Positions 1-64,000 of a DNA stretch of 64,000 nucleotides are shown here, one piece after another. Both the position numbers and the translations under genes were made by a program. The notes beneath the pieces are model-generated. The model saw only the letters and a program-made list of their open reading frames with translations, was not told the origin of the DNA and made no database searches. Origin of the DNA: an uncultured Bacteroidaceae bacterium (lineage in GTDB: Bacteria; Bacteroidota; Bacteroidia; Bacteroidales; GCA-2748055); NCBI GenBank assembly GCA_964526475.1, contig CAZGKF010000005.1, forward strand, positions 5,270-69,269, in the 5' to 3' direction. The number at the start of each line of letters is the position of its first letter. Position 1 is the stretch's first letter.

Positions 1-2
1 TA

Positions 3-854
3 ATAGCGAAAGAAAAGGAATCCTCCCCTGCCCCGCTCTCATTAACTGAAACAAGTACACACTTCATTATCAGTAATGATAAGTTCAGTATTCCTTTTAA
101 CAAAAAAACAGGTTTAATGGATAAAGTCAGGAAAAATGGAGAAATAATAATAGAATCAGGTCCTTTCATTAATCTGAATCTTGGAGAATATAACATCCCG
201 GGAATTACCGGATGGGAGTTAACTGAAATGCGGACTTCATCTGAGCAACACCAGGTAAGAATCACTTGTATTGGTAATTTTGAGGAACAGAAAATACATC
301 TTCATTACACCATTGATCCTTCAGGAGAAATAATGATTTATTATGTGGTTCTTCCTGAAAGAAAAGGATGGATTTTTGAAACAGGTTTATGTTTTGCCCT
401 TTCAGAAGGCATTGATCAGCTTGAATGGGAAAGAGATGCCTACTGGACAAGCTACCCGGATAACCATCTGGGATCACCAACAGGTAAAGTAAAATTATTT
501 GATCCGGAAGGAAATCTTAACTACCGGGAAAAACCCAAAACAGAATGGAGTTTCGATAACTACAGTTTTAAATATCATGGCATACAGACAGATCTCCATC
601 AGCCCCGACTTAGTAATATCGCCAGGAACATGAAAGAAAATATCCGGAGTTATAAGTTGTCGGCAGACAATCAACAGAAGAACCTGGAAGTATTTTCACC
701 ACAGGCAGATCTGGCCTGCCGTTTAAAACTTGAGAATAACAGACTCCTTTTATTCATCAATAACAATTGGGATTACCCGGGTCAGAAGTTTAATAATTTT
801 GCAAAAGATATGGAACTGGAAGCATTTACTGGAAAGATGAAACTCAGGTTGTGA
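3..854 (+). CDS. 3' end of a glycoside-hydrolase gene cut by the window edge (beta-galactosidase small-chain-like C-terminal beta-sandwich)
   Basis: The frame of listed ORF 117..854 stays open back to nt 3 (IAKEKESSPAPLSLTETSTHFIISNDKFSIPFNKKTGLMDKV...), so ATG 117 is internal. The 'F.I.FNKKTG.....KNGE' stretch resembles the start of the C-terminal domain of GH2 beta-galactosidases. Family call by eye only. Confidence 0.5.
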   Translation: MAKEKESSPAPLSLTETSTHFIISNDKFSIPFNKKTGLMDKVRKNGEIIIESGPFINLNLGEYNIPGITGWELTEMRTSSEQHQVRITCIGNFEEQKIHLHYTIDPSGEIMIYYVVLPERKGWIFETGLCFALSEGIDQLEWERDAYWTSYPDNHLGSPTGKVKLFDPEGNLNYREKPKTEWSFDNYSFKYHGIQTDLHQPRLSNIARNMKENIRSYKLSADNQQKNLEVFSPQADLACRLKLENNRLLLFINNNWDYPGQKFNNFAKDMELEAFTGKMKLRL

Positions 855-1277
855 TTAACCTTTGGAAGATTGCCAGACCCGAATTTTTTATCTGCTTCGC
901 ATCTTTGACCATCCCTTCGATTAATGTGCAAATATTTTTGAAGCGTGCTCATTTTGGGCAAAATATTTAGCGGCAGAGCCGCGTAACCTGCCTGCCGGCC
1001 GGCAGGTATTTGTAGAAATGCATTTGAAACACATAACCATAGTTGCAGAGCACCGTAATATTTAATAAGAAAAACTAATAGTAATTAGTTAAGCATAAGT
1101 TACATAAATCAATATATTGCAACCTGTCAGCGTCCTTGGACATGACAGCGTTATCAGGAGTAAAAACGATTTTAAAACTAATTAAGGTAAATTCAATAAA
1201 TTTTGAAAACTTATTTATAAAGATTAACCCAGATTGGTGGATTATTGTATATTTAAAAGATAAAAATATCATGGATC

Positions 1278-3377
1278 ATGAAAAATGCATTCTTCGCCCT
1301 TATTACCCTGCTCATTGTTTGCAGTTGTGATCAATCTGACCGCCTTCGTAAGCAGATCAGCCTGAATGGCAATTGGGAGATCACAAAAACCAGTTCGTTT
1401 TCAGAATTGCCATCCGGTTATACCAGCAAAGTGCCTGTCCCCGGCCTGGTAGACCTTGCCGTCCCTGCCCTGGATACCAACAGGAATTATGATACCGGAA
1501 TATACTGGCATAAAACCCACTTTACCATAGATGAGACTTATCCCGAATTGGTGAAACTGAAAATAGGGAAGGCGAAATACCACGCCAAAGTTTACCTGAA
1601 CAACCAGTATGTAGGTGAGCAGGTCTATTGCTTTACACCTGCCACTTTTAATATCCGCAATTTTCTTAATCCATCCGGGGAACCTAATGAATTGGTAATC
1701 GGTGTTGGCACATCCAATCACATTCCCGATACGGTGATATGGGGAAACGACTTTGAAAAGCTGACCTATATTCCCGGCATTTATGATGAAGTGAAACTTA
1801 TTCTTACCGGTACTCCCGCAATACAGAACATCCAGATCGTTCCCATGATAGGTGACGAAAAGGTGAGGGTAGTTGCAGACATAGAAAAAAATGAAAACAT
1901 CGGCAAACTCAGGTTGACATACCTTATCAGGGAATTAAAGTCCGGACGTGTGGTGGCTAAAGGCAATGCTTCTGAAAACGATTTTACCATTCCGCTTCCA
2001 GGTTGCCAGCTATGGTCGCCGGAATCCCCTTTCCTTTATACATTGGAGCTTTCCACAGGTGGTGATGAGGAGACAGTTCGTTTTGGGATGCGCTCTTTTT
2101 CGTTTGACACCAAAACCGGCCGGGCTTTGTTAAATGGAAAACCTTACTATATGCGGGGCACCAATGTATGTATCTTCCGCTTTTTTGAAGATCCTGAAAG
2201 AGCGGTATTACCCTGGACTAACGATTGGGTGGTCGATTTGCATCAAAAGTTTAAAGACATGCACTGGAACTCCATACGATACTGTATCGGCCTTCCCCCG
2301 GAACGGTGGTATGATATTGCCGATAGCCTGGGATTCCTGATCCAGAATGAATACCCGGTCTGGACGGGCAGGGTCAACGGATTTCAGAATATTTACCCCG
2401 GGGTCACGTCTAAACATCTTGCCAATGAATACCGTGCCTGGCTGCCAGAGCATTGGAACCATCCCGGCGTGGTGATCTGGGACGCACAAAACGAATCGGT
2501 CACCAATATCATTGGAGAGGCCATCGACATGGTCCGGGATATGGATCTTTCTAACCGGCCCTGGGAAAATGGCTGGTCAGCCCCCCGTGCCGAAAGCGAT
2601 CCCATCGAGGCACACCCCTACCTCTTCGGAAGATACCGCGGAGATGCAAAGCCATCTGAAAAAGGTCCATTATTTGATCTGCTAAGTGTTGCCCATATTC
2701 CCCACAACGATCCCAATACCCGGGACCGCGCCGAGGGGCAGCCCCGTTATCAAAATCCCATCATCATTAATGAATATGCATGGCTATGGCTTAACAGGGA
2801 CGGATCAACCACCACGCTCACTGACAAGGTTTACGATGTGGCTTTTGGTAAAAGACTGACTACAGAACAGCGGTTTTATATCTATGCAAGACACCTGGGG
2901 ATGCTTACAGAGTACTGGCGGGCTCACCGTATGTGTGCAGGAATATTGCATTTCTGCGGATTAGGATATTCCAGGCCTGAAGAACCCAGGGGACAGACCA
3001 GCGACCATTTCATCGACATAAACTCCCTGCAATACGAGCCTGAATTTGTAAAATATGTGAAGCCTGCATTTGCTCCTGTTGGGCTGATGGTCAACTTCTT
3101 GAACAATAAAGTGGATGCCGGGGCTAATACAAATATTGAGGTTTATGCCATTAACGACCTGGATTCCACATGGACAGGTACGCTTACCCTTACCATCCTC
3201 CTGGGAGACACGGAAGTATCAAGACAAACACAAGATATCAGCATCCCGGCATTTGAGCGAATAATCACTAATTTACCGGTGGAAATGCCTGGAGTGGCAG
3301 GAGACTGCCGGTTGGAGGCTGAAATAACCTACAAAGGTGAACAGGTGAAAAGCATCCGTGAGTTTAAAGTGAACTAA
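1278..3377 (+). CDS. Glycoside hydrolase family 2-like lipoprotein (sugar-binding beta-sandwich + Ig-like + TIM barrel)
   Basis: Lipoprotein-type N-terminus (LITLLIVCSCDQS). GH2-type N-terminal domain (ISLNGNWEI..., YHAKVYLNNQYVGEQ). TIM-barrel motifs NHPGVVIWDAQNES (acid/base-like NE) and IIINEYAWLW. Confidence 0.75.
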   Translation: MKNAFFALITLLIVCSCDQSDRLRKQISLNGNWEITKTSSFSELPSGYTSKVPVPGLVDLAVPALDTNRNYDTGIYWHKTHFTIDETYPELVKLKIGKAKYHAKVYLNNQYVGEQVYCFTPATFNIRNFLNPSGEPNELVIGVGTSNHIPDTVIWGNDFEKLTYIPGIYDEVKLILTGTPAIQNIQIVPMIGDEKVRVVADIEKNENIGKLRLTYLIRELKSGRVVAKGNASENDFTIPLPGCQLWSPESPFLYTLELSTGGDEETVRFGMRSFSFDTKTGRALLNGKPYYMRGTNVCIFRFFEDPERAVLPWTNDWVVDLHQKFKDMHWNSIRYCIGLPPERWYDIADSLGFLIQNEYPVWTGRVNGFQNIYPGVTSKHLANEYRAWLPEHWNHPGVVIWDAQNESVTNIIGEAIDMVRDMDLSNRPWENGWSAPRAESDPIEAHPYLFGRYRGDAKPSEKGPLFDLLSVAHIPHNDPNTRDRAEGQPRYQNPIIINEYAWLWLNRDGSTTTLTDKVYDVAFGKRLTTEQRFYIYARHLGMLTEYWRAHRMCAGILHFCGLGYSRPEEPRGQTSDHFIDINSLQYEPEFVKYVKPAFAPVGLMVNFLNNKVDAGANTNIEVYAINDLDSTWTGTLTLTILLGDTEVSRQTQDISIPAFERIITNLPVEMPGVAGDCRLEAEITYKGEQVKSIREFKVN

Positions 3378-3847
3378 TTCTCTCTTTTATTAGAAGTTTA
3401 TGTGCGTGGGACGTCCACGATTGTGAACCAGAGGCTTTTTGGGATGGGCAGATCACACCCCACCCCTGGCCCCTCCACCAGCGAAGGAGGGGAAAGGCTC
3501 AGTCAGGTTAGAAAGGGATAGTTGGCAGTTTCAGTGAATCTTACTTTTCAGAAGCATCAACGCACTGAAAAGTACAGATGAACTAATCCCGTCTTTACGG
3601 TGGGAGGGCAGTTGGCAGTAGGTCACGCTTTTTTGATTTCAGAACAAGGAATGATGAACGGAGAAGTAAGAAGAAAGAATGGAAGAACATGGAATGCAGA
3701 ATTCAGAAGTAAGAAGGGAAAGAACTGAGAAGCAAGTAGGGAATGCAGGATTAAGGATGGAAAAGGCAAAAATTTTAGATTTTCAAACTCCCCCTCATTT
3801 TTCAAGGGAGGGGGGGGTGGGTCCGGAAGTTAATTGAATTATTATGA

Positions 3848-4075
3848 CTAGCATTAAACATACTGGTATATGAAGTAGGAAATAAAGACCCTGAGGAATC
3901 ACTCAGAAGTGCAGTAAAATTTGGATTCAAATATATCGAATATGCCGGCCATCTTATCATAGCAAGGGAAGGGCATGAAAAGCTTGAAAAACTTAAGAGC
4001 AGATTGCTTCATGTTCTGTCAGGTATATACTTTTTGCTTTGGAATGGTTATATCCGCAAAATGAATATTGATTAA
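3848..4075 (+). pseudogene. Possible remnant of the N-terminus of a xylose-isomerase-like TIM-barrel (sugar phosphate isomerase/epimerase) gene
   Basis: A 75-codon open frame with no start codon near its 5' end reads LALNILVYEVGNKDPEESLRSAVKFGFKYIEYAGH... This resembles the 'lYtvr....e.tl..va.iGy..vE.ag' N-terminal pattern of that family. Two intact members lie at 37971..40935. Confidence 0.3.
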
Positions 4076-4154
4076 AAATTGATATCTTTACTTCATTAAT
4101 ATTTATTCAAGTAATAATTCAACTTTATATACACATTCATATTATTTGAACCAG

Positions 4155-4724
4155 ATGAATTTGAATGATACATATATTCTTGAAGGCTTAAAGAGGGGTG
4201 ACAGATTAATTTTTAATCTTGTATTCAAATCCTATTATCCGGCATTATGCGCATTTGCAAGAGATTATGTGAGATCAGATGATATTGCTGAGGAAATTAC
4301 ACAGGAACTTTTTTTATACCTTTGGGAGAATCACTCAAAAATACATATCAAATCTTCACTCAGGTCTTATTTATTCAGGAGTATTCATAACAGATGCCTG
4401 AATTATTTCAGAGACCACTACCCTTCTGCATCAAAAAGAGCACGCCTTAAACAATTAGAATCACATATTGAACTGCTCAATCTGGAAATCCCTGAAACCA
4501 TTTTCGACAAAGCCTTTTCTGAACAAGCCGAGATGGAGTTGGAAACTGCCATCGAAAGCCTGCCTGAACAATGTAAAAAAATCTTCAGAATGAACCGGGA
4601 TGAAAAACTTTCTTACCCGGAGATTGCCGGCCTCCTGGATATTTCTTTAAGCACTGTAAAAACACAAATGTCAAGGGCAATGCAGAAGTTGGCGGAGAAG
4701 ATGGAGAAGTATCTGGGGAAATGA
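4155..4724 (+). CDS. ECF-type RNA polymerase sigma-70 family factor (Bacteroidota PUL-associated type)
   Basis: Region 2 (FNLVFKSYYPALCAFARDYV, EEITQELFLYLWEN) and region 4 HTH (LSYPEIAGLLDISLSTVKTQMSRAMQKL). The ORF track starts at TTG 4146; the first ATG is at 4155. A FecR-like gene lies downstream. Confidence 0.9.
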   Translation: MNLNDTYILEGLKRGDRLIFNLVFKSYYPALCAFARDYVRSDDIAEEITQELFLYLWENHSKIHIKSSLRSYLFRSIHNRCLNYFRDHYPSASKRARLKQLESHIELLNLEIPETIFDKAFSEQAEMELETAIESLPEQCKKIFRMNRDEKLSYPEIAGLLDISLSTVKTQMSRAMQKLAEKMEKYLGK

Positions 4725-4771
4725 TGGAAGGAGGTTAGGGAGGAAATGAGAAGAAAAAGTTGGCAGTAGGC

Positions 4772-5050
4772 AGTTGGCAGTAGGATTGAGTTTTTAGGAA
4801 GTGATTGTAATCATAGAATAACTTCCCGCCTTCGGGAAATCGCGATGATAAAAAAGTTGGCAGAGGGCAGTTGGCAGTCGCAAAGTGAAAAAAGTTGGCA
4901 GTAGGATTGAGTTTTTAGGAAGTGATTGTAATATAGAATAACTCCCCGCCTTCGGGAAATCGCGATGATAAAAAAGTTGGCAGAGGGCAGTCGGCAGTCG
5001 CAAAGTGAAAAAAGTTGGCAGTAGGCAGTTGGCAGTAGGATTGAGTTTTT
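4772..5050. repeat. Tandem direct repeat, unit ~120 bp, about 2.3 copies, near-identical
   Basis: The unit AGTTGGCAGTAGGATTGAGTTTTTAGGAAGTGATTGTAAT(C)ATAGAATAACT(T/C)CCCGCCTTCGGGAAATCGCGATGATAAAAAAGTTGGCAGAGGGCAGT(T/C)GGCAGTCGCAAAGTGAAAAA is read twice (about 4772-4891 and 4893-5010), then a partial third copy. The GTTGGCAGT core recurs at 3521 and 3611. Confidence 0.9.
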
Positions 5051-5142
5051 GCCTACTTTTTTGTGGTAGAAAAAAGTAGGAATGAAATTGTTGGAATCCG
5101 TGGTGACTTTTTGCCTACTTTTTTATGGCAGAAAAAAGTAGG
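5051..5142. repeat. Two copies of a 30-nt hairpin (11-bp stem CCTACTTTTTT/AAAAAAGTAGG)
   Basis: GCCTACTTTTTTGTGGTAGAAAAAAGTAGG at 5051-5080 and GCCTACTTTTTTATGGCAGAAAAAAGTAGG at 5113-5142. A third unrelated hairpin (CGCTCCGTTGTGACGGAGCG) follows at about 5175-5194. Confidence 0.85.
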
Positions 5143-5316
5143 GGTAAAATACGCCTTGCAGCATAAAAGTATGTCGCTCCGTTGTGACGGAGCGAAAAAT
5201 GGCTTGCTGGCAGGGCCTATCTTTCTTATGGCAGAGAAAATTAAAAAATTAATTCCAAAAACATGTAAACCGATTTAACAATTACGTGTCATTATATTAA
5301 CGAAAATGAAATATTG

Positions 5317-6504
5317 ATGATAAGCAAAGAAAATAATTCAATGACAGATTACAACGATTTGATAATCAAATTCCTTAATGAAAGTGCATCTGATAATGAA
5401 GTGGAACAGTTAAAAACCTGGGTAAATCAATCTGAGAAAAACAAAAATGAATTTCTTGAAATGAAGATAGCCTGGCTGGCATCAGCCAGAAACCAAAATA
5501 TCAAAGCTGAAGAACTGGATACTGCTTTCGATACCTTAATCAATAAAATTAATAAAAAAAGCAAGCTGAAATTTAAAGATTCTTCCTACTCTTTGGGAAA
5601 ACTGATCAGAATTGCTGCGGGGTTCCTCCTTATATTCGCTATGGGTTCAATGGCTGCCTATCTGATAATGAAAACTTCTTTCTCTGTTGAACCTGCAATG
5701 ACTGATGAGAAAATGTATATATATACCCCAAAAGGTTCCAGAGTAAAGACTATCCTCCAGGATGGGACAACAGTATGGCTGAATGCAGGAAGCAACCTGA
5801 TGTATAATACAAACTCATTTAATAAGGAGGACCGTCAGGTGACATTAATTGGGGAAGGATTTTTCCAGGTTGCAGAAAATCATAAAAAACCTTTCATTGT
5901 AAATGCCAAAAATTTTAAAATAGTGGCTCTGGGTACTGCATTCAATGTTAAAGCATATCCTGATGAAGATTTGGTAGAGACCACCCTTGTTGAAGGATTA
6001 GTGAAAATAGACGGAGAACAGGAGGATAAACAGGCATTCTCCATTACCCTCCGACCAAACCAGCATATCGCATTACCGGCCGGTAAAGCTCTAATCAAGG
6101 ATATACCTTTAACTGATCCTGAAAAGTTTGAAGCAGAAGACCTTAATAAAATTGTATTTGCGGAAATACCTATAGCTGTATCACATAAACCTACATTAAG
6201 CAATGTAATGGAAACAGAATTATTTACTTCATGGAAAGACGAGAAGTGGATAATAAAAGGAGAAAATTTAGGGGATCTTGCAATAATGCTGGAAAGAAGG
6301 CATAATATCAGTATTGGGTTCAGTACAGAAGAACTGAAAAAATACCGGTTTACAGGTACATTTCAGAATGAAACGGTGGAACAGGTTATGCAGGTGCTTA
6401 AGCTCACTGCACCACTTCAATATAGAATTGATAAAGGGATGGTTACATTGAATCTTGATGCTTCCTTAAAGAAAAAGTACGAAAAGTATTTGAATCATAA
6501 TTAA
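5317..6504 (+). CDS. FecR-family anti-sigma factor / transmembrane sensor
   Basis: N-terminal anti-sigma helix region (LIIKFLNESASDNEVEQLKTWV), one TM segment (IAAGFLLIFAMGSMAAYLI), a FecR domain (VTLIGEGFFQVAENHKKPFIVNAKNFKIVALGTAFNVKAY) and a C-terminal DUF4974-like part. Start is ATG 5317 or 5341. Confidence 0.9.
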   Translation: MISKENNSMTDYNDLIIKFLNESASDNEVEQLKTWVNQSEKNKNEFLEMKIAWLASARNQNIKAEELDTAFDTLINKINKKSKLKFKDSSYSLGKLIRIAAGFLLIFAMGSMAAYLIMKTSFSVEPAMTDEKMYIYTPKGSRVKTILQDGTTVWLNAGSNLMYNTNSFNKEDRQVTLIGEGFFQVAENHKKPFIVNAKNFKIVALGTAFNVKAYPDEDLVETTLVEGLVKIDGEQEDKQAFSITLRPNQHIALPAGKALIKDIPLTDPEKFEAEDLNKIVFAEIPIAVSHKPTLSNVMETELFTSWKDEKWIIKGENLGDLAIMLERRHNISIGFSTEELKKYRFTGTFQNETVEQVMQVLKLTAPLQYRIDKGMVTLNLDASLKKKYEKYLNHN

Positions 6505-6607
6505 TTAAAATGATTTTAACATATAATATAAATTGCTAATAATTAATATCTTTTACTAACTATCAAAACTTTAACGCCTATGGGAATAGTTACTTATTAA
6601 AATAAAA

Positions 6608-6637
6608 AAGTTGGAACCAATGCGCTGGTCCCAACTT
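6608..6637 (+). other. Imperfect hairpin between the anti-sigma gene and susC-like gene
   Basis: AAGTTGGAACCA-ATGCGC-TGGTCCCAACTT: a 12-bp stem with one mismatch and a 6-nt loop. Function (terminator or attenuator) not established; there is no downstream T-run. Confidence 0.45.
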
Positions 6638-6713
6638 AAAGTAAAATTAACCCGGAAGATATTCCCTTGTTGAAGAACGTCTTCCCTATTGTTTAATTAA
6701 ACACTACAAATCT

Positions 6714-9700
6714 ATGAAAAAATTTTGTATTGGTAAATATTTATTTACCAACAAACATCTACGAAAAATTCTTCTAACTATGAAACTTTCCTTTATTCTT
6801 TTATTTTTTATTATTCTCCAGTCAACTGCAGGGGTCCTCTCACAGAACCTGACTCTTGATGTAAAAAACCAGAGCCTGCGTGATGTATTGAGAATGATTG
6901 AAACCCAAAGTAATTACAGGTTTTTCTACAATGATCAGCTATCAGGACTTAACAAAACTATTAACCTGAAAGCTGAGAATGCATCTGTGGAGGAATTATT
7001 GAATCAGTTGCTGGATAACCAGCAATTTTCCTATACATCCATGGAGAATAACATGATTGTTATAGCTCCAACGGAACTTATGCAACAAAGAAAAGTATCA
7101 GGCACCGTAACAGACTCCGATGGTAATCCTTTACCAGGTGTATCTGTGTTTGTACAGGGAACCACAATAGGGACGGTTACTGATCCGGATGGAAATTTTG
7201 AACTTACAATTCCGGCAGATGCGCAAGTGCTTGTTTTTACATTTGTGGGAATGAGTTCACAGGAAATTGCCGTGGGAGAATCAACCGTTTTCAATGTCAC
7301 TATGGTTGAGGAGTTCATTGGGCTCGATGAAGTGGTTGTTGTCGGGTATGGAACCCAAAGAAGAGTGAATCTTACCGGTAGTATTTCTACAGTTGACAAT
7401 GAGGAAATATCGAGGGTTGCAATGCCTACACTAACTCAGGCTTTGATGGGTAAAGCATCAGGACTTTTTATTAAAAATATGTCAGGACAGCCCGGAACAA
7501 ATAAAACATCATTTAATATCAGGGGGTTTGGAAATCCACTGATAATTGTTGACGGAGCCCCTGTTTCCAGTTCGGAATTCCAACAGATAAATCCAAATGA
7601 TATTGAAAATTTCAGTATCCTTAAAGATGCTGCTGCTGCTTCAATATATGGATCAAGAGCAGGAAACGGAGTAATTCTCGTTTCCACCAAAAGAGGATTT
7701 AAATCAGCTCCCCAAATTTCTTTATCCAGTGATTATGCCCAGCAATTCTTTACACATATCCCTGACTTCCTGGATGCCGGGGATTACCTCCGGATGAAGA
7801 ACTACTCTGAGTGGGCTGTAGGACGATCTCCTGTCTATTCTCAGGAATTAATTGACCTTTACGATGAAGGTGGTGATCCCGAATACCCGAACAACCAGAT
7901 GTGGCCTATTGTATTTCACAAATATGCCCCTCAGGCAACTCATAATTTCAATGTAAGAGGCGGAACCGATAATGTCAGATATTTCCTGTCTGCCGGCTGG
8001 TTTGATCAAAATGGTATGCTGAAAGCTAATACAATGAAGTACGACCGTTATTCCTTCAGGTCTAATATAGACGTAAATCTAACAAGTAAGTTGAATCTGG
8101 AAACTTCCTTGTCATTTATCAGTGACGATTATATAGGACCGCGACAGGAAATGGAAGGAGCTAAAGGGGAGCAGGGAATAATACAAAGGACCTACCGTCA
8201 ACGGACTTTTTTCCAGCGTTATGATGTATATCCTGATAAATCGAAAGTTCCGGCATATGGAGATGGGTCATCCGAAGACCCGTATTATTTTACATTCCAT
8301 GAATATTTCGGTTACAGGAAAACCAAGACACAGTACACTGATTTGAACTTCACATTAAAATATGATCTGCCTTTAGGTTTTCAGGCAAGAGCTAACTATT
8401 ACGTGTCGAATAAAGCATATAGCTATAAGCGAAGAACCTGGGAAGGAAAACAATACTTCTGGGATGAAGAAACTGATATCTATACTTTTAGAAGACAAAG
8501 TTTCCCGTATAACGAGCTGGAGGAAAGAAGAGACAGAACAAATGTTTTTAATCAGCAGTACATTTTAACATGGCAAGAATCTTTTAATAATCATAATTTT
8601 TCAGGTATAGCAGGGTACGAAGTATTATCTGATAACTACGACAGGATAGAAGCATCCAGGATCAGGTATGAGCTTAACCTGGATTACCTGTTTGCAGGGC
8701 CTGACCTGGACAAAAGCAACTACGGTACTGCCAATGAAGGAGGAAGATCTGCTTTTTTCGGCAGAATAAATTACGATTATATGGGAAAATACCTTCTGGA
8801 ATTTAATTCCAGATGGGATGCATCGCCTAACTTCCCACCGGACAGCCGCTGGGGATTTTTCCCATCATTATCCCTGGGATGGAGATTATCTGAAGAAGAT
8901 TTTATGAGCAATATATCATTCCTTGATAACCTGAAAATCAGAGCCTCACATGGAAATCTCGGGTATGACCGTGCCGGAGATTTTCAGTATCTCGCAACAT
9001 ATTCCATGAGCGGGAGGTACATTTTTGATAATACCCTGGATCCTGGCCTGAGAGAAGACGCCATGCCTAATCCTTATATAACCTGGGAAAAGATGACAAC
9101 TTCCAATATTGGTATTGATTTTGGTCTGTGGAATCACAAACTGGATGGCTCTCTCGATTATTTCTACAGGAAGCGTACCGATGTTCTTGGGAACCGCATT
9201 TTATCATTACCCAATGTAGTTGGAGCAGTTCTGCCTCAGGAAAACTACAGGGAATTTGACAACAGGGGTTGGGAATTAAGTCTCCAACACAGGAACAAAA
9301 TTGGAGAAATAAGCTACAGCCTGGGTACTAACCTGTCATGGAACCGTGAAAAGGCGCTGGTTGTGGATCAATCTGACTTCAGTAACATGGAAGCATTCAG
9401 AACCGGGAATAATGCCGGAGAATGGACAGACAGGTATTGGTTGTATCAGCATGACGGGCTTTTCAAAAGCCAGGAAGAAATAGATAATTATGGAGTTATT
9501 ATTGACGGGGCGAGTAACAGGACTATCTTACCCGGTGATGTTAAATTTGTCGATTATAACGGGGATGGCATTATTTCTGGTGCAGACAGGGTACTGGGAG
9601 GAAGAGGTACCATGCCAAGATTTATTTATGGTATTAACATGGATTTCTCATGGAAAGGTTTTGACTTTTTAATGCTGTGGCAGGGAGCTTCCTTATTCAA

Positions 9701-10148
9701 TGTTAATCTCTCAAGGAATTTTTATTACGCCAGGATTTTTTCAGGGAACGCGGCTCCATTGAACCATCATTATTATGAGAGTTATGTTCCGGAAAATCCC
9801 TGGTTGCCGGTAAATACCGATGCAAGATTCCCGCGCTGGCGCGATCATAATCAGTCTAGATTCCATAGCAATTATACTAATATATCGGATATCTGGTATT
9901 TGAATGGAGCTTATATCCGATTGAAAAACATACAGTTAGGCTATAACCTTCCGAAAAATCTGACCGATCGTGTTGGGATAAATAACTTAAGGATATATAT
10001 CGGTGGTTATAATATTCTTACCCTGACAGCTGATATGAAAATTGTTGACCCCGAAGCTGACCACAGCCCTGCATTAGGAAGTAATCAGGTTGGGATCTAT
10101 CATCCTCAGATGGGTACATATAATTTAGGAATAGATATTAAATTCTAA
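6714..10148 (+). CDS. SusC/RagA-family TonB-dependent outer-membrane transporter with N-terminal signalling (STN) extension
   Basis: 1144 aa. STN-like region (LRDVLRMIETQSNYRFFYND), a carboxypeptidase-regulatory-like domain (VSGTVTDSDGNPLPGVSVFVQGTTIGTVTDPDGNFEL), a plug (VVVGYGTQRRVNLTGSIS) and a C-terminal beta-barrel ending ...YNLGIDIKF. It sits next to a SusD-like gene and sigma/anti-sigma genes. Confidence 0.95.
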   Translation: MKKFCIGKYLFTNKHLRKILLTMKLSFILLFFIILQSTAGVLSQNLTLDVKNQSLRDVLRMIETQSNYRFFYNDQLSGLNKTINLKAENASVEELLNQLLDNQQFSYTSMENNMIVIAPTELMQQRKVSGTVTDSDGNPLPGVSVFVQGTTIGTVTDPDGNFELTIPADAQVLVFTFVGMSSQEIAVGESTVFNVTMVEEFIGLDEVVVVGYGTQRRVNLTGSISTVDNEEISRVAMPTLTQALMGKASGLFIKNMSGQPGTNKTSFNIRGFGNPLIIVDGAPVSSSEFQQINPNDIENFSILKDAAAASIYGSRAGNGVILVSTKRGFKSAPQISLSSDYAQQFFTHIPDFLDAGDYLRMKNYSEWAVGRSPVYSQELIDLYDEGGDPEYPNNQMWPIVFHKYAPQATHNFNVRGGTDNVRYFLSAGWFDQNGMLKANTMKYDRYSFRSNIDVNLTSKLNLETSLSFISDDYIGPRQEMEGAKGEQGIIQRTYRQRTFFQRYDVYPDKSKVPAYGDGSSEDPYYFTFHEYFGYRKTKTQYTDLNFTLKYDLPLGFQARANYYVSNKAYSYKRRTWEGKQYFWDEETDIYTFRRQSFPYNELEERRDRTNVFNQQYILTWQESFNNHNFSGIAGYEVLSDNYDRIEASRIRYELNLDYLFAGPDLDKSNYGTANEGGRSAFFGRINYDYMGKYLLEFNSRWDASPNFPPDSRWGFFPSLSLGWRLSEEDFMSNISFLDNLKIRASHGNLGYDRAGDFQYLATYSMSGRYIFDNTLDPGLREDAMPNPYITWEKMTTSNIGIDFGLWNHKLDGSLDYFYRKRTDVLGNRILSLPNVVGAVLPQENYREFDNRGWELSLQHRNKIGEISYSLGTNLSWNREKALVVDQSDFSNMEAFRTGNNAGEWTDRYWLYQHDGLFKSQEEIDNYGVIIDGASNRTILPGDVKFVDYNGDGIISGADRVLGGRGTMPRFIYGINMDFSWKGFDFLMLWQGASLFNVNLSRNFYYARIFSGNAAPLNHHYYESYVPENPWLPVNTDARFPRWRDHNQSRFHSNYTNISDIWYLNGAYIRLKNIQLGYNLPKNLTDRVGINNLRIYIGGYNILTLTADMKIVDPEADHSPALGSNQVGIYHPQMGTYNLGIDIKF

Positions 10149-10158
10149 AACAGTAAAA

Positions 10159-11910
10159 ATGAGAACAAAACTTTATATACTTATTGCTTCTATAGCCATG
10201 TTCTGGTCTTGTGAAGTAGATGTTTTTGATAAGCAACCATTGGATAAAATATCTGATGCTGCTGTCTGGAATGATGAAGCAATGATACGCGCCGTTGCTA
10301 CTAATCTTTATACAAGACTTTCATTCTTTGAAGTACCGGGTTGGCTTACCCCTACAATTCTGACGTATAGTGATGAATCTACCTATAGTAGCGGAAACAT
10401 GGGTGCTGTTACAACCGGTGGTATTTCACGATCAAGTGACCCGCTGTCATTCTGGAACTACACCCTTATACGCGACATGAGTACTTTTATTGAAAAGATT
10501 GCAGACTCTCCTGTAAATGAAAATGCAAAAAAGCAGTTGGAAGGAGAAGTAAGGGCAATGAGGGCATATGCATATTATGAGATGATGAAAAGGTACGGAG
10601 GTGTTCCTCTGGTGGACATACCAATTGATCCGTTTAGCCCGATCGATATCAAATATACAGAACGCAGTACAGAAGAAGCTATTGCTGATTTTATTGATAC
10701 CGAGCTAACCACTGCCATTGGTTTATTAACTGAGAATCATATTCCCAGGGGGAGAATTAATAAATGGACGGCATACGCTTTTAAAGCAAGAGCGAATTTA
10801 TGGGCTGCTTCCATTGCAAAGTTCAGTACAGTTGAGTTAAATGGATTGGTGGGGATTCCTGCTTCCAGGGCAAATGAGTTCTATACCAGAGCTTCTGATG
10901 CCGCACAGGCTGTTATTGGCTCAGGCAAGTATTCCCTGTATGAAAAAGTTGCAGATAAGGCAGAAAACTTCCGGAAAATCTTTGTGGATGATAATAATAA
11001 TCCAGAGGTAATTTTTGAAGTAGTATTCGATGGGGTAAACCTGAATCATAGCTGGGATTATGTCCATGCCCCTGCAGAATTCGGGGCACATGGAGGCGTC
11101 CTTGATCCTTTTCTCGATTTTGTCCTTAGTTTCGAAAATATTGACGGTTCATCAACTCAACCTTTATTAGGGACAGATCATCTGTATGATAACGGTTTCG
11201 AACCTTTTGAAAATAAAGATCCACGGCTTCATGCAAACATATTTTTTCAGGGAGATATATGGCAGGGCATAGCAGTTGAGACTTATGAAGGTCTGGATCC
11301 TAGTCCGACACCTACGCCTGCTAACATTCTGACTGATGCCGCAGGAAACTATAACGGAACTCCTTATGTAGGATTTGCTTCCAGAAATATAGCTGAACGT
11401 AACAAAGCTACCTTAACAGGTTTCCTCCCAAAGAAATATCTGGCTGAAACGGGATACTATAACCGTAATGAATCCTCCACTAACTGGAAGGTCTTAAGGT
11501 TGGCAGAAATGTATCTTATTAAAGCTGAAGCTGAATTTGAAAAAGGTACCAACCTCACAGCCGCAGCAGATGCACTGAACGCAACTCGGGAAAGAGCGGG
11601 AATAAGCCTGGTTGATCAGAGTACCATTACCCGAAACCATGTACGCACCGAATGGAACTCGGAAACATGCTTTGAAGGTGAACGATGGTATCATCTCAGA
11701 AGATGGAGAATTGCCGAAGGTATATTAGACGGGTCCAGTTTTAAAGGGATACAAATAATTCTTCATTACGAATCAGGAAAATATTATTTTCTTGAAAGAG
11801 ATTTGGTTGAAGGATTTAATCGCATATTCAGACCGGAACACTATTATAATCCTATTACCAACTCAAGGATAAATAATAATCCGGATCTAATCGAAAATCC
11901 ACTCTATTAA
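10159..11910 (+). CDS. SusD/RagB-family nutrient-binding outer-membrane lipoprotein
   Basis: Lipoprotein signal (IASIAMFWSCEV). SusD-like motifs (VRAMRAYAYYEMMKRYGGVPLV, LRLAEMYLIKAEAEFE, FEGERWYHLRRW). It starts 10 nt after the SusC-like stop. Confidence 0.9.
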   Translation: MRTKLYILIASIAMFWSCEVDVFDKQPLDKISDAAVWNDEAMIRAVATNLYTRLSFFEVPGWLTPTILTYSDESTYSSGNMGAVTTGGISRSSDPLSFWNYTLIRDMSTFIEKIADSPVNENAKKQLEGEVRAMRAYAYYEMMKRYGGVPLVDIPIDPFSPIDIKYTERSTEEAIADFIDTELTTAIGLLTENHIPRGRINKWTAYAFKARANLWAASIAKFSTVELNGLVGIPASRANEFYTRASDAAQAVIGSGKYSLYEKVADKAENFRKIFVDDNNNPEVIFEVVFDGVNLNHSWDYVHAPAEFGAHGGVLDPFLDFVLSFENIDGSSTQPLLGTDHLYDNGFEPFENKDPRLHANIFFQGDIWQGIAVETYEGLDPSPTPTPANILTDAAGNYNGTPYVGFASRNIAERNKATLTGFLPKKYLAETGYYNRNESSTNWKVLRLAEMYLIKAEAEFEKGTNLTAAADALNATRERAGISLVDQSTITRNHVRTEWNSETCFEGERWYHLRRWRIAEGILDGSSFKGIQIILHYESGKYYFLERDLVEGFNRIFRPEHYYNPITNSRINNNPDLIENPLY

Positions 11911-11928
11911 TAGCAAAAATATTCAATC

Positions 11929-12624
11929 ATGAAAAAAATAATCCAATCTTTGAAATATCTGGTCGTAATGCTAATAATTCCTGCATTATTAACCAGTTGT
12001 AATAAAGAAGTTACAGACTTTGGGTATGACGGTCAGTTCATGGGTAAGATTACCGACTCATCAGGTAATTTTATTTCAGGTGATCCAAATACATCAAACC
12101 TGGAAGTCAGAATACTGGGAGAAAAAGATCTGTCCGAACTTATCATTAGAGTCAAAACAGACGGAACATACGCAAATACCAAACTTTATCCTCAAGAGTA
12201 TAAAGTTTGGCTCAGCGGGCCTGTAATACCTGTTGATACCTTATATGTTGATCTGAAAGGAGGTAAAACCGTTACAAAAGACTTTGTTGTAACTCCTTTA
12301 CTTTCTGTTGATCCCCCGGTGCTCAACGGAACCCCAACATCCACCGAGATAAGTATTGATTACAATATTACCGGTAATGCGGGTAATACTCCAAATCTCA
12401 GGGAAGTCATATGCAGTACTGCTTCCTGGCCAAACACATCCACCGGGAGTGGTTATGCATGGCAAACGAAAAAGGTCACTGTTGGTTCTGATTCAGGAAC
12501 GGCCACTGTAACCGGTCTCACCCCAGGTACTAAATATTATGTCCGTATCAGTGCCAGGGCCAGTGGACAATCACTGTTTAATTATAGTGATCAGATCACT
12601 GTTACAACTCCTGATGCTCCTTAA
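11929..12624 (+). CDS. PUL-associated surface lipoprotein (DUF3823-like N-terminal domain + FN3-like C-terminal domain)
   Basis: Lipoprotein signal (IPALLTSCNKE). GKITDSSGNFISG...DGTYANTKLYPQEYKVWLSGP fits the DUF3823-type pattern, and the C-terminus ...GLTPGTKYYVRISARASG is FN3-like. Position is directly after SusD. Confidence 0.55.
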   Translation: MKKIIQSLKYLVVMLIIPALLTSCNKEVTDFGYDGQFMGKITDSSGNFISGDPNTSNLEVRILGEKDLSELIIRVKTDGTYANTKLYPQEYKVWLSGPVIPVDTLYVDLKGGKTVTKDFVVTPLLSVDPPVLNGTPTSTEISIDYNITGNAGNTPNLREVICSTASWPNTSTGSGYAWQTKKVTVGSDSGTATVTGLTPGTKYYVRISARASGQSLFNYSDQITVTTPDAP

Positions 12625-12660
12625 TGTCTGTTAATTAATCAGATATAAGGAGCTAATACA

Positions 12661-12704
12661 TTATCCTGTGTCAAAAATAAATCTTGCATTTTGACACAGG
12701 ATAA
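12661..12704 (+). terminator. Strong hairpin after the SusC/SusD/lipoprotein unit (putative intrinsic terminator)
   Basis: A perfect 16-bp stem TTATCCTGTGTCAAAA (12661-12676) / TTTTGACACAGGATAA (12689-12704) with a 12-nt loop, followed by TTAATTTTG. It lies 37 nt after the stop at 12624. Confidence 0.7.
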
Positions 12705-12729
12705 TTAATTTTGAAAAAACTTCTTTCCC

Positions 12730-14058
12730 ATGCTCACAGGACTTCCTCTATTATCAGTTTTCTTTTTTTCGATTATAGTATTACTCTTAATCGTTATTAA
12801 GCTTAAACTTAATCCCTTCCTTGCACTGCTTATAATCAGCTATCTTACAGGTTTTGCTGTCAGAATGCCATTTGATGCCATAAATAAAAATGTCGCTGCC
12901 GGGTTTGGAAGCACACTTGAAGGAATTGGTATTGTAATTGGCCTGGGTATAGTGTTAGGTATATTATTATCCAAATCAGGGGCAACAGAAAAAATTGCCC
13001 GTTCAATACTCAGCTTAACCGGTAATAAACATGCCCCGCTGGCAATCTGCATTACAGGGCTGATTGTTTCCATCCCGGTATTTATGGACGCGGCATTTGT
13101 GATACTTTTTCCACTTGTACTGAGTATTTCACGACTCACAAAAATACCGGTAATTACTTTAACAACCGCACTGGCCATAGGATTGATCACTTCACACAGC
13201 ATGATCATCCCTACCCCCGGTCCGGTGGAAGTGGTAAATAGTCTGCAACCTAATATTGGCTCTTATGTAGGACTTGCATTGCTTATCTCCATACCGGCAG
13301 CGCTGGCCGGAGGGTGGTTATACGGTTTATATATCGGAAAAAGGAATTATGGTGAATCATCACATAATTTTGAACGCGAAATGACAGATGATAATGTGAA
13401 ATCACCCGGAGCATTCCTTTCCTTTGCCTGTTTACTTATGCCCATAGTATTAATATTACTTGGCAGCACTATTCGATTTTTATTTCCTGACGGAAATCTG
13501 ATAATCAGAATAATAGCTTTTGCAGGAGATAAAAATGCTGCTTTATTAATAAGTGTTGTTTTCTCCATTATCACTCTAAGAAAATATTTGCTTGGCTCTG
13601 TCAACGAAATGATATCGGAAGCAGGCGAATCGGCAGGTATGATCATGCTCATAACCGGAGCAGGCGGAGCTTATGGTTTTATAGTAAACCAGAGTGGAAT
13701 AGGAGCTTTCCTTGTAGATAGTATGGTAAATATGGATTTTCCTTTAATACTCACAGGATTCTTACTCTCTGCCCTGCTGAGGGCATCGCTCGGATCTGCA
13801 ACAGTTGCACTTATTGCTACCTCAGCAATTATCGGACCTTCCGTAGCAGGTCTTGAGTCATCATCCAATGTGTTGGTTACCATTGCAATCTGCCTGGGAG
13901 GAATTGGATTCTCACTACCCAATGATTCTGGATTTTGGGTGGTATCACGCTTTGCGAAATTATCTATCAAACAAACACTGTCCTCATGGAGTGCAGGAGG
14001 AACTATCGCTGCACTCACAGGTTTTACCATTCTTTACATAATAAACTTGTTTATTTAA
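12730..14058 (+). CDS. GntP-family (gluconate/aldonate:H+) permease
   Basis: 442 aa and polytopic. The N-terminus LLLIVIKLKLNPFLALLIISYLTGFA and GIVIGLGIVLGILLSKSGA are typical of GntP/GntT-type transporters. Confidence 0.8.
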   Translation: MLTGLPLLSVFFFSIIVLLLIVIKLKLNPFLALLIISYLTGFAVRMPFDAINKNVAAGFGSTLEGIGIVIGLGIVLGILLSKSGATEKIARSILSLTGNKHAPLAICITGLIVSIPVFMDAAFVILFPLVLSISRLTKIPVITLTTALAIGLITSHSMIIPTPGPVEVVNSLQPNIGSYVGLALLISIPAALAGGWLYGLYIGKRNYGESSHNFEREMTDDNVKSPGAFLSFACLLMPIVLILLGSTIRFLFPDGNLIIRIIAFAGDKNAALLISVVFSIITLRKYLLGSVNEMISEAGESAGMIMLITGAGGAYGFIVNQSGIGAFLVDSMVNMDFPLILTGFLLSALLRASLGSATVALIATSAIIGPSVAGLESSSNVLVTIAICLGGIGFSLPNDSGFWVVSRFAKLSIKQTLSSWSAGGTIAALTGFTILYIINLFI

Positions 14059-14101
14059 TAGTTTAATATTTTATGCATAGTAAGCGTTTTAAAAAACCTC
14101 T

Positions 14102-14239
14102 AAGCACACAAAGAAATACGAAGAGAAACGCAAAAAATTGATTCATAAAATTATGACAGAGAATGAATTATAAACGATTTATAACATGGGCTTTGAGCTC
14201 TTTGCGAGATTCCGATAGCTATCGGAACTTTGCGTGCTT
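14102..14239. repeat. IR-flanked ~138-bp intergenic element with a central 14-bp palindrome
   Basis: The arms AAGCACACAAAG (14102-14113) and CTTTGCGTGCTT (14228-14239) are reverse complements at 11/12 positions. A perfect palindrome CCGATAGCTATCGG lies at 14212-14225. Confidence 0.6.
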
Positions 14240-14295
14240 TGCGGTTACAATAAATTATTTTTAAATTAAATTCCAATTCACATTATTATTAAGTT

Positions 14296-16878
14296 ATGAG
14301 AAAATTAAAAAATTCGTTTATAATCTGTATTTTATGTTTTTTTCTTCCATTAACAATTAAATGCCAGGTATTTAACCCATGGGGGAAAGGTGAATTCAAA
14401 GGAAGAATAGCCTGGAGTTCAGATGGAAACTACTGTGATGAAGATGATTGGGGAGCCTCCCCTGTTGCACTGGCTATTTTTGCTGAATTCGGTGTTAAAG
14501 ATAAACTGGTACATTTCGATTATAATAACATAATGCCAATTACTGATAAAGAGTGGGAAAGACAACATGCAATATCTGTTCTTGGCGCTGCTACGCGTTA
14601 CGGCTACTCAAAAGATATATTTGTCGATTGTCAGAAAGATTTAAAAGCAGCAGTAAATAGTATCGCTAAAGCAATAAATGCTTCCTCAGCAGATAATCCG
14701 CTTTATTTTATACTGGCAGGTCCAATGGAGGTACCTCTTCTGGGAATTCAAAAAGCCGACCCGGAAAAACTAAAATTTATTACCTGTATTTCGCATAATG
14801 CATGGAATGACGGGTACATGGATTATATTAGTCGTAAGCAAACCACCGATAAAAAGGTTGAATTTAATAAGCGGGATATAATCTCCATGGGTATAAACTG
14901 GATACAGATAACTGACCAGAATCAATTCCTCAGAACCAGTCCAAGGAATACAACATCTTATATAGAGCCTGAATGGAGACCCTGGTTCTGGATGCGGGAT
15001 TCAAAAGACCCCAATTTGAGATTCATATTTGAAAGACTAATGCACTATAAAAGAGCTGATTGTTCAGATGCCGGAATGGCCTATTTTCTGATGACTGGTG
15101 ATGAGGAGGGTGATATAGACAAATTGAAATCTCTTCTGGAGAACAAAATAGTTCCAAAACCTTTGCAGAGCCGAACAATCATCAGAATGGAAGCAGAAAA
15201 TTTTGAAAAGTTTCAGAACTTTGATGTTTTCAGAGAAAGAGGGATATCACAACATCTGAGTATAATGTATTCAGGAGAGACTGAAGGTTACATAAGCACA
15301 AAATTCAAAGAGATTTATAGTCCTTTAAACAGTGATTATGATGTAGAATTCAGAATTCATTCAGAATCAGGCAGTGAAGCTGAATTTTGTTTATATGTCA
15401 ATGGGGAAATGACAGCTGAGAGATGGAAAGCTTCCGGAACGGGAACGTGGCATACAGAAACAATCAGAGATATTCCTGTTGCTTATGGTGATGAAATAAG
15501 TATTAAAGTTATAAGCAAAATACCAGGAATTATTAAACTGGATTATATCCAATTAACCGACCGCATTCAAAAAAATCCCTTTACCCGCCGGATTGCCGAC
15601 CCACTTGATGATCCCAATGCACTTCCTGGACAGATCATCATTGCAGGCGATCGACCCGGATATTTAAAATACAACGGCATACCCGGGCCAGCATATTTAT
15701 GCGGACCGGATAACCCGGAAACTTTTGCCTATGATGATTTTGGGCATTACAATACCAGAAAAGATTCCGGACAGGAAGAGATGATTAAAGTTATGGATGA
15801 AGCAGGTGTTAATGCTTTTCATTTTATTATCTGGAAAATGCAAAAAACAAATATAAAAGGCGAAGGAAATGACCTGCATAATCCCTTTATTGATAATGAC
15901 CCTTCCAAAGAACTTGATCAGAAAGTACTTGACAAATGGGACAAGTGGCTTGATCTGTTGAAAGAGGCAGGGATTACTGTTCATCTTGAATTTTATGACG
16001 ATGCAACAGATGTTGAAATGATAGGATGGAAATTGGACGATGCAGGAAACCTTCATCCTGATGAACATAGATTTATTACAGGAATTGTTAATAAATTCAA
16101 GCACCACAAAAATATTATCTGGGGAATAGAAGAAAGTCTCAATAAACCGCCCAGGGAGCGTGTCACCCATTTTAAAAAGATCGCTGACATAATTGCTGAA
16201 ACGGATAATCATAACCACCCTATCCATTTAAGCTTCGTGATACCTAATGATCCGGAAGGAGACGATCCGGAGAACCCGGCTACTCCCGACGATTTCAAAG
16301 ATCATCCCAACGCCCGGTTGGTTTCCTGGTTGCATATTCATAAACACGATGAAAATATTGAAGCACAGTATGAAGAGTACCTGAAATATTATCTGAGAGA
16401 CTTCAGAAACTTCATAGTGATGACTAATGAAACTTTCCGCCATCCCAACAGGGGCAGCGATTTTAGCCGGAAATATGTCTGGGCATGCGCAATGACAGGT
16501 ATGCATAAACTGATCCCTTCCCATCGTCCAAATATTACAAGGGATTTAATTCATCTGCAAGAAGATGGATATGTTGCCTCATTTATGGAAAAAACTGATT
16601 TTCACACTATGTGGCACCGGAACGACCTGGCAGCAGGCTCTGCAAAATGGGTTCTCGCAAATCCGGGTAATAGTTACATCCTATATACATATGACTATCA
16701 AGATAATATGGGTTTAATTGGAATGTTTCAGGGATGGTATGACCTCCTCTGGCTGGACACTGAAACGGGTGAAACTGTGTGGCAAAGAAACATCCTTGCC
16801 AAATGGGGTGAAAATACCTGGAAAAAACCTCCGACAATTGGTAACGAGATCGCTTTATATGTGCGTAAACGATATTAA
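14296..16878 (+). CDS. Exported ~860-aa multidomain protein of unknown function, tandem paralog 1
   Basis: Signal peptide. The N-terminal ~290 aa carry SSDGNYCDEDDWGASPVALAIFA. The middle part is a beta-sandwich-like segment starting RMEAENF and ending KLDYIQL. The C-terminal half has clan GH-A-like strand motifs (IIWGIEESLNKPP, NFIVMTNETFRHP) and a terminal beta-sandwich (YILYTYD...YDLLWLDTETGETV). Confidence 0.85.
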   Translation: MRKLKNSFIICILCFFLPLTIKCQVFNPWGKGEFKGRIAWSSDGNYCDEDDWGASPVALAIFAEFGVKDKLVHFDYNNIMPITDKEWERQHAISVLGAATRYGYSKDIFVDCQKDLKAAVNSIAKAINASSADNPLYFILAGPMEVPLLGIQKADPEKLKFITCISHNAWNDGYMDYISRKQTTDKKVEFNKRDIISMGINWIQITDQNQFLRTSPRNTTSYIEPEWRPWFWMRDSKDPNLRFIFERLMHYKRADCSDAGMAYFLMTGDEEGDIDKLKSLLENKIVPKPLQSRTIIRMEAENFEKFQNFDVFRERGISQHLSIMYSGETEGYISTKFKEIYSPLNSDYDVEFRIHSESGSEAEFCLYVNGEMTAERWKASGTGTWHTETIRDIPVAYGDEISIKVISKIPGIIKLDYIQLTDRIQKNPFTRRIADPLDDPNALPGQIIIAGDRPGYLKYNGIPGPAYLCGPDNPETFAYDDFGHYNTRKDSGQEEMIKVMDEAGVNAFHFIIWKMQKTNIKGEGNDLHNPFIDNDPSKELDQKVLDKWDKWLDLLKEAGITVHLEFYDDATDVEMIGWKLDDAGNLHPDEHRFITGIVNKFKHHKNIIWGIEESLNKPPRERVTHFKKIADIIAETDNHNHPIHLSFVIPNDPEGDDPENPATPDDFKDHPNARLVSWLHIHKHDENIEAQYEEYLKYYLRDFRNFIVMTNETFRHPNRGSDFSRKYVWACAMTGMHKLIPSHRPNITRDLIHLQEDGYVASFMEKTDFHTMWHRNDLAAGSAKWVLANPGNSYILYTYDYQDNMGLIGMFQGWYDLLWLDTETGETVWQRNILAKWGENTWKKPPTIGNEIALYVRKRY

Positions 16879-16946
16879 TGTGAATAATTTTAAACCAGTA
16901 AAACCCTGATCAAATTAAATAAAAATATTAATCTAAAATTTGAGAG

Positions 16947-19511
16947 ATGAAAAAAATTAAAAATCAAATTATCATTATTATCACATGTTTACTTTTTACC
17001 CTAAACGCTAAAAGCCAGGTATTTAAACCCTGGGAGAACGGAGAGTTCAAAGGACGTATTGCATGGAGTTCCGATGGGAATTTCAATGATGAAGACGACT
17101 GGGCAGCCTCCCCTGTTGCATTGGCTATCTTTGCACAATTTGGCGTTAAAGATAAGCTGGTGCACTTCGACTATAACAATATCCGGCAGCAAACCAATAA
17201 AGAATGGGAGAAAATCCACGAAAATGCTATTCTGGGCGCAGCTAAAAGATATGGTTATGCGAATTCAATATTTCACAATTGCCGGAAAAACCTGGATGCT
17301 GCAGTGAACAGCATAGTCAAAGCTATTAATGCCTCATCCGAAGATAATCCACTCTATTTTGTTCTGGCAGGCCCAATGGAAATTCCTATTCTTGGGATTC
17401 AAAAAGCGGATCCAAAAAAACGAAAATATGTCACCTGTATTTCACATAACGTATGGAACGATGGGTATATGAGTGATTGGCTGACAAAACTTAACAAACG
17501 TGATGTAATTCCACTTGGTGTTAACTGGATCCAGATCACTGATCAAAACCAGTTCTTATTAACAACTCCCTGGAAAAAATTAGTCCAGGATTATGAATTG
17601 GAACCATGGCATTGGATGAGGGATTCGAAAGACCCAAATGTGCAGTTCCTTTGGGAATGCTTACTTTCTGTAACCAGAGCCGATTGCTCGGATGCAGGAA
17701 TGGCGCATTTTTTAATGACAGGTGATGAGGAGTCGGATATTGCAAAACTGAAAAGTCTGCTGGAAGACAAAATAGTTCCAAAACCCCTGGAAAGCAGGAC
17801 AACTATAAGAATGGAAGCAGAGAACTTTAAAAATATTAAAGACTTTGAGGTTGAATACATCCGGGAAAGAGCAGCTTCGCAGTATATGAGTGTTCTGTAT
17901 TCCGGAGAATCCTCCGGTGAGATATACACTGAGTTCAAAGAGATATATGTCCCGCAAAGCAGTAAATATGATGTGGAAGTCAGACTTTTCTCAGGATCCG
18001 ATAGTGAAGCTGAATATAGTTTATACATTAATGATCAACTGCAGGGAGAAAGTTGGAAAGCATCCAGACCTTCCAGCTGGCAAACAAAAAACATCAGAAA
18101 TATCCCCATTAAATTTGGAGATAAAATCGGGATTAAAGTAAAAAGCAAAATTCCTGGCAGTGTTAAACTGGATTATATTCAGTTAACCGACCGCATACAG
18201 AAAAATCCCTTTACCCGCAAAGTTACAGGTCCACTGGATGACCCAGCTGCACTCCCCGGACAGATCATTATTGCAGGGAAACATCCCGGATATCTGAAAT
18301 ACAACGGAATTCCGGGCCCGGCTTATCTCTGTGGTCCTGATAACCCGGAAACATTCCTTTATGATTATTTTGGTTTTTATAATACCAGGAAAGACTCAGG
18401 ACAGGAAGAAATGATCCGGCACATGGATGATGCAGGTGTTAATGCTTTTCATTTTATCATCTGGAGAATGAAGAGAACCAATATGAAGGGAGAGGGAGAC
18501 GACGAGCATACGCCATTTATTGATCACGATCCATCAAAAGGACTGGATATGGAAGTGCTCGACAAATGGGACGGATGGTTGGACCTGTTTGAAGAAGCAG
18601 GGGTAACTGTCGATTTTGAATTTTACGATGATGCTGCCAACCTCCGGAAAATAGGATGGGGCCTCGATGCGAACGGTGATCTTCACCCCGATGAGTACCG
18701 CTTCCTTACCGGAATCGTTAACAAATTCAAACACCATAAAAATATTATCTGGAGTATTGAAGAAAGTAGTAATAAACCTCCAAGAGCAAATATTCCACAT
18801 TTTAAAAAGATCGCTGAAGTCATTGCCGAAGCGGATAATTTTAACCACCCAATTAAACAAAGCTTTGTGGTCCCCGGGGATCCTGAAGGAGATTATCATG
18901 ATAATGCGTCTGCACCTGATGATTATTTAGAAGACCCAAATATCGGGCTTGTATCCTGGCTTCACGTTCATCCGAACGGCGACGATATTGAAGCACAGTA
19001 CCAGGAATATCTTAAGTATTACATAAGAGACTTCCGGAATTTTATTGTGATGACAAATGAAACATACCGCCATCCTACAAACGGCAGTCCGAACAGCAGA
19101 AAGTATGCCTGGGCATGTGCAATGACAAAAATGCATAACCTGAATGCCTATCACTATGCCAACAGACCTGGACGCCATGGAGTGCATCTGTACGAAGACG
19201 GATATATTGCCAATTTTATGGAAAAAACAGATTTTCACACTATGTGGCACCGGAACGATCTGGCGGCAGGTTCCACCAAATGGGTGCTGGCAAACCCTGG
19301 TAATAGCTATATCCTTTATACATATGACTATAAAGAAAATATGGGTGTAATAGGAATGTTCCAGGGTCGGTATGACCTTCTGTGGCTGGATACGGAAACC
19401 GGGGAAACAGTCGTGCAAAGAAACCTTCAGGTTAACTGGGGGGAAAATACCTGGAAAAAACCTGCAACAATTGGTAACGAAATTGCCCTGTATATAAAGA
19501 AACGTAACTAG
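16947..19511 (+). CDS. Exported ~855-aa multidomain protein of unknown function, tandem paralog 2
   Basis: Collinear with 14296..16878 along its whole length. Identity is roughly 70% by eye (not computed), with one short indel near aa 175-190. The same motifs are conserved: DEDDWAASPVALAIFA, RMEAENF, IIWSIEESSNKPP, NFIVMTNETYRHP. Confidence 0.85.
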   Translation: MKKIKNQIIIIITCLLFTLNAKSQVFKPWENGEFKGRIAWSSDGNFNDEDDWAASPVALAIFAQFGVKDKLVHFDYNNIRQQTNKEWEKIHENAILGAAKRYGYANSIFHNCRKNLDAAVNSIVKAINASSEDNPLYFVLAGPMEIPILGIQKADPKKRKYVTCISHNVWNDGYMSDWLTKLNKRDVIPLGVNWIQITDQNQFLLTTPWKKLVQDYELEPWHWMRDSKDPNVQFLWECLLSVTRADCSDAGMAHFLMTGDEESDIAKLKSLLEDKIVPKPLESRTTIRMEAENFKNIKDFEVEYIRERAASQYMSVLYSGESSGEIYTEFKEIYVPQSSKYDVEVRLFSGSDSEAEYSLYINDQLQGESWKASRPSSWQTKNIRNIPIKFGDKIGIKVKSKIPGSVKLDYIQLTDRIQKNPFTRKVTGPLDDPAALPGQIIIAGKHPGYLKYNGIPGPAYLCGPDNPETFLYDYFGFYNTRKDSGQEEMIRHMDDAGVNAFHFIIWRMKRTNMKGEGDDEHTPFIDHDPSKGLDMEVLDKWDGWLDLFEEAGVTVDFEFYDDAANLRKIGWGLDANGDLHPDEYRFLTGIVNKFKHHKNIIWSIEESSNKPPRANIPHFKKIAEVIAEADNFNHPIKQSFVVPGDPEGDYHDNASAPDDYLEDPNIGLVSWLHVHPNGDDIEAQYQEYLKYYIRDFRNFIVMTNETYRHPTNGSPNSRKYAWACAMTKMHNLNAYHYANRPGRHGVHLYEDGYIANFMEKTDFHTMWHRNDLAAGSTKWVLANPGNSYILYTYDYKENMGVIGMFQGRYDLLWLDTETGETVVQRNLQVNWGENTWKKPATIGNEIALYIKKRN

Positions 19512-19815
19512 AATATTTTAAAACTATTCAGGTAAATTATTAGATTTGTAATAATAATAAAATGAGTCTGCTACGAAAAGTAAAAAATTCTGTTCACCAT
19601 TGTTTTACCCCCCGACCTTTTAAAGGGGGGAGTATCTAATAATTTAAAGGGGGAGTGCTTAATAATGAGCAATTTACTTAAGTCCCCTTCCTTGCTTCCC
19701 AGAAGCTTCGCGAAGGCGAGTAGGGGAATCCAGCCTGCCGGCTGGCAGGTAGGGGTGAATTTACTTTCCGGAGTGCGCTCAAAAATGTATTTTATAAATC
19801 TTTAAACTTAAAAAT

Positions 19816-20310
19816 ATGAAAAAATTAAAGTTATTATTCTTAATGTTGGGATTGGTCCCTTATTTTTACTTGGTATCCCATGCGCAACAACTTAAGCTGG
19901 CATCAAAACCTGTGCTGACGTTGGAAGTTTCTAAGGCAGTAGCAAAAGCAGCAGCCGAATATGCAAATAAAAATAACTGGAATGTAGTAATCGCCATTAT
20001 TGACGATGGCGGTCACCTGTTATACCTGGAGCGTATGGATGGTGTGCAAACGGCAAGTATCGAAATTGCAATTCAAAAAGCGAAAACTTCAACAGGATTT
20101 AAAAGGAAATCTAAAGTATTTCAGGATGGTGTAAAAGGGGGGCGCACAGAGCTGGTAGCCTTACCTGTTGGTATCCCCTTTGAAGGAGGAGTACCTTTGA
20201 TGTGGGATGGTCATATGATTGGGGCTATTGGCATAAGTGGTGTAACTGCCGAACAGGACGGAATGATTGCTGAGGCCGGGGCAAATTCACTTACTAAAAT
20301 CGTGAAATAG
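19816..20310 (+). CDS. GlcG/HbpS-like (DUF336) protein with signal peptide
   Basis: N-terminal signal MKKLKLLFLMLGLVPYFYLVSHAQQ. DUF336 motifs are VVIAIIDDGGHLLYLERMDG and GGVPLMWDGHMIGAIGISGVTAEQDGMIAEAG. Confidence 0.75.
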   Translation: MKKLKLLFLMLGLVPYFYLVSHAQQLKLASKPVLTLEVSKAVAKAAAEYANKNNWNVVIAIIDDGGHLLYLERMDGVQTASIEIAIQKAKTSTGFKRKSKVFQDGVKGGRTELVALPVGIPFEGGVPLMWDGHMIGAIGISGVTAEQDGMIAEAGANSLTKIVK

Positions 20311-20380
20311 TTCTGCTTACCATTTTTTAGATAATAATTTCAAAGAACAATTTATTGTATAAAACCTAATAAAAAGCAAT

Positions 20381-21436
20381 ATGATAAGTGATTATTTCAA
20401 GCGGGTAAGCCAGCTTACTCCAACAAAATTCTGGATTAATAACGTAACGCGCCAGGAAGCCCGGATGGCCATCGAGGCAGGGGCGGTTGGCTGTACCCAG
20501 AACCCCTCCTATACATGGAAAATGCTTACACATCCTACTGAAAGCGAAAACGCAAAGATGTTGATGAAAAAAGCAATAAATGAATCTTCAAATGACAATG
20601 AAGTGGAATGTATCCTTCAGAGGAAACTGGTAAAGGAAATAGCCGATATCTTTTTACCTGTATATGAAGCCTCTCAAGGTGCACATGGCTATGTGAGCAT
20701 CCAGGGTGATCCCATACATGAGGAAGATCCGGAAGTCATTATCCACGAAGGAAGACTTAACCGTGAGATGGGCCCTAATGTGATGATAAAAATCCCTGCC
20801 ACAAAAGCAGGACTGGAAGCAATGGATGTGCTGATCAGCGAAAATACACCTATCAATGCCACCGAAGTTATGGGATTAAGCCAGGCACTAGACATCTGCA
20901 GGATGTATGAACGGATCTCCATGAAAACAGGCAAAAAGCCAAAGATTTATTATTCGCTGATAACTGGTATTTATGATGAGTATCTGAAAAAATGGGTGGA
21001 AAATGAAAAAATTGACATTTCACCCGACATTTTATATATGGCAGGGCTTATAATTGCAAAAAAAACCTATCAGATAACCAAAGCACAATGGCCCGATATC
21101 GGTTATATCGGTGGCGGTGTTCGCGGACTTCAGCATTTTACTGAAATGGTGGGTGCCGACGTTTGTATTACCATGAACTGGCAGGGCCAGGCAGAAGAAC
21201 TGCTTAAACTTAATAAACCTGTCGTTTCCCGCTTTTTCAATCCTGTACCTGAATTATTTGTTGATGAACTGCTTGAAAAAGTTACAGAATTCTCCAGAGC
21301 ATATAAAATAAATGGACTTAGTGTGGAAGAATATGAAGAATACGGCCCGGTGGAATATTTCAGGCATATGTTTATCGATGCATGGGAAAATGCACTGGAA
21401 GTTATTAAAAATGAAAGGAAAGAGGCTTCAATATAA
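20381..21436 (+). CDS. Transaldolase-family protein
   Basis: TKFWINNVTRQEARMAIEAGAVGCTQNPSY plus the Schiff-base lysine motif VMIKIPATKAGLEAM. No signal peptide. Confidence 0.8.
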   Translation: MISDYFKRVSQLTPTKFWINNVTRQEARMAIEAGAVGCTQNPSYTWKMLTHPTESENAKMLMKKAINESSNDNEVECILQRKLVKEIADIFLPVYEASQGAHGYVSIQGDPIHEEDPEVIIHEGRLNREMGPNVMIKIPATKAGLEAMDVLISENTPINATEVMGLSQALDICRMYERISMKTGKKPKIYYSLITGIYDEYLKKWVENEKIDISPDILYMAGLIIAKKTYQITKAQWPDIGYIGGGVRGLQHFTEMVGADVCITMNWQGQAEELLKLNKPVVSRFFNPVPELFVDELLEKVTEFSRAYKINGLSVEEYEEYGPVEYFRHMFIDAWENALEVIKNERKEASI

Positions 21437-21677
21437 CACAAATTTTCATCATTTTTCCATATATTTAAGTGAACATTTATTATATCTGTAGTAAAAATAA
21501 TACATAAATTGTAACTATACATCTTCCAGACACATGATAGGGAACAAATTTTTGTATTACGGAATGAATTGGATTTTGGTTATGGGAATATGTTATAACC
21601 ATTATATACAAAGAATTTCAAAGGACTTTTTTTTTAATATCAAAACAGTAGTGTTCTAATAAATGTTATAAAGCGGT

Positions 21678-21800
21678 ACAAAAACTAACTCTGTGGTTCT
21701 CTGTGAATTCTCTGCGAATCTCTGTGTAACAAAAAATAATTACACTGAGAGCCACTGAGAAGACACAGATTCACAGAGTGAATTCAACTCTTAATTCGCA
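21678..21800 (+). repeat. Copy 1 of a ~125-bp intergenic repeat with internal inverted repeats
   Basis: ACAAAAACTAACTCTGTGGTTCTCTGTGAATTCTCTGCGAATCTCTGTGTAACAAAAAATAATTACACTGAGAGCCACTGAGAAGACACAGATTCACAGAGTGAATTCAACTCTTAATTCGCA. It aligns end to end with 23403-23527. Confidence 0.85.
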
Positions 21801-21859
21801 TTAATATTTTAAAAATAAAAGAATAATAAATCATTACTAATCATTTTATTTCTTCAAAT

Positions 21860-23344
21860 ATGAATACCCCGAAAAAATCATCGTCAATTTCCCGTCGCAA
21901 ATTTATTGGGATGACCGCTGTAACTGGTACGGCATTTTCTTTTATCCCAAGTTTTGCTGTAAGCGGGCTGGGGCATACTGCGCCCAGCGATAAATTAAAT
22001 ATTGCCTGCATTGGAGCCGGTGGTATAGGTCTTCGTGATCTGGGTCTGATCACAGATCAGAATATAGTTGCACTTTGTGATGTTGACTGGGATTATGCTG
22101 CCAAAGCTTTTAAAGCCTATCCGGATGCGAAGGTATATAAGGATTACAGAGTAATGCTTGAAAAACAAAAAGATATTGATGCTGTCCTGATAGCTACTCC
22201 CGACCACACACATGCTGTGATTGGTATGGCAGCAATAAAAGCAGGAAAACACGTTTTTATGCAGAAACCCCTTGCTCATTCTGTATATGAAACAAGAATG
22301 CTTACAGAAACTGCCCGTAAGTATAAAGTGGCTACTCAAATGGGGAATCAGGGTAATTCAAGTGAATCAGTTCGTAAAATTTGTGAATGGATATGGGATG
22401 GCGCTATAGGTGACATAAAAGAAGTTCATGCCTGGACAAACCGACCCATATGGCCACAGGGATTGGAACGCCCGACAGAAAAAATGAGGATCCCAAAAAC
22501 TCTCGACTGGGATTTATGGCTGGGGCCTGCTCCCTGGCGACCTTACCATTCCGCATATACTCCATGGAACTGGCGTGCATGGTGGGATTTTGGAACAGGG
22601 GCACTTGGAGATATGGGTTGCCATATACTCGACCCGGTTTTCCAGGCTTTAAAGCTTAAGTATCCGCTAAGCGTTCAGGGCACATCATCCCAGGTAAACA
22701 CAGAGAGTGCCCCTATAGCTTCACGTATTAAATATGAATTTCCTGCCCGTGAAAATATGCCGAAACTGGCAATGCCTCCGGTTACACTTTACTGGTATGA
22801 TGGCGGGCTAATGCCTGACCGCCCTGATGATCTCGAAGATGGGGAAAAAATGGGAAACAGAAGTGGTGGAGCATTGTTTATTGGAACAAAAGGGAAAATT
22901 TCATGTGGTATTTTCGGAGACGACTATCTAATGTTCCCTAAAAAAGTCGGGGAGAACTACACAGATCCAAAACCAACAATAAGAAGAATACAGGGAGGTA
23001 CCAATGGCCACTGGAACGATTGGGTGCGGGCATGTAAAGAAAGCCCTGAAAACCGGGTTGAAACCAGTTCAAATTTTGAGTATTCAGGTCCCCTTTCCGA
23101 AAGCGTAGTCATGGGCAACCTGGCGATACGTCTTCAGGAACTCGATAAAACCTTACTCTGGGACGGAGAAAATATGCGTTTAACAAACATAACTGACAGC
23201 GATACTGTACGGGTGGTGAGTTCAGATAAATTTACCGTGATCAATGGTGATCCAAGGTTCGATACAAAATATGTAACCATCCCTGCAAAAGCTTCAGCAG
23301 AAGAATGGATTAAACACACCTACAGGGAAGGCTGGTCACTTTAA
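21860..23344 (+). CDS. Gfo/Idh/MocA-family oxidoreductase with twin-arginine signal
   Basis: Tat-type N-terminus SSISRRKFIGMTAVTGTAF. Rossmann motif LNIACIGAGGIGLRDL, then LIATPDHTHAVIGMAAIKAGKHVFMQKPL. Confidence 0.85.
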   Translation: MNTPKKSSSISRRKFIGMTAVTGTAFSFIPSFAVSGLGHTAPSDKLNIACIGAGGIGLRDLGLITDQNIVALCDVDWDYAAKAFKAYPDAKVYKDYRVMLEKQKDIDAVLIATPDHTHAVIGMAAIKAGKHVFMQKPLAHSVYETRMLTETARKYKVATQMGNQGNSSESVRKICEWIWDGAIGDIKEVHAWTNRPIWPQGLERPTEKMRIPKTLDWDLWLGPAPWRPYHSAYTPWNWRAWWDFGTGALGDMGCHILDPVFQALKLKYPLSVQGTSSQVNTESAPIASRIKYEFPARENMPKLAMPPVTLYWYDGGLMPDRPDDLEDGEKMGNRSGGALFIGTKGKISCGIFGDDYLMFPKKVGENYTDPKPTIRRIQGGTNGHWNDWVRACKESPENRVETSSNFEYSGPLSESVVMGNLAIRLQELDKTLLWDGENMRLTNITDSDTVRVVSSDKFTVINGDPRFDTKYVTIPAKASAEEWIKHTYREGWSL

Positions 23345-23402
23345 TGCGATTATAAAACTGTATGCTTGTATTACCATCAAAGGCATCTGAGTTTAGTGTG
23401 GC

Positions 23403-23527
23403 ACAAAAACTAACTCCGTGGTTCTCTATGAATACTCTGTGAATCTCAGTGTAACAAAAAATAATTACACTGAGAACCGCTGAAAAGACATAGAGATTCA
23501 CAGAGTGAATTCAACTCTTAATTCACA
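23403..23527 (+). repeat. Copy 2 of the ~125-bp intergenic repeat
   Basis: ACAAAAACTAACTCCGTGGTTCTCTATGAATACTCTGTGAATCTCAGTGTAACAAAAAATAATTACACTGAGAACCGCTGAAAAGACATAGAGATTCACAGAGTGAATTCAACTCTTAATTCACA. It has the same orientation as copy 1, about 90% identity by eye, and ends 5 nt before ATG 23533. Confidence 0.85.
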
Positions 23528-23532
23528 TTTTT

Positions 23533-25725
23533 ATGAAAATTCTGAAAATAGTGTTTGTTTTACTCCTGATTCTTTCCATTTGCCATATTATCCATGCACA
23601 GAACAATATAGAAAGGTTAAATGAAACGCAATTTCCCTTTAACAATACAGAATTGTCAATGGATGAACGAATTTCAGACCTTGTGAAAAGACTTTCAGTG
23701 GAGGAGAAATGTGCATTTTTGCTTTACGACTTTAAAGGGATTGAGAACTTAAATATACCAGCCTATAACTGGTGGAACGAAGCCCTGCATGGTGTTGCAA
23801 GAGCCGGGAAAGCAACGGTTTTCCCACAGGCAATAGGATTGGCTGCTACTTTTAATGATGACCTGATAGAAGAGGTTGCAACAGTAATTTCTGATGAAGC
23901 CAGGGCAAAATACGTGGCTGCCATCAGGAAAAACAGCCGTCAAAGATATACCGGCCTTACTTTCTGGTCCCCGAATATTAATATTTTCCGAGATCCACGC
24001 TGGGGAAGAGGACAGGAGACTTATGGTGAAGACCCGTATCTTACTGCAAAAATGGGAGTCGCTTTTGTTAAAGGGCTTCAGGGTGATCATCCCGAATACC
24101 TGAAGACATCAGCATGCGCAAAGCATTTTGTTGTTCACAGCGGACCCGAATCTTTGCGACATGAATTTGATGCAATAACATCAGAATTTGACTTAAGGAA
24201 CACATACCTCCCGGCTTTTAAATCACTTGCAGAAGCAGGGGTGTCCAGTGTGATGTGTGCCTATAACAGAACTAATGGAGAACCATGTTGCGGCAGTGAA
24301 TTCCTGTTACTGGATATGCTCAGGGATGAATTTAAATTTGACGGCTATATTGTTTCAGATTGTGGGGCGATCAGGGATATCTGGATGCATCATAAGGTGG
24401 CTGAAGATGCGAAAGCTGCAGCAGCTATAGCTTTGAAGAGCGGTGTAGATGTTAACTGCGGCAGAACATACGATCATCTGATGGAGGCATATAATGCAGG
24501 TTTGATTAGTGAAGAAATAATAGATATCTCACTCAAAAAAAATCTTAAAATTTTATTCCGGCTGGGATGGTTCGACCCACAGGAATCTTTTATATATAAC
24601 CAGGTTGATCCTTCCATTGTTGCTTCAGAAGCCCACACGGAGATAGCACGTAAAGCTGCGCGGGAATCAATAGTTATGCTGAAAAACGATAATGTTTTAC
24701 CCCTGGATAAATATTCTGAAAATTTAAAAAGAATATTTGTAACAGGTCCAAACGCCTCCGGCATGAAAGCCTTATGGGGAAATTACAATGGTTATTCAGG
24801 GAATTTTGTCACATTGCTTGAAGGAATTGTAGGAGCTGTTGATGCTGGAACTATCGTTGAATACGAAAAAGGATGCGAACTTGTAAATGATTTTAATTTC
24901 AGGGGGACCTACTTTGCCAACAGCGCAGACATTACCATTGCTGCTCTCGGTTACGATTTAACTTTGGAAGGGGAAGAAGGAGCAGCCTATTTAAGTGAAC
25001 ATGGAGGAGACCGCATTGACTTAAAACTACCCGAAAATCAGATCGAACTTGTAAAAGATTTACGTAAAAGAACAAAGGGTAAATTAATTGCAGTGATAAT
25101 GGCCGGATCTGCCATCTCCTTATCAGATATTGAACCTTTCGCTGACGCCATCATTTATGCATGGTATCCCGGAGAACAAGGAGGAAATGCCATTGCCGAT
25201 GTAATATTTGGCGATTATAATCCTACAGGAAGATTACCTGTAACAATTTACCATTCAGTTAATGATCTCCCTGCTTACGAAGATTATTCCATAAAGGGTA
25301 AAACATACAGGTATTTCAAAGGAGAAGCTGCATACCCTTTTGGATACGGCTTAAGCTATTCAAAGTTCGTATATGAGAGAATACAACTTAATAAAAAAAA
25401 GTTCACTTCTATAAATGATACACTTACAGTCACACTTGAACTTGAAAATAAAGGTTTATATGACGGTAATGAAATCGTGCAGATATATGCAAGGCTGGAA
25501 GGCTCTGATGAAAGATTCCCTGAAAAGTCATTGGTATTCTTTAAAAGTATTCCTGTAGCAGCTGGGAATAAAATTACGGTAAACTGCAGTATCCCAATGT
25601 CAGATTTTAAATATTATTTGCCTGAACTTAAGAAGTATGTTGTACCGAAAGGAAAATGGAGAATCATGGTCGGTTCTTCTTCAGATAATATTCACCTTTA
25701 TGAAAATATTTCAACTAACATTTAA
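23533..25725 (+). CDS. Glycoside hydrolase family 3 (beta-glucosidase/beta-xylosidase-like)
   Basis: Signal peptide. GH3 motifs are NWWNEALHGV, FRDPRWGRGQETYGEDP, KHFVVHSGPE and the nucleophile region FDGYIVSDCGAI. A C-terminal FN3-like domain is present. Confidence 0.9.
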   Translation: MKILKIVFVLLLILSICHIIHAQNNIERLNETQFPFNNTELSMDERISDLVKRLSVEEKCAFLLYDFKGIENLNIPAYNWWNEALHGVARAGKATVFPQAIGLAATFNDDLIEEVATVISDEARAKYVAAIRKNSRQRYTGLTFWSPNINIFRDPRWGRGQETYGEDPYLTAKMGVAFVKGLQGDHPEYLKTSACAKHFVVHSGPESLRHEFDAITSEFDLRNTYLPAFKSLAEAGVSSVMCAYNRTNGEPCCGSEFLLLDMLRDEFKFDGYIVSDCGAIRDIWMHHKVAEDAKAAAAIALKSGVDVNCGRTYDHLMEAYNAGLISEEIIDISLKKNLKILFRLGWFDPQESFIYNQVDPSIVASEAHTEIARKAARESIVMLKNDNVLPLDKYSENLKRIFVTGPNASGMKALWGNYNGYSGNFVTLLEGIVGAVDAGTIVEYEKGCELVNDFNFRGTYFANSADITIAALGYDLTLEGEEGAAYLSEHGGDRIDLKLPENQIELVKDLRKRTKGKLIAVIMAGSAISLSDIEPFADAIIYAWYPGEQGGNAIADVIFGDYNPTGRLPVTIYHSVNDLPAYEDYSIKGKTYRYFKGEAAYPFGYGLSYSKFVYERIQLNKKKFTSINDTLTVTLELENKGLYDGNEIVQIYARLEGSDERFPEKSLVFFKSIPVAAGNKITVNCSIPMSDFKYYLPELKKYVVPKGKWRIMVGSSSDNIHLYENISTNI

Positions 25726-25853
25726 ATACATTTTAAATGATAAACGATTTATTGTTTCAATGAGAAACCAGGTTTTAAGAACTTAATCTGTTTTTAAACA
25801 TAGAAATTATATATATATTTAAATTCGGCTCAAAAATCTGAAAATTAATTCAC

Positions 25854-26336
25854 ATGTCACTGAAAAATTACAACCTAACCATCTGTCAGAATTCCTGGCT
25901 GGTATTATTAAGACTGGCTATAGGCTGGCATTTTCTATACGAAGGATTGGTGAAAATATTCAATCCTGACTGGACTCCCTATGGATTTCTTATGGATTCA
26001 AAAGGTATGTTTGCATTTATATTTCATTGGATGGCATCCACTCCAAAAGTATTAACCGTAGTTGATCTGCTAAACGAATGGGGATTAACCCTGATAGGTC
26101 TGGGACTGGTGCTTGGAATCTTCACCAGGCTAGCTACCTGGGCGGGAATGTTATTGCTGGCATTCTATTACATTTCTCATCCTCCTTTAATTTCTTTGAA
26201 CTATGCTCTGCCTTCTGAGGGGGCTTATTTTATCGTTGACAAGGTACTGATCGAGTTTATCGCTCTGGGAGTACTGTCTGTGTTCCCAACCGGAAAAATA
26301 ATCGGGTTTGACCGTATAATTTTTAAAAATAAATAA
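25854..26336 (+). CDS. DoxX-family integral membrane protein
   Basis: 160 aa with four predicted TM segments. LLRLAIGWHFLYEGLVK is typical of DoxX/DoxD-like proteins. Its stop abuts the next gene. Confidence 0.7.
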   Translation: MSLKNYNLTICQNSWLVLLRLAIGWHFLYEGLVKIFNPDWTPYGFLMDSKGMFAFIFHWMASTPKVLTVVDLLNEWGLTLIGLGLVLGIFTRLATWAGMLLLAFYYISHPPLISLNYALPSEGAYFIVDKVLIEFIALGVLSVFPTGKIIGFDRIIFKNK

Positions 26337-26348
26337 TTGTCTGTTTTT

Positions 26349-27929
26349 ATGGAAGAAAAGAAAAATAAGACTCCGGAAAATGATTCATCAAAGATTAACC
26401 GCCGGGATATTCTTAAGAGTATTGCAACTGTCCCTTTCCTGGGAGCTATTGCATATGGTTTATATAAGAAAAAAAGACACGAAAGTTACAAGCGTAATAT
26501 TATATTAAAGGAACTGGGAATGTCAAGTGAGGAACCCCTTGCAAAAGTATCCAGGTCTGAAGGAAAAGAGATACGAATAGGACTTATAGGTTATGGTATC
26601 CGGGGTAAGCAACTGGCCAAAGCCCTCGGATTTGCACATCCTTCCATGGTGGATGAATGGTACAAGGCAGCTCAGGATAATAAAAATGATTTACGCTATA
26701 TTGATTTTATTTCACAGGATGATCTCAATGTAAGAATCACTGCTGTTTGTGATGTTTTCGACACATATGGCAATATGGCCAGGGAAATGGCTGCAAATAT
26801 CAGGCGTGAAGGCTTAGAAGGAACATTAGGGGAAAAGCCAACCAGATATACCAGCTATAAAGATTTAATCGCTGCACCTGATGTGGATGCAGTAATTATT
26901 GCCACTCCCGATCACTGGCATGGACCCATGACTATTGAAGCTGCAAAAAATGGGAAACATGTATATTGCGAAAAGCCTTTAACATGGACTGTTGAGGAGA
27001 CCTATGAGGTTCGCAAAGTAATCAAAGAATCAGGTGTAACATTCCAACTGGGTCACCAGGGCCGTCATACTGATGCATATATCAAGGCACAGGAAGCTAT
27101 TGAAAAAGGGGTACTCGGACCGGTTAACCTGGTGGAAATAACCACAAACCGCAACCGTCTCAATGGAGCCTGGGTGTACCCCATCCATAAAGACGCCAAT
27201 CCTGATACCATAGACTGGAAACAATTCATCGGACCTGCACCCTGGCATGATTTCAGCCTGGAAAGATTTTTCCGATGGCGCTGCTGGTGGGATTACAGTA
27301 CCGGACTTTCCGGCGACCTGCTTACACATGAGTACGATGCCATCAACCAGGTTATGAGAATAGGCATCCCCTACTCTGCTGTCTCCACCGGAGGCATTTA
27401 TTTCTATAAAGACGGCCGAACGGTTCCAGATGTACTTACTACTGCTTTTGAATTTCCGGATAAAAATCTGACTTTGTTATACTCCGCCACACTTTCCAGT
27501 TCGAAGGACAGAGGAAAAGTAATTATGGGTCGCGATGCATATATGGAAATGGGGAACACACTTACTATCTATGCTGACCGGGGCTCCAACAACGTGCGGT
27601 ATGCTGACAAAATAGAGCAGGGAATTATCAAGCCTGAAATACCAATCTTCACATATATACCAGGCAAAAACGTTGACGCAGTCACCTCCCCCACCGAATT
27701 ATATTTTGCAGGAAGGGGGTTGTTATATACCTACAGGGGAGGTAAACGGGTAGATACAACACACCTGCATATCAAAGAATGGATCGATTGTATTCGTAAA
27801 GGGACACAACCCAGCTGTAATATTGATGAGGCATTTGATGAAGCCATCACTGCACATATGGGAACCCTGTCATACCACAATAAAAAACAAGTATTCTGGG
27901 ATAAGGAAAATGAGAAAATTATTGTTTAA
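26349..27929 (+). CDS. Gfo/Idh/MocA-family oxidoreductase with twin-arginine-type N-terminus
   Basis: SSKINRRDILKSIATVPFLGAIAYG, then IRIGLIGYGIRGKQL and IIATPDHWHGPMTIEAAKNGKHVYCEKPL. The ORF track starts at TTG 26337, immediately after the DoxX stop; the first ATG is 26349. Confidence 0.85.
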   Translation: MEEKKNKTPENDSSKINRRDILKSIATVPFLGAIAYGLYKKKRHESYKRNIILKELGMSSEEPLAKVSRSEGKEIRIGLIGYGIRGKQLAKALGFAHPSMVDEWYKAAQDNKNDLRYIDFISQDDLNVRITAVCDVFDTYGNMAREMAANIRREGLEGTLGEKPTRYTSYKDLIAAPDVDAVIIATPDHWHGPMTIEAAKNGKHVYCEKPLTWTVEETYEVRKVIKESGVTFQLGHQGRHTDAYIKAQEAIEKGVLGPVNLVEITTNRNRLNGAWVYPIHKDANPDTIDWKQFIGPAPWHDFSLERFFRWRCWWDYSTGLSGDLLTHEYDAINQVMRIGIPYSAVSTGGIYFYKDGRTVPDVLTTAFEFPDKNLTLLYSATLSSSKDRGKVIMGRDAYMEMGNTLTIYADRGSNNVRYADKIEQGIIKPEIPIFTYIPGKNVDAVTSPTELYFAGRGLLYTYRGGKRVDTTHLHIKEWIDCIRKGTQPSCNIDEAFDEAITAHMGTLSYHNKKQVFWDKENEKIIV

Positions 27930-27998
27930 TTATTTAAAAAGTTTGTTTTTGGATTTCCCAAATAAATAGATTATCACATAAAAATTCGGTTAGCCTCG

Positions 27999-28085
27999 GA
28001 GGCTGTCTAAAAAGACTAATTATTGAATTAATAGATTACAAATTGAAAGTGAATTCTAAAGTCATAAGGCTTTTTAGACAGCCTC
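27999..28085. repeat. Perfect 16-bp inverted repeat separated by 55 bp
   Basis: GAGGCTGTCTAAAAAG (27999-28014) and CTTTTTAGACAGCCTC (28070-28085) are exact reverse complements. The element lies between the oxidoreductase stop (27929) and the next gene. Confidence 0.85.
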
Positions 28086-28119
28086 ATGGGGGGTGGTCCT
28101 GGATGTAAAAATAGAAGAA

Positions 28120-29904
28120 ATGATAAATTTTCTGTCTTATTTATTAACATGGATTTGTCTTCTGACAAGTACTCTTTCCTCTGGTTCTCCTCTGAAAATA
28201 GGACTGGGGCAATTTCATGATATGGGCAGCTTTGAAGCAAACAGGGATAAAATCCTATCCATGATGGATAAAGCTGCCGAAAATGCATGCGATCTGGTGG
28301 TATTCCATGAATATGCCCTTGTTGATCCGGCTTTATTGGCAACAAAGGCTCAGTATGATGAGGCTATTGAGCAGATAAAAGCAAAAGCTGCTGATTTAAG
28401 TTTATTTGTTATTTGTGGGGTGAATTACAGGGAAAGCGATATACCGGTTAAACACAAAAGTCGAAACCTTATAATAAATGCATCAGGGATGCAGGAAAGC
28501 TTTTACCGCAAAAACATTGAAATACCCAAACCTTTCTATATTAATGATATCCCGTGTCATTCACTTATATGTGCCGATCGCTGGTTCCTTGAGATGGCCG
28601 ATCTCTTTTGCCTGGTAAAAGGTTCAAAGATCATAATTGATGTTTCAGGTGGACACGGAGGAGACGATGGTCGTCCTGATTTGCGCTGGATAAGATACCG
28701 TTCATGGGCCCAAAGAACCAATGCATTTGTCATAATTGTAAATCCTCCCCATAGAAATACAGCTGATTTCATGGGAAATAAGCCATGGGGAGGGCATAGT
28801 GCTGTTATTAATCCCGATGGCACTTTTTATGCTCAAACCTCTTTCCAGGATGATACCCTGGTTATTGCAAGCATTGATCCTGACCATGCTACACTTGCAA
28901 TGGCTAAAGAAAGGAGAAATAACACAGTTTTTAAGTCATTCTGGGATTTCGGGGAAAATATTCTTGAAGGGGATGTTCAGAAAATGGAACCTTTTAAGGT
29001 ATATACATCAAACCTTACTTCTGTGAAAGTTGCGGCAGTTCAAATGGTCTGTTCAAGGGCTATCTCAGAAAATGTTACATCAATCCTTCGATATATTAAG
29101 GAAGCTGCACAAAACGGAGCAGATTTAGTTGTATTTCCGGAATTGGCAGTAACTGGCCCTATTCGGGAAGATATTGAAAAAGCAACACATAAAGAACTGA
29201 ATAAAGCCTTGATCCGTATTCAGAAGCCAGCGAAAAAATATCAGATTACTGTTGTATTCGGAATGCCTTTTCTGAATGACAGCAAATCCAGAAAAAACAG
29301 CGCATGGGTAGTTGGTCCAGAAGGAAAAATTCTCACACGGTACGACCAGATAGCATTAAATGATAAAAGCCTGTTCAAACCAGGAAATATTGCGAAATCT
29401 ATGTGGTTTAAGGTTAAAGGAGTTTATTCCACACTTTCCATTGGCAAAGATGCAGATTATCCTGAAATAACGATACTGGCCGGTGCAAAAGGTACCCAGA
29501 TGCATTTTCATATTTCCTGTGAAATAAATCACAATAATGACTACGAAATCATTCGTAGACAAAAAGGCTTGAATCTGATAGCTCCTGCCAGGTTCGGAGC
29601 AATTGTAAATACCGGGAAATCTGTAAACTCAGGCACTGACAATCTATTTGCCGGAGGAAGTATGATAGGCATCCGGGTTGGAGGACATAATATACCTGAC
29701 CCGGGAGGTATTGAAACCTATCTCCCTTACACATCCAGTATCTTAACTTCTGCCGGATCAGGACAGGAAATCCTTTACGGAACTTACACAGCAACCCGGA
29801 CAAATAATACATTATCCTGGTTAAATAGTGTACGAAAAAATTCACGTCCCGAATGGTTCGAATGGATAAAGAAAGGAGTAAATATAATTAGTAACAATCT
29901 ATAA
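28120..29904 (+). CDS. Exported protein with two tandem carbon-nitrogen hydrolase (nitrilase-superfamily) domains
   Basis: Signal-like N-terminus from ATG 28120 (MINFLSYLLTWICLLTSTLSS); the track starts at GTG 28093. Domain 1 has DLVVFHEYAL / FYRKNIEI / HSLICADRWF. Domain 2 has VKVAAVQM, DLVVFPELAVTG / TRYDQIAL / TLSIGKDADYPE. Confidence 0.75.
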   Translation: MINFLSYLLTWICLLTSTLSSGSPLKIGLGQFHDMGSFEANRDKILSMMDKAAENACDLVVFHEYALVDPALLATKAQYDEAIEQIKAKAADLSLFVICGVNYRESDIPVKHKSRNLIINASGMQESFYRKNIEIPKPFYINDIPCHSLICADRWFLEMADLFCLVKGSKIIIDVSGGHGGDDGRPDLRWIRYRSWAQRTNAFVIIVNPPHRNTADFMGNKPWGGHSAVINPDGTFYAQTSFQDDTLVIASIDPDHATLAMAKERRNNTVFKSFWDFGENILEGDVQKMEPFKVYTSNLTSVKVAAVQMVCSRAISENVTSILRYIKEAAQNGADLVVFPELAVTGPIREDIEKATHKELNKALIRIQKPAKKYQITVVFGMPFLNDSKSRKNSAWVVGPEGKILTRYDQIALNDKSLFKPGNIAKSMWFKVKGVYSTLSIGKDADYPEITILAGAKGTQMHFHISCEINHNNDYEIIRRQKGLNLIAPARFGAIVNTGKSVNSGTDNLFAGGSMIGIRVGGHNIPDPGGIETYLPYTSSILTSAGSGQEILYGTYTATRTNNTLSWLNSVRKNSRPEWFEWIKKGVNIISNNL

Positions 29905-29914
29905 AAAAGAAAAA

Positions 29915-31858
29915 ATGAACTCAAGCTTCAGATCAACAGTATTTTGCATATTTTTATCCGTATCACTTTTTGTGTCTGCCAGTGAATACCATGTTTCAGT
30001 ATATGGTGACGATAAAAATAATGGAACCATCTCACAACCTTTCAGAACAATTATGGCTGCGGCTCAATTAGCATTACCGGGAGACACAATAACGGTTTAT
30101 TCCGGAACTTATCGTGAATGGGTTGCCCCTCCAGTAGGAGGATCATCCGACTCGAAAAGGATTGTTTACCGGGCAGCAGAAGGGAACCATGTTGAAATAA
30201 AAGGTTCTGAAATAATTTCAGGGTGGTCATTAATGAGTAATGGAGTCTGGAAAGTAAGAATTCCTAATTCTTTCTTTGGAAATTATAATCCTTATATTGA
30301 TGAACTTAAAGGAGACTGGCTTATTTACAGGGGACGGATCTTTCACACTGGTGAGGTTTATTTAAACGGGAAATCGCTTTTTGAAGCCGAAAACATGGAT
30401 GGTGTTGTAAACCCAACAATCTTTAAACTATCAATGAGTAAGACTGTTGAAACCGAACCATTGGATACTGATGCGGCAATGTATACATGGTATGCAGAAG
30501 TAGATGATAATCATACAACTATATATGCAAATTTTCATGCCTATGATCCAAATTCAGAATTAGTTGAAATAAATGTCCGTCCTGCATGTTTCTATCCTAA
30601 TACTCCCGGAATCAATTATATAGTAGTTAGTGGATTTACGATGCGACATGCGGCAACACAATGGGCACCCCCTACCGCTGAACAAATTGGGCTGATCGGA
30701 ACGCATTGGAGTAAAGGATGGATTATTGAAAATAATATAATAAGTGATTCAAAATGTTCGGGTATTACACTTGGAAAAGATCGGGCAAGCGGCCATAATA
30801 TCAGGCTTCAGGATCCGGATATGGAAGGGTACGTTGCACAATATACAGTTATTGAAAAAGCTATTGAACTTGGTTGGACAAAGGAAACGGTTGGTTCTCA
30901 TATTGTCCGCAATAATATTATTTATAATTGTGAACAAACAGGTATATGCGGGCATATGGGTGGTGCTTTCAGTGAGATTAGCAACAATCACATCTATAAT
31001 ATATGGGTGAAAAGATTGTTCCATGGCTATGAACAGGCTGCAATTAAACTGCACGGTGCTGTAGACGGAATTATACGCGGGAACAGGCTTCATGATTCAA
31101 GAAAAGGGCTTTGGCTGGATTGGATGACCCAGGGAACTTTGGTTTACGGGAATTTGTGTTACAGGAATTATGATGAGGACCTTTTTATCGAAGTTAGTCA
31201 CGGACCATATTTAATTGCCAACAACATACTTCTTTCAAGCTTCAGCCTCAGAGATTGGTCACATGGGGGCGTATTTGCGCACAACCTTTTTGCCGGAAAA
31301 ATATACCGTGAAGAAGTTCTTAACCGCACTACACCATGGCTCGAACCTCACGGCACTAAAATAGCCGGGAAATCGAAAATCGTAAGCGGCGATAATCAGT
31401 TTTATAATAATATCTTCTCCCGTGATAATATTCCCCCACCAAAAAACAGGCTTGGAAAAACAATGAGCTACGGAATGGATCTTTATGCATATGCAGAGTT
31501 ACCAAATGTAGCTGAGGGTAACGTGTACCTTCGTGGATCAAAACCCTATAAATATGAAAAAGTTTATATCGAATTACCTAATGATCCGGATATTTCGTTA
31601 GTGGAGAATGAAAATGAAGTTATTCTGAAAATGAATTTTGAACCTGCTGTTTTCAATGTCAAAACTAAAATAATTAAATCCGAAATGTTAGGTCGTGCTG
31701 CTATCTCAGATCAACCCTGGACAAATCCTGACGGTTCTTCTTTTACTATTGATTTCGACTATTACGGAAAACAACGAAAATCTGATAATCCATTTCCGGG
31801 GCCTTTTGAGAAAACGACCCCCGGTGAAAATATATTTATTGTCTGGAAAAAGGAATAA
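29915..31858 (+). CDS. Exported right-handed parallel beta-helix repeat protein (pectate-lyase fold; glycanase or lyase candidate)
   Basis: Signal peptide. The N-terminal YHVSVYGDDKNNGTISQPFRTIMAAAQLALPGDTITVYSGTYRE is typical of beta-helix (DUF1565-like) proteins. Repeated NN-I-x-N/G turns are present (IENNIISDS, VRNNIIYNC, ISNNHIYNI, IRGNRLHDS). It starts 10 nt after the preceding stop. Confidence 0.7.
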   Translation: MNSSFRSTVFCIFLSVSLFVSASEYHVSVYGDDKNNGTISQPFRTIMAAAQLALPGDTITVYSGTYREWVAPPVGGSSDSKRIVYRAAEGNHVEIKGSEIISGWSLMSNGVWKVRIPNSFFGNYNPYIDELKGDWLIYRGRIFHTGEVYLNGKSLFEAENMDGVVNPTIFKLSMSKTVETEPLDTDAAMYTWYAEVDDNHTTIYANFHAYDPNSELVEINVRPACFYPNTPGINYIVVSGFTMRHAATQWAPPTAEQIGLIGTHWSKGWIIENNIISDSKCSGITLGKDRASGHNIRLQDPDMEGYVAQYTVIEKAIELGWTKETVGSHIVRNNIIYNCEQTGICGHMGGAFSEISNNHIYNIWVKRLFHGYEQAAIKLHGAVDGIIRGNRLHDSRKGLWLDWMTQGTLVYGNLCYRNYDEDLFIEVSHGPYLIANNILLSSFSLRDWSHGGVFAHNLFAGKIYREEVLNRTTPWLEPHGTKIAGKSKIVSGDNQFYNNIFSRDNIPPPKNRLGKTMSYGMDLYAYAELPNVAEGNVYLRGSKPYKYEKVYIELPNDPDISLVENENEVILKMNFEPAVFNVKTKIIKSEMLGRAAISDQPWTNPDGSSFTIDFDYYGKQRKSDNPFPGPFEKTTPGENIFIVWKKE

Positions 31859-32128
31859 GATATTATCCATTTAAACTATAACGGGCAGAGAGCTCAGGAA
31901 GATGGTGTCCGGTGCATAATTCATTTTATTTCACAAGTTGAGCAGGTCCGAAACTTTTAGTACTGATCATCAGAAATTATTTTATAATTTCGTAATATCA
32001 CATTTCCACAAAAATTAACAGCTTGTAAGATTGAAAATGTAACTAATTTATCTTTATTACAGCTTCATATATTCAAACAATAATAAAAAAATCAGATTGC
32101 ATGACCTATTCCAGGCTTGTACTGAATT

Positions 32129-32437
32129 TTGGAAAATGACCCGGAGAAAGCAAAAGCAGTTGCCTTAGCAGGTATAAAGGACAATTTTGATCATATTAAA
32201 TTTAAGATGTACGGTGACAAAGAATTAGATATGAGATTGTTAAACACGGTCAGGCAGGTGGTGGGCGAAAAAGCTATGGTCATTTCAGACCCAAAACAAT
32301 ATCTTGAATGTTTGTTAAGCTCTCCAACATATCGGGACAATAATGACCACTTTAGCTTAACACCCAAACCTGGATTCGGCATAGAAATAGATACCAGTAG
32401 GTTGAAAAATATGTGCCACTCATATTTCCTCCTATAA
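32129..32437 (+). pseudogene. Internally deleted fragment of an enolase-superfamily (mandelate racemase/muconate lactonizing enzyme-like) gene
   Basis: ENDPEKAKAVALAGIKDNFDHIKFKMYGDKELDMRLLNTVRQVVGEKAMVISDP resembles the start of the barrel domain. It is joined directly to a C-terminal-like tail ...LTPKPGFGIEIDTSRLKNM. An in-frame TGA lies immediately upstream and there is no N-terminal capping domain. Confidence 0.5.
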
Positions 32438-32472
32438 AATAATTATTTAGTAATAACTTATAACTTAATAAC

Positions 32473-33000
32473 ATGATCAAAAATCTAATGAAGGTTCAAA
32501 CTATGTTAATATTGATTTCTTTTTTTTATGTGCAGGCAATTGCCCGGAAACCAGATTGTGAGACATATAAAATATATGCCACAAAGGAATTCAGCCCGGT
32601 GGAAAAACCAGGATATGTGCCTTATTATTTTGACAAAGGCAGAAATGCCCTGGCGGTGGATTCGGAGAAATATGGAAACAGCTTCGCCCTTGCCAGTTAC
32701 AAATTTAGTGGACCTAAAGGGAAATATAATATAAAAATTAATACTGTTGTTGAGGATGACGGTGAGCCCACGTACAAACTAATTGTGAATGGTAAATTTA
32801 TTACTGGGGTGCAAAATGATCCATCAGATGAAAATTTCGTTACAAATTATTTAGATTTTGGCACTGTCAGGCTTAAACCCGGAACTGATATTGGGATATC
32901 ATTTAATGCCCATACCAATGGAAAAATTCCCGAAGGGGAATCTACCGCATATGCCAGAGGAAGATGGACTGACATAGTAATAACTCGTAAGTGTAAATAA
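32473..33000 (+). CDS. Small secreted protein, stand-alone beta-sandwich (CBM-like) candidate
   Basis: Signal peptide (MLILISFFYVQAIA). The motif KGKYNIKINTVVEDDGEPTYKLIVNGKF resembles the middle domain of the 860-aa paralogs (DYDVEFRIHSESGSEAEFCLYVNGE). Confidence 0.6.
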   Translation: MIKNLMKVQTMLILISFFYVQAIARKPDCETYKIYATKEFSPVEKPGYVPYYFDKGRNALAVDSEKYGNSFALASYKFSGPKGKYNIKINTVVEDDGEPTYKLIVNGKFITGVQNDPSDENFVTNYLDFGTVRLKPGTDIGISFNAHTNGKIPEGESTAYARGRWTDIVITRKCK

Positions 33001-33057
33001 AGAGTATGCAAACCAAACAATATAGACAAGAAGTAAATATTTTCAGAAATGAAAAAG

Positions 33058-33516
33058 CTAGTCCCTCCGGAACATCTGCATATAATGCTCTGAATCGGTA
33101 AGAATTCCACCATTCTTAGCATAAAAATCATCGTCCAGGTTAAAAACTCCTTCTTTTGCCTTTCGCCATTCTGCATTCGCATATGGATGATAGGTTTCCA
33201 TTATCTTCCAGTTTCTGTAATTCTGATGTCCGTTTGTTTCCATTAACCCGGTTCCAAGACCTGGAAAAGGATCGAGGCGACATGCAACCATCTTGTTCCA
33301 GTCAACCAGAATAGGATTGACACAGAGGTCTGCACAGAAGCACGGAACATCCAGTTCCTTTGCTGCTAAGGCAATTTTCATGGTCATACTAAGTGTTTTG
33401 GCAATAGCTTTTAAAGCTATGGCTTTATATCCCATTTCTATACGAACCCGTGCATCATGATCGGTATGTGCACTCTCATCTGCAGCAAGCCTGAGAGGAA
33501 TATCGCTTCCATCAGT
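33058..33516 (-). pseudogene. C-terminal fragment of a second enolase-superfamily gene
   Basis: The frame of ORF 33058..33435 stays open upstream to a TAA and reads TDGSDIPLRLAADESAHTDHDARVRIEMGYKAIALKAIAKTLSMTMKIALAAKELDVPCFCADL... This is an 'aaDEs ... iK..k.GG-like ... A...gi' barrel pattern. No N-terminal half is present. Confidence 0.5.
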
Positions 33517-33779
33517 TTATCCCAGGTCTGGAATTGACCAGGCTTTGAAGGTATTATCCGATAACCTGTTTCCCTTACATAATCAGCATAAAGTGTACCT
33601 TTAGTTCCCCGAAGCTCTATATCCCCAAACGGGAACAAATTTTCACTACTGGCTTCATAGATACTGAAAGAAATAATTGCCTTCGAGGCAAACTCAAATG
33701 TAACCTGCATTGTATCAGGAATGTCACCGTCATGATCAAGTGCAAACTTTCCTTCGTGAGCAGTAATTCCTTGATATTA
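33500..33779 (-). pseudogene. Fragment of a Gfo/Idh/MocA oxidoreductase C-terminal domain
   Basis: GITAHEGKFALDHDGDIPDTMQVTFEFASKAIISFSIYEASSENLFPFGDIELRGTKGTLYAD is typical of the alpha/beta C-terminal domain. It is bounded by a stop upstream, has no Rossmann domain, and abuts the enolase-type fragment in another frame. Confidence 0.45.
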
Positions 33780-33957
33780 ATCACTTTGTCAATCTTTGTT
33801 TTTTTGTGTCTCAGTGGCCAAATCATAATTTCATACTTTTCGAAGTGGGCTCAAACTTTTTTGTTTAGGCTCATCATAAATAATCTAAGTTGCTACTTGT
33901 GTTAAATAATTTTATCTTGCATTCTGATATTAATCGTGAATAATTAATCATACTGAT

Positions 33958-36384
33958 ATGAACAATTTTTTATTCTCATTTATACTCGCTGGCAGTTTCC
34001 TGTTCTCTCAGTGTACCCAACAGCCTTCCTCCGAAATGCCGGAACGTAACAGGCAACAAATTAACTTTAACTGGAAATTCTTTCCCGCTGATTCTGTTAA
34101 CGTAGAGCTATCCGATATTCAGGAAACTGATTGGCAGGATGTTAACCTCCCCCACGACTGGGCTATCGGAGAACCCGTGTCAGCAACAAATCCTTCCGGA
34201 GCACGGATGGGATATTTCCCCGGTGGTATTGGATGGTACAGGAAAATTCTACATCTCGGGGAAGAATACCGCGGTAAGAAAGTATTTATTGAATTCGATG
34301 GTATTTATATGAATTCCGATGTGTGGATAAACGGGCATCACCTTGGACACTTTTCCTCAGGATATGTCAGCCATTATTACGATCTGACTCCATACCTTAC
34401 CTTCGATACAGAAAATATCCTTGCCGTAAGGGTTGACAACAGCCACCAGCCTTCCGACAGGTGGTATGCAGGATGCGGTATCTACAGGCATGTATGGCTC
34501 ACCACAGCTGAAAAGGTTTATATTCCTGTTTGGGGAACATATATAACAACCCAACAAAAAGAAAATAATGCATCCATGGTGACACACCAGGTAAGCTTAA
34601 AAAATGAATCCGGAGAGAATTTCTCCGGAAACCTGATAACAAATATTTTGTATAAAGGAGAAACTGTAAAATCCATAAAAACTGATATTTCAGATCTTGA
34701 ACCCGGGTTAACTGAGGTGTTGACACAAGAAATTGAAATTAAAGACCCTAAACTCTGGTCGATTGAATCTCCGGAATTATATACCGCACATACCTCCATA
34801 ATTTCTTCAGATCAGAAGGCAATGGATAATTATTCAACGATTTTCGGCATAAGAGATATTCACATAGATACTACCGGATTATACCTTAACGGGGAAAGAA
34901 TAATACTTAAAGGAGTAAATATTCATCATGATGCAGGCTGTCTTGGGGCTGCCGTGCCCGACATGGCTGTGGAAAGAAGGCTCAGGATACTGAAAGAGAT
35001 GGGATGCAATACCATTCGTCTGAGTCACTATCCTCATGCTCCTGAACTCCTCGATATGTGCGACAGAATGGGTATTCTCACCATGAGTGAATTCGCAGAC
35101 CAGTGGGAAATGAAATTTTCAAATTATGGTGGAAAGGAAGATCCCTTTGTGGATACCTGGGAGCAAAATCTGAAAAATTTCATCAAAAGGGATAGAAACC
35201 ATCCTTCCGTTTTTATGTGGAGCCTGGGGAATGAAACAATGGAACAGCGGTACAATCCAAAAAGAGGTGTGGAGCTTCTTACAATGATGAGGGATTTTGT
35301 TCATGCTTATGAACCTTCCCGAAAAGTAACCTGTGCTATGGTACGTTCAGGAGGAGGTAACCGTCCATGGGAAGATCCTTCCAGTATGATACATTATACC
35401 GATATAACAAGTTATAATTACCGTACACACCGTTTTAAGGAATGGAAAGAGATGTTCCCGGAAATGATGTTTATTTCAACTGAAACACAAATGTATAACA
35501 ATGAATGGCCTCCTTCGCCTGATACTCTTGATTTTAGTAAGAATTCCTGGTTTGAACTTCAGGGTAAGGACTATATCCTCGGGCAATATATCTGGGCAGG
35601 CATTGATTATCTCGGGGAATCCAAAGGATGGCCCGACAGGGCATGTCCTGTAGGACTGTTGAACACCTGCGGATTCAGGAAACCTACGTCCTATTTCACC
35701 GAAAGTATATACTCAGATAAACCTATGGTATATTTAGCAGTACATGATGACCAGCTGGCTGACTCCTTATCTCAACTTAAACACTCTCATATACAGTGGT
35801 ATGAACCAGCCATTAAGTCACATTGGAATTACAGTCACGCTAAAGAAGCACAGCGCAAAGTATATGCTTTTACCAATTGTGAAAGTGTGAAATTATTGCT
35901 GAACGGGAAAGCAATTGAAGAAAAGAATCGTGCAGATTTTCCGGATCAGGTAATACGTTGGGAAGTTGATTTTGAACCAGGGGAAATTGTTGCCGTGGGA
36001 TTAAATAACGGAAACGAAGTATGCAGACATGCCTTACAAACTGCCGCAAAGCCGGAAAAAATTGTGCTGCTGCCCGATCATGAAACCCTGAAAGCCAACG
36101 GCCAGGATGTGTGTCATGTGGAAGTCAGACTCACTGATATGAACGGGATAGTCATCCCTGATGCAAAAAATCTTATTCGTTTCAGTATTGAAGGAGCAGG
36201 AAAAATAATTGGAGTAGATAACGGTGATGTAGCCGATCACTTTAACTTTAAAGGAAATGAAGTCCAATTGAGGAATGGCAAGTGCCTTGTCGTCGTGCAA
36301 TCTGATCTGGTAAAAGGATATGTTAAACTCACAGCCTCAGCTGACGGAATGGAGCCTGCATCTGTTGTTATTCAAACAGAATAA
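33958..36384 (+). CDS. Glycoside hydrolase family 2 (beta-galactosidase-like)
   Basis: INFNWKFF, DWQDVNLPHDW, GIGWYRK, FDGIYMNSDVWINGHHLG, NTIRLSHYPHAPELLDMCDRMGILTMSE, NHPSVFMWSLGNE, plus C-terminal Ig-like domains. Confidence 0.9.
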   Translation: MNNFLFSFILAGSFLFSQCTQQPSSEMPERNRQQINFNWKFFPADSVNVELSDIQETDWQDVNLPHDWAIGEPVSATNPSGARMGYFPGGIGWYRKILHLGEEYRGKKVFIEFDGIYMNSDVWINGHHLGHFSSGYVSHYYDLTPYLTFDTENILAVRVDNSHQPSDRWYAGCGIYRHVWLTTAEKVYIPVWGTYITTQQKENNASMVTHQVSLKNESGENFSGNLITNILYKGETVKSIKTDISDLEPGLTEVLTQEIEIKDPKLWSIESPELYTAHTSIISSDQKAMDNYSTIFGIRDIHIDTTGLYLNGERIILKGVNIHHDAGCLGAAVPDMAVERRLRILKEMGCNTIRLSHYPHAPELLDMCDRMGILTMSEFADQWEMKFSNYGGKEDPFVDTWEQNLKNFIKRDRNHPSVFMWSLGNETMEQRYNPKRGVELLTMMRDFVHAYEPSRKVTCAMVRSGGGNRPWEDPSSMIHYTDITSYNYRTHRFKEWKEMFPEMMFISTETQMYNNEWPPSPDTLDFSKNSWFELQGKDYILGQYIWAGIDYLGESKGWPDRACPVGLLNTCGFRKPTSYFTESIYSDKPMVYLAVHDDQLADSLSQLKHSHIQWYEPAIKSHWNYSHAKEAQRKVYAFTNCESVKLLLNGKAIEEKNRADFPDQVIRWEVDFEPGEIVAVGLNNGNEVCRHALQTAAKPEKIVLLPDHETLKANGQDVCHVEVRLTDMNGIVIPDAKNLIRFSIEGAGKIIGVDNGDVADHFNFKGNEVQLRNGKCLVVVQSDLVKGYVKLTASADGMEPASVVIQTE

Positions 36385-36614
36385 TTAGAGATTGCCTTCG
36401 GCAAGCTCGCTGAAGCCCGGTTCCTCACTGGCGTTACTAATGACAGCCACTAAATGATGGCTTACTACTATCTGGTTCTAACAATATTTCGTTCCGATGG
36501 GACTTTGAACAGGCTGTTACATCCAATAACAGCCAGGCTGCTATTGGAGAGGAGACCCCTCACTGACGTTCGGGGTGACACAGAATTTCTGGTAATTCCC
36601 GCATGTGTATTTAT

Positions 36615-37958
36615 TTAAACTCTGGGGGGAGCCCATCCCGGTGCGTAATCACGTTTCCAAAGCTTCATGGCTGCTTTATCCAGAATATGTCCATTCTTAG
36701 GGTTAACTTTAAGAGGTTTATTCACCCTGTGAGAAATATTAGCAAGATGGCAGAGGAGAACACTCTTTGCTTCTTCTTCAATTGGAGCATTTAAAGAAAC
36801 TTTGCCTCTTATGGCATTAAAAAAATTAATTATATGAAGGTCTGTCATCCCTCCACCGCCGCCAAGAGCTGTTCCCGATTCATCCAGTGTTGATTCAGCA
36901 CTTTTTATGAATTTACCGGCCCTATCAAACAGCTTATAACCATCCCGGTCAATATAAACAGTTCCCTCTGTTCCATATACAATAGTTCCGCGGCCTGTTC
37001 CGTAAGTTTTATAACCATTGCGACTGTTTCCATCCCATTTAATGATTTTATTTCCGGGGAACATAAAAGTAGCGTCCATATGATCATACATTGTCCATCC
37101 GTCATTAAGGAAATAACGTTTTTCAGCATCCACGAAGACGTGCTCAGGATATTCAACCTGCATAGCCCATCTTGCAACATCAAGTTCATGGGTTGCATTA
37201 TTTCCGGTCTCAGCTGTTCCCCAGTTCCACCCATACCAGTGCCAGTTATAATCCCAGGTATCGTGCATATATTCCCTGCGTGGCGCCGGTCCCTGAAAAA
37301 GTTCCCAGTCTAAACCAACTGGTGGAGCTGCTTTTTGAGGTATTGGCACTTCGCCCCGTGCAGCAGTATAAAATGTAAGCGCTTTATAGGGTTTGCCAAT
37401 GACTCCATTATGGATCTGTTTAATTATGTCAATAGTTTCAGGTGACGAGCGTTGCTGTACCCCAACCTGCATCACTTTATTATATTTCTTTTGAAGAACA
37501 ATCAATAATTCATCTTCATATGGATTATGGCTGGAAGGTTTTTCAAGGTAAACATGTTTCCCTGCCTCCATAGCCATCCATGCTCCGGTGGCATGCCAGT
37601 GATCGGGAGTAGCATTAAAAATAGCATCTACCTTTTTATCATCCAGCACTTTACGGATATCATTTTCCAATACCGGTTTATTATTTATCTTCCCCTCCAG
37701 TGCCTTTGCAACTCTTTCCCGCTGGCTCTGCATTACATCACATATATACAATAAATCAACATTATTTTCTTTTTTTATCACAGTTCCATAATAACCCGGC
37801 ACCCTTCTTCCACATCCAATAAAAGCAATATTTAACCGGTCGTTCGCCCCAATTATTCTTGCATAGCTCTTCGACGAGAAAGTCATTCCAACGCCACCTA
37901 TGGCAATAGCCGCAGCCCCTGTGGCTGTTTTTTTAATAAATTCTCTTCTTTTTGTCAT
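36615..37958 (-). CDS. Gfo/Idh/MocA-family oxidoreductase with twin-arginine signal
   Basis: MTKRREFIKKTATGAAAIAIGG, then LNIAFIGCGRR and FNATPDHWHATGAWMAMEAGKHVYLEKP. It is the last gene of a four-gene minus-strand cluster. Confidence 0.9.
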   Translation of the reverse strand: MTKRREFIKKTATGAAAIAIGGVGMTFSSKSYARIIGANDRLNIAFIGCGRRVPGYYGTVIKKENNVDLLYICDVMQSQRERVAKALEGKINNKPVLENDIRKVLDDKKVDAIFNATPDHWHATGAWMAMEAGKHVYLEKPSSHNPYEDELLIVLQKKYNKVMQVGVQQRSSPETIDIIKQIHNGVIGKPYKALTFYTAARGEVPIPQKAAPPVGLDWELFQGPAPRREYMHDTWDYNWHWYGWNWGTAETGNNATHELDVARWAMQVEYPEHVFVDAEKRYFLNDGWTMYDHMDATFMFPGNKIIKWDGNSRNGYKTYGTGRGTIVYGTEGTVYIDRDGYKLFDRAGKFIKSAESTLDESGTALGGGGGMTDLHIINFFNAIRGKVSLNAPIEEEAKSVLLCHLANISHRVNKPLKVNPKNGHILDKAAMKLWKRDYAPGWAPPRV

Positions 37959-37970
37959 TTTAATATATTT

Positions 37971-38810
37971 TTACATGGTTGATAATACTCCTCTAATATA
38001 CCCTATTGATTCAGCCATTCCTGGCAAGGGGTCGTCAGCATCTTTTTCATATTCCAGTGCCAGAGTCCCTGAATAATTCATCCTGATTACAGTTCCAATA
38101 AAAGAAGGGATATCAATAACACCCCTCCCTATCTCACAGGTCTTTCCTTGTGCATCGTTTAATGTTACATCTTTTATATGGATATCAAAGATCCTGTTAA
38201 AAAACTCAACTACATCCTTTTCGGGATTACCATTCATTCTGACTGTATGACCTATATCCAGACATAAGCCCATCCGTGGATCCATATTTTTTATAAGTGA
38301 ATAAGCACTCACAGCAGTGGGATATCTTTTATCTCCGGGTCCATGATTATGAATAGCAAGTTTAATATTATATTCCTGAACCTTCTTTTCAACATAAGCT
38401 AATAGCTCATGTTCAGGGACCCCGATTATCATCTTAAATTTTGCTTTTTTTGCATATTCAAAAGCCCTGTCTACCTCAGCCCTGGAAGTCATATATATTA
38501 CTCCTCCCCCATAAAGATTTATCCCTGCAGCTTCGCACTTCGAAAGAGTAGCAGAGATAAGCTCATCGGAAGCATCAAGTGGTAAATGAAAATCCTTGAA
38601 GGATATCTCCGAAATACCAAGTCTGCTGGTTATTTGCAAAGTGTCGTCGAGAGTAAATTTCCGTAAGGAATATGATGCAATACCTAAATCAAATGGAAAT
38701 TTTGAACTATCTGATGAGCTGCTACCAATATAAGCTGAAATTCCTTTAAAAGAGCCTGCAAGAATTCCTGCTCCGGATAAAACTAAAAAATCTCTTCTTG
38801 ATGATTTCAT
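37971..38810 (-). CDS. Xylose-isomerase-like TIM-barrel protein (sugar phosphate isomerase/epimerase family) with twin-arginine signal
   Basis: MKSSRRDFLVLSGAGILAG (the track starts 9 codons earlier, at 38837). Family motifs include LGISEISFKDFHL, IKLAIHNHGP, GLCLDIGH and GTLALEYE. Confidence 0.85.
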   Translation of the reverse strand: MKSSRRDFLVLSGAGILAGSFKGISAYIGSSSSDSSKFPFDLGIASYSLRKFTLDDTLQITSRLGISEISFKDFHLPLDASDELISATLSKCEAAGINLYGGGVIYMTSRAEVDRAFEYAKKAKFKMIIGVPEHELLAYVEKKVQEYNIKLAIHNHGPGDKRYPTAVSAYSLIKNMDPRMGLCLDIGHTVRMNGNPEKDVVEFFNRIFDIHIKDVTLNDAQGKTCEIGRGVIDIPSFIGTVIRMNYSGTLALEYEKDADDPLPGMAESIGYIRGVLSTM

Positions 38811-38919
38811 TATTTTATAGTTTAATTTTAATAACAAAAAGGGGAACTATTGTATAATAATGTAACATCCTTAATAACCCAAATATACTGTTTCATGTGC
38901 GAAAAACCAAATCAGCAAA

Positions 38920-39987
38920 TTAGATCATATCCTCGTATTTCCTTACCGCTTCAATAATTGCCATAAGATTTTCCCAGGGAACTTCGGGTTCAACTAAATG
39001 TGTTGGACCTAAAACAATACCTCCCCTTTTACCACATCTCTGCAGTCTGGAAAGACAAGTTTCAAAAACTTCTTCTGGAGTTCCATAAGGAAGCAGCTTT
39101 TGTGTTCCAACTGTTCCCCAGAAAGAAAGCCTGTCTCCGAATTTATCATGAACCTCATCAAAGCTCATACATTCGGGCTGAACAGGATTCAGGATATCAA
39201 CTCCGACTTCTATAAGTTGATCAATGAATGGGGTTACGTATCCACAGGAATGGTAAAAAACAAGTATATCCGGGTTAACAGACCTGGCTGTATTAATTAC
39301 TTCATGTATCCTTGGTTTAAGCCATTTTTCCCAAAGCTCTATATCAAGCATTATGGAGTTCTGTGTTCCAATATCATCTCCCAGCGAGATAATGTCCACC
39401 CCGGCCTCAGCATATGTTTGAGCTTTGGTGCAGGCATACCGGGTGATCTTATCCAGCAGGGCCTTAGCCCTTTCATCCTCCATCATCATATCCATCATCA
39501 ACTCCTCCATGGAACGAAGATACCAGGAAGCCTCCCAGACTGTCATCTGCATAAATGCAAAGGCTGCCAGCCCTTGCTCATGAAGATCAGTAACTTTCCG
39601 GGTGATCCTTTTCTTTTCTTCCTCTTCAACTGAAGGATAAGGAAAGTCAAGAATCTCATTCATCTCCGCCCCTTTCAAGGGATGATGCATCCTGGTCATG
39701 TGAAATGCTGCAGGAGAACCCTTGGAATGTCCAATGCCATACTCATCAAATTTTGTATCAGAAGGAAGAGTTTCTCTTCTGAAAAGCTGAAAGCCGTCAG
39801 AATAATTAATTTTTGGTTTTAACTCAAAGGAGCGGTGGCTAAGACCGAAATAGCTTTCATAATCAGTATGCCCAAACCTTTCTTTAAAATCATTAATTTG
39901 TGATTCACATAATACATAATCTACAGGAATCTTTTCAAATCCTTTTCTACGTAATGTTCTTATAATATTCTCTCTGGGAGTTAGCAT
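38920..39987 (-). CDS. Uroporphyrinogen-decarboxylase (URO-D) family protein, no signal peptide
   Basis: MLTPRENIIRTLRRKGFEKIPVD..., GVDIISLGDDIGTQNSIMLDIELWEKWLKP and FYHSCGYVTPFIDQLIEVGVDILNPVQPE match the URO-D/MtaA-like TIM-barrel pattern. Confidence 0.7.
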   Translation of the reverse strand: MLTPRENIIRTLRRKGFEKIPVDYVLCESQINDFKERFGHTDYESYFGLSHRSFELKPKINYSDGFQLFRRETLPSDTKFDEYGIGHSKGSPAAFHMTRMHHPLKGAEMNEILDFPYPSVEEEEKKRITRKVTDLHEQGLAAFAFMQMTVWEASWYLRSMEELMMDMMMEDERAKALLDKITRYACTKAQTYAEAGVDIISLGDDIGTQNSIMLDIELWEKWLKPRIHEVINTARSVNPDILVFYHSCGYVTPFIDQLIEVGVDILNPVQPECMSFDEVHDKFGDRLSFWGTVGTQKLLPYGTPEEVFETCLSRLQRCGKRGGIVLGPTHLVEPEVPWENLMAIIEAVRKYEDMI

Positions 39988-40017
39988 AATTGTACAAGGT
40001 AAAAATTTGATATTAAA

Positions 40018-40935
40018 CTACCATCCGAAAACTTCTTTGACATACTCAGCACTTAATCTCCAGTTTTCATTCATAGTATTTTGAGGAACATAGTCTCTGG
40101 GATAAGCCAGTTCGATAGCTGCATGACCCTGAAAGTTTTTTTCCTTTAACGCATTTGCAATAGCCGGAAAATCAGTTACTCCCTGCCCAACATATTCGGT
40201 CCATGTTCCATCTTCAAACTGATCCCTGATGTGTAAAAATACTATCTGACTGCCAAATTCATTTATGAATGATACAGGGTCCACACCTCCACGGATGAGC
40301 CAGTTTAAATCAGGTCCAAGATTAGCATCAGGAATACGTGCGAGGGTACCTCTCAGATCATGCATATCGTTTGCAACTTCATACGTATGATTATGCAGGT
40401 TTGGAACTACATTATGATCTTCACATATTTTAAATATCTTTTTCAATAATTCTGCCTGGCTATCCAACTCCGCTTCAGTCTTCATCCGGTTTGCATTACC
40501 AACTGAAATACCGAATGTTTTTCCTTTCAATTCACTTAAGCGGGAAATTACCATTTGAGCCTCCCCGAGAATTTGCTGATGATTTTCAGAATTCCACATA
40601 TTACCTCCGAAAGACGTGCCTGTAATGGGTAAATTATACTTTTCAGCCACGCTTCCTATATTCTCCACCGCATCTTCATTCATTAAATTCACTGCCATTA
40701 ATTCAATACCATCAACACCCGAAGCCTGCAAGTCACTGAAAGCAGTATCAAAAACAGGCGTTGCATCATGCCTGGGAGGAAATGCACTGGCATATACCCA
40801 TAAATGAGCAGATAATATGACTTTTGCCTTGTCTTTTTTTCCCGGAGCAGCGCAGCCAAAAAAACTATTAGAGACAAGAGCTCCTCCCAGTAAAATACCT
40901 GATTCTTTTAGAAATTTTCTTCTGGAAGAAACCAT
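40018..40935 (-). CDS. Xylose-isomerase-like TIM-barrel protein (sugar phosphate isomerase/epimerase family) with twin-arginine signal
   Basis: MVSSRRKFLKESGILLGGALV is a consensus S-R-R-x-F-L-K. Family motifs include GVDGIELM, VVPNLHNHTYE, FLHIRDQ and GHAAIELAYP. It is the first gene of the minus-strand cluster. Confidence 0.85.
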   Translation of the reverse strand: MVSSRRKFLKESGILLGGALVSNSFFGCAAPGKKDKAKVILSAHLWVYASAFPPRHDATPVFDTAFSDLQASGVDGIELMAVNLMNEDAVENIGSVAEKYNLPITGTSFGGNMWNSENHQQILGEAQMVISRLSELKGKTFGISVGNANRMKTEAELDSQAELLKKIFKICEDHNVVPNLHNHTYEVANDMHDLRGTLARIPDANLGPDLNWLIRGGVDPVSFINEFGSQIVFLHIRDQFEDGTWTEYVGQGVTDFPAIANALKEKNFQGHAAIELAYPRDYVPQNTMNENWRLSAEYVKEVFGW

Positions 40936-41259
40936 TTGATTTTTTTTTTGGTAAATACATGATAATACAAATTAAATTAAACCAGAAAGGAAAAATAATA
41001 TAAGTACAAACAATTCACTCATAGCGAATATATATAAATAGGCTGAAACAAATATAAACCATAGTATTTTAAAATCCTATATCTCCAAAATTTTTCTACC
41101 TGCGTTAAGAAAAGTTACAACAGTTCCAAAAACTATCCCCTGAAAACCGGGATACATAAACGAGTCTGCTGTAATCTGACTATGCCGGCTAACTCAAATA
41201 ATTAAATCTAATTTAAAAATCAAATCAGGTCTGATTAAATTTGATTATTTTTATATTTA

Positions 41260-41478
41260 ATTTTAACCATCATCCTTTTCGTTAATTTCCGAAAAAGAAA
41301 AACCTATTCTGTAGGAAAAGATCTGCCATTTTGGGTAGCCCTTTCATTACTTAGTGGTTCACGCCGTTCTTCTGGCGGGAGTTTCGGTAGTTTTTCAAAT
41401 GGAAGTGGCAGCTTTGGTGGTTTCTCAGGTGGCATGGGAGGTAGATTGGGGGGTGGCGGAGCAGAAGGCAGGTGGTAA
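41260..41478 (+). pseudogene. Orphan C-terminal tail resembling TPM-domain (YgcG-like) proteins: TM helix + Gly/Ser-rich end
   Basis: A frame-1 ORF with no start codon before the TM segment reads ...DLPFWVALSLLSGSRRSSGGSFGSFSNGSGSFGGFSGGMGGRLGGGGAEGRW*. The listed ORF 41354..41548 is a different frame over the same DNA. Confidence 0.35.
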
Positions 41479-41490
41479 AACTCATTTGGA

Positions 41491-42573
41491 ATGTATAAAT
41501 TTGTTTTTCTTATCCTTATATTTAATTCTCATGCGGTTAACGCAATAGTTGAGGATACCAGCCGGATAAAACTCCTGTTTGCCGGCGATGTTATGGGTCA
41601 TGATGCCCAGATTGAAAGTGCCTTTGATCCATTAAAGGATATTTATAATTATGATACTTGTTTTTATTTTGCGAAAAAACATATTCAAAAAGCTGATATA
41701 GCAGTCGCTAACCTGGAAGTTACTCTTGCTGGTACACCTTATAAAGGATACCCTCTGTTCTCCTCACCTGATGAGCTTGCGGATGCTCTGAAAAAAGCTG
41801 GTTTCAATCTCCTTCTTACCGCGAACAATCATTCAATGGACAGATCTTCAGCAGGTCTGGAAAGAACCATCAGAGTACTTAACGAGAAAGGCATAATAAG
41901 AACCGGGACATTTATTAACCAGAATCAAAGAAATAAGGAGTATCCTCTGATAATTGAAAAAAACAATATACGGCTCGCTATCCTGAATTATACTTATGGA
42001 ACCAACGGCATACCTGTTATTTATCCCAATATTGTCAACCTGATCGATACAGCCCAAATAGCCAGAGACCTGGAAAAGGCAGCAAGTGCAGATCCTGATT
42101 TTATTTTTGTCACAATACACTGGGGAACTGAATATGAACGTCAGGAAAATTCCGTGCAGGAGAAGCTTGCAAGGTTTATGTTCCAACATGGTGCAAATGC
42201 CATCATCGGGTCTCATCCACATGTTGTTCAGCCAATCAGGGTAATTAACAATCCGGATGAGAGCAAATCAGAAGATGTTAACCTGGTTGCATACAGTCTG
42301 GGAAATTTTATTTCAAACCAAAGGAAAATTCATACTGACGGGGGAATTTTACTGGAAATAGATCTTGAAAAAACTGATATAACACGTATCAAAGCCTGGT
42401 CTACTATTCATGTCTGGGTTTACCGACCTCATTACCAGAACAGATATAATTTCATCCTCCTGCCAGGAGATGACCCGGAATATCTTAAGGAATTATTTGA
42501 AATGACAGAATCTGACCGCAATGCGTTCAAGCTGTTTATTAATTCGGTAAAAGTGGAAAATTGTGTATATTAG
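41491..42573 (+). CDS. CapA/PGA_cap-family metallophosphatase-fold protein (poly-gamma-glutamate capsule synthesis protein-like)
   Basis: Signal peptide. Motifs LLFAGDVMGH, ADIAVANLEVTLAG, NLLLTANNHSMDRS, VTIHWGTEYE and AIIGSHPHVVQP. Confidence 0.8.
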   Translation: MYKFVFLILIFNSHAVNAIVEDTSRIKLLFAGDVMGHDAQIESAFDPLKDIYNYDTCFYFAKKHIQKADIAVANLEVTLAGTPYKGYPLFSSPDELADALKKAGFNLLLTANNHSMDRSSAGLERTIRVLNEKGIIRTGTFINQNQRNKEYPLIIEKNNIRLAILNYTYGTNGIPVIYPNIVNLIDTAQIARDLEKAASADPDFIFVTIHWGTEYERQENSVQEKLARFMFQHGANAIIGSHPHVVQPIRVINNPDESKSEDVNLVAYSLGNFISNQRKIHTDGGILLEIDLEKTDITRIKAWSTIHVWVYRPHYQNRYNFILLPGDDPEYLKELFEMTESDRNAFKLFINSVKVENCVY

Positions 42574-42586
42574 GCAACGCGTTTTT

Positions 42587-43348
42587 TCAGTTGTTAATCT
42601 CCTCATCGACAAGAATCCTGCCGCAATATTCACAAACAATGATCTTCTTCCTTGATTTTATATCGAGTTGGCGCTGTGGCGGTATCTGATTAAAACATCC
42701 CCCACAGGCATCTCTCTGGATAGTCACAACTGCAAGTCCATTGCGGGCATTATTACGAATTCTTTTATATGCCTGAAGAAGCCTTGACTCAATAATTTTT
42801 TGCACCTCTTCTGATTTCTTTTCAAGGATTTCAACTTCTTTTTGTGTTTCGCCTACAATCTCCTCGAGTTCTTTCTTTTTGTTTACCAGGTCACTTTTCC
42901 TCTCTTCCAGAAGAGTTGTAGCCTGATCTACCTGCTCCTTTTTCGCCTTGATCTGCTCGGAGAATTCCTTTATCTTCTTTTTGGAAAGTTCTATCTCAAG
43001 TGTCTGAAATTCAATCTCCTTAGAAAGGGAATCGAACTCTCTGTTATTGCGGACATTATTCTGCTGTTCACGATATTTGGTAATAAGAGTTTCAGAATTA
43101 AGGATTTCCTGATTCTTTGCTGAAACCCCTTGCTCCAGACTTCCTATTTCCTGCCCGTAATTATTTATACGTGTCTGCAGACCTTCCATCTCATCTTCCA
43201 GGTCCTGAACTTCAAGTGGAAGTTCTCCCCTTAGTGTTTTAATCTTATCAATTGATGAATCCACATTCTGCAAATCATTAAGAGCACGAAGCTTGTCTTC
43301 AACTGATATTTCAGCAGTTTCTTCAATAATTGTTTTCTCCTCAGCCAT
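42587..43348 (-). CDS. Coiled-coil C4-type zinc-ribbon protein (COG1579/DUF164-like)
   Basis: A long coiled coil, then CGGCFNQIPPQRQLDIKSRKKIIVCEYCGRILV. It lies directly downstream of a Nif3-like gene, which is the usual pairing. Confidence 0.8.
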   Translation of the reverse strand: MAEEKTIIEETAEISVEDKLRALNDLQNVDSSIDKIKTLRGELPLEVQDLEDEMEGLQTRINNYGQEIGSLEQGVSAKNQEILNSETLITKYREQQNNVRNNREFDSLSKEIEFQTLEIELSKKKIKEFSEQIKAKKEQVDQATTLLEERKSDLVNKKKELEEIVGETQKEVEILEKKSEEVQKIIESRLLQAYKRIRNNARNGLAVVTIQRDACGGCFNQIPPQRQLDIKSRKKIIVCEYCGRILVDEEINN

Positions 43349-43352
43349 AGAA

Positions 43353-44447
43353 CTATAAATAATTAATTGGATTTGTATTTATTTCAGATAAATGAAGTGC
43401 AAATTTAGGGATTTTTTTAATAAGTATTTCATAAAATAATTCTTTTGTAAATTGTTCACTCTCATAATGCCCCACATCTGCCAGCAATATCTTTCCTTCA
43501 GCTTCAAAAAACTGATGATACTTGAAATCTCCGCTTATAAAAACGTCAGCACCATGGGAAATAGCATTTTTTAACAGAAAACTGCCACTTCCTCCGCAAA
43601 CAGCCACTTTTTTTATCATTTTCCCGGTAAGAGCCGTATGACGTATAACGCCAGTACGAAATACATCTTTCAGAAAAAATAAAAACTCCTTTTCCTCCAA
43701 AGCAACATCAAGTGTTCCTGCTATTCCTGCTCCTGCTTTCTCGTATTTGTTTATCAACGGGTACAGATCATATGCAACTTCCTCGTAGGGATGCACCTGA
43801 AGCATTGCTTTGGTAACATTTTCCTTTAAATGAACAGGAAGTATAAATTCCATTTTAATCTCCTTTTCAAAATGTATTATTCCTTTCTTTCCGGCAAAGG
43901 GATTTGTGGTTTCAGAGCCTCTGAAAGTCCCTTCTCCCATGGAATTAAAGCTGCAAAAATCATATTCCCCTATCACCCCGGCACCGGCTTCAAAAATATT
44001 CTCCCTTACAGTAGCGGCATGGCTCTCAGGTACAAAAACAGCTAGTTTCAGTAATTTCCCTTCGGCAGGAAGCAATATTTTTGTATTTGTAAGTCCTAAT
44101 TTTTCAGATATTTTACTGTTAACCCCGCCTAACAAATTATCAATATTTGTATGCACGGAAATGATATTTATTCCTTCTCTTATTGAACGTTGAATAATTC
44201 TCTCATTAGCTGATTTCCCCGAAATACTTTTAATGCCAGAGAAGATAAGAGGATGGTGAGAAATGATCAGGTTCAGACCTTTTCTTAAGGCTTCACTTAT
44301 AACAGCTTCTGTAACATCAAGTGAAATAAGAACGCCTCGCACTTCATCATTATAATCCCCAACCTGAAGTCCGGAATTATCATAAGATTCCTGGAAAGTA
44401 AATGAAGCAGATTCTTCAAAAAGTAATAAAACTTCGTTGATTTTCAT
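43353..44447 (-). CDS. Nif3-like dinuclear metal-centre protein (GTP cyclohydrolase 1 type 2 homologue family)
   Basis: ESYDNSGLQVGD, LIISHHPLIFSGIKS, NIISVHTNIDN, ADVGHYESEQ. At 364 aa it includes the inserted PII-like domain. Confidence 0.85.
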   Translation of the reverse strand: MKINEVLLLFEESASFTFQESYDNSGLQVGDYNDEVRGVLISLDVTEAVISEALRKGLNLIISHHPLIFSGIKSISGKSANERIIQRSIREGINIISVHTNIDNLLGGVNSKISEKLGLTNTKILLPAEGKLLKLAVFVPESHAATVRENIFEAGAGVIGEYDFCSFNSMGEGTFRGSETTNPFAGKKGIIHFEKEIKMEFILPVHLKENVTKAMLQVHPYEEVAYDLYPLINKYEKAGAGIAGTLDVALEEKEFLFFLKDVFRTGVIRHTALTGKMIKKVAVCGGSGSFLLKNAISHGADVFISGDFKYHQFFEAEGKILLADVGHYESEQFTKELFYEILIKKIPKFALHLSEINTNPINYL

Positions 44448-44462
44448 GATGGAATAAAAAAT

Positions 44463-44804
44463 CTATCGGGGGAGCTCTTCTCTGATCTCAATAAGCATTT
44501 CACGAATATTTGTCAATGTTTGTATTATTTCATAATTACCAATTGTGTCATCCCTGTTTTCCCTGATCTTTTTATTAGCTCCTTTGAGTGTCATTCCCCT
44601 TTCTTTTACCAGATGATATATGATCTCAAAGTTCTTAATATCTTCTTTGGAAAACAATCTGTTTCCCTTTTTATTCTTTTTGGGTTTTATAATGTCAAAC
44701 TCATTCTCCCAGAAACGTATCAGTGATGTGTTAACGTTAAACAAACCGGCTACTTCACCAATAGTGTAGTATAGCTTTTCAATTACAGGTTCTTTATATG
44801 GCAT
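44463..44804 (-). CDS. MerR-family transcriptional regulator
   Basis: N-terminal HTH YYTIGEVAGLFNVNTSLIRFWENEFDIIKP. Confidence 0.85.
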   Translation of the reverse strand: MPYKEPVIEKLYYTIGEVAGLFNVNTSLIRFWENEFDIIKPKKNKKGNRLFSKEDIKNFEIIYHLVKERGMTLKGANKKIRENRDDTIGNYEIIQTLTNIREMLIEIREELPR

Positions 44805-44855
44805 ATGAATAAAAATAAAAAAAGCAACACAAAGTATAAAAAAAAGAAACGAAAA

Positions 44856-46343
44856 TCAATCATTATCTATTTTTTCTCCAAAGCAATATAAAAATCCATC
44901 TCTTGAAGCAATAAATATTTTATCCTCCCGGATTATGGGAGAAGCTTCGAAAGGAGCACTAAACTTATCCAGAAGAATAAATTCCTTGTTTTCATTGTAA
45001 TCATAGAGATATAAACCATTATATCCCGGAACTATAAGTCTGTTACCGGTTAAAACAGGAGAGCTGACAGAGGGGCCGGTTTCCAGTTTCGCTATTAAAA
45101 CAGGCATTGGATATTGTTTAATGCCATCAGGTCCTGGATTTATTTTTGTTGTATCCAGTGCCTGGTGATCCACAACATAAGTAAACCCATCGAGAGCAGA
45201 AAAAGCTGCAAGTTTTCTTTTTTCATTTTCAATATACAGGTCATTAACAGCAGCCGTTCCGATAATACCTCCCTCCCAGCCTGCATACAAAGTATCACAT
45301 GTAGCATAATACCATACTACTGCATGTTCCGGTTGTTTTTTCGGGTCAATTTTAAAAAGACCTCCCATTCCCTTAATATATTGTTTCTCAACCGAAATAA
45401 GCAAGCAATCGTCGGAAGTTACAACAACTGAACCGTCCAGGTCAGATCCAATAAAGAAATCCCAATCTATCTCTTTTGTAATCAGGTTAAAACCATATAC
45501 ATGTCCGGCTCCGGATGCAATATAAATATGATTACCCAGCCTTGCAGGAGACCCTTCTGTTACTACATTATTTTTATGAGCAATCACATCTTCATCTGTA
45601 TAAAGCTTTGTTTCACTGATGATAAAAGGTTGAAGCATACTGTCGGTAATAACAGCCGAGGCCGGGTCAGGGTCTATTACTGTAAGAAGAGAATTCTCAA
45701 GGGCCATATAGAGAGTATCTTCAATTACCAGTCCTGAACCATCAGCATCGCGGCTATAACTGTCGGTCCATTTAACATCGAGTCTCCATAATTCCTTTCC
45801 TGTAAAAAATGAAATGGCCCTGAAACTTGGTATATGTTTTGAGTCTAGATAGTTACCTGTCCCGAGACGACTACCCTGAAAAATAATCATACTATTGGCA
45901 TGAATATCTGCTTTATTATTAATCCAAAGGGTTCCTGTACCTTTTACGACATCATCGAAAAGATATCTCCAGATTTCTTCTCCGCTGGAAGCATTTATTT
46001 TTCGCAAATGATGGTCATTAGCCCCCTGTATAATAAATGTGTCATTCCCCTCCCTGACCAGTAGGGGCTGACCTGTCCATCCTGCACCTGCCCAGATTCT
46101 CTCACCAAGTTTCCTGGAGATAACTGTTTTTCCTTCACCAAGGTCAAACTTCCAGATAACATCAAGCCGGGACGGATTCCCATGACCATAGAAATTTCTT
46201 TTCTCATTCCCCCTGAATGTACCTATGATTATTTCAGAAGATAAAGAATCTGATATATTTTCGGAGATAATCGCAATGTCCTGCTGAGCATATGTGAATA
46301 ACATATGAAATACCAGAATAAAAAAGGGAAAGGTTCTTTTCAT
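44856..46343 (-). CDS. Exported PQQ-like/BamB-like beta-propeller repeat protein
   Basis: Signal peptide. Repeated 'G.e.W.....' blades are present (SGEEIWRYLF, TGKELWRLDV, TKEIDWDFFI). Confidence 0.6.
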   Translation of the reverse strand: MKRTFPFFILVFHMLFTYAQQDIAIISENISDSLSSEIIIGTFRGNEKRNFYGHGNPSRLDVIWKFDLGEGKTVISRKLGERIWAGAGWTGQPLLVREGNDTFIIQGANDHHLRKINASSGEEIWRYLFDDVVKGTGTLWINNKADIHANSMIIFQGSRLGTGNYLDSKHIPSFRAISFFTGKELWRLDVKWTDSYSRDADGSGLVIEDTLYMALENSLLTVIDPDPASAVITDSMLQPFIISETKLYTDEDVIAHKNNVVTEGSPARLGNHIYIASGAGHVYGFNLITKEIDWDFFIGSDLDGSVVVTSDDCLLISVEKQYIKGMGGLFKIDPKKQPEHAVVWYYATCDTLYAGWEGGIIGTAAVNDLYIENEKRKLAAFSALDGFTYVVDHQALDTTKINPGPDGIKQYPMPVLIAKLETGPSVSSPVLTGNRLIVPGYNGLYLYDYNENKEFILLDKFSAPFEASPIIREDKIFIASRDGFLYCFGEKIDND

Positions 46344-46434
46344 ATTATGGGATGCATCTGTTTATTAAAGCTTATTAAAGAAACCAGCAGGAATAAGTAT
46401 AATGAGTTTTTCTGAGCTAATAAACCAGGAGGAT

Positions 46435-47412
46435 TTAATTGATGTCAAATTCCGGATCTGCATTACTCAGGAGGGTTATCATTTTATCGTACTCATCAGC
46501 AGACAAGTCGTTAGCGTAAAAATTAACAGGATTAACTTTTCTGTTGTTTGCAATCACCTCATAGTGCAGATGTGGACGGGTGGAAAGGCCTGTACTACCT
46601 ACATAGCCAATCACATCCCCTCTTTTAATGCGTTCACCTCTCTTTACAATCACTTTTTCGAGATGTCCGTAAATCGTTTTATAACCATACCCATGATCGA
46701 GCAATATCCTTATACCAAGCCCCCCCGGACTATATCCTGCCTCAACAACTACCCCATCGGCGGTAGCAAATATACTGGTACCGCGGTCACAGGTAAAATC
46801 AACTCCTTCATGCATGCGTATTGTTTTGAGTATAGGGTGTAGACGCATCCCGAAAGCAGATCCGAATCTAATTAGCTGATTAATACTTACAGGTTGGATA
46901 GCAGGCCGGGCAGCCAATCTTTTTTCTTTGCTTTTTGCCATTTCAATTACTTTATCAAAAGATTGTGACTGAACAACGGATTTCTTCGCCAGAATATCCA
47001 ATGACCCGTTAATAGCATTAAGTGAACCGGCAAATTTTGATCCGGTAAAAAGATCACTTTTTTCTGTACCTCCGAAACCAGCTTCTCTTTGTGATGGAGG
47101 CAAAGGATCAACTTCGAAATAAGTTCTGTAAATATGGTCATCATTATAGCTTAAATCCTCAAGGACTTCTTTCATTTTCAATACTTCACTCTTCATTAAA
47201 ATAAGTTGCAATTCAAGCTTTGCCTGGGTCTCAGACAAATCCTTCACTTTTGGAGATTCAAATACATCGTGTCCTAAAAACAAAACAGAAAATGTGAAAA
47301 TCCCGATAATAAAAAGAAAAGGTAAGCTTCTGAACAGATTCTGCCTGAAAGAATACCTTTCTCTCTCAAATTTAAGAGTTTCCTGATTAAACTTATATAT
47401 GTCCCTTGCCAT
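46435..47412 (-). CDS. M23-family (LytM-domain) peptidoglycan metalloendopeptidase, tandem copy 3
   Basis: An N-terminal TM segment, a coiled coil, then the LytM motifs HEGVDF ... GSTGLSTRPHLHYEV. Confidence 0.9.
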   Translation of the reverse strand: MARDIYKFNQETLKFERERYSFRQNLFRSLPFLFIIGIFTFSVLFLGHDVFESPKVKDLSETQAKLELQLILMKSEVLKMKEVLEDLSYNDDHIYRTYFEVDPLPPSQREAGFGGTEKSDLFTGSKFAGSLNAINGSLDILAKKSVVQSQSFDKVIEMAKSKEKRLAARPAIQPVSINQLIRFGSAFGMRLHPILKTIRMHEGVDFTCDRGTSIFATADGVVVEAGYSPGGLGIRILLDHGYGYKTIYGHLEKVIVKRGERIKRGDVIGYVGSTGLSTRPHLHYEVIANNRKVNPVNFYANDLSADEYDKMITLLSNADPEFDIN

Positions 47413-47441
47413 GAAAAATAAAAGTAAATAAAAAACAAAAC

Positions 47442-48407
47442 CTAATCAAAAGATTGACCTGATTTTATTGACAATTCTATCATTTTATCATATTCTTCAG
47501 GTGATAACTCCAGAAAATAATAATTTACCGGGTTAACAGTTTGTCCATTCAATAAAACTTCATAATGCAAATGTGGAGCAACGGAAAGGCCGGTATTCCC
47601 AACCCATCCTATAACATTTCCTCTCTTAACTTTCCGACCTCTCTTAACATTAAAACCTTCCAGATGAGAGTATTTCGTTTTATATCCAAAACCGTGATCG
47701 ACAACAATAGTATTACCACTTCCTCTTCCGGTATTATTCACTTCTTCAATCATCCCATCACCGGTAGCAAAAACCGGAGTACCTGTTGGAGCAGTGAAAT
47801 CCATACCGGAATGAAATTTACGAATCTTGTAAATTGGATGGATACGGTATCCATAACCGGATGCAGCTCTGATGAGCTCTTTGTTGGCTATAGGTTGAAT
47901 GGCAGGAATACATTGAAGCATTTCCTGTTTTCTGTTTGCCAGCTCAAAAAGATTTCTGTATTCAGCCGAATTAAGGGAAACATCCCTGAATATATCACCC
48001 AGTAAAAATTTAGTTTCAAATACAAGTGCCTCGTTCCCCATCTCCATAAAACGGAAAACAGACCTTGAATCACCTTCCGAAAGGGTTATTCCTGATCTTC
48101 TGACCGGTTCAGCTTCAAAAATCATTCTGTAAATATTCTCATCATGTTTTTTAAGGCTTTTCAACACTGTATCGATCTGGTTGAATCTTCTTGAAAGGAA
48201 ACTATAATCATGAATGAGCGACTTGTTTTCCTGCCTGAGTTGCCTCTCGTACGGAGTGTCAAAAAACACTGAATATAATACATTTAAAAGAATAGCTATG
48301 GTAAAGCCTGCGGTTAAAAAGACAATACCCCTGAGGAGTCTGCCTTTAAGGTTATTATTAACCCTGGAATAGTTTATTCTCTCAGCATCAAATGTATACT
48401 TAGCCAT
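47442..48407 (-). CDS. M23-family (LytM-domain) peptidoglycan metalloendopeptidase, tandem copy 2
   Basis: Same architecture as copy 3: HSGMDF ... GNTGLSVAPHLHYEV. Confidence 0.9.
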   Translation of the reverse strand: MAKYTFDAERINYSRVNNNLKGRLLRGIVFLTAGFTIAILLNVLYSVFFDTPYERQLRQENKSLIHDYSFLSRRFNQIDTVLKSLKKHDENIYRMIFEAEPVRRSGITLSEGDSRSVFRFMEMGNEALVFETKFLLGDIFRDVSLNSAEYRNLFELANRKQEMLQCIPAIQPIANKELIRAASGYGYRIHPIYKIRKFHSGMDFTAPTGTPVFATGDGMIEEVNNTGRGSGNTIVVDHGFGYKTKYSHLEGFNVKRGRKVKRGNVIGWVGNTGLSVAPHLHYEVLLNGQTVNPVNYYFLELSPEEYDKMIELSIKSGQSFD

Positions 48408-48459
48408 AATACAGAAGGATAATTCTGCCTGCTAAAATAATAAAAAAACACAAAAATTT

Positions 48460-49413
48460 TCAGTTTTCTGTCTGGGCAACTATTTCACCATACTCTTCAG
48501 GAGAGAGATTTTCATAATAAAAATACATGGGATGGAGAGGCTTCCCATCCAGTCTGACCTCATAGTGCAGATGCGGACCGGTTGATCTGCCAGTACTTCC
48601 GAGCAATCCGATCAACTGGCCTCTTTTAACTCTCTGTCCGGGTTCCACAATAATCTTGTGCAGGTGTGCATAACGGGAAGAATATCCGTAACCATGATTA
48701 ATAAGAATTTCCTTACCGTAACCATATCTGCTTATTGAAGCTTCAGAAACAATTCCATCTCCCGTTGCATAAATTTTCAATCCTATCCTTCCTGCAATAT
48801 CAATTCCCTGATGCATCCTCCTGCTTTTTGTGAAAGGGTCCCATCTTATACCGTATGTAGAAGTAAGCCAGAACGAATCAACAGGCGATATAGGCTGAAT
48901 GGAGGGTTTGCCGGCAATAAGCTCCTGATGCATATTCGCTATCTGAAATATATCATAAAGAGAGATTGTTTGTATCTTAACTTTATTGGCAAGCTTTTCC
49001 AGATACTTTGCTGTTTCATTAACATAATCGACTGATCTTGTCAATAGCATATCGCTGAAATTCTCTGACCCCCCGGAACCCGCTTCCCTTATAGAGGGTG
49101 GGATAGGAGTAAGATCAAGAACAGAACGGTAAAGCCAGTCATCACGCTTTTCAACTTCATATAAGAATCCTTCCGCACTCTTTATCTGGCTTCTAAGCTC
49201 ATTGTAAGCTGTCTGAAGCTCACTATTTTTCTCAATAAAATAATTAACCTTGGGAGAATCAGCAATATGGTCAAATCCAATCCTAAAAGCTGCAGACAGA
49301 ATTAAAAGAATAATCATTATAAATAATGTATCCCCAATCCTTTTTCTAAATGATTTATTTACCTTCTCAAATCGTAAGGTTTCAGGGTTAAGGTAGTATT
49401 TCGTTTTAAACAT
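48460..49413 (-). CDS. M23-family (LytM-domain) peptidoglycan metalloendopeptidase, tandem copy 1
   Basis: Same architecture as copies 2 and 3: HQGIDI ... GSTGRSTGPHLHYEV. Confidence 0.9.
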   Translation of the reverse strand: MFKTKYYLNPETLRFEKVNKSFRKRIGDTLFIMIILLILSAAFRIGFDHIADSPKVNYFIEKNSELQTAYNELRSQIKSAEGFLYEVEKRDDWLYRSVLDLTPIPPSIREAGSGGSENFSDMLLTRSVDYVNETAKYLEKLANKVKIQTISLYDIFQIANMHQELIAGKPSIQPISPVDSFWLTSTYGIRWDPFTKSRRMHQGIDIAGRIGLKIYATGDGIVSEASISRYGYGKEILINHGYGYSSRYAHLHKIIVEPGQRVKRGQLIGLLGSTGRSTGPHLHYEVRLDGKPLHPMYFYYENLSPEEYGEIVAQTEN

Positions 49414-49584
49414 AACTGATAGTCAGATATTAACAATAGTTATTTCTGCCAAAAGTTCAAATGTAAATTAAATATTTTAATTTTACAATCATTTTTTTAT
49501 TTCATCATACCGCAATAATACTTATTTTTCATAAAAAAAGTTTCACTTTTTATTGTTTTATTTAATGTTTTATAAATAGAGAAC

Positions 49585-52218
49585 ATGTTATCAAATGAAT
49601 TAAGATCCTCATTTTTACAGTATTTCCGTCAAAAAAATCATCAAATTGTTAACCCGGCTCCACTGGTAGTTAAAGACGATCCGACTCTATTGTTTACAAA
49701 TGCCGGGATGAATCAGTTTAAGGATATTTTTCTCGGCTTTTCACCAATTCACCATAAAAGAGTGGCAAACTCGCAGAAATGCCTGAGAGTATCAGGGAAA
49801 CATAATGATCTGGAGGAAGTCGGACACGACACATATCATCACACAATGTTTGAGATGCTCGGTAACTGGTCGTTCGGCGATTATTTTAAGAAAGAAGCCA
49901 TTGATTGGGCATGGGAATATCTGACCGATGTTTTAAAAATTGATGAAAAAAGACTATATGCAACTGTTTTTGAGGGAAGCAGTGAGGAGAAAATTGAAAA
50001 GGATATGGAGGCTTTAAAACACTGGGGATCTCATTTACCTGAAGAAAGAATCCTTACCGGAAACAAGAAGGATAATTTCTGGGAAATGGGCAATGCCGGT
50101 CCTTGCGGACCATGTTCAGAGATTCATATCGATCTGAGAAATGATAATGATGTCAGAACAACACCCGGAAAAAGTCTGATTAATACAGGTCATCCTGAAG
50201 TAATCGAAATCTGGAACCTGGTTTTTATTCAGTACAACCGAAAAGCTAACGGAGAACTGGAATCCCTTCCAAAAAAACATGTTGACACAGGTATGGGATT
50301 TGAAAGACTTTGCCGTATTGTTCAAAATAAAACATCCAACTACGACACCGACTTATTTCAACCAATAATTCATAAATTATCCCAACATACAAATATCAAA
50401 TACGGAGGGAATCCGGAAACAGATATTGCCATGAGAGTGATTGCTGACCATCTCCGGGCAGTTTCCTTTTCCATTGCAGACGGACAACTCCCTTCCAATA
50501 ATAAGGCAGGTTATGTGATACGCCGGATTCTCAGAAGAGCTGTAAGATATGGATACAGTTTTCTAAATCAGAAGGAACCGTTTATTCACAAACTCGTAAG
50601 CACACTTTCTGAAATAATGGGTAACTGTTATCCGGAAATTATATCACGTAAAATACTTATTGAAAAAGTGATCAAAGAAGAAGAGTTGTCTTTTCTGCGA
50701 ACTCTGGAAACAGGAATGCGTTTACTCGATCAACTTATTAAGGCAGCAAGTGAAAACGGGTTAAAGGAATTAAACGGAAAAGATGCTTTTACTCTTTATG
50801 ATACATATGGATTTCCTCTCGATCTTACACAATTAATCCTGCGTGAACATAAAATGTATGTAAACCATCAGGAATTTGAACTGGAAATGAAAGCACAAAA
50901 AATTCGTTCAAAATCCGATGCATTTAAAGATACAGGCGACTGGCAGATACTGCTGAAGGAGGAGCAGGAAGAGATGTTTACAGGTTATGACAAGCTTGAA
51001 GATAAGGTCCGGATAAGCCGTTACAGAAGGATTTTGCAAAAAGGGGAATATTTCTGGCAGTTGGTTTTCGACAAAACACCATTCTATGCAGAAAGTGGCG
51101 GTCAGGTTGGGGATACTGGTTATATTGAAAATGAAACCGAGAAGATCAATATTATAGACACAGTAAAAGAAAATAACTTGTTTATTCATATCACCGGAAA
51201 GCTTCCCGATGATCCCTCATCATCTTTTCATGCCGTTGTTAACAATGGTTTAAGAATCGACACTGCTAATAATCATACCTCTACACATCTTCTTCATTTT
51301 GCATTAAGAACCCTGCTTGGTCCTCATGTAGAACAAAAAGGATCATTGGTGCACCCCGATTATCTTCGATTCGATTTCAGTCACTTCCAGAAAGTAAGTG
51401 ATAAAGAACTCAGGGAAATTGAAATACTTATAAACAATATGATCCGGCAGAATATTCCTGTTGAGGACTTAAGATCAGTTCCTATCAGGAAAGCTGAGGA
51501 AATGGGAGCCATTGCACTATTTGGTGAGAAATACAAAGAATCAGTAAGGGTAATACGTTTTGGTGATTCTATTGAGCTTTGCGGAGGAACCCATGTCAGA
51601 GCTACCGGACAAATAGGCTTCTTTATGATATTAAAGGAGAGTGCAATATCTGCTGGTATTAGAAGGATTGAGGCAATCAGCGGCAGGAAATGCACTGAAC
51701 ATATTTTTTCACTTGAAGAAAAATTAAAAGGAATTGAACGAACCATTTCATCAAAACAGGATCCACTTACTGCAATAGAGAACCTTATAAAGGATAATAA
51801 TGAACTAACACGGCAGCTTGAACGGTTTAAAAAGGAAAAGCTTCAAAAAATCAAAGAGGAATTAAAGAATTCCATAAAAATAATCTCAGGTACTCATTCA
51901 ATAATATTCAAAGCTGAAGGTCTTCAACCTGATGAAGTTAAAAACCTTGCCTTTCAACTTAAAGGAGATTTTGAGAGTCTTTATTTCGTAGCGGGGTATG
52001 AGATAAATGGCAAAGCCAACCTTGCAGTTATGCTTTCCGATGATCTGGTTAAAAACAAAAAACTGAACGCCATTGAAATTATTAAAGAACTTTCCGTTGA
52101 AATACAAGGAGGAGGGGGTGGCCAGAATTTTTTTGCTACTGCAGGAGGAAAGAATCCGGATGGGATAATCGCTGCTTTGGGAAAAGCAGAAGATTTAATC
52201 AGGAAACCTTCAGGATAA
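49585..52218 (+). CDS. alaS: Alanine--tRNA ligase
   Basis: 877 aa. [45 protein letters not shown], the editing-domain HTSTHLL motif, CGGTH, and a C-terminal DHHA1-like region ending [14 protein letters not shown]. Confidence 0.97.
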
Positions 52219-52274
52219 GAAAAACAAATACCGGTTTTAAAGCGATAAATTTCAAACCATTCTAAATCTGCATT

Positions 52275-53177
52275 TTAAGTTTTATTATTCGTGTGATTTT
52301 TTGTGTAGTCGCTTATTTTGTTCAATACTTGTTCTTCTGCCTGGTCATACATGTCACGAATAAATTCATCGTTGAAACATAAAGTTCTTTCTTCAAATTT
52401 CATATCACCCAACCTGTCGAAGAGCCGCTCTTTGGCAGTCTTAATATCCTTACCATAAATATGAAATGAATCTGCATGCCAGTTCATCCGTCCAAGTTTC
52501 ACTATCCTGCCGGTTTTTTCAGCAATCCCTGCAGCTATGATTTCTTTGTTGAACTGAATAAATCCAAACATATTCATGAAATTGGCTCCCCATGCATCAT
52601 TGCTTCTGAAACGGATATTACAATTCAGCCAGTAAACACCCTGTTCATCTTCGAGTATCCGGTACCAGAGCGACTGGAGACAAGGAGGATCATAACAATC
52701 ATTGTCAATATTTGGCATCCAGGTTATCATCTGCGCCTGACGTGTAAAAGGTTGATCTGAAAGTTTATTTATAACACTTTTAATCTGATCGATCTTAAAT
52801 CCGCCAATCTCCTCTGATTTACCATCAACCAGCTCTCTCCATATACCATATCTTTTAAGCCTTCCATGATAAGTATATTCCCATCGGGTATCTTCCTTAA
52901 CATTCATATTTTTAATCCAGTCATCCTTAAATCCCTTCAGCTCAAGAACATATTCCTTAAGATCATCTATCCCGCCCGGGAAAGCCATATGAATAACCGG
53001 ATCAGTTTCAGGCTCCTCTATAGTAATGTTCATTGTGCAATCAATACTCTCAGGATCTTCGGGCTTATCATATTGTGTTTTAAACCTGATACCCTTTTCA
53101 TAAACTGAAACTAAAGCTGCTTCATATGCTTCAGCCAGGGTCTTACCTGAAACTGTAATTACCGGAATATTTCTCAT
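52275..53177 (-). CDS. Divergent thymidylate synthase (ThyA/dCMP-hydroxymethylase superfamily) protein
   Basis: IDQIKSVINKLSDQPFTRQAQMITWMP...DPPCLQSLWYRIL...IRFRSNDAWGANFMNMFGF...HADSFHIYGKD follows the ThyA core pattern (DQl..vi..l...P.sRR...W.p...PCH..fqf...qRS.D...G.PfN...gD.HiY). The N-terminal ~100 aa and several motif residues are non-canonical. Confidence 0.7.
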   Translation of the reverse strand: MRNIPVITVSGKTLAEAYEAALVSVYEKGIRFKTQYDKPEDPESIDCTMNITIEEPETDPVIHMAFPGGIDDLKEYVLELKGFKDDWIKNMNVKEDTRWEYTYHGRLKRYGIWRELVDGKSEEIGGFKIDQIKSVINKLSDQPFTRQAQMITWMPNIDNDCYDPPCLQSLWYRILEDEQGVYWLNCNIRFRSNDAWGANFMNMFGFIQFNKEIIAAGIAEKTGRIVKLGRMNWHADSFHIYGKDIKTAKERLFDRLGDMKFEERTLCFNDEFIRDMYDQAEEQVLNKISDYTKNHTNNKT

Positions 53178-53442
53178 TGTAATAATAAAATTGATTTGGA
53201 TAAAAATAAAAAAGTTTTTCCATTATTCAGATGAAGGATGAAAATATATTTCAACCCGATTGTATCAGAAGAAGAATATAAATATATTCGAATTTATCTG
53301 TATGGAAAAGTTATGATAATAGCCTATATAACAATTTCTTATATTGCATTCTAAATAAAGTGCCGGAAACAATAAAAAAAATATTCGATATTTAATGAAT
53401 AAAAATATTTGTATATTTAGCCAAACATAAAACTAAACTATT

Positions 53443-55227
53443 ATGGAAGTTACAAGAACGTTTGATCTTCTGGAAAGGTATCTGGAATTATATTCTCACA
53501 AAGATGATGCTCTGGCCTGTAAGGTAAACGGAGAATGGGTAAAGTATTCTTCTCAGGAATATGTTGATTATTGTAATTATATCAGTTATGGCCTCATGGC
53601 TTTAGGCCTTAAGAAAGGCGACAAACTGGCAAATATTGCAAACAACAGACCTGAATGGTGTTTTATTGACCTGGCAGCAAGTCAGGCAGGCATTATTCAT
53701 GTTCCCATTTACCCCACAATTTCATCAGAAGAATATGAGTATATACTGAATCATGCAGAACCAAAACTAATTTTTCTTTCAGACAAAGGATTGTATTCCA
53801 AAATTAAACCCATAGCAGAAAGAGTTCCTGCTGTTGCAGATGTTTATACATATGATAATGTTGATGGCACAAAAAGCTGGAAGGAGATATTAGAACTTGG
53901 CAGAGCTAATGCTGAGAAATACAGGGAAGAATTACAAAAAATCAAAGATTCCATCAAACCCGAAGAACTGGTTACCTTACTTTACACATCAGGAACTACC
54001 GGATTCCCAAAAGGAGTGATGCTGAGCCATCAAAATCTGGTTACGAATTTTATTACAACTTCCAGGTGTCATGAGCTTGACCATCATCATAAAGTACTTT
54101 CCTTTCTCCCTCTAAGTCATGTATACGAACGCATGGTTAATTACCACTTTCAATATAAAGGACTGAGCGTTTACTTTGCAGAAAACATGGGGACTATAGT
54201 CCAGAACGTAAATGAGGTTAAGCCGGAAATATTTAATTCCGTACCCCGCCTTCTTGAAAAAGTTTATGATAAAATTATAGGTAAAGGCAAAGATTTGCCT
54301 TACATGAAAAAGCAGATCTTTTTCTGGGCAGTAAATCTGGGGTTTAAATACAAATATGAAGGTAACAGCCTTTATTACCGTATCAGGTTAAAGATTGCTG
54401 ATACTCTTATATTTAAAAAGTGGCGTGCAGCCCTCGGTGGAAACATAAGGTACATTGTTTCCGGAGGAGCAGCTCTTCAACCAAGACTTGCCCATATTTT
54501 CTGGGCAGCAGGAATAAAAGTAATGGAAGGCTATGGCCTCACAGAAACTGCTCCTGTTATTGCTGTAAACAACCCGCTTACAGGTGAAGTTATGTTTGGC
54601 ACTGTTGGTCCCGTAATTGAACAAGTTCAGGTTAAAATAGCAGAAGATGGAGAGATACTGGCAAAAGGGCCGAACATTATGTTAGGTTATTATAAAGATA
54701 CTGAATTAACTAAAGAAGTTATTGATAAGGATGGTTGGTTCCATACCGGTGATATTGGAGTGATTCTTGATAATAAGTTTTTGAAAATAACCGACCGTAA
54801 AAAGGAAATGTTCAAACTTTCCAGTGGCAAATATATTGCACCGCAGGTTATAGAAAACAGATTGAAGGAATCTTTCTTTATTGAAAACCTTATGGTAGTT
54901 GGTGAAAACCAGAAATTTGCAAGCGCGCTGATCTCTCCTAACTTCGAATTTCTGCATAACTGGGCAGGTATTCATGGAATAAAATTCCGTGATAACATGG
55001 AACTTATCAGTTTGCCCGTAGTAAATGCCCGTTACCAGAAAGAAGTGAATGAAATCAATAAATCTCTCAGTCAGCATGAGAATATAAAACGTTTTCGTCT
55101 TGTTGCTGATGAGTGGAGTCCGGTAACTGGCGAAATGTCACCAACTCTTAAACTTAAAAGAAAAATTATTCAGGAAAAATACAAGGATGTTCTGGAGGAG
55201 ATATATTCTATAGATAAAGAGGATTAA
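53443..55227 (+). CDS. Long-chain-fatty-acid--CoA ligase (AMP-forming acyl-CoA synthetase family)
   Basis: AMP-binding motif LLYTSGTTGFPKGVMLSH, then GYGLTETAP, WFHTGDIG and ITDRKKEMFKLSSGKYIAP. Confidence 0.85.
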   Translation: MEVTRTFDLLERYLELYSHKDDALACKVNGEWVKYSSQEYVDYCNYISYGLMALGLKKGDKLANIANNRPEWCFIDLAASQAGIIHVPIYPTISSEEYEYILNHAEPKLIFLSDKGLYSKIKPIAERVPAVADVYTYDNVDGTKSWKEILELGRANAEKYREELQKIKDSIKPEELVTLLYTSGTTGFPKGVMLSHQNLVTNFITTSRCHELDHHHKVLSFLPLSHVYERMVNYHFQYKGLSVYFAENMGTIVQNVNEVKPEIFNSVPRLLEKVYDKIIGKGKDLPYMKKQIFFWAVNLGFKYKYEGNSLYYRIRLKIADTLIFKKWRAALGGNIRYIVSGGAALQPRLAHIFWAAGIKVMEGYGLTETAPVIAVNNPLTGEVMFGTVGPVIEQVQVKIAEDGEILAKGPNIMLGYYKDTELTKEVIDKDGWFHTGDIGVILDNKFLKITDRKKEMFKLSSGKYIAPQVIENRLKESFFIENLMVVGENQKFASALISPNFEFLHNWAGIHGIKFRDNMELISLPVVNARYQKEVNEINKSLSQHENIKRFRLVADEWSPVTGEMSPTLKLKRKIIQEKYKDVLEEIYSIDKED

Positions 55228-55242
55228 GGGTTTAAAGAAGAA

Positions 55243-56688
55243 TTATTCCCTTTTTCTCAACATCCATAAACCTGCAAAGGTAAACAGCCCGTTTACTATA
55301 AGTAGTTCAAAACCGAATCTGTATCCATTGAAGAGTTCAATGGAATACATGTTCAGAAAATAACAAAAAACAGGAGAAAGTACTGCTACAATCGGAACCA
55401 TTTTGTCTTTTACTTTCCATCCTGTAAATAACCCGAATGAGAAAAGTCCGAGCAAAGGCCCATAGGTATATCCGGCCACTGTGAAAACAGCACTGATTAC
55501 ATTCTGATCATTTATTGCCCGGAAAAGTAAAATAATAAGTATGATAAGTGCCGAAATGAAAACATGACTGGTCTTACGTACTTTTGCAAGTTTTTGCTCC
55601 GTAAATTTCCTCCCATCAAGAATGTCAATAGTAAATGAAGTTGTCAGGGAAGTAAGCGCAGAGTCTGCACTGGAAAAAGCTGCTGCTATTAGTCCTACGA
55701 TAAATAGTATTCCAACAACAGGTGAGAGGTAGTTACCTGTGGCAATTAAAGGGAACAGATCGTCGCTGTTTTCCGGAACATTTATACCTTTCATCCCCGC
55801 ATAAATAAAAAGTAAAGCACCTGCAGAAAGAAAGATCAGGTTAACCGGTACAAGGGAAAGGCTCATCCAGTAAATATTCTTCTTTGCATCTTTTACATTT
55901 CTGCAGCTTAGATTCTTTTGCATCATATCCTGATCAAGTCCGGTCATCACAATTGCAATAAATACTCCGCTCAGAAACTGTTTTATAAAATGGTATTCGC
56001 TTCGCCAGTCTGCCCACTCAAATATTTTCGAATATCCACTTTCTGTTACTATATTAATAATTCCCTTACCATCAAGCCCCATCTCCCTCCCAATAAGCAG
56101 AATGGTTAATCCTACTGCCGATAGCATAAAAAAAGTCTGAAGGGTATCAGTCCATATTATTGTCTTTATCCCGGCCCTGAAGGTATAAAGCCATATTAAC
56201 ATGATAGTCCCCGTAACAGTAAGCCAGAAAGGAATGCCCAGGTTATTGAATACAGTAATATACAATACATTAGCTACCAGGAAAAGCCGAAAAGCAGAAC
56301 CTATAGATCTTGAAAGGAGAAAAAAGAATGCTCCGGTCTTGTATGAATAATTCCCAAAACGCTGACCGAGATAAGTGTAGATTGAGGTAAGAGCCAGACG
56401 GTAATACAATGGTATCAGCACATTGGCGATTACAAAATAGCCCAGGAGATACCCCAGGATCATTTGCATATACATAAACTGGCTGTCTTCCACCCAGCCG
56501 GGTACTGAAATAAAAGTCACACCGGATAAAGAAGCTCCTACCATGCCAAAAGCAACAACATACCAGGGCGATCTGCGGTTTCCCAGAAAAAAGGATTCAT
56601 TGTCAGCACCTCCGGAGGTAAGAAAAGACATCAATATCAGGATTGCAAAATATCCCAGAATTATTGATAATAAAAGATTAGCTGACAT
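55243..56688 (-). CDS. Sodium:solute symporter family transporter
   Basis: 481 aa and polytopic. The N-terminus has FFLGNRRSPWYVVAFGMVGASLSGVTFISVPG, typical of the SSF family. Confidence 0.8.
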   Translation of the reverse strand: MSANLLLSIILGYFAILILMSFLTSGGADNESFFLGNRRSPWYVVAFGMVGASLSGVTFISVPGWVEDSQFMYMQMILGYLLGYFVIANVLIPLYYRLALTSIYTYLGQRFGNYSYKTGAFFFLLSRSIGSAFRLFLVANVLYITVFNNLGIPFWLTVTGTIMLIWLYTFRAGIKTIIWTDTLQTFFMLSAVGLTILLIGREMGLDGKGIINIVTESGYSKIFEWADWRSEYHFIKQFLSGVFIAIVMTGLDQDMMQKNLSCRNVKDAKKNIYWMSLSLVPVNLIFLSAGALLFIYAGMKGINVPENSDDLFPLIATGNYLSPVVGILFIVGLIAAAFSSADSALTSLTTSFTIDILDGRKFTEQKLAKVRKTSHVFISALIILIILLFRAINDQNVISAVFTVAGYTYGPLLGLFSFGLFTGWKVKDKMVPIVAVLSPVFCYFLNMYSIELFNGYRFGFELLIVNGLFTFAGLWMLRKRE

Positions 56689-56874
56689 CCGGTCAAAACA
56701 TTAAGACATTTTTACAGGAAGATAAACAACATAAAGCTTGTATCCGACTTCTTTTATCTCCCGGCTATTTTCTTCCAACTCATGGTTTTTATAATAACTA
56801 TTACAAGAATACTAAAAAAAATTGCACATCACGAGATATGCAGTTAAATTTAAACGTTTTTTGATAACCATATT

Positions 56875-57498
56875 ATGAGCTATACACTTCCATCGAGATT
56901 ACTTGAGGATGCGGTTAATGAATTTTCAAAACTCCCGGGTATAGGGAATAAAACCGCACTCCGTCTGGTATTGCATTTATTAAGGCAATCGCCCGGGGAA
57001 TCAGAAGCCCTTGGGAATGCCATTATTAAATTAAGAGAGAAAATAAAATACTGCGAGGTATGTCATAACCTTTCAGATCATAGTATTTGTAATATTTGCA
57101 TGGATTTTGAACGAGACAAAGGAACTATTTGTGTTGTGGAAAATATCAGGGATGTTATGTCAATAGAAAACACAAGACAATACAAAGGTACCTACCATGT
57201 TCTGGGTGGGATCATTTCCCCCATGGATGGAATAGGACCTGCCGATATTACAGTAAACTCCCTGGAAAAAAAAGCACTGTCGGGTTCTGTAAAAGAAATT
57301 ATCCTGGCTCTGCCTACTACAATGGAAGGCGACACAACCTGTTTTTACATTTACCGTAAGATAAAAGATTCAGGGGTTCTTATTACTGCAATTGCCAGAG
57401 GAGTTTCAATCGGTGATGATCTTGAATATGCTGATGAGATTACACTCGGGCGATCAATAATAAACCGGCTCATGTTCGAAGATTCTTTAAAACTCTAG
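56875..57498 (+). CDS. recR: Recombination protein RecR
   Basis: [17 protein letters not shown] (HhH), a C4 zinc finger [13 protein letters not shown], and a Toprim region [14 protein letters not shown]. Confidence 0.95.
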
Positions 57499-57586
57499 AT
57501 GACAAATAAAAATGGATATTTTTTCAAATTAATAATTAACAAAATATCCTACTTTTGTGTCATAAAAACCAATAGCATAAAAATAA

Positions 57587-58816
57587 ATGGAACTGAAAGA
57601 CAATATATGGATCATTGATGGTATTCCTGTTAAAGATATCGTGAGCAAATATGGCTCGCCCCTTTACATATACAGGGCATCAAAAATGCGGGAACAATAC
57701 AGGAAACTGACTGAAGCATTTAAAAATTGCGGAGTCAGGATACACTATGCAGCCAAAGCATTGACTAACATTAATGTTTTACATTTATTCAGAGAATTGG
57801 GAGCCGGCCTCGATGCAGTCTCCATTCAGGAAGTGTGGCTTGGCCTTAAAACCGGATACAAACCGGAGGACATTATATTTACCCCAAATTGCGTATCGAT
57901 GGAAGAAATTGAATCAGGGGTAAGAGAAAAAGTGAAAATCAATATCGATAATATCTCCATCCTCGAACAATTCGGCAATAAATACGGCGATACCATTCCG
58001 GTATGTGTAAGAATAAATCCGCATATCATGGCGGGGGGAAACAGTAAAATTTCTACCGGACACATAGATTCAAAATTTGGCATTTCCATTTACCAGATTC
58101 CTCATGTTCTGAGAATTCTTGAAACAACAGGCCTAAGAGCAGAAGGTTTGCATATGCACACAGGATCAGATATTCTCGACGTGGATGTTTTCCTTAAAGG
58201 AGTTGAAATCATTCTTGATACTGCATTGCATTTCAACGATCTTGACTATATTGACCTGGGTAGCGGGTTCAAGGTGGCTTACAAAACTGATGATATTTAT
58301 ACCGATATCGAATCCCTTGGAGAAACACTCTCCTCAAGGTTCAATATTTTTCGCACTAAATATGGGAAAAATATATCCCTTATTTTTGAACCGGGTAAAT
58401 TTCTGGTGAGCGAAGCAGGCATTTTTATTGCCAGGACAAATGTTATAAAACAAACAACATCCACCGTTTTTGCCGGGCTGGATACCGGTCTCAACCATCT
58501 TATTAGACCAATGTTCTATGATGCATACCATCATATTATCAATATTTCAAATCCTACAGGTAAAACCCGCATATACACAGTTGTTGGATATATCTGTGAA
58601 ACAGATACTTTTGGATGGAACAGGAAGATAAACGAGGTCGCTGAAGGAGACCTTTTAGCTTTCTTAAATGCCGGAGCCTATTGTTATTCCATGTCATCAA
58701 ATTATAATTCCAGATTCAGACCTGCTGAAGTAATGATTGACAACGGAAAAGATCAGCTTATAAGAAAACGTGAAGACATGGAAGATATTCTCCGGAATCA
58801 GATTATCCCGGAATAA
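57587..58816 (+). CDS. lysA: Diaminopimelate decarboxylase
   Basis: PLP-lysine region IHYAAKALTNINV, HMHTGSDI, IFEPGKFLVSEAG and GAYCYSMSSNYNSRFRPAEV. Confidence 0.9.
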   Translation: MELKDNIWIIDGIPVKDIVSKYGSPLYIYRASKMREQYRKLTEAFKNCGVRIHYAAKALTNINVLHLFRELGAGLDAVSIQEVWLGLKTGYKPEDIIFTPNCVSMEEIESGVREKVKINIDNISILEQFGNKYGDTIPVCVRINPHIMAGGNSKISTGHIDSKFGISIYQIPHVLRILETTGLRAEGLHMHTGSDILDVDVFLKGVEIILDTALHFNDLDYIDLGSGFKVAYKTDDIYTDIESLGETLSSRFNIFRTKYGKNISLIFEPGKFLVSEAGIFIARTNVIKQTTSTVFAGLDTGLNHLIRPMFYDAYHHIINISNPTGKTRIYTVVGYICETDTFGWNRKINEVAEGDLLAFLNAGAYCYSMSSNYNSRFRPAEVMIDNGKDQLIRKREDMEDILRNQIIPE

Positions 58817-58864
58817 AATATCTTGAAGTATATAATCTCAAAATCAAAGGCTTAGCTTCAAGAC

Positions 58865-60820
58865 ATGGAGCTTTCAGTTATCATAGTAAATTATAATGTC
58901 AGGTTTTTCCTTGAGCATTGTCTTCATTCAGTTTACACTGCATCAAAAAATCTTAAAGTGGAAGTTATTGTTGTTGATAATAACTCAAGCGATGGAGCAT
59001 GTCTTATGGTCAGGAAAAAATTTCCCGATGTAATACTTATTGAAAACAAAAAGAACCTCGGATTTAGTTGTGCCAATAATCAGGCTCTCCGCATTGCTAA
59101 AGGCAGATATTGTCTTTTATTAAACCCTGATACCGTTGTAGAAGAGAATACTTTTGAAAAATGCATTTGCTTTATGAATGAACATGAAGATGCAGGGGCT
59201 TTGGGGGTGAAAATGATCGACGGAAAAGGAAACTTTCTGCCTGAATCGAAAAGATCTTTACCAACTCCCTCCATTGCTTTCTTCAAAATATTTGGATTCT
59301 CGAGACTCTTTCCCCGTTCCGGATTATTCGGACGATATCATTTGGGCTTTCTGAAGAAGGATGAAATACATAAAATTGAAGTAATCTCAGGAGCATTTAT
59401 GTTTATTCGTAAAAAAGTACTGGAAAAAACGGGATTACTGGATGAAGACTTTTTTATGTATGGTGAAGATATTGATATCTCCTACAGAATTATAAAATCC
59501 GGTTATAACAATTATTATTTCCCGGATACAACTATCATTCACTTTAAAGGGGAAAGTACAAAAAAAGGGAGCCTCAACTATGTAATCCTATTTTACAAGG
59601 CAATGAAAATTTTTGCTGATAAACATTTTTCAAAAAATAATGCCAGTACTTTTTCACTGCTTATTAACATAGCTATTTTTTTTCGTGCATTATTATCAGT
59701 TATTAAAAGATTTGCACAAAACATTTACCCGGCACTGATCGATTCTGTGATAATATTTTCAGGTTTTCTTATTATTACCCCAATCTGGGAACAAATAAGG
59801 TACGGTTATAAAGGCTATCTGCCTGATTTCTTTTTTAATTATTTCATTCCTTCCTATATTCTAATTTGGATTGCATCCATTTATTTTTTAAGGGCTTATG
59901 AAAAACCAATAAAAATATGGAATGTCGTTAAAGCTTACCTGAGCGGGACCATCGTCATACTTATTTTCTATGCACTGTTACCTGAATATCTTCGCACCTC
60001 CCGGGGTATGATCCTGCTGGGAACAGCCTGGGGAATCACTATGCTTCCACTTTACCGTGTTTTATTGTCTTTTCTTAATATAAAAGATTATAAACCTGCC
60101 TCCGGATATAGAAGAATAATGATTGCAGGGGGAAAACAAGAGGTAAAAAGAGTAGCGGATATTATTGGCAGGACAAACCCGAAAGTTGAAATTACAGGGT
60201 TTATTTCCAATGAGATATGGGACGAAAAGTCAACTTTTATCAGTCCCGGTAACTTGAAAGAAGCAGTATTAATAAATAAAATTGATGAGATAATATTTTG
60301 TGCTGCAGATATACCTTCAAATGAGATTATAGCCCAAATGTCAGTTCTTTCGGGTATGTCTGTTGAGTTCAAGATTGCCCCACCTGGCAGTGGTTCAATA
60401 ATAGGCAGTAATTCTATTGAAATTTCACAGGATCTTTATCTCATATCTTTTAACTCCATTGGAAAAAGCATTAATAAACGAAACAAGAGGATATTTGATA
60501 TATTATCTTCCATGATTATTATTCTCGGTTTCCCCGTTTTTATGTTTATTTTCCCATCCTATTCAAGGATCTTTTTAAACTGCTTTAATGTTATTTTTGG
60601 CGGTTATACATGGATTGGCTATTGCAATACAAATAGTAAAGAAAAGCTCCCGCCACTGAAAAAAGCAATTTATTCACTTTCTGGCGGATTGCCTGCGCAT
60701 TCCGAAAACAAACCTTGTAAAAGGTTAAATTTGGAATATGCCGGTAATTATTATGTTTTTAGAGATTTCCAGGTATTGTGGAGAAGTTTGACAAAAAGTA
60801 ATCCGCACATTAATAATTAA
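58865..60820 (+). CDS. Family 2 glycosyltransferase fused to a polytopic membrane region and a degenerate sugar-transferase-like C-terminus
   Basis: The GT2 N-terminus has LSVIIVNYNVRFFLEHCL, VVDNNSSDG and NPDTVV. Several TM segments follow, then a segment RRIMIAGGKQEVKRVADII...IDEIIFCA, then KRIFDILSSMIIILGFPVFMF and NVIFGGYTWIGY. Confidence 0.8.
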   Translation: MELSVIIVNYNVRFFLEHCLHSVYTASKNLKVEVIVVDNNSSDGACLMVRKKFPDVILIENKKNLGFSCANNQALRIAKGRYCLLLNPDTVVEENTFEKCICFMNEHEDAGALGVKMIDGKGNFLPESKRSLPTPSIAFFKIFGFSRLFPRSGLFGRYHLGFLKKDEIHKIEVISGAFMFIRKKVLEKTGLLDEDFFMYGEDIDISYRIIKSGYNNYYFPDTTIIHFKGESTKKGSLNYVILFYKAMKIFADKHFSKNNASTFSLLINIAIFFRALLSVIKRFAQNIYPALIDSVIIFSGFLIITPIWEQIRYGYKGYLPDFFFNYFIPSYILIWIASIYFLRAYEKPIKIWNVVKAYLSGTIVILIFYALLPEYLRTSRGMILLGTAWGITMLPLYRVLLSFLNIKDYKPASGYRRIMIAGGKQEVKRVADIIGRTNPKVEITGFISNEIWDEKSTFISPGNLKEAVLINKIDEIIFCAADIPSNEIIAQMSVLSGMSVEFKIAPPGSGSIIGSNSIEISQDLYLISFNSIGKSINKRNKRIFDILSSMIIILGFPVFMFIFPSYSRIFLNCFNVIFGGYTWIGYCNTNSKEKLPPLKKAIYSLSGGLPAHSENKPCKRLNLEYAGNYYVFRDFQVLWRSLTKSNPHINN

Positions 60821-61118
60821 ACTAAAGTTTCGCAGATGCTCAACTTGTCAGAAAATGAAAAAGAACCTTTAAAGCGGCTGCATAACAATTCTAATTAAAA
60901 CAAATTCAAGCAATATTTACGGTTATTCAAATTAATCTGCCAAATACTTTATTTCATTAGGATTTATAAGGTGTCAATCAAAATGTTTAAAAAATGTTCT
61001 TATATCCGGTCCAAACACATCATTTATACCTGATTATTTAGTAAATTTGTTTGATCTAGATAAGAAGTTTTTTTCTATCTTATAACTTTCTAACATATTC
61101 AGGCATTATATGAGAAAA

Positions 61119-64000
61119 CTTGTTTTTATTATTTTTCTGTTTTCCGTAACTGTATTTAACTCATTTTCACAGGATTCCGATCTCAGGGAAGTATTCCTTG
61201 CTGCTGAGTCTTATTTTCTTTTTGAAGAATTTGACGAAGCATTACCTCTTTATCTCAGGATTCACAGGCAATCACCTGATAATGATAATGTTAATTTCAG
61301 GATCGGAGTTTGTTATCTTAATAATCCCTATGAAAAAAGCAAATCAATTTACTTTCTGGAAAGAGCATCAAAGAATATCAGTCCACGCTACAAGGAAGGT
61401 AATTTCAGAGAAACCTCTGCACCCCAAGAAGTTCTGTTTTATTTGGGAAATGCATACAGGGTTAACAACGAAATTGATAAAGCACGTGAATATTATAAAA
61501 TGTTCCTTGATAAGCTTGATCCGAAAATTTTCGATGATCAACTTGTAAAGGAACAACTGGAAATCCTCGATAATGCTGAGAAATTATTGATTTCCCCAAC
61601 TGATCTTGACTACAGCATTTTGAGCGATGTTATTAATACCCGCTTTTCTGATATCAGGGCAGTGATTAGTGGAAATGAGAAACGAATGGTATATGTTTCC
61701 AAGCTTCAATTTTATGATGCTGTGTTTTATACTGAGAAAATTAATGGTGAATGGTCAAACCCCAGAAATATTATCCCGGAACTTGGAGTTGACGGTGATG
61801 TTTATCCAACTTGTCTTTCATGGGACGGATCAGAGCTATATATTTACCGTAATGACGATTTCATTGGAAATCTTTATATATCGAGACTTACAGATGGGAA
61901 GTGGACCCCTATGGTTAAACTCAATGACAACATAAACACAAAATACTGGGAATCTCATGCATCTATAAGCAAGAATGGTAATCAGCTTTATTTTACAAGT
62001 AACAGGAAAGATGGTTACGGTGGTCTCGATATATATGTTTCCGAAAGGACAAGCGGTGTAGACTGGGGACCGGCGCTTAATCTGGGTCCGGTTTTAAATA
62101 CAAAATATAATGAAGAAACTCCTTTTATAACCTGGGACGGTAACAAACTATTCTTCAGCTCATATGGACACTTCAACATGGGAGGTTACGATGTGTATGT
62201 AAGTATAAAAAATGAAGACGGGAGCTGGGCTGGACCCAGAAATCTTGGCTTTCCCGTGAACACTACCGATGATGATCTGTTTTTCCATCCATACAGAAAT
62301 GGGGAGTATGCTCTATACTCCAGATTTAAAGATGAGGGATTTGGACGCCACGACATATACAATTACCAGGTTTATAACAACGAGTTTCCCAGGAAATATC
62401 TGATTACAGGATACCTCGATTATTCCGGCGAAAAAATTGAACCCTCCGATGTCCTGATCTCTGCCCTAAATGTTACATCTAAAGATACCATCTCTATTGC
62501 GCATCCAGATGATGAGGGAGTTTTTACTTTTAAATTACCCGTGGGAACATATGATCTTATTTTCAATAGCAGTAAATTTCATGAGTACATGAAGCGGCTT
62601 GAAATATCGCAAACTACTCCACATTCAGGGATGATCATTCCTGAAAAAATCAGTCTTATTCCATTACCACCTGTCCTTTTGCCTGCTGAACTTGATAAAA
62701 TGCTGACTCTCAGAGACACCCTGATTACAGTCGATTCAGATAAAACCGTCAGGCTGAGATTTAATGCCGATCGAGGAACATCTGTAATTGTTAATGTTTA
62801 TAATGACTCTCTGCTGATTAAATCCGACTCTGTTGATGTTACCAGAAGAAGGCAGACTTATGAGTTTGATCCTCTTCCGGGATCGAATATTGTTGAATAC
62901 ACCTTAATCGATAAAGACGGAAATAGGATTACAAAAAAAACAGAAGTAATACTGGAAAAAGATTTTTCTATTCCCATAAAGAAAAAAGATGCTGATATTC
63001 CGGAAAAACCCGTTGAAAAAATCATTCCTGAAAAATCAAAGGATGAGTTGATAGAAGTATATAAAAATATCCTGCACAAAAATGCAGAAGGTAAGCTTAA
63101 AAATTTCATTGAAGATATTGATATTACAAAAGAAGGAATTTATACTCGCGAAGAACTTATCTCCTATTTACGTGATAAAGCCAAAGAAAATGATTATTCC
63201 ACAGACGATGTCAACAGTATGCTTCTAAAAACAACCGGGAATATGGAATTTGAGAAATTCGTAAGCGAACTGACAAAAGTTTCCCGCGGCAGACTCAGAC
63301 AGACCCTTCCTGGGATAGATCAGGGTGCGCATAACATTAATACTCCCTATGAGCTTATTGACTTTTTAATGGATAACTCAAGCTCATTTAATTATAAGGA
63401 AACCGATGTAATTGGTTCGCTAAGTATTCTCGCATCCGGAGAAAATGAAGATGCAAAAGTCTTCCTTGAGGAATTAATATCTTTATCAGGAGAAAATTTA
63501 AAAAAATATCTTCAAATACTTGATCCCACTTCCTTCAGCCTGAATACTCCTGAAAAATTATCCACACATGTTTATGCAGAGGGTAATATGAGAGATGAAG
63601 ATAAAAAGGAATTCGCCAGGATACTAACCGGAATGGCACTAAATAAATTGCTGGAATCATTCCGGAATGATCTCTCAGAGATTGCAAGTGGAAATCTGAA
63701 AAATATCCTTTCTGAGCTTGACCTTAGAACAGAAGGTATTACTTCAACTCATGATCTTATAAAATACCTGTATGATAATGCAGGAAAACTTAACTATACC
63801 ACCGGGGATATTGACAGGCTTCTTTCAGAACTTACAGGCAAAAACCTGAAAGAAATTGAGAATATTAAAAAACAGCTTAGTCTTGTATCTTCAGGACAAC
63901 TTCAAAAATATCTCAGGGATATGGATTTGGAAGACTATAGTTTCAGCTCTGTGGAAGAATTTATTAATTTCCTTTATTCATCGGCTGAGAAAGAAGGTTT
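61119..64000 (+). CDS. Large exported TPR + TolB-like (PD40/WD40-like) beta-propeller protein with C-terminal ~67-aa tandem repeats; 3' end beyond the window
   Basis: Not in the ORF track because there is no stop before nt 64000. I read the frame (codon starts divisible by 3) from the TGA at 61110-61112 to the window end without a stop. It contains TPR-like YFLFEEFDEALPLYLRI and GNAYRVNNEIDKAREYYKMF, and PD40-like repeats (WESHASISKNGNQLYFTSNRKDGYGGLDIYVS, EETPFITWDGNKLFFSSYGHFNMGGYDVYVS). The start is uncertain (TTG 61119, or ATG 61109 with a 1-nt frameshift). Confidence 0.8.

Follow-up and report, generated by a model that had tools for sequence, protein, structure and literature searches.

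An oxidise-then-eliminate route of glycan cleavage has been described in gut bacteria since 2021‒2024. The published ligands of the AL1/BT1 lyases are His178/182, His180/184, Asp211/214, Trp214/217, and His237/240, and those of AtOGE are H132/H134/D163/H189/E233. The P2B11 cluster (Iso1-Oxido1-Oxido2-Iso2) combines two TIM barrels with Gfo enzymes and is free of DUF1080. The locus analysed here can be likened to BT2156‒2159, the Alistipes AL1‒AL4 genes, the P2B11 cluster, and AtOGE. It lies in a 64,000-nt stretch of DNA (hereafter the window) and comprises four co-directional minus-strand genes, TIM1, URO-D, TIM2, and Gfo447, on which the ORF list and separate gene calls agree. The genes are separated by gaps of 30 nt, 109 nt (82 nt from a TTG start), and 12 nt.

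40018‒40935, minus strand: TIM1, 305 aa, N-terminus MVSSRRKFLKESG; PF01261 AP_endonuc_2, 1.3e-19
40849‒40935, minus strand: twin-arginine signal of TIM1 (aa 1‒29; SRRKFLK, hydrophobic region, FFGC)
38920‒39987, minus strand: URO-D, 355 aa; PF01208, 4.5e-24, residues 153‒351 only (C-terminal half)
37971‒38810, minus strand: TIM2, 279 aa from ATG, N-terminus MKSSRRDFLVLSG; PF01261 AP_endonuc_2, 1.7e-19
38733‒38810, minus strand: twin-arginine signal of TIM2 (aa 1‒26; SRRDFL, hydrophobic region, ISA)
36615‒37958, minus strand: Gfo447, 447 aa, N-terminus MTKRREFIKKTATG; PF01408 GFO_IDH_MocA, 5e-13
37860‒37958, minus strand: twin-arginine signal of Gfo447 (aa 1‒33; RREFIKK, hydrophobic region, SYA)
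41049‒41056, minus strand: TATATTTG, TAnnTTTG (Bacteroidota -7 box type), ~115 nt before the start codon of TIM1; no more than a candidate promoter
38880‒38887, minus strand: TATATTTG, TAnnTTTG box within the 109 nt that separate URO-D from TIM2; pattern match only

The alternative TTG start of TIM2 is at 38837, but homologues instead begin at the M-K-x-S-R-R position. Across the whole window, 8 TAnnTTTG motifs were found versus 6.6 expected; since the motif is not enriched, the box upstream of TIM1 is weak evidence for a promoter. Comparison of the quartet with a relative contig at 88% nucleotide identity gave dN/dS values of 0.08‒0.16 for all four genes, and purifying selection acts on each of them.

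The initial annotation had described three twin-arginine N-termini around a signal-less URO-D, and this description holds, with the RR conserved in homologues. In TIM1, the RR and the following Phe are invariant in 24/24 homologues with variable flanking residues, and the congeneric contig (L172) keeps both SRRKFLK and FFGC. TIM1 is a Tat-signal protein and, by its FFGC, possibly a lipoprotein. Of the 80 TIM2 homologues, 78 have RR-x-[FILV] near the N-terminus. Gfo447 passes the NCBIfam model TIGR01409 (TAT_signal_seq; 18.2 bits versus a cutoff of 16.7), and its family has RR in 14 of 15 aligned sequences, the sole exception being truncated at the N-terminus. Judging by the sequences, the RR motifs of TIM1, TIM2, and Gfo447 are more than chance. 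In URO-D, R13-R14 is followed by charged residues and lacks a hydrophobic stretch, so no signal is assigned to this protein.

The best PDB match of Gfo447 is AL3 (8tdf/8tdh, 1.5e-27, residues 38‒302), with DgpA ranking behind. The EKP, GPAP, and G-x-x-x-H motifs match up in the alignment with AL3, whereas Asn occupies the position of the sugar-binding Asp248 of AL3. The best NCBIfam model is BT_2158_fam (glycoside 3-dehydrogenase), although its 138 bits are far under the cutoff of 750. Orthologues with 65‒73% identity are spread across Bacteroidota, and the gene directly before them encodes either a TIM2-like barrel (L169, L171) or DUF1080 (L170). Gfo447 is a candidate glycoside (C3) dehydrogenase that would work in the periplasm with NAD(P) bound.

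TIM1 and TIM2 share the H-x-H...D...H...E site with 3-keto-glycoside 1,2-lyases that have been characterised (AL1/BT2156, AtOGE), while their identity to any characterised lyase is ~19% at most. Among 24 TIM1 homologues, H181-N-H183, E186, D209..W212, H235, R237, D238, and E275 are invariant. The TIM1 family profile matches BT1 best in the PDB (8tct, 1.9e-7); its top six matches include 8tct, 8tcs, 8tcd (AL1), and 8bvk (AtOGE), and 8z1i (Art22) and 3lmz rank among the lyases in its top matches. The HNH, D..W, and HI(K/R)D motifs match up in the alignment to the lyases, and H181/H183, D209, W212, and H235 align to their published ligands. TIM1 orthologues are located in clusters of AraC and DUF1080-Gfo-TIM1-TIM-PhyH genes (L083, L175) and in clusters of PhyH, TIM1, Gfo, GMC oxidoreductase, and small-subunit genes (L085‒L088). 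TIM1 is a candidate metal-dependent 3-keto-glycoside 1,2-lyase or glycal hydratase.

TIM2 matches 3lmz (2.4e-73), also 4kw2 and 3p6l, and AtOGE (8bvk) at 1.2e-3. It carries the motifs HNH (the same as in AtOGE and TIM1), LDIGH, HIKD, and LEYE. We regard this 3LMZ-family TIM barrel as a candidate second 3-keto-glycoside lyase or hydratase. The TIM2-Gfo447 pair is kept in L169 (70%/73% identity) and L171 (45%/67%), and of 80 TIM2 homologues from metagenomes, at least 38 adjoin a Gfo gene. Beyond the genus, the nearest homologues of TIM2 (L090‒L092, 69‒70% identity) lack an adjacent Gfo gene.

The quartet is convergent with an adjacent PUL, to which the initial annotation had linked it.

4146‒36384, plus strand: adjacent PUL with ECF sigma, FecR, SusC, SusD, DUF3823, GntP, two 860-aa proteins, TAL-like, Gfo494, GH3, DoxX, Gfo530, CN-hydrolase, GH120, and GH2
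21860‒23344, plus strand: Gfo494, N-terminus SSISRRKFIGMTAV; NF058561, 777.9 bits versus a cutoff of 750
33958‒36384, plus strand: GH2 (Pfam GH2 domains), the final PUL gene, convergent with the quartet

On its sequence, Gfo494 is a genuine BT2158-family, Tat-signal glycoside 3-dehydrogenase within the PUL and supports the oxidation/elimination reading. In the congeneric contig, the GH2 protein is 84% identical and its gene is likewise convergent with the quartet. A DUF1080 gene is absent from the window, and the trio of TIM1, TIM2, and Gfo447 together with Gfo494 matches the two-TIM, DUF1080-free design of P2B11. Homology and gene context tie the families of the trio to the 3-keto-glycoside oxidation/elimination route. 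The oxidation/elimination module initially proposed gains from families, sites, and gene context, but it is not new, since the comparable P2B11 cluster has been published. The claim that a set of two TIM barrels and a Gfo enzyme lies outside the described systems falls with P2B11, which is such a set, and with the recurring DUF1080-Gfo-TIM1-TIM-PhyH clusters.

We consider it reasonably probable that the locus is a periplasmic oxidise-then-eliminate set for cleaving glycosides, among whose genes lies a functionally separate cytoplasmic gene. From the gene order, signal motifs, families, residues, neighbourhoods, and selection observed here, we infer the catalytic steps and the substrate as follows. 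Gfo447 would be exported by the Tat pathway in a folded state with its nicotinamide cofactor tightly bound. It would oxidise a ring hydroxyl, most likely the C3-OH, of the non-reducing-end sugar of an oligosaccharide supplied via the SusC/D system, and the BT2158-type Gfo494 of the PUL may carry out the same oxidation. TIM1 and TIM2 would act as divalent-metal enzymes, with an H-x-H/D/H site and a catalytic Glu; they would remove H2 and release the aglycone by elimination across C1-C2. This TIM-barrel step would take the place of the DUF1080 enzyme missing from the window. The dehydrogenase may be re-oxidised by the 3-keto sugar, or the 3-keto sugar may be imported and reduced. The URO-D protein would be a cytoplasmic, MtaA-like enzyme with a His-x-Cys...Glu...His site, acting on an imported small molecule.

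The trio could instead be a periplasmic set for keto-sugar epimerisation or isomerisation like E. coli YcjQ/YcjR/YcjS, in which the 3-keto-glycoside made by the dehydrogenase is epimerised or isomerised by the TIM barrels with its glycosidic bond left intact. The TIM1 model (pLDDT 84.6) agrees with this possibility as well as with a lyase: in Foldseek, ketose 3-epimerases, Art22, YcjR (6wn6, 3-keto-D-glucoside 4-epimerase), and IolE equal BT1/AL1 (described there as 8tct, BT1 lyase, and 8tcr/8tcd, AL1 lyase). Since the TM-scores are 0.65‒0.71 to all of them, the fold has no power to part a lyase from an epimerase or isomerase. Weak NCBIfam matches to 3-epimerase models point the same way. However, epimerases and YcjR have Glu at the first metal-ligand position, where TIM1 has the His of H-x-H shared with AL1/BT1 and AtOGE. 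With lyases also topping the sequence-profile ranking for TIM1, and DUF1080 lyase/hydratase genes adjoining orthologues, epimerisation seems unlikely.

The best PDB match of URO-D is MtaA (4ay7), both by sequence and by fold, and MtaA-type models are its best in NCBIfam, all far under cutoff. H246, E272, and H330 are conserved in 75/75 homologues, C248 in 73/75, and C273 in 74/75. URO-D is probably an MtaA-like, metal (Zn)-dependent methyl or alkyl transferase. It has a conserved H-x-C...E...H site and is not HemE-like, with a hemE score of 27.7 versus a cutoff of 303. Of the roles initially guessed, the methyl-transfer type is favoured and the decarboxylase less so. Its usual neighbours are sodium:solute symporter, GH2, and AraC genes, and a sister clade adjoins B12-binding proteins.

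Were the quartet one pathway, the URO-D-like enzyme would process the product of the trio, for example by demethylating or decarboxylating an imported sugar. A shared role is conceivable because of co-transcription, as URO-D starts 30 nt after TIM1 and no terminator-like site was seen on the minus strand in the quartet gaps. The order TIM1-UROD-TIM2-Gfo is kept in a second species, the dN/dS of URO-D is 0.077, and its homologues elsewhere lie within carbohydrate loci. Nevertheless, a single pathway is quite improbable. At the 80 URO-D loci examined in other species, no orthologue of TIM1, TIM2, or Gfo447 turned up; an HMM search of 927 proteins neighbouring URO-D homologues gave one TIM-like protein, a weak match at one of these loci with a Gfo gene ~2 kb away. 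Conversely, a URO-D gene is found at 0/80 TIM2 loci and in none of seven distinct contexts of TIM1 and Gfo447 orthologues. URO-D and the trio are also predicted in different compartments, and the box at 38880‒38887 may be an internal promoter, in which case TIM2-Gfo447 would form a unit of its own. URO-D is not a conserved partner of TIM1, TIM2, and Gfo447, and it would share a transcript or regulon with them only in the source genus. The initial annotation had made its URO-D-centred module depend on conservation of the quartet across Bacteroidota; a single contig of the same genus (88% nucleotide identity) is the only other place where URO-D accompanies the trio. By that measure the quartet is not conserved, and the module in that form is not supported.

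The trio stands apart from cytoplasmic enzymes of inositol or hydroxypyruvate metabolism (IolE 33‒35 bits versus 290; Hyi 17 versus 353); membership of the TIM barrels there would have contradicted the proposed periplasmic set. That the trio degrades a cyclitol or other non-glycoside polyol in the periplasm, in an inositol-like manner (IolG with IolE/IolI), is very improbable: although IolG/IolE are the second-ranked or top NCBIfam matches of the Gfo and TIM proteins and IolI and IolE structures occur among the PDB and fold matches, those scores are far under cutoffs (IolG 72.5 versus 355), all three proteins carry Tat signals, GH2, GH3, and GH120 genes and a SusC/D pair are nearby, and the neighbours of the trio's relatives are DUF1080, GH10, GH78, and GH97 genes.

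The analysis centers on a quartet of genes on the minus strand of the window:
40018-40935, minus strand: TIM1, a xylose-isomerase-like TIM barrel of 305 aa
38920-39987, minus strand: a URO-D-family gene, 355 aa
37971-38810, minus strand: TIM2, a second xylose-isomerase-like TIM barrel, 279 aa counted from the ATG
36615-37958, minus strand: Gfo447, a Gfo/Idh/MocA gene, 447 aa
The intergenic gaps are 30, 109, and 12 nt, and separate gene calls from the public assembly of the same DNA agree with these reading frames, including the ATG start of TIM2. Pfam places TIM1 and TIM2 in AP_endonuc_2 (PF01261 scores of 71.3 and 71.0 bits, respectively, against a cutoff of 31.1) and Gfo447 in GFO_IDH_MocA, and the URO-D match covers only residues 153-351 of its protein. 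The four-gene arrangement described in the initial annotation is therefore exactly what the sequence contains, and the Pfam families agree with it.

The twin-arginine N-termini claimed for TIM1, TIM2, and Gfo447 (hereafter the trio) are family features, with the RR conserved across homologues. All 24 TIM1 homologues keep the RR and the Phe that follows it, with the adjoining positions variable; RR-x-[FILV] precedes a hydrophobic stretch in 78 of the 80 TIM2 homologues, and the Gfo447 orthologues retain RR. Only Gfo447 among the quartet proteins passes TIGR01409, the NCBIfam Tat-signal model. All three proteins carry a (S/T)-R-R-x-F-L-K-like motif and a hydrophobic region conserved in homologues, and Tat export is predicted for them. 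The N-terminus of the URO-D protein lacks a hydrophobic segment. TIM1 residues 25-28 (40852-40863, minus strand) read FFGC right after the hydrophobic part of the Tat signal, and TIM1 may therefore be a Tat-exported lipoprotein; the FFGC is kept in the congeneric contig L172, and its Cys is mostly missing from more distant TIM1 homologues.

Since the quartet is convergent with the last gene (GH2) of the adjacent plus-strand SusC/D locus (PUL), it would form a separate transcription unit. TAnnTTTG boxes occur upstream of TIM1 and TIM2, and such boxes are not enriched window-wide. A sigma-70 promoter and terminator scan, which is ill-suited to Bacteroidota, gave counts near background.

The TIM1 model, predicted with confidence (pLDDT 84.6), is an eight-stranded barrel. 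A Foldseek comparison based on this model upholds the barrel fold proposed in the initial annotation but does not separate lyase from epimerase, as ketose 3-epimerases, Art22, YcjR, IolE, and the BT1/AL1 lyases all match alike (TM 0.65-0.71). Because the fold alone cannot decide the chemistry of TIM1, the Foldseek result was excluded from the evidence on function. When the TIM1-family profile was compared with PDB sequences, 8tct ranked best, and 8tcd and 8tcs, which are much like it, and 8bvk, the eliminase AtOGE, were within the top six; Foldseek describes 8tct as BT1 lyase and 8tcr/8tcd as AL1 lyase. These profile matches to BT1/AL1 and AtOGE are at or near the top but weak (1.9e-7 to 1.3e-4, the latter for AtOGE). 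The equal fold match to ketose 3-epimerases and YcjR would also suit a trio that epimerizes a keto-sugar rather than cleaving a glycoside; however, the sequence profiles, though weakly, put BT1/AL1 and AtOGE among their first matches, and we regard epimerization as unlikely.

The metal and substrate ligands of AL1/BT1 are His178/182, His180/184, Asp211/214, Trp214/217, and His237/240, together with a catalytic Glu (10.1101/2024.03.25.586180), and those of AtOGE are His132, His134, Asp163, His189, and Glu233 (PMC10628242). H181-N-H183, D209..W212, and H235 of TIM1 align with the BT1/AL1 motifs, and H181, H183, D209, W212, H235, and E275 are invariant within the TIM1 family; E275 is a candidate for the catalytic Glu, assigned from its spacing. 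In TIM2, the corresponding residues lie in the motifs HNH, LDIGH, HIKD, and LEYE, with the Trp absent. Thus, by sequence, the lyase-type set of His-x-His, Asp(..Trp), and His, with a candidate catalytic Glu on β8, is found in the two barrels. The TIM2 match to AtOGE 8bvk is weak (1.2e-3). TIM2 belongs to the 3LMZ family (3lmz match 2.4e-73 over 239 residues). The structures of this family, 3LMZ ('putative sugar isomerase'), 3P6L ('sugar phosphate isomerase/epimerase'), and 4KW2, are presumably structural-genomics entries from Parabacteroides distasonis and supply the fold but no chemistry.

The best NCBIfam model for Gfo447 is BT_2158_fam (NF058561, glycoside 3-dehydrogenase), which it matches over residues 3-275 only with 138 bits against a cutoff of 750; Gfo447 is thus a relative of this family and not a member. 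Its best PDB relative is Alistipes AL3 (8tdf/8tdh, 1.5e-27), ahead of DgpA, and the alignment to AL3 includes the RR signal, EKP, GPAP, and the catalytic-His segment (H257). The sugar-binding Asp in G-D-M-A-C-H of AL3 is Asn in Gfo447 and all its orthologues. The Gfo447 family is highly conserved, with 65-73% identity across Bacteroidota. In the PUL, Gfo494 (21860-23344, plus strand), encoded beside a GH3 gene, has a twin-arginine N-terminus and scores 777.9 bits for NF058561, above the same cutoff, which makes it a true member of the BT2158 family of glycoside 3-dehydrogenases. The third Gfo protein with an RR motif is encoded in the PUL as well: at 25854-27929 (plus strand), the gene for the DoxX membrane protein (stop 26336) is followed immediately by a 530-aa Gfo/Idh/MocA gene (start 26337), in whose product a transmembrane-like stretch comes after the RR. 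Together, the two may form a sugar dehydrogenase that is anchored in the membrane and linked to quinones.

The linkage to a sugar 3-dehydrogenase or 3-oxidase that accompanies lyases is present in the window with Gfo447 and Gfo494, and elsewhere TIM-Gfo linkage recurs in five TIM1 contexts and in two contexts with a TIM2-Gfo447 pair. In two loci (L083 and L175), TIM1 orthologues with 56-64% identity lie in the order DUF1080-Gfo-TIM1-second TIM-PhyH, flanked by AraC, where DUF1080 denotes the 3-keto-disaccharide hydrolase family; in Pedobacter and Flavobacterium, the order is PhyH-TIM1-Gfo-GMC oxidoreductase-gluconate-2-DH subunit 3. A TIM2 orthologue stands directly before Gfo447 orthologues (66-73% identity) in L169 (70%) and in L171 of Spirosoma (45%), and in Mangrovibacterium a DUF1080 protein directly precedes the Gfo447 orthologue (L170). 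A Gfo gene adjoins the TIM2 homologue in at least 38 of 80 metagenome loci. Such an interchangeable arrangement of Gfo, TIM, and DUF1080 is as described for enzyme modules by Nasseri et al. (10.1101/2024.03.25.586180). In the window, tblastn found no homologues of DUF1080, PhyH, corrinoid protein, or RACo.

Taken with the characterized systems, these features make it somewhat probable that the locus serves oxidation and elimination of glycosides, with every step of the mechanism drawn by analogy. Tat-exported Gfo447 and Gfo494 with bound NAD(P) would oxidize the C3-OH on the terminal sugar of imported oligosaccharides, and the metal-dependent TIM1 and TIM2 would then take off H2 and eliminate the aglycone, probably with different anomer or linkage preferences. 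TIM1, TIM2, or both may hydrate the glycal, and the dehydrogenase would be recycled by the 3-keto sugar.

In this respect the locus would work like BT2156-BT2159 of Bacteroides thetaiotaomicron and AL1-AL4 of Alistipes (Liu et al. 2021, PMC8121099; Nasseri et al. 2024, 10.1101/2024.03.25.586180), like P2B11, and like AtOGE, its TIM barrels being only remote relatives of the characterized lyases. The BT2156-2159/AL1-4 systems likewise combine a Tat-exported Gfo/Idh/MocA dehydrogenase with an exported TIM-barrel lyase, whose H-x-H / D..W / H metal site resembles that of the TIM candidates, and glycan-utilization genes are adjacent. On the other hand, the window lacks DUF1080 (BT2157/AL2) and a cytosolic BT2159-type reductase and has two TIM barrels and an inserted URO-D-family gene. 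Identity between the lyase candidates and AL1/BT1 does not exceed about 19%, the candidates carry Tat instead of Sec signals, and Gfo447 falls under the BT2158 equivalog cutoff, whereas Gfo494 is the true member. P2B11 (Iso1-Oxido1-Oxido2-Iso2), which cleaves glucuronides, contains two different 'sugar phosphate isomerase' TIM barrels and Gfo-type oxidoreductases and lacks DUF1080; each of its TIM barrels improves cleavage, and α and β anomers are cleaved (Nasseri et al., 10.1101/2024.03.25.586180). By published gene content it resembles the window in its two TIM barrels with Gfo and freedom from DUF1080, but it differs in its Gram-positive source, its two oxidoreductases, and the absence of a URO-D gene, while the quartet has one Gfo and Tat signals on three proteins. 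A combination of two TIM barrels with Gfo proteins is thus already known from P2B11. AtOGE (Agrobacterium tumefaciens, PDB 8BVK; Bitter et al. 2023, PMC10628242) is, like TIM1 and TIM2, a small TIM barrel of about 260-300 aa with His-x-His, Asp, His, and Glu at matching spacing. However, its identity to them is low, its partner is an FAD-dependent glycoside 3-oxidase and not a Gfo protein, and its substrates are plant phenolic glucosides (PMC10628242).

If this assignment holds, the oxidation-elimination route reaches beyond gut Bacteroides and Alistipes to sediment-type Bacteroidales, three subfamilies with no characterized member (TIM1, the 3LMZ-like TIM2, and Gfo447) are drawn in, and the orphan structures 3LMZ, 4KW2, and 3P6L gain a function. 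In practice, the benefit is one of annotation, since the current labels are 'sugar phosphate isomerase/epimerase' and 'Gfo/Idh/MocA oxidoreductase'.

The conserved gene linkages of the trio do not extend to the URO-D gene. L172 (88% nucleotide identity) is the only other place where the quartet was found, in the same order and with the same convergent GH2. In 80 URO-D loci from other species, no orthologue of TIM1, TIM2, or Gfo447 lies near the URO-D gene, and an HMM search of all 927 proteins neighboring URO-D genes recovered one weak TIM-like protein. Conversely, a URO-D gene is near TIM2 in 0 of 80 loci and in none of the TIM1 or Gfo447 contexts examined. Between the window and L172, dN/dS is 0.08-0.16 for all four genes. 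The URO-D gene is therefore functional and kept here, and its placement between the trio genes is particular to this genus. The module with URO-D as a component, proposed earlier, does not survive this comparison: the URO-D association is undescribed but not conserved, and this apparent novelty is a juxtaposition within the genus and no new module. A truly integrated four-enzyme pathway including URO-D would account for the shared order in L172, but with no conservation of the association outside the genus we find it improbable. The weakest alternative, cyclitol catabolism by the trio, can be given very little credence because the NCBIfam scores for IolE and IolG are far under their cutoffs. 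Memberships in the hydroxypyruvate isomerase and 3-epimerase families were rejected on equally deficient scores.

The URO-D family itself is large, with 3041 matches at E ≤ 1e-5, and the URO-D-like clade occurs in at least 599 GTDB species genomes from seven phyla of glycan degraders (Bacteroidota, Lentisphaerota, Kiritimatiellota, Verrucomicrobiota, Planctomycetota, Spirochaetota, and Bacillota). The protein is not a HemE decarboxylase (TIGR01464, 27.7 against 302.95 bits, C-terminal half only). MtaA-type models are its best NCBIfam matches, with scores that do not reach the cutoffs for MtaA/CmuA membership (TIGR01463, 58.5 against 235.4 bits; NF040654, 62.1 against 400 bits), and MtaA 4ay7 is both its sole PDB sequence match and its best fold match. 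Its predicted model is moderate (pLDDT 69.8, with the N-terminal 100 residues below 50) and served solely to compare folds, where it matched MtaA, HemE, and MetE; the first 150 residues resemble no Pfam model.

The nearest known system is accordingly MtaA (methylcobalamin:coenzyme M methyltransferase, 4AY7) with the MtaA-like 'Mlp' proteins (Kountz and Balskus, PMC10418091). H246-x-C248 aligns with the HxC zinc motif of MtaA, and the following Glu aligns too, whereas the third ligand of MtaA, the later Cys in PGCG, corresponds to His in the URO-D protein (P-T-H330). H246, E272, and H330 are present in 75 of 75 homologues (43-75% identity) and C248 in 73 of them, and C273 is nearly invariant. 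Neither a corrinoid (B12-binding) protein nor RACo is encoded in the 64-kb window. No Rfam family matched 36300-41600 at E ≤ 1, and this stretch therefore has no cobalamin riboswitch.

The usual neighbors of the URO-D homologues are SSF symporter, GH2, and AraC genes and not methylotrophy genes as for MtaA: among the 80 loci, a sodium:solute symporter is directly downstream in 18, AraC regulators occur in 17, and LacZ-like GH2 genes in about 10. A corrinoid protein or RACo is found in 14 of 80 related loci, mostly of a sister clade with 56-59% identity, in which a B12-binding protein is directly upstream of URO-D, accompanied by a second URO-D paralogue, CobW, and homocysteine methyltransferase. 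Nine loci (L022, L025, L027-L029, L031, L032, L035, and L037, around position 10000) have in common a cluster of a 1078-aa FAD/Fe-S protein, a nitroreductase, a B12-binding protein, URO-D (56-59% to that of the window), a 540-aa URO-D-thioredoxin-like fusion, CobW, and homocysteine S-methyltransferase, which resembles a corrinoid-based methyl-transfer system that supplies methionine synthesis. In another locus (L173, 5099-14100), AraC adjoins genes for an RraA-like aldolase, a galactonate-dehydratase-like enolase, an SDR, URO-D (74%), an SSF symporter, a sulfatase, and a LacZ-like GH2, which suggests a link of URO-D to oxidative catabolism of a galactose-type sugar.

The trio and the URO-D-like enzyme would work separately, the latter as a cytoplasmic methyl or alkyl transferase of the Zn type that acts on an imported compound. 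A bolder proposal, which we put forward as a long shot, is that the clade comprises Zn- and corrinoid-dependent methyltransferases that demethylate O-methylated sugars without oxygen and were recruited into a keto-sugar cleavage operon in this genus; it is equally speculative that the sugars would include methyl-galactose from algal or plant glycans. The proposal draws on the invariant H-x-C...E...H site with MtaA as best relative, on the position of the sister clade right behind B12-binding proteins, with genes for RACo, CobW, and homocysteine methyltransferase in the vicinity, on the closest clade directly before an SGLT-type sodium:solute symporter with β-galactosidase-like GH2 and sulfatases, and on the galactonate-type oxidative pathway in one URO-D locus. 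If true, it would describe an anaerobic counterpart of the P450 sugar demethylases. In the literature we found nothing relevant on URO-D-family proteins in sugar, PUL, or demethylation contexts. Widely distributed and associated with carbohydrate loci, the unstudied clade makes a more interesting lead than the juxtaposition in this genus.

Several further observations concern relatives of the quartet and the rest of the window. In L090 (784-5246), a TIM2 homologue of 69% identity has genes for a CdhD-like corrinoid Fe-S protein and a RACo activase directly upstream and DUF4861 and sulfatase genes after it; this is a second, independent case of corrinoid machinery adjoining a member of the TIM2 family. 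A Gly/Ser-rich reading frame at 41300-41476 (plus strand; ending …SGGSFGSFSNGSGSFGGFSGGMGGRLGGGGAEGRW and a stop) lies in the 555 nt that separate TIM1 from the PGA_cap gene; no ATG, GTG, or TTG start in it yields 30 aa or more, and it may be a gene remnant. Tandem PUL paralogues at 14296-16878 and 16947-19511 (plus strand; 860 and 854 aa, 70% identical, Sec-type signals) have no Pfam or NCBIfam match, nor has the 860-aa one a match among PDB sequences, and they may represent an undescribed carbohydrate-active family. Unusual PUL components are a transaldolase-like protein (20381-21436, plus strand) and a 603-aa protein with a C-terminal carbon-nitrogen hydrolase domain (28093-29904, plus strand). 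Three tandem M23 peptidase-domain genes, with products of 317-325 aa, are located at 46435-49413 (minus strand).
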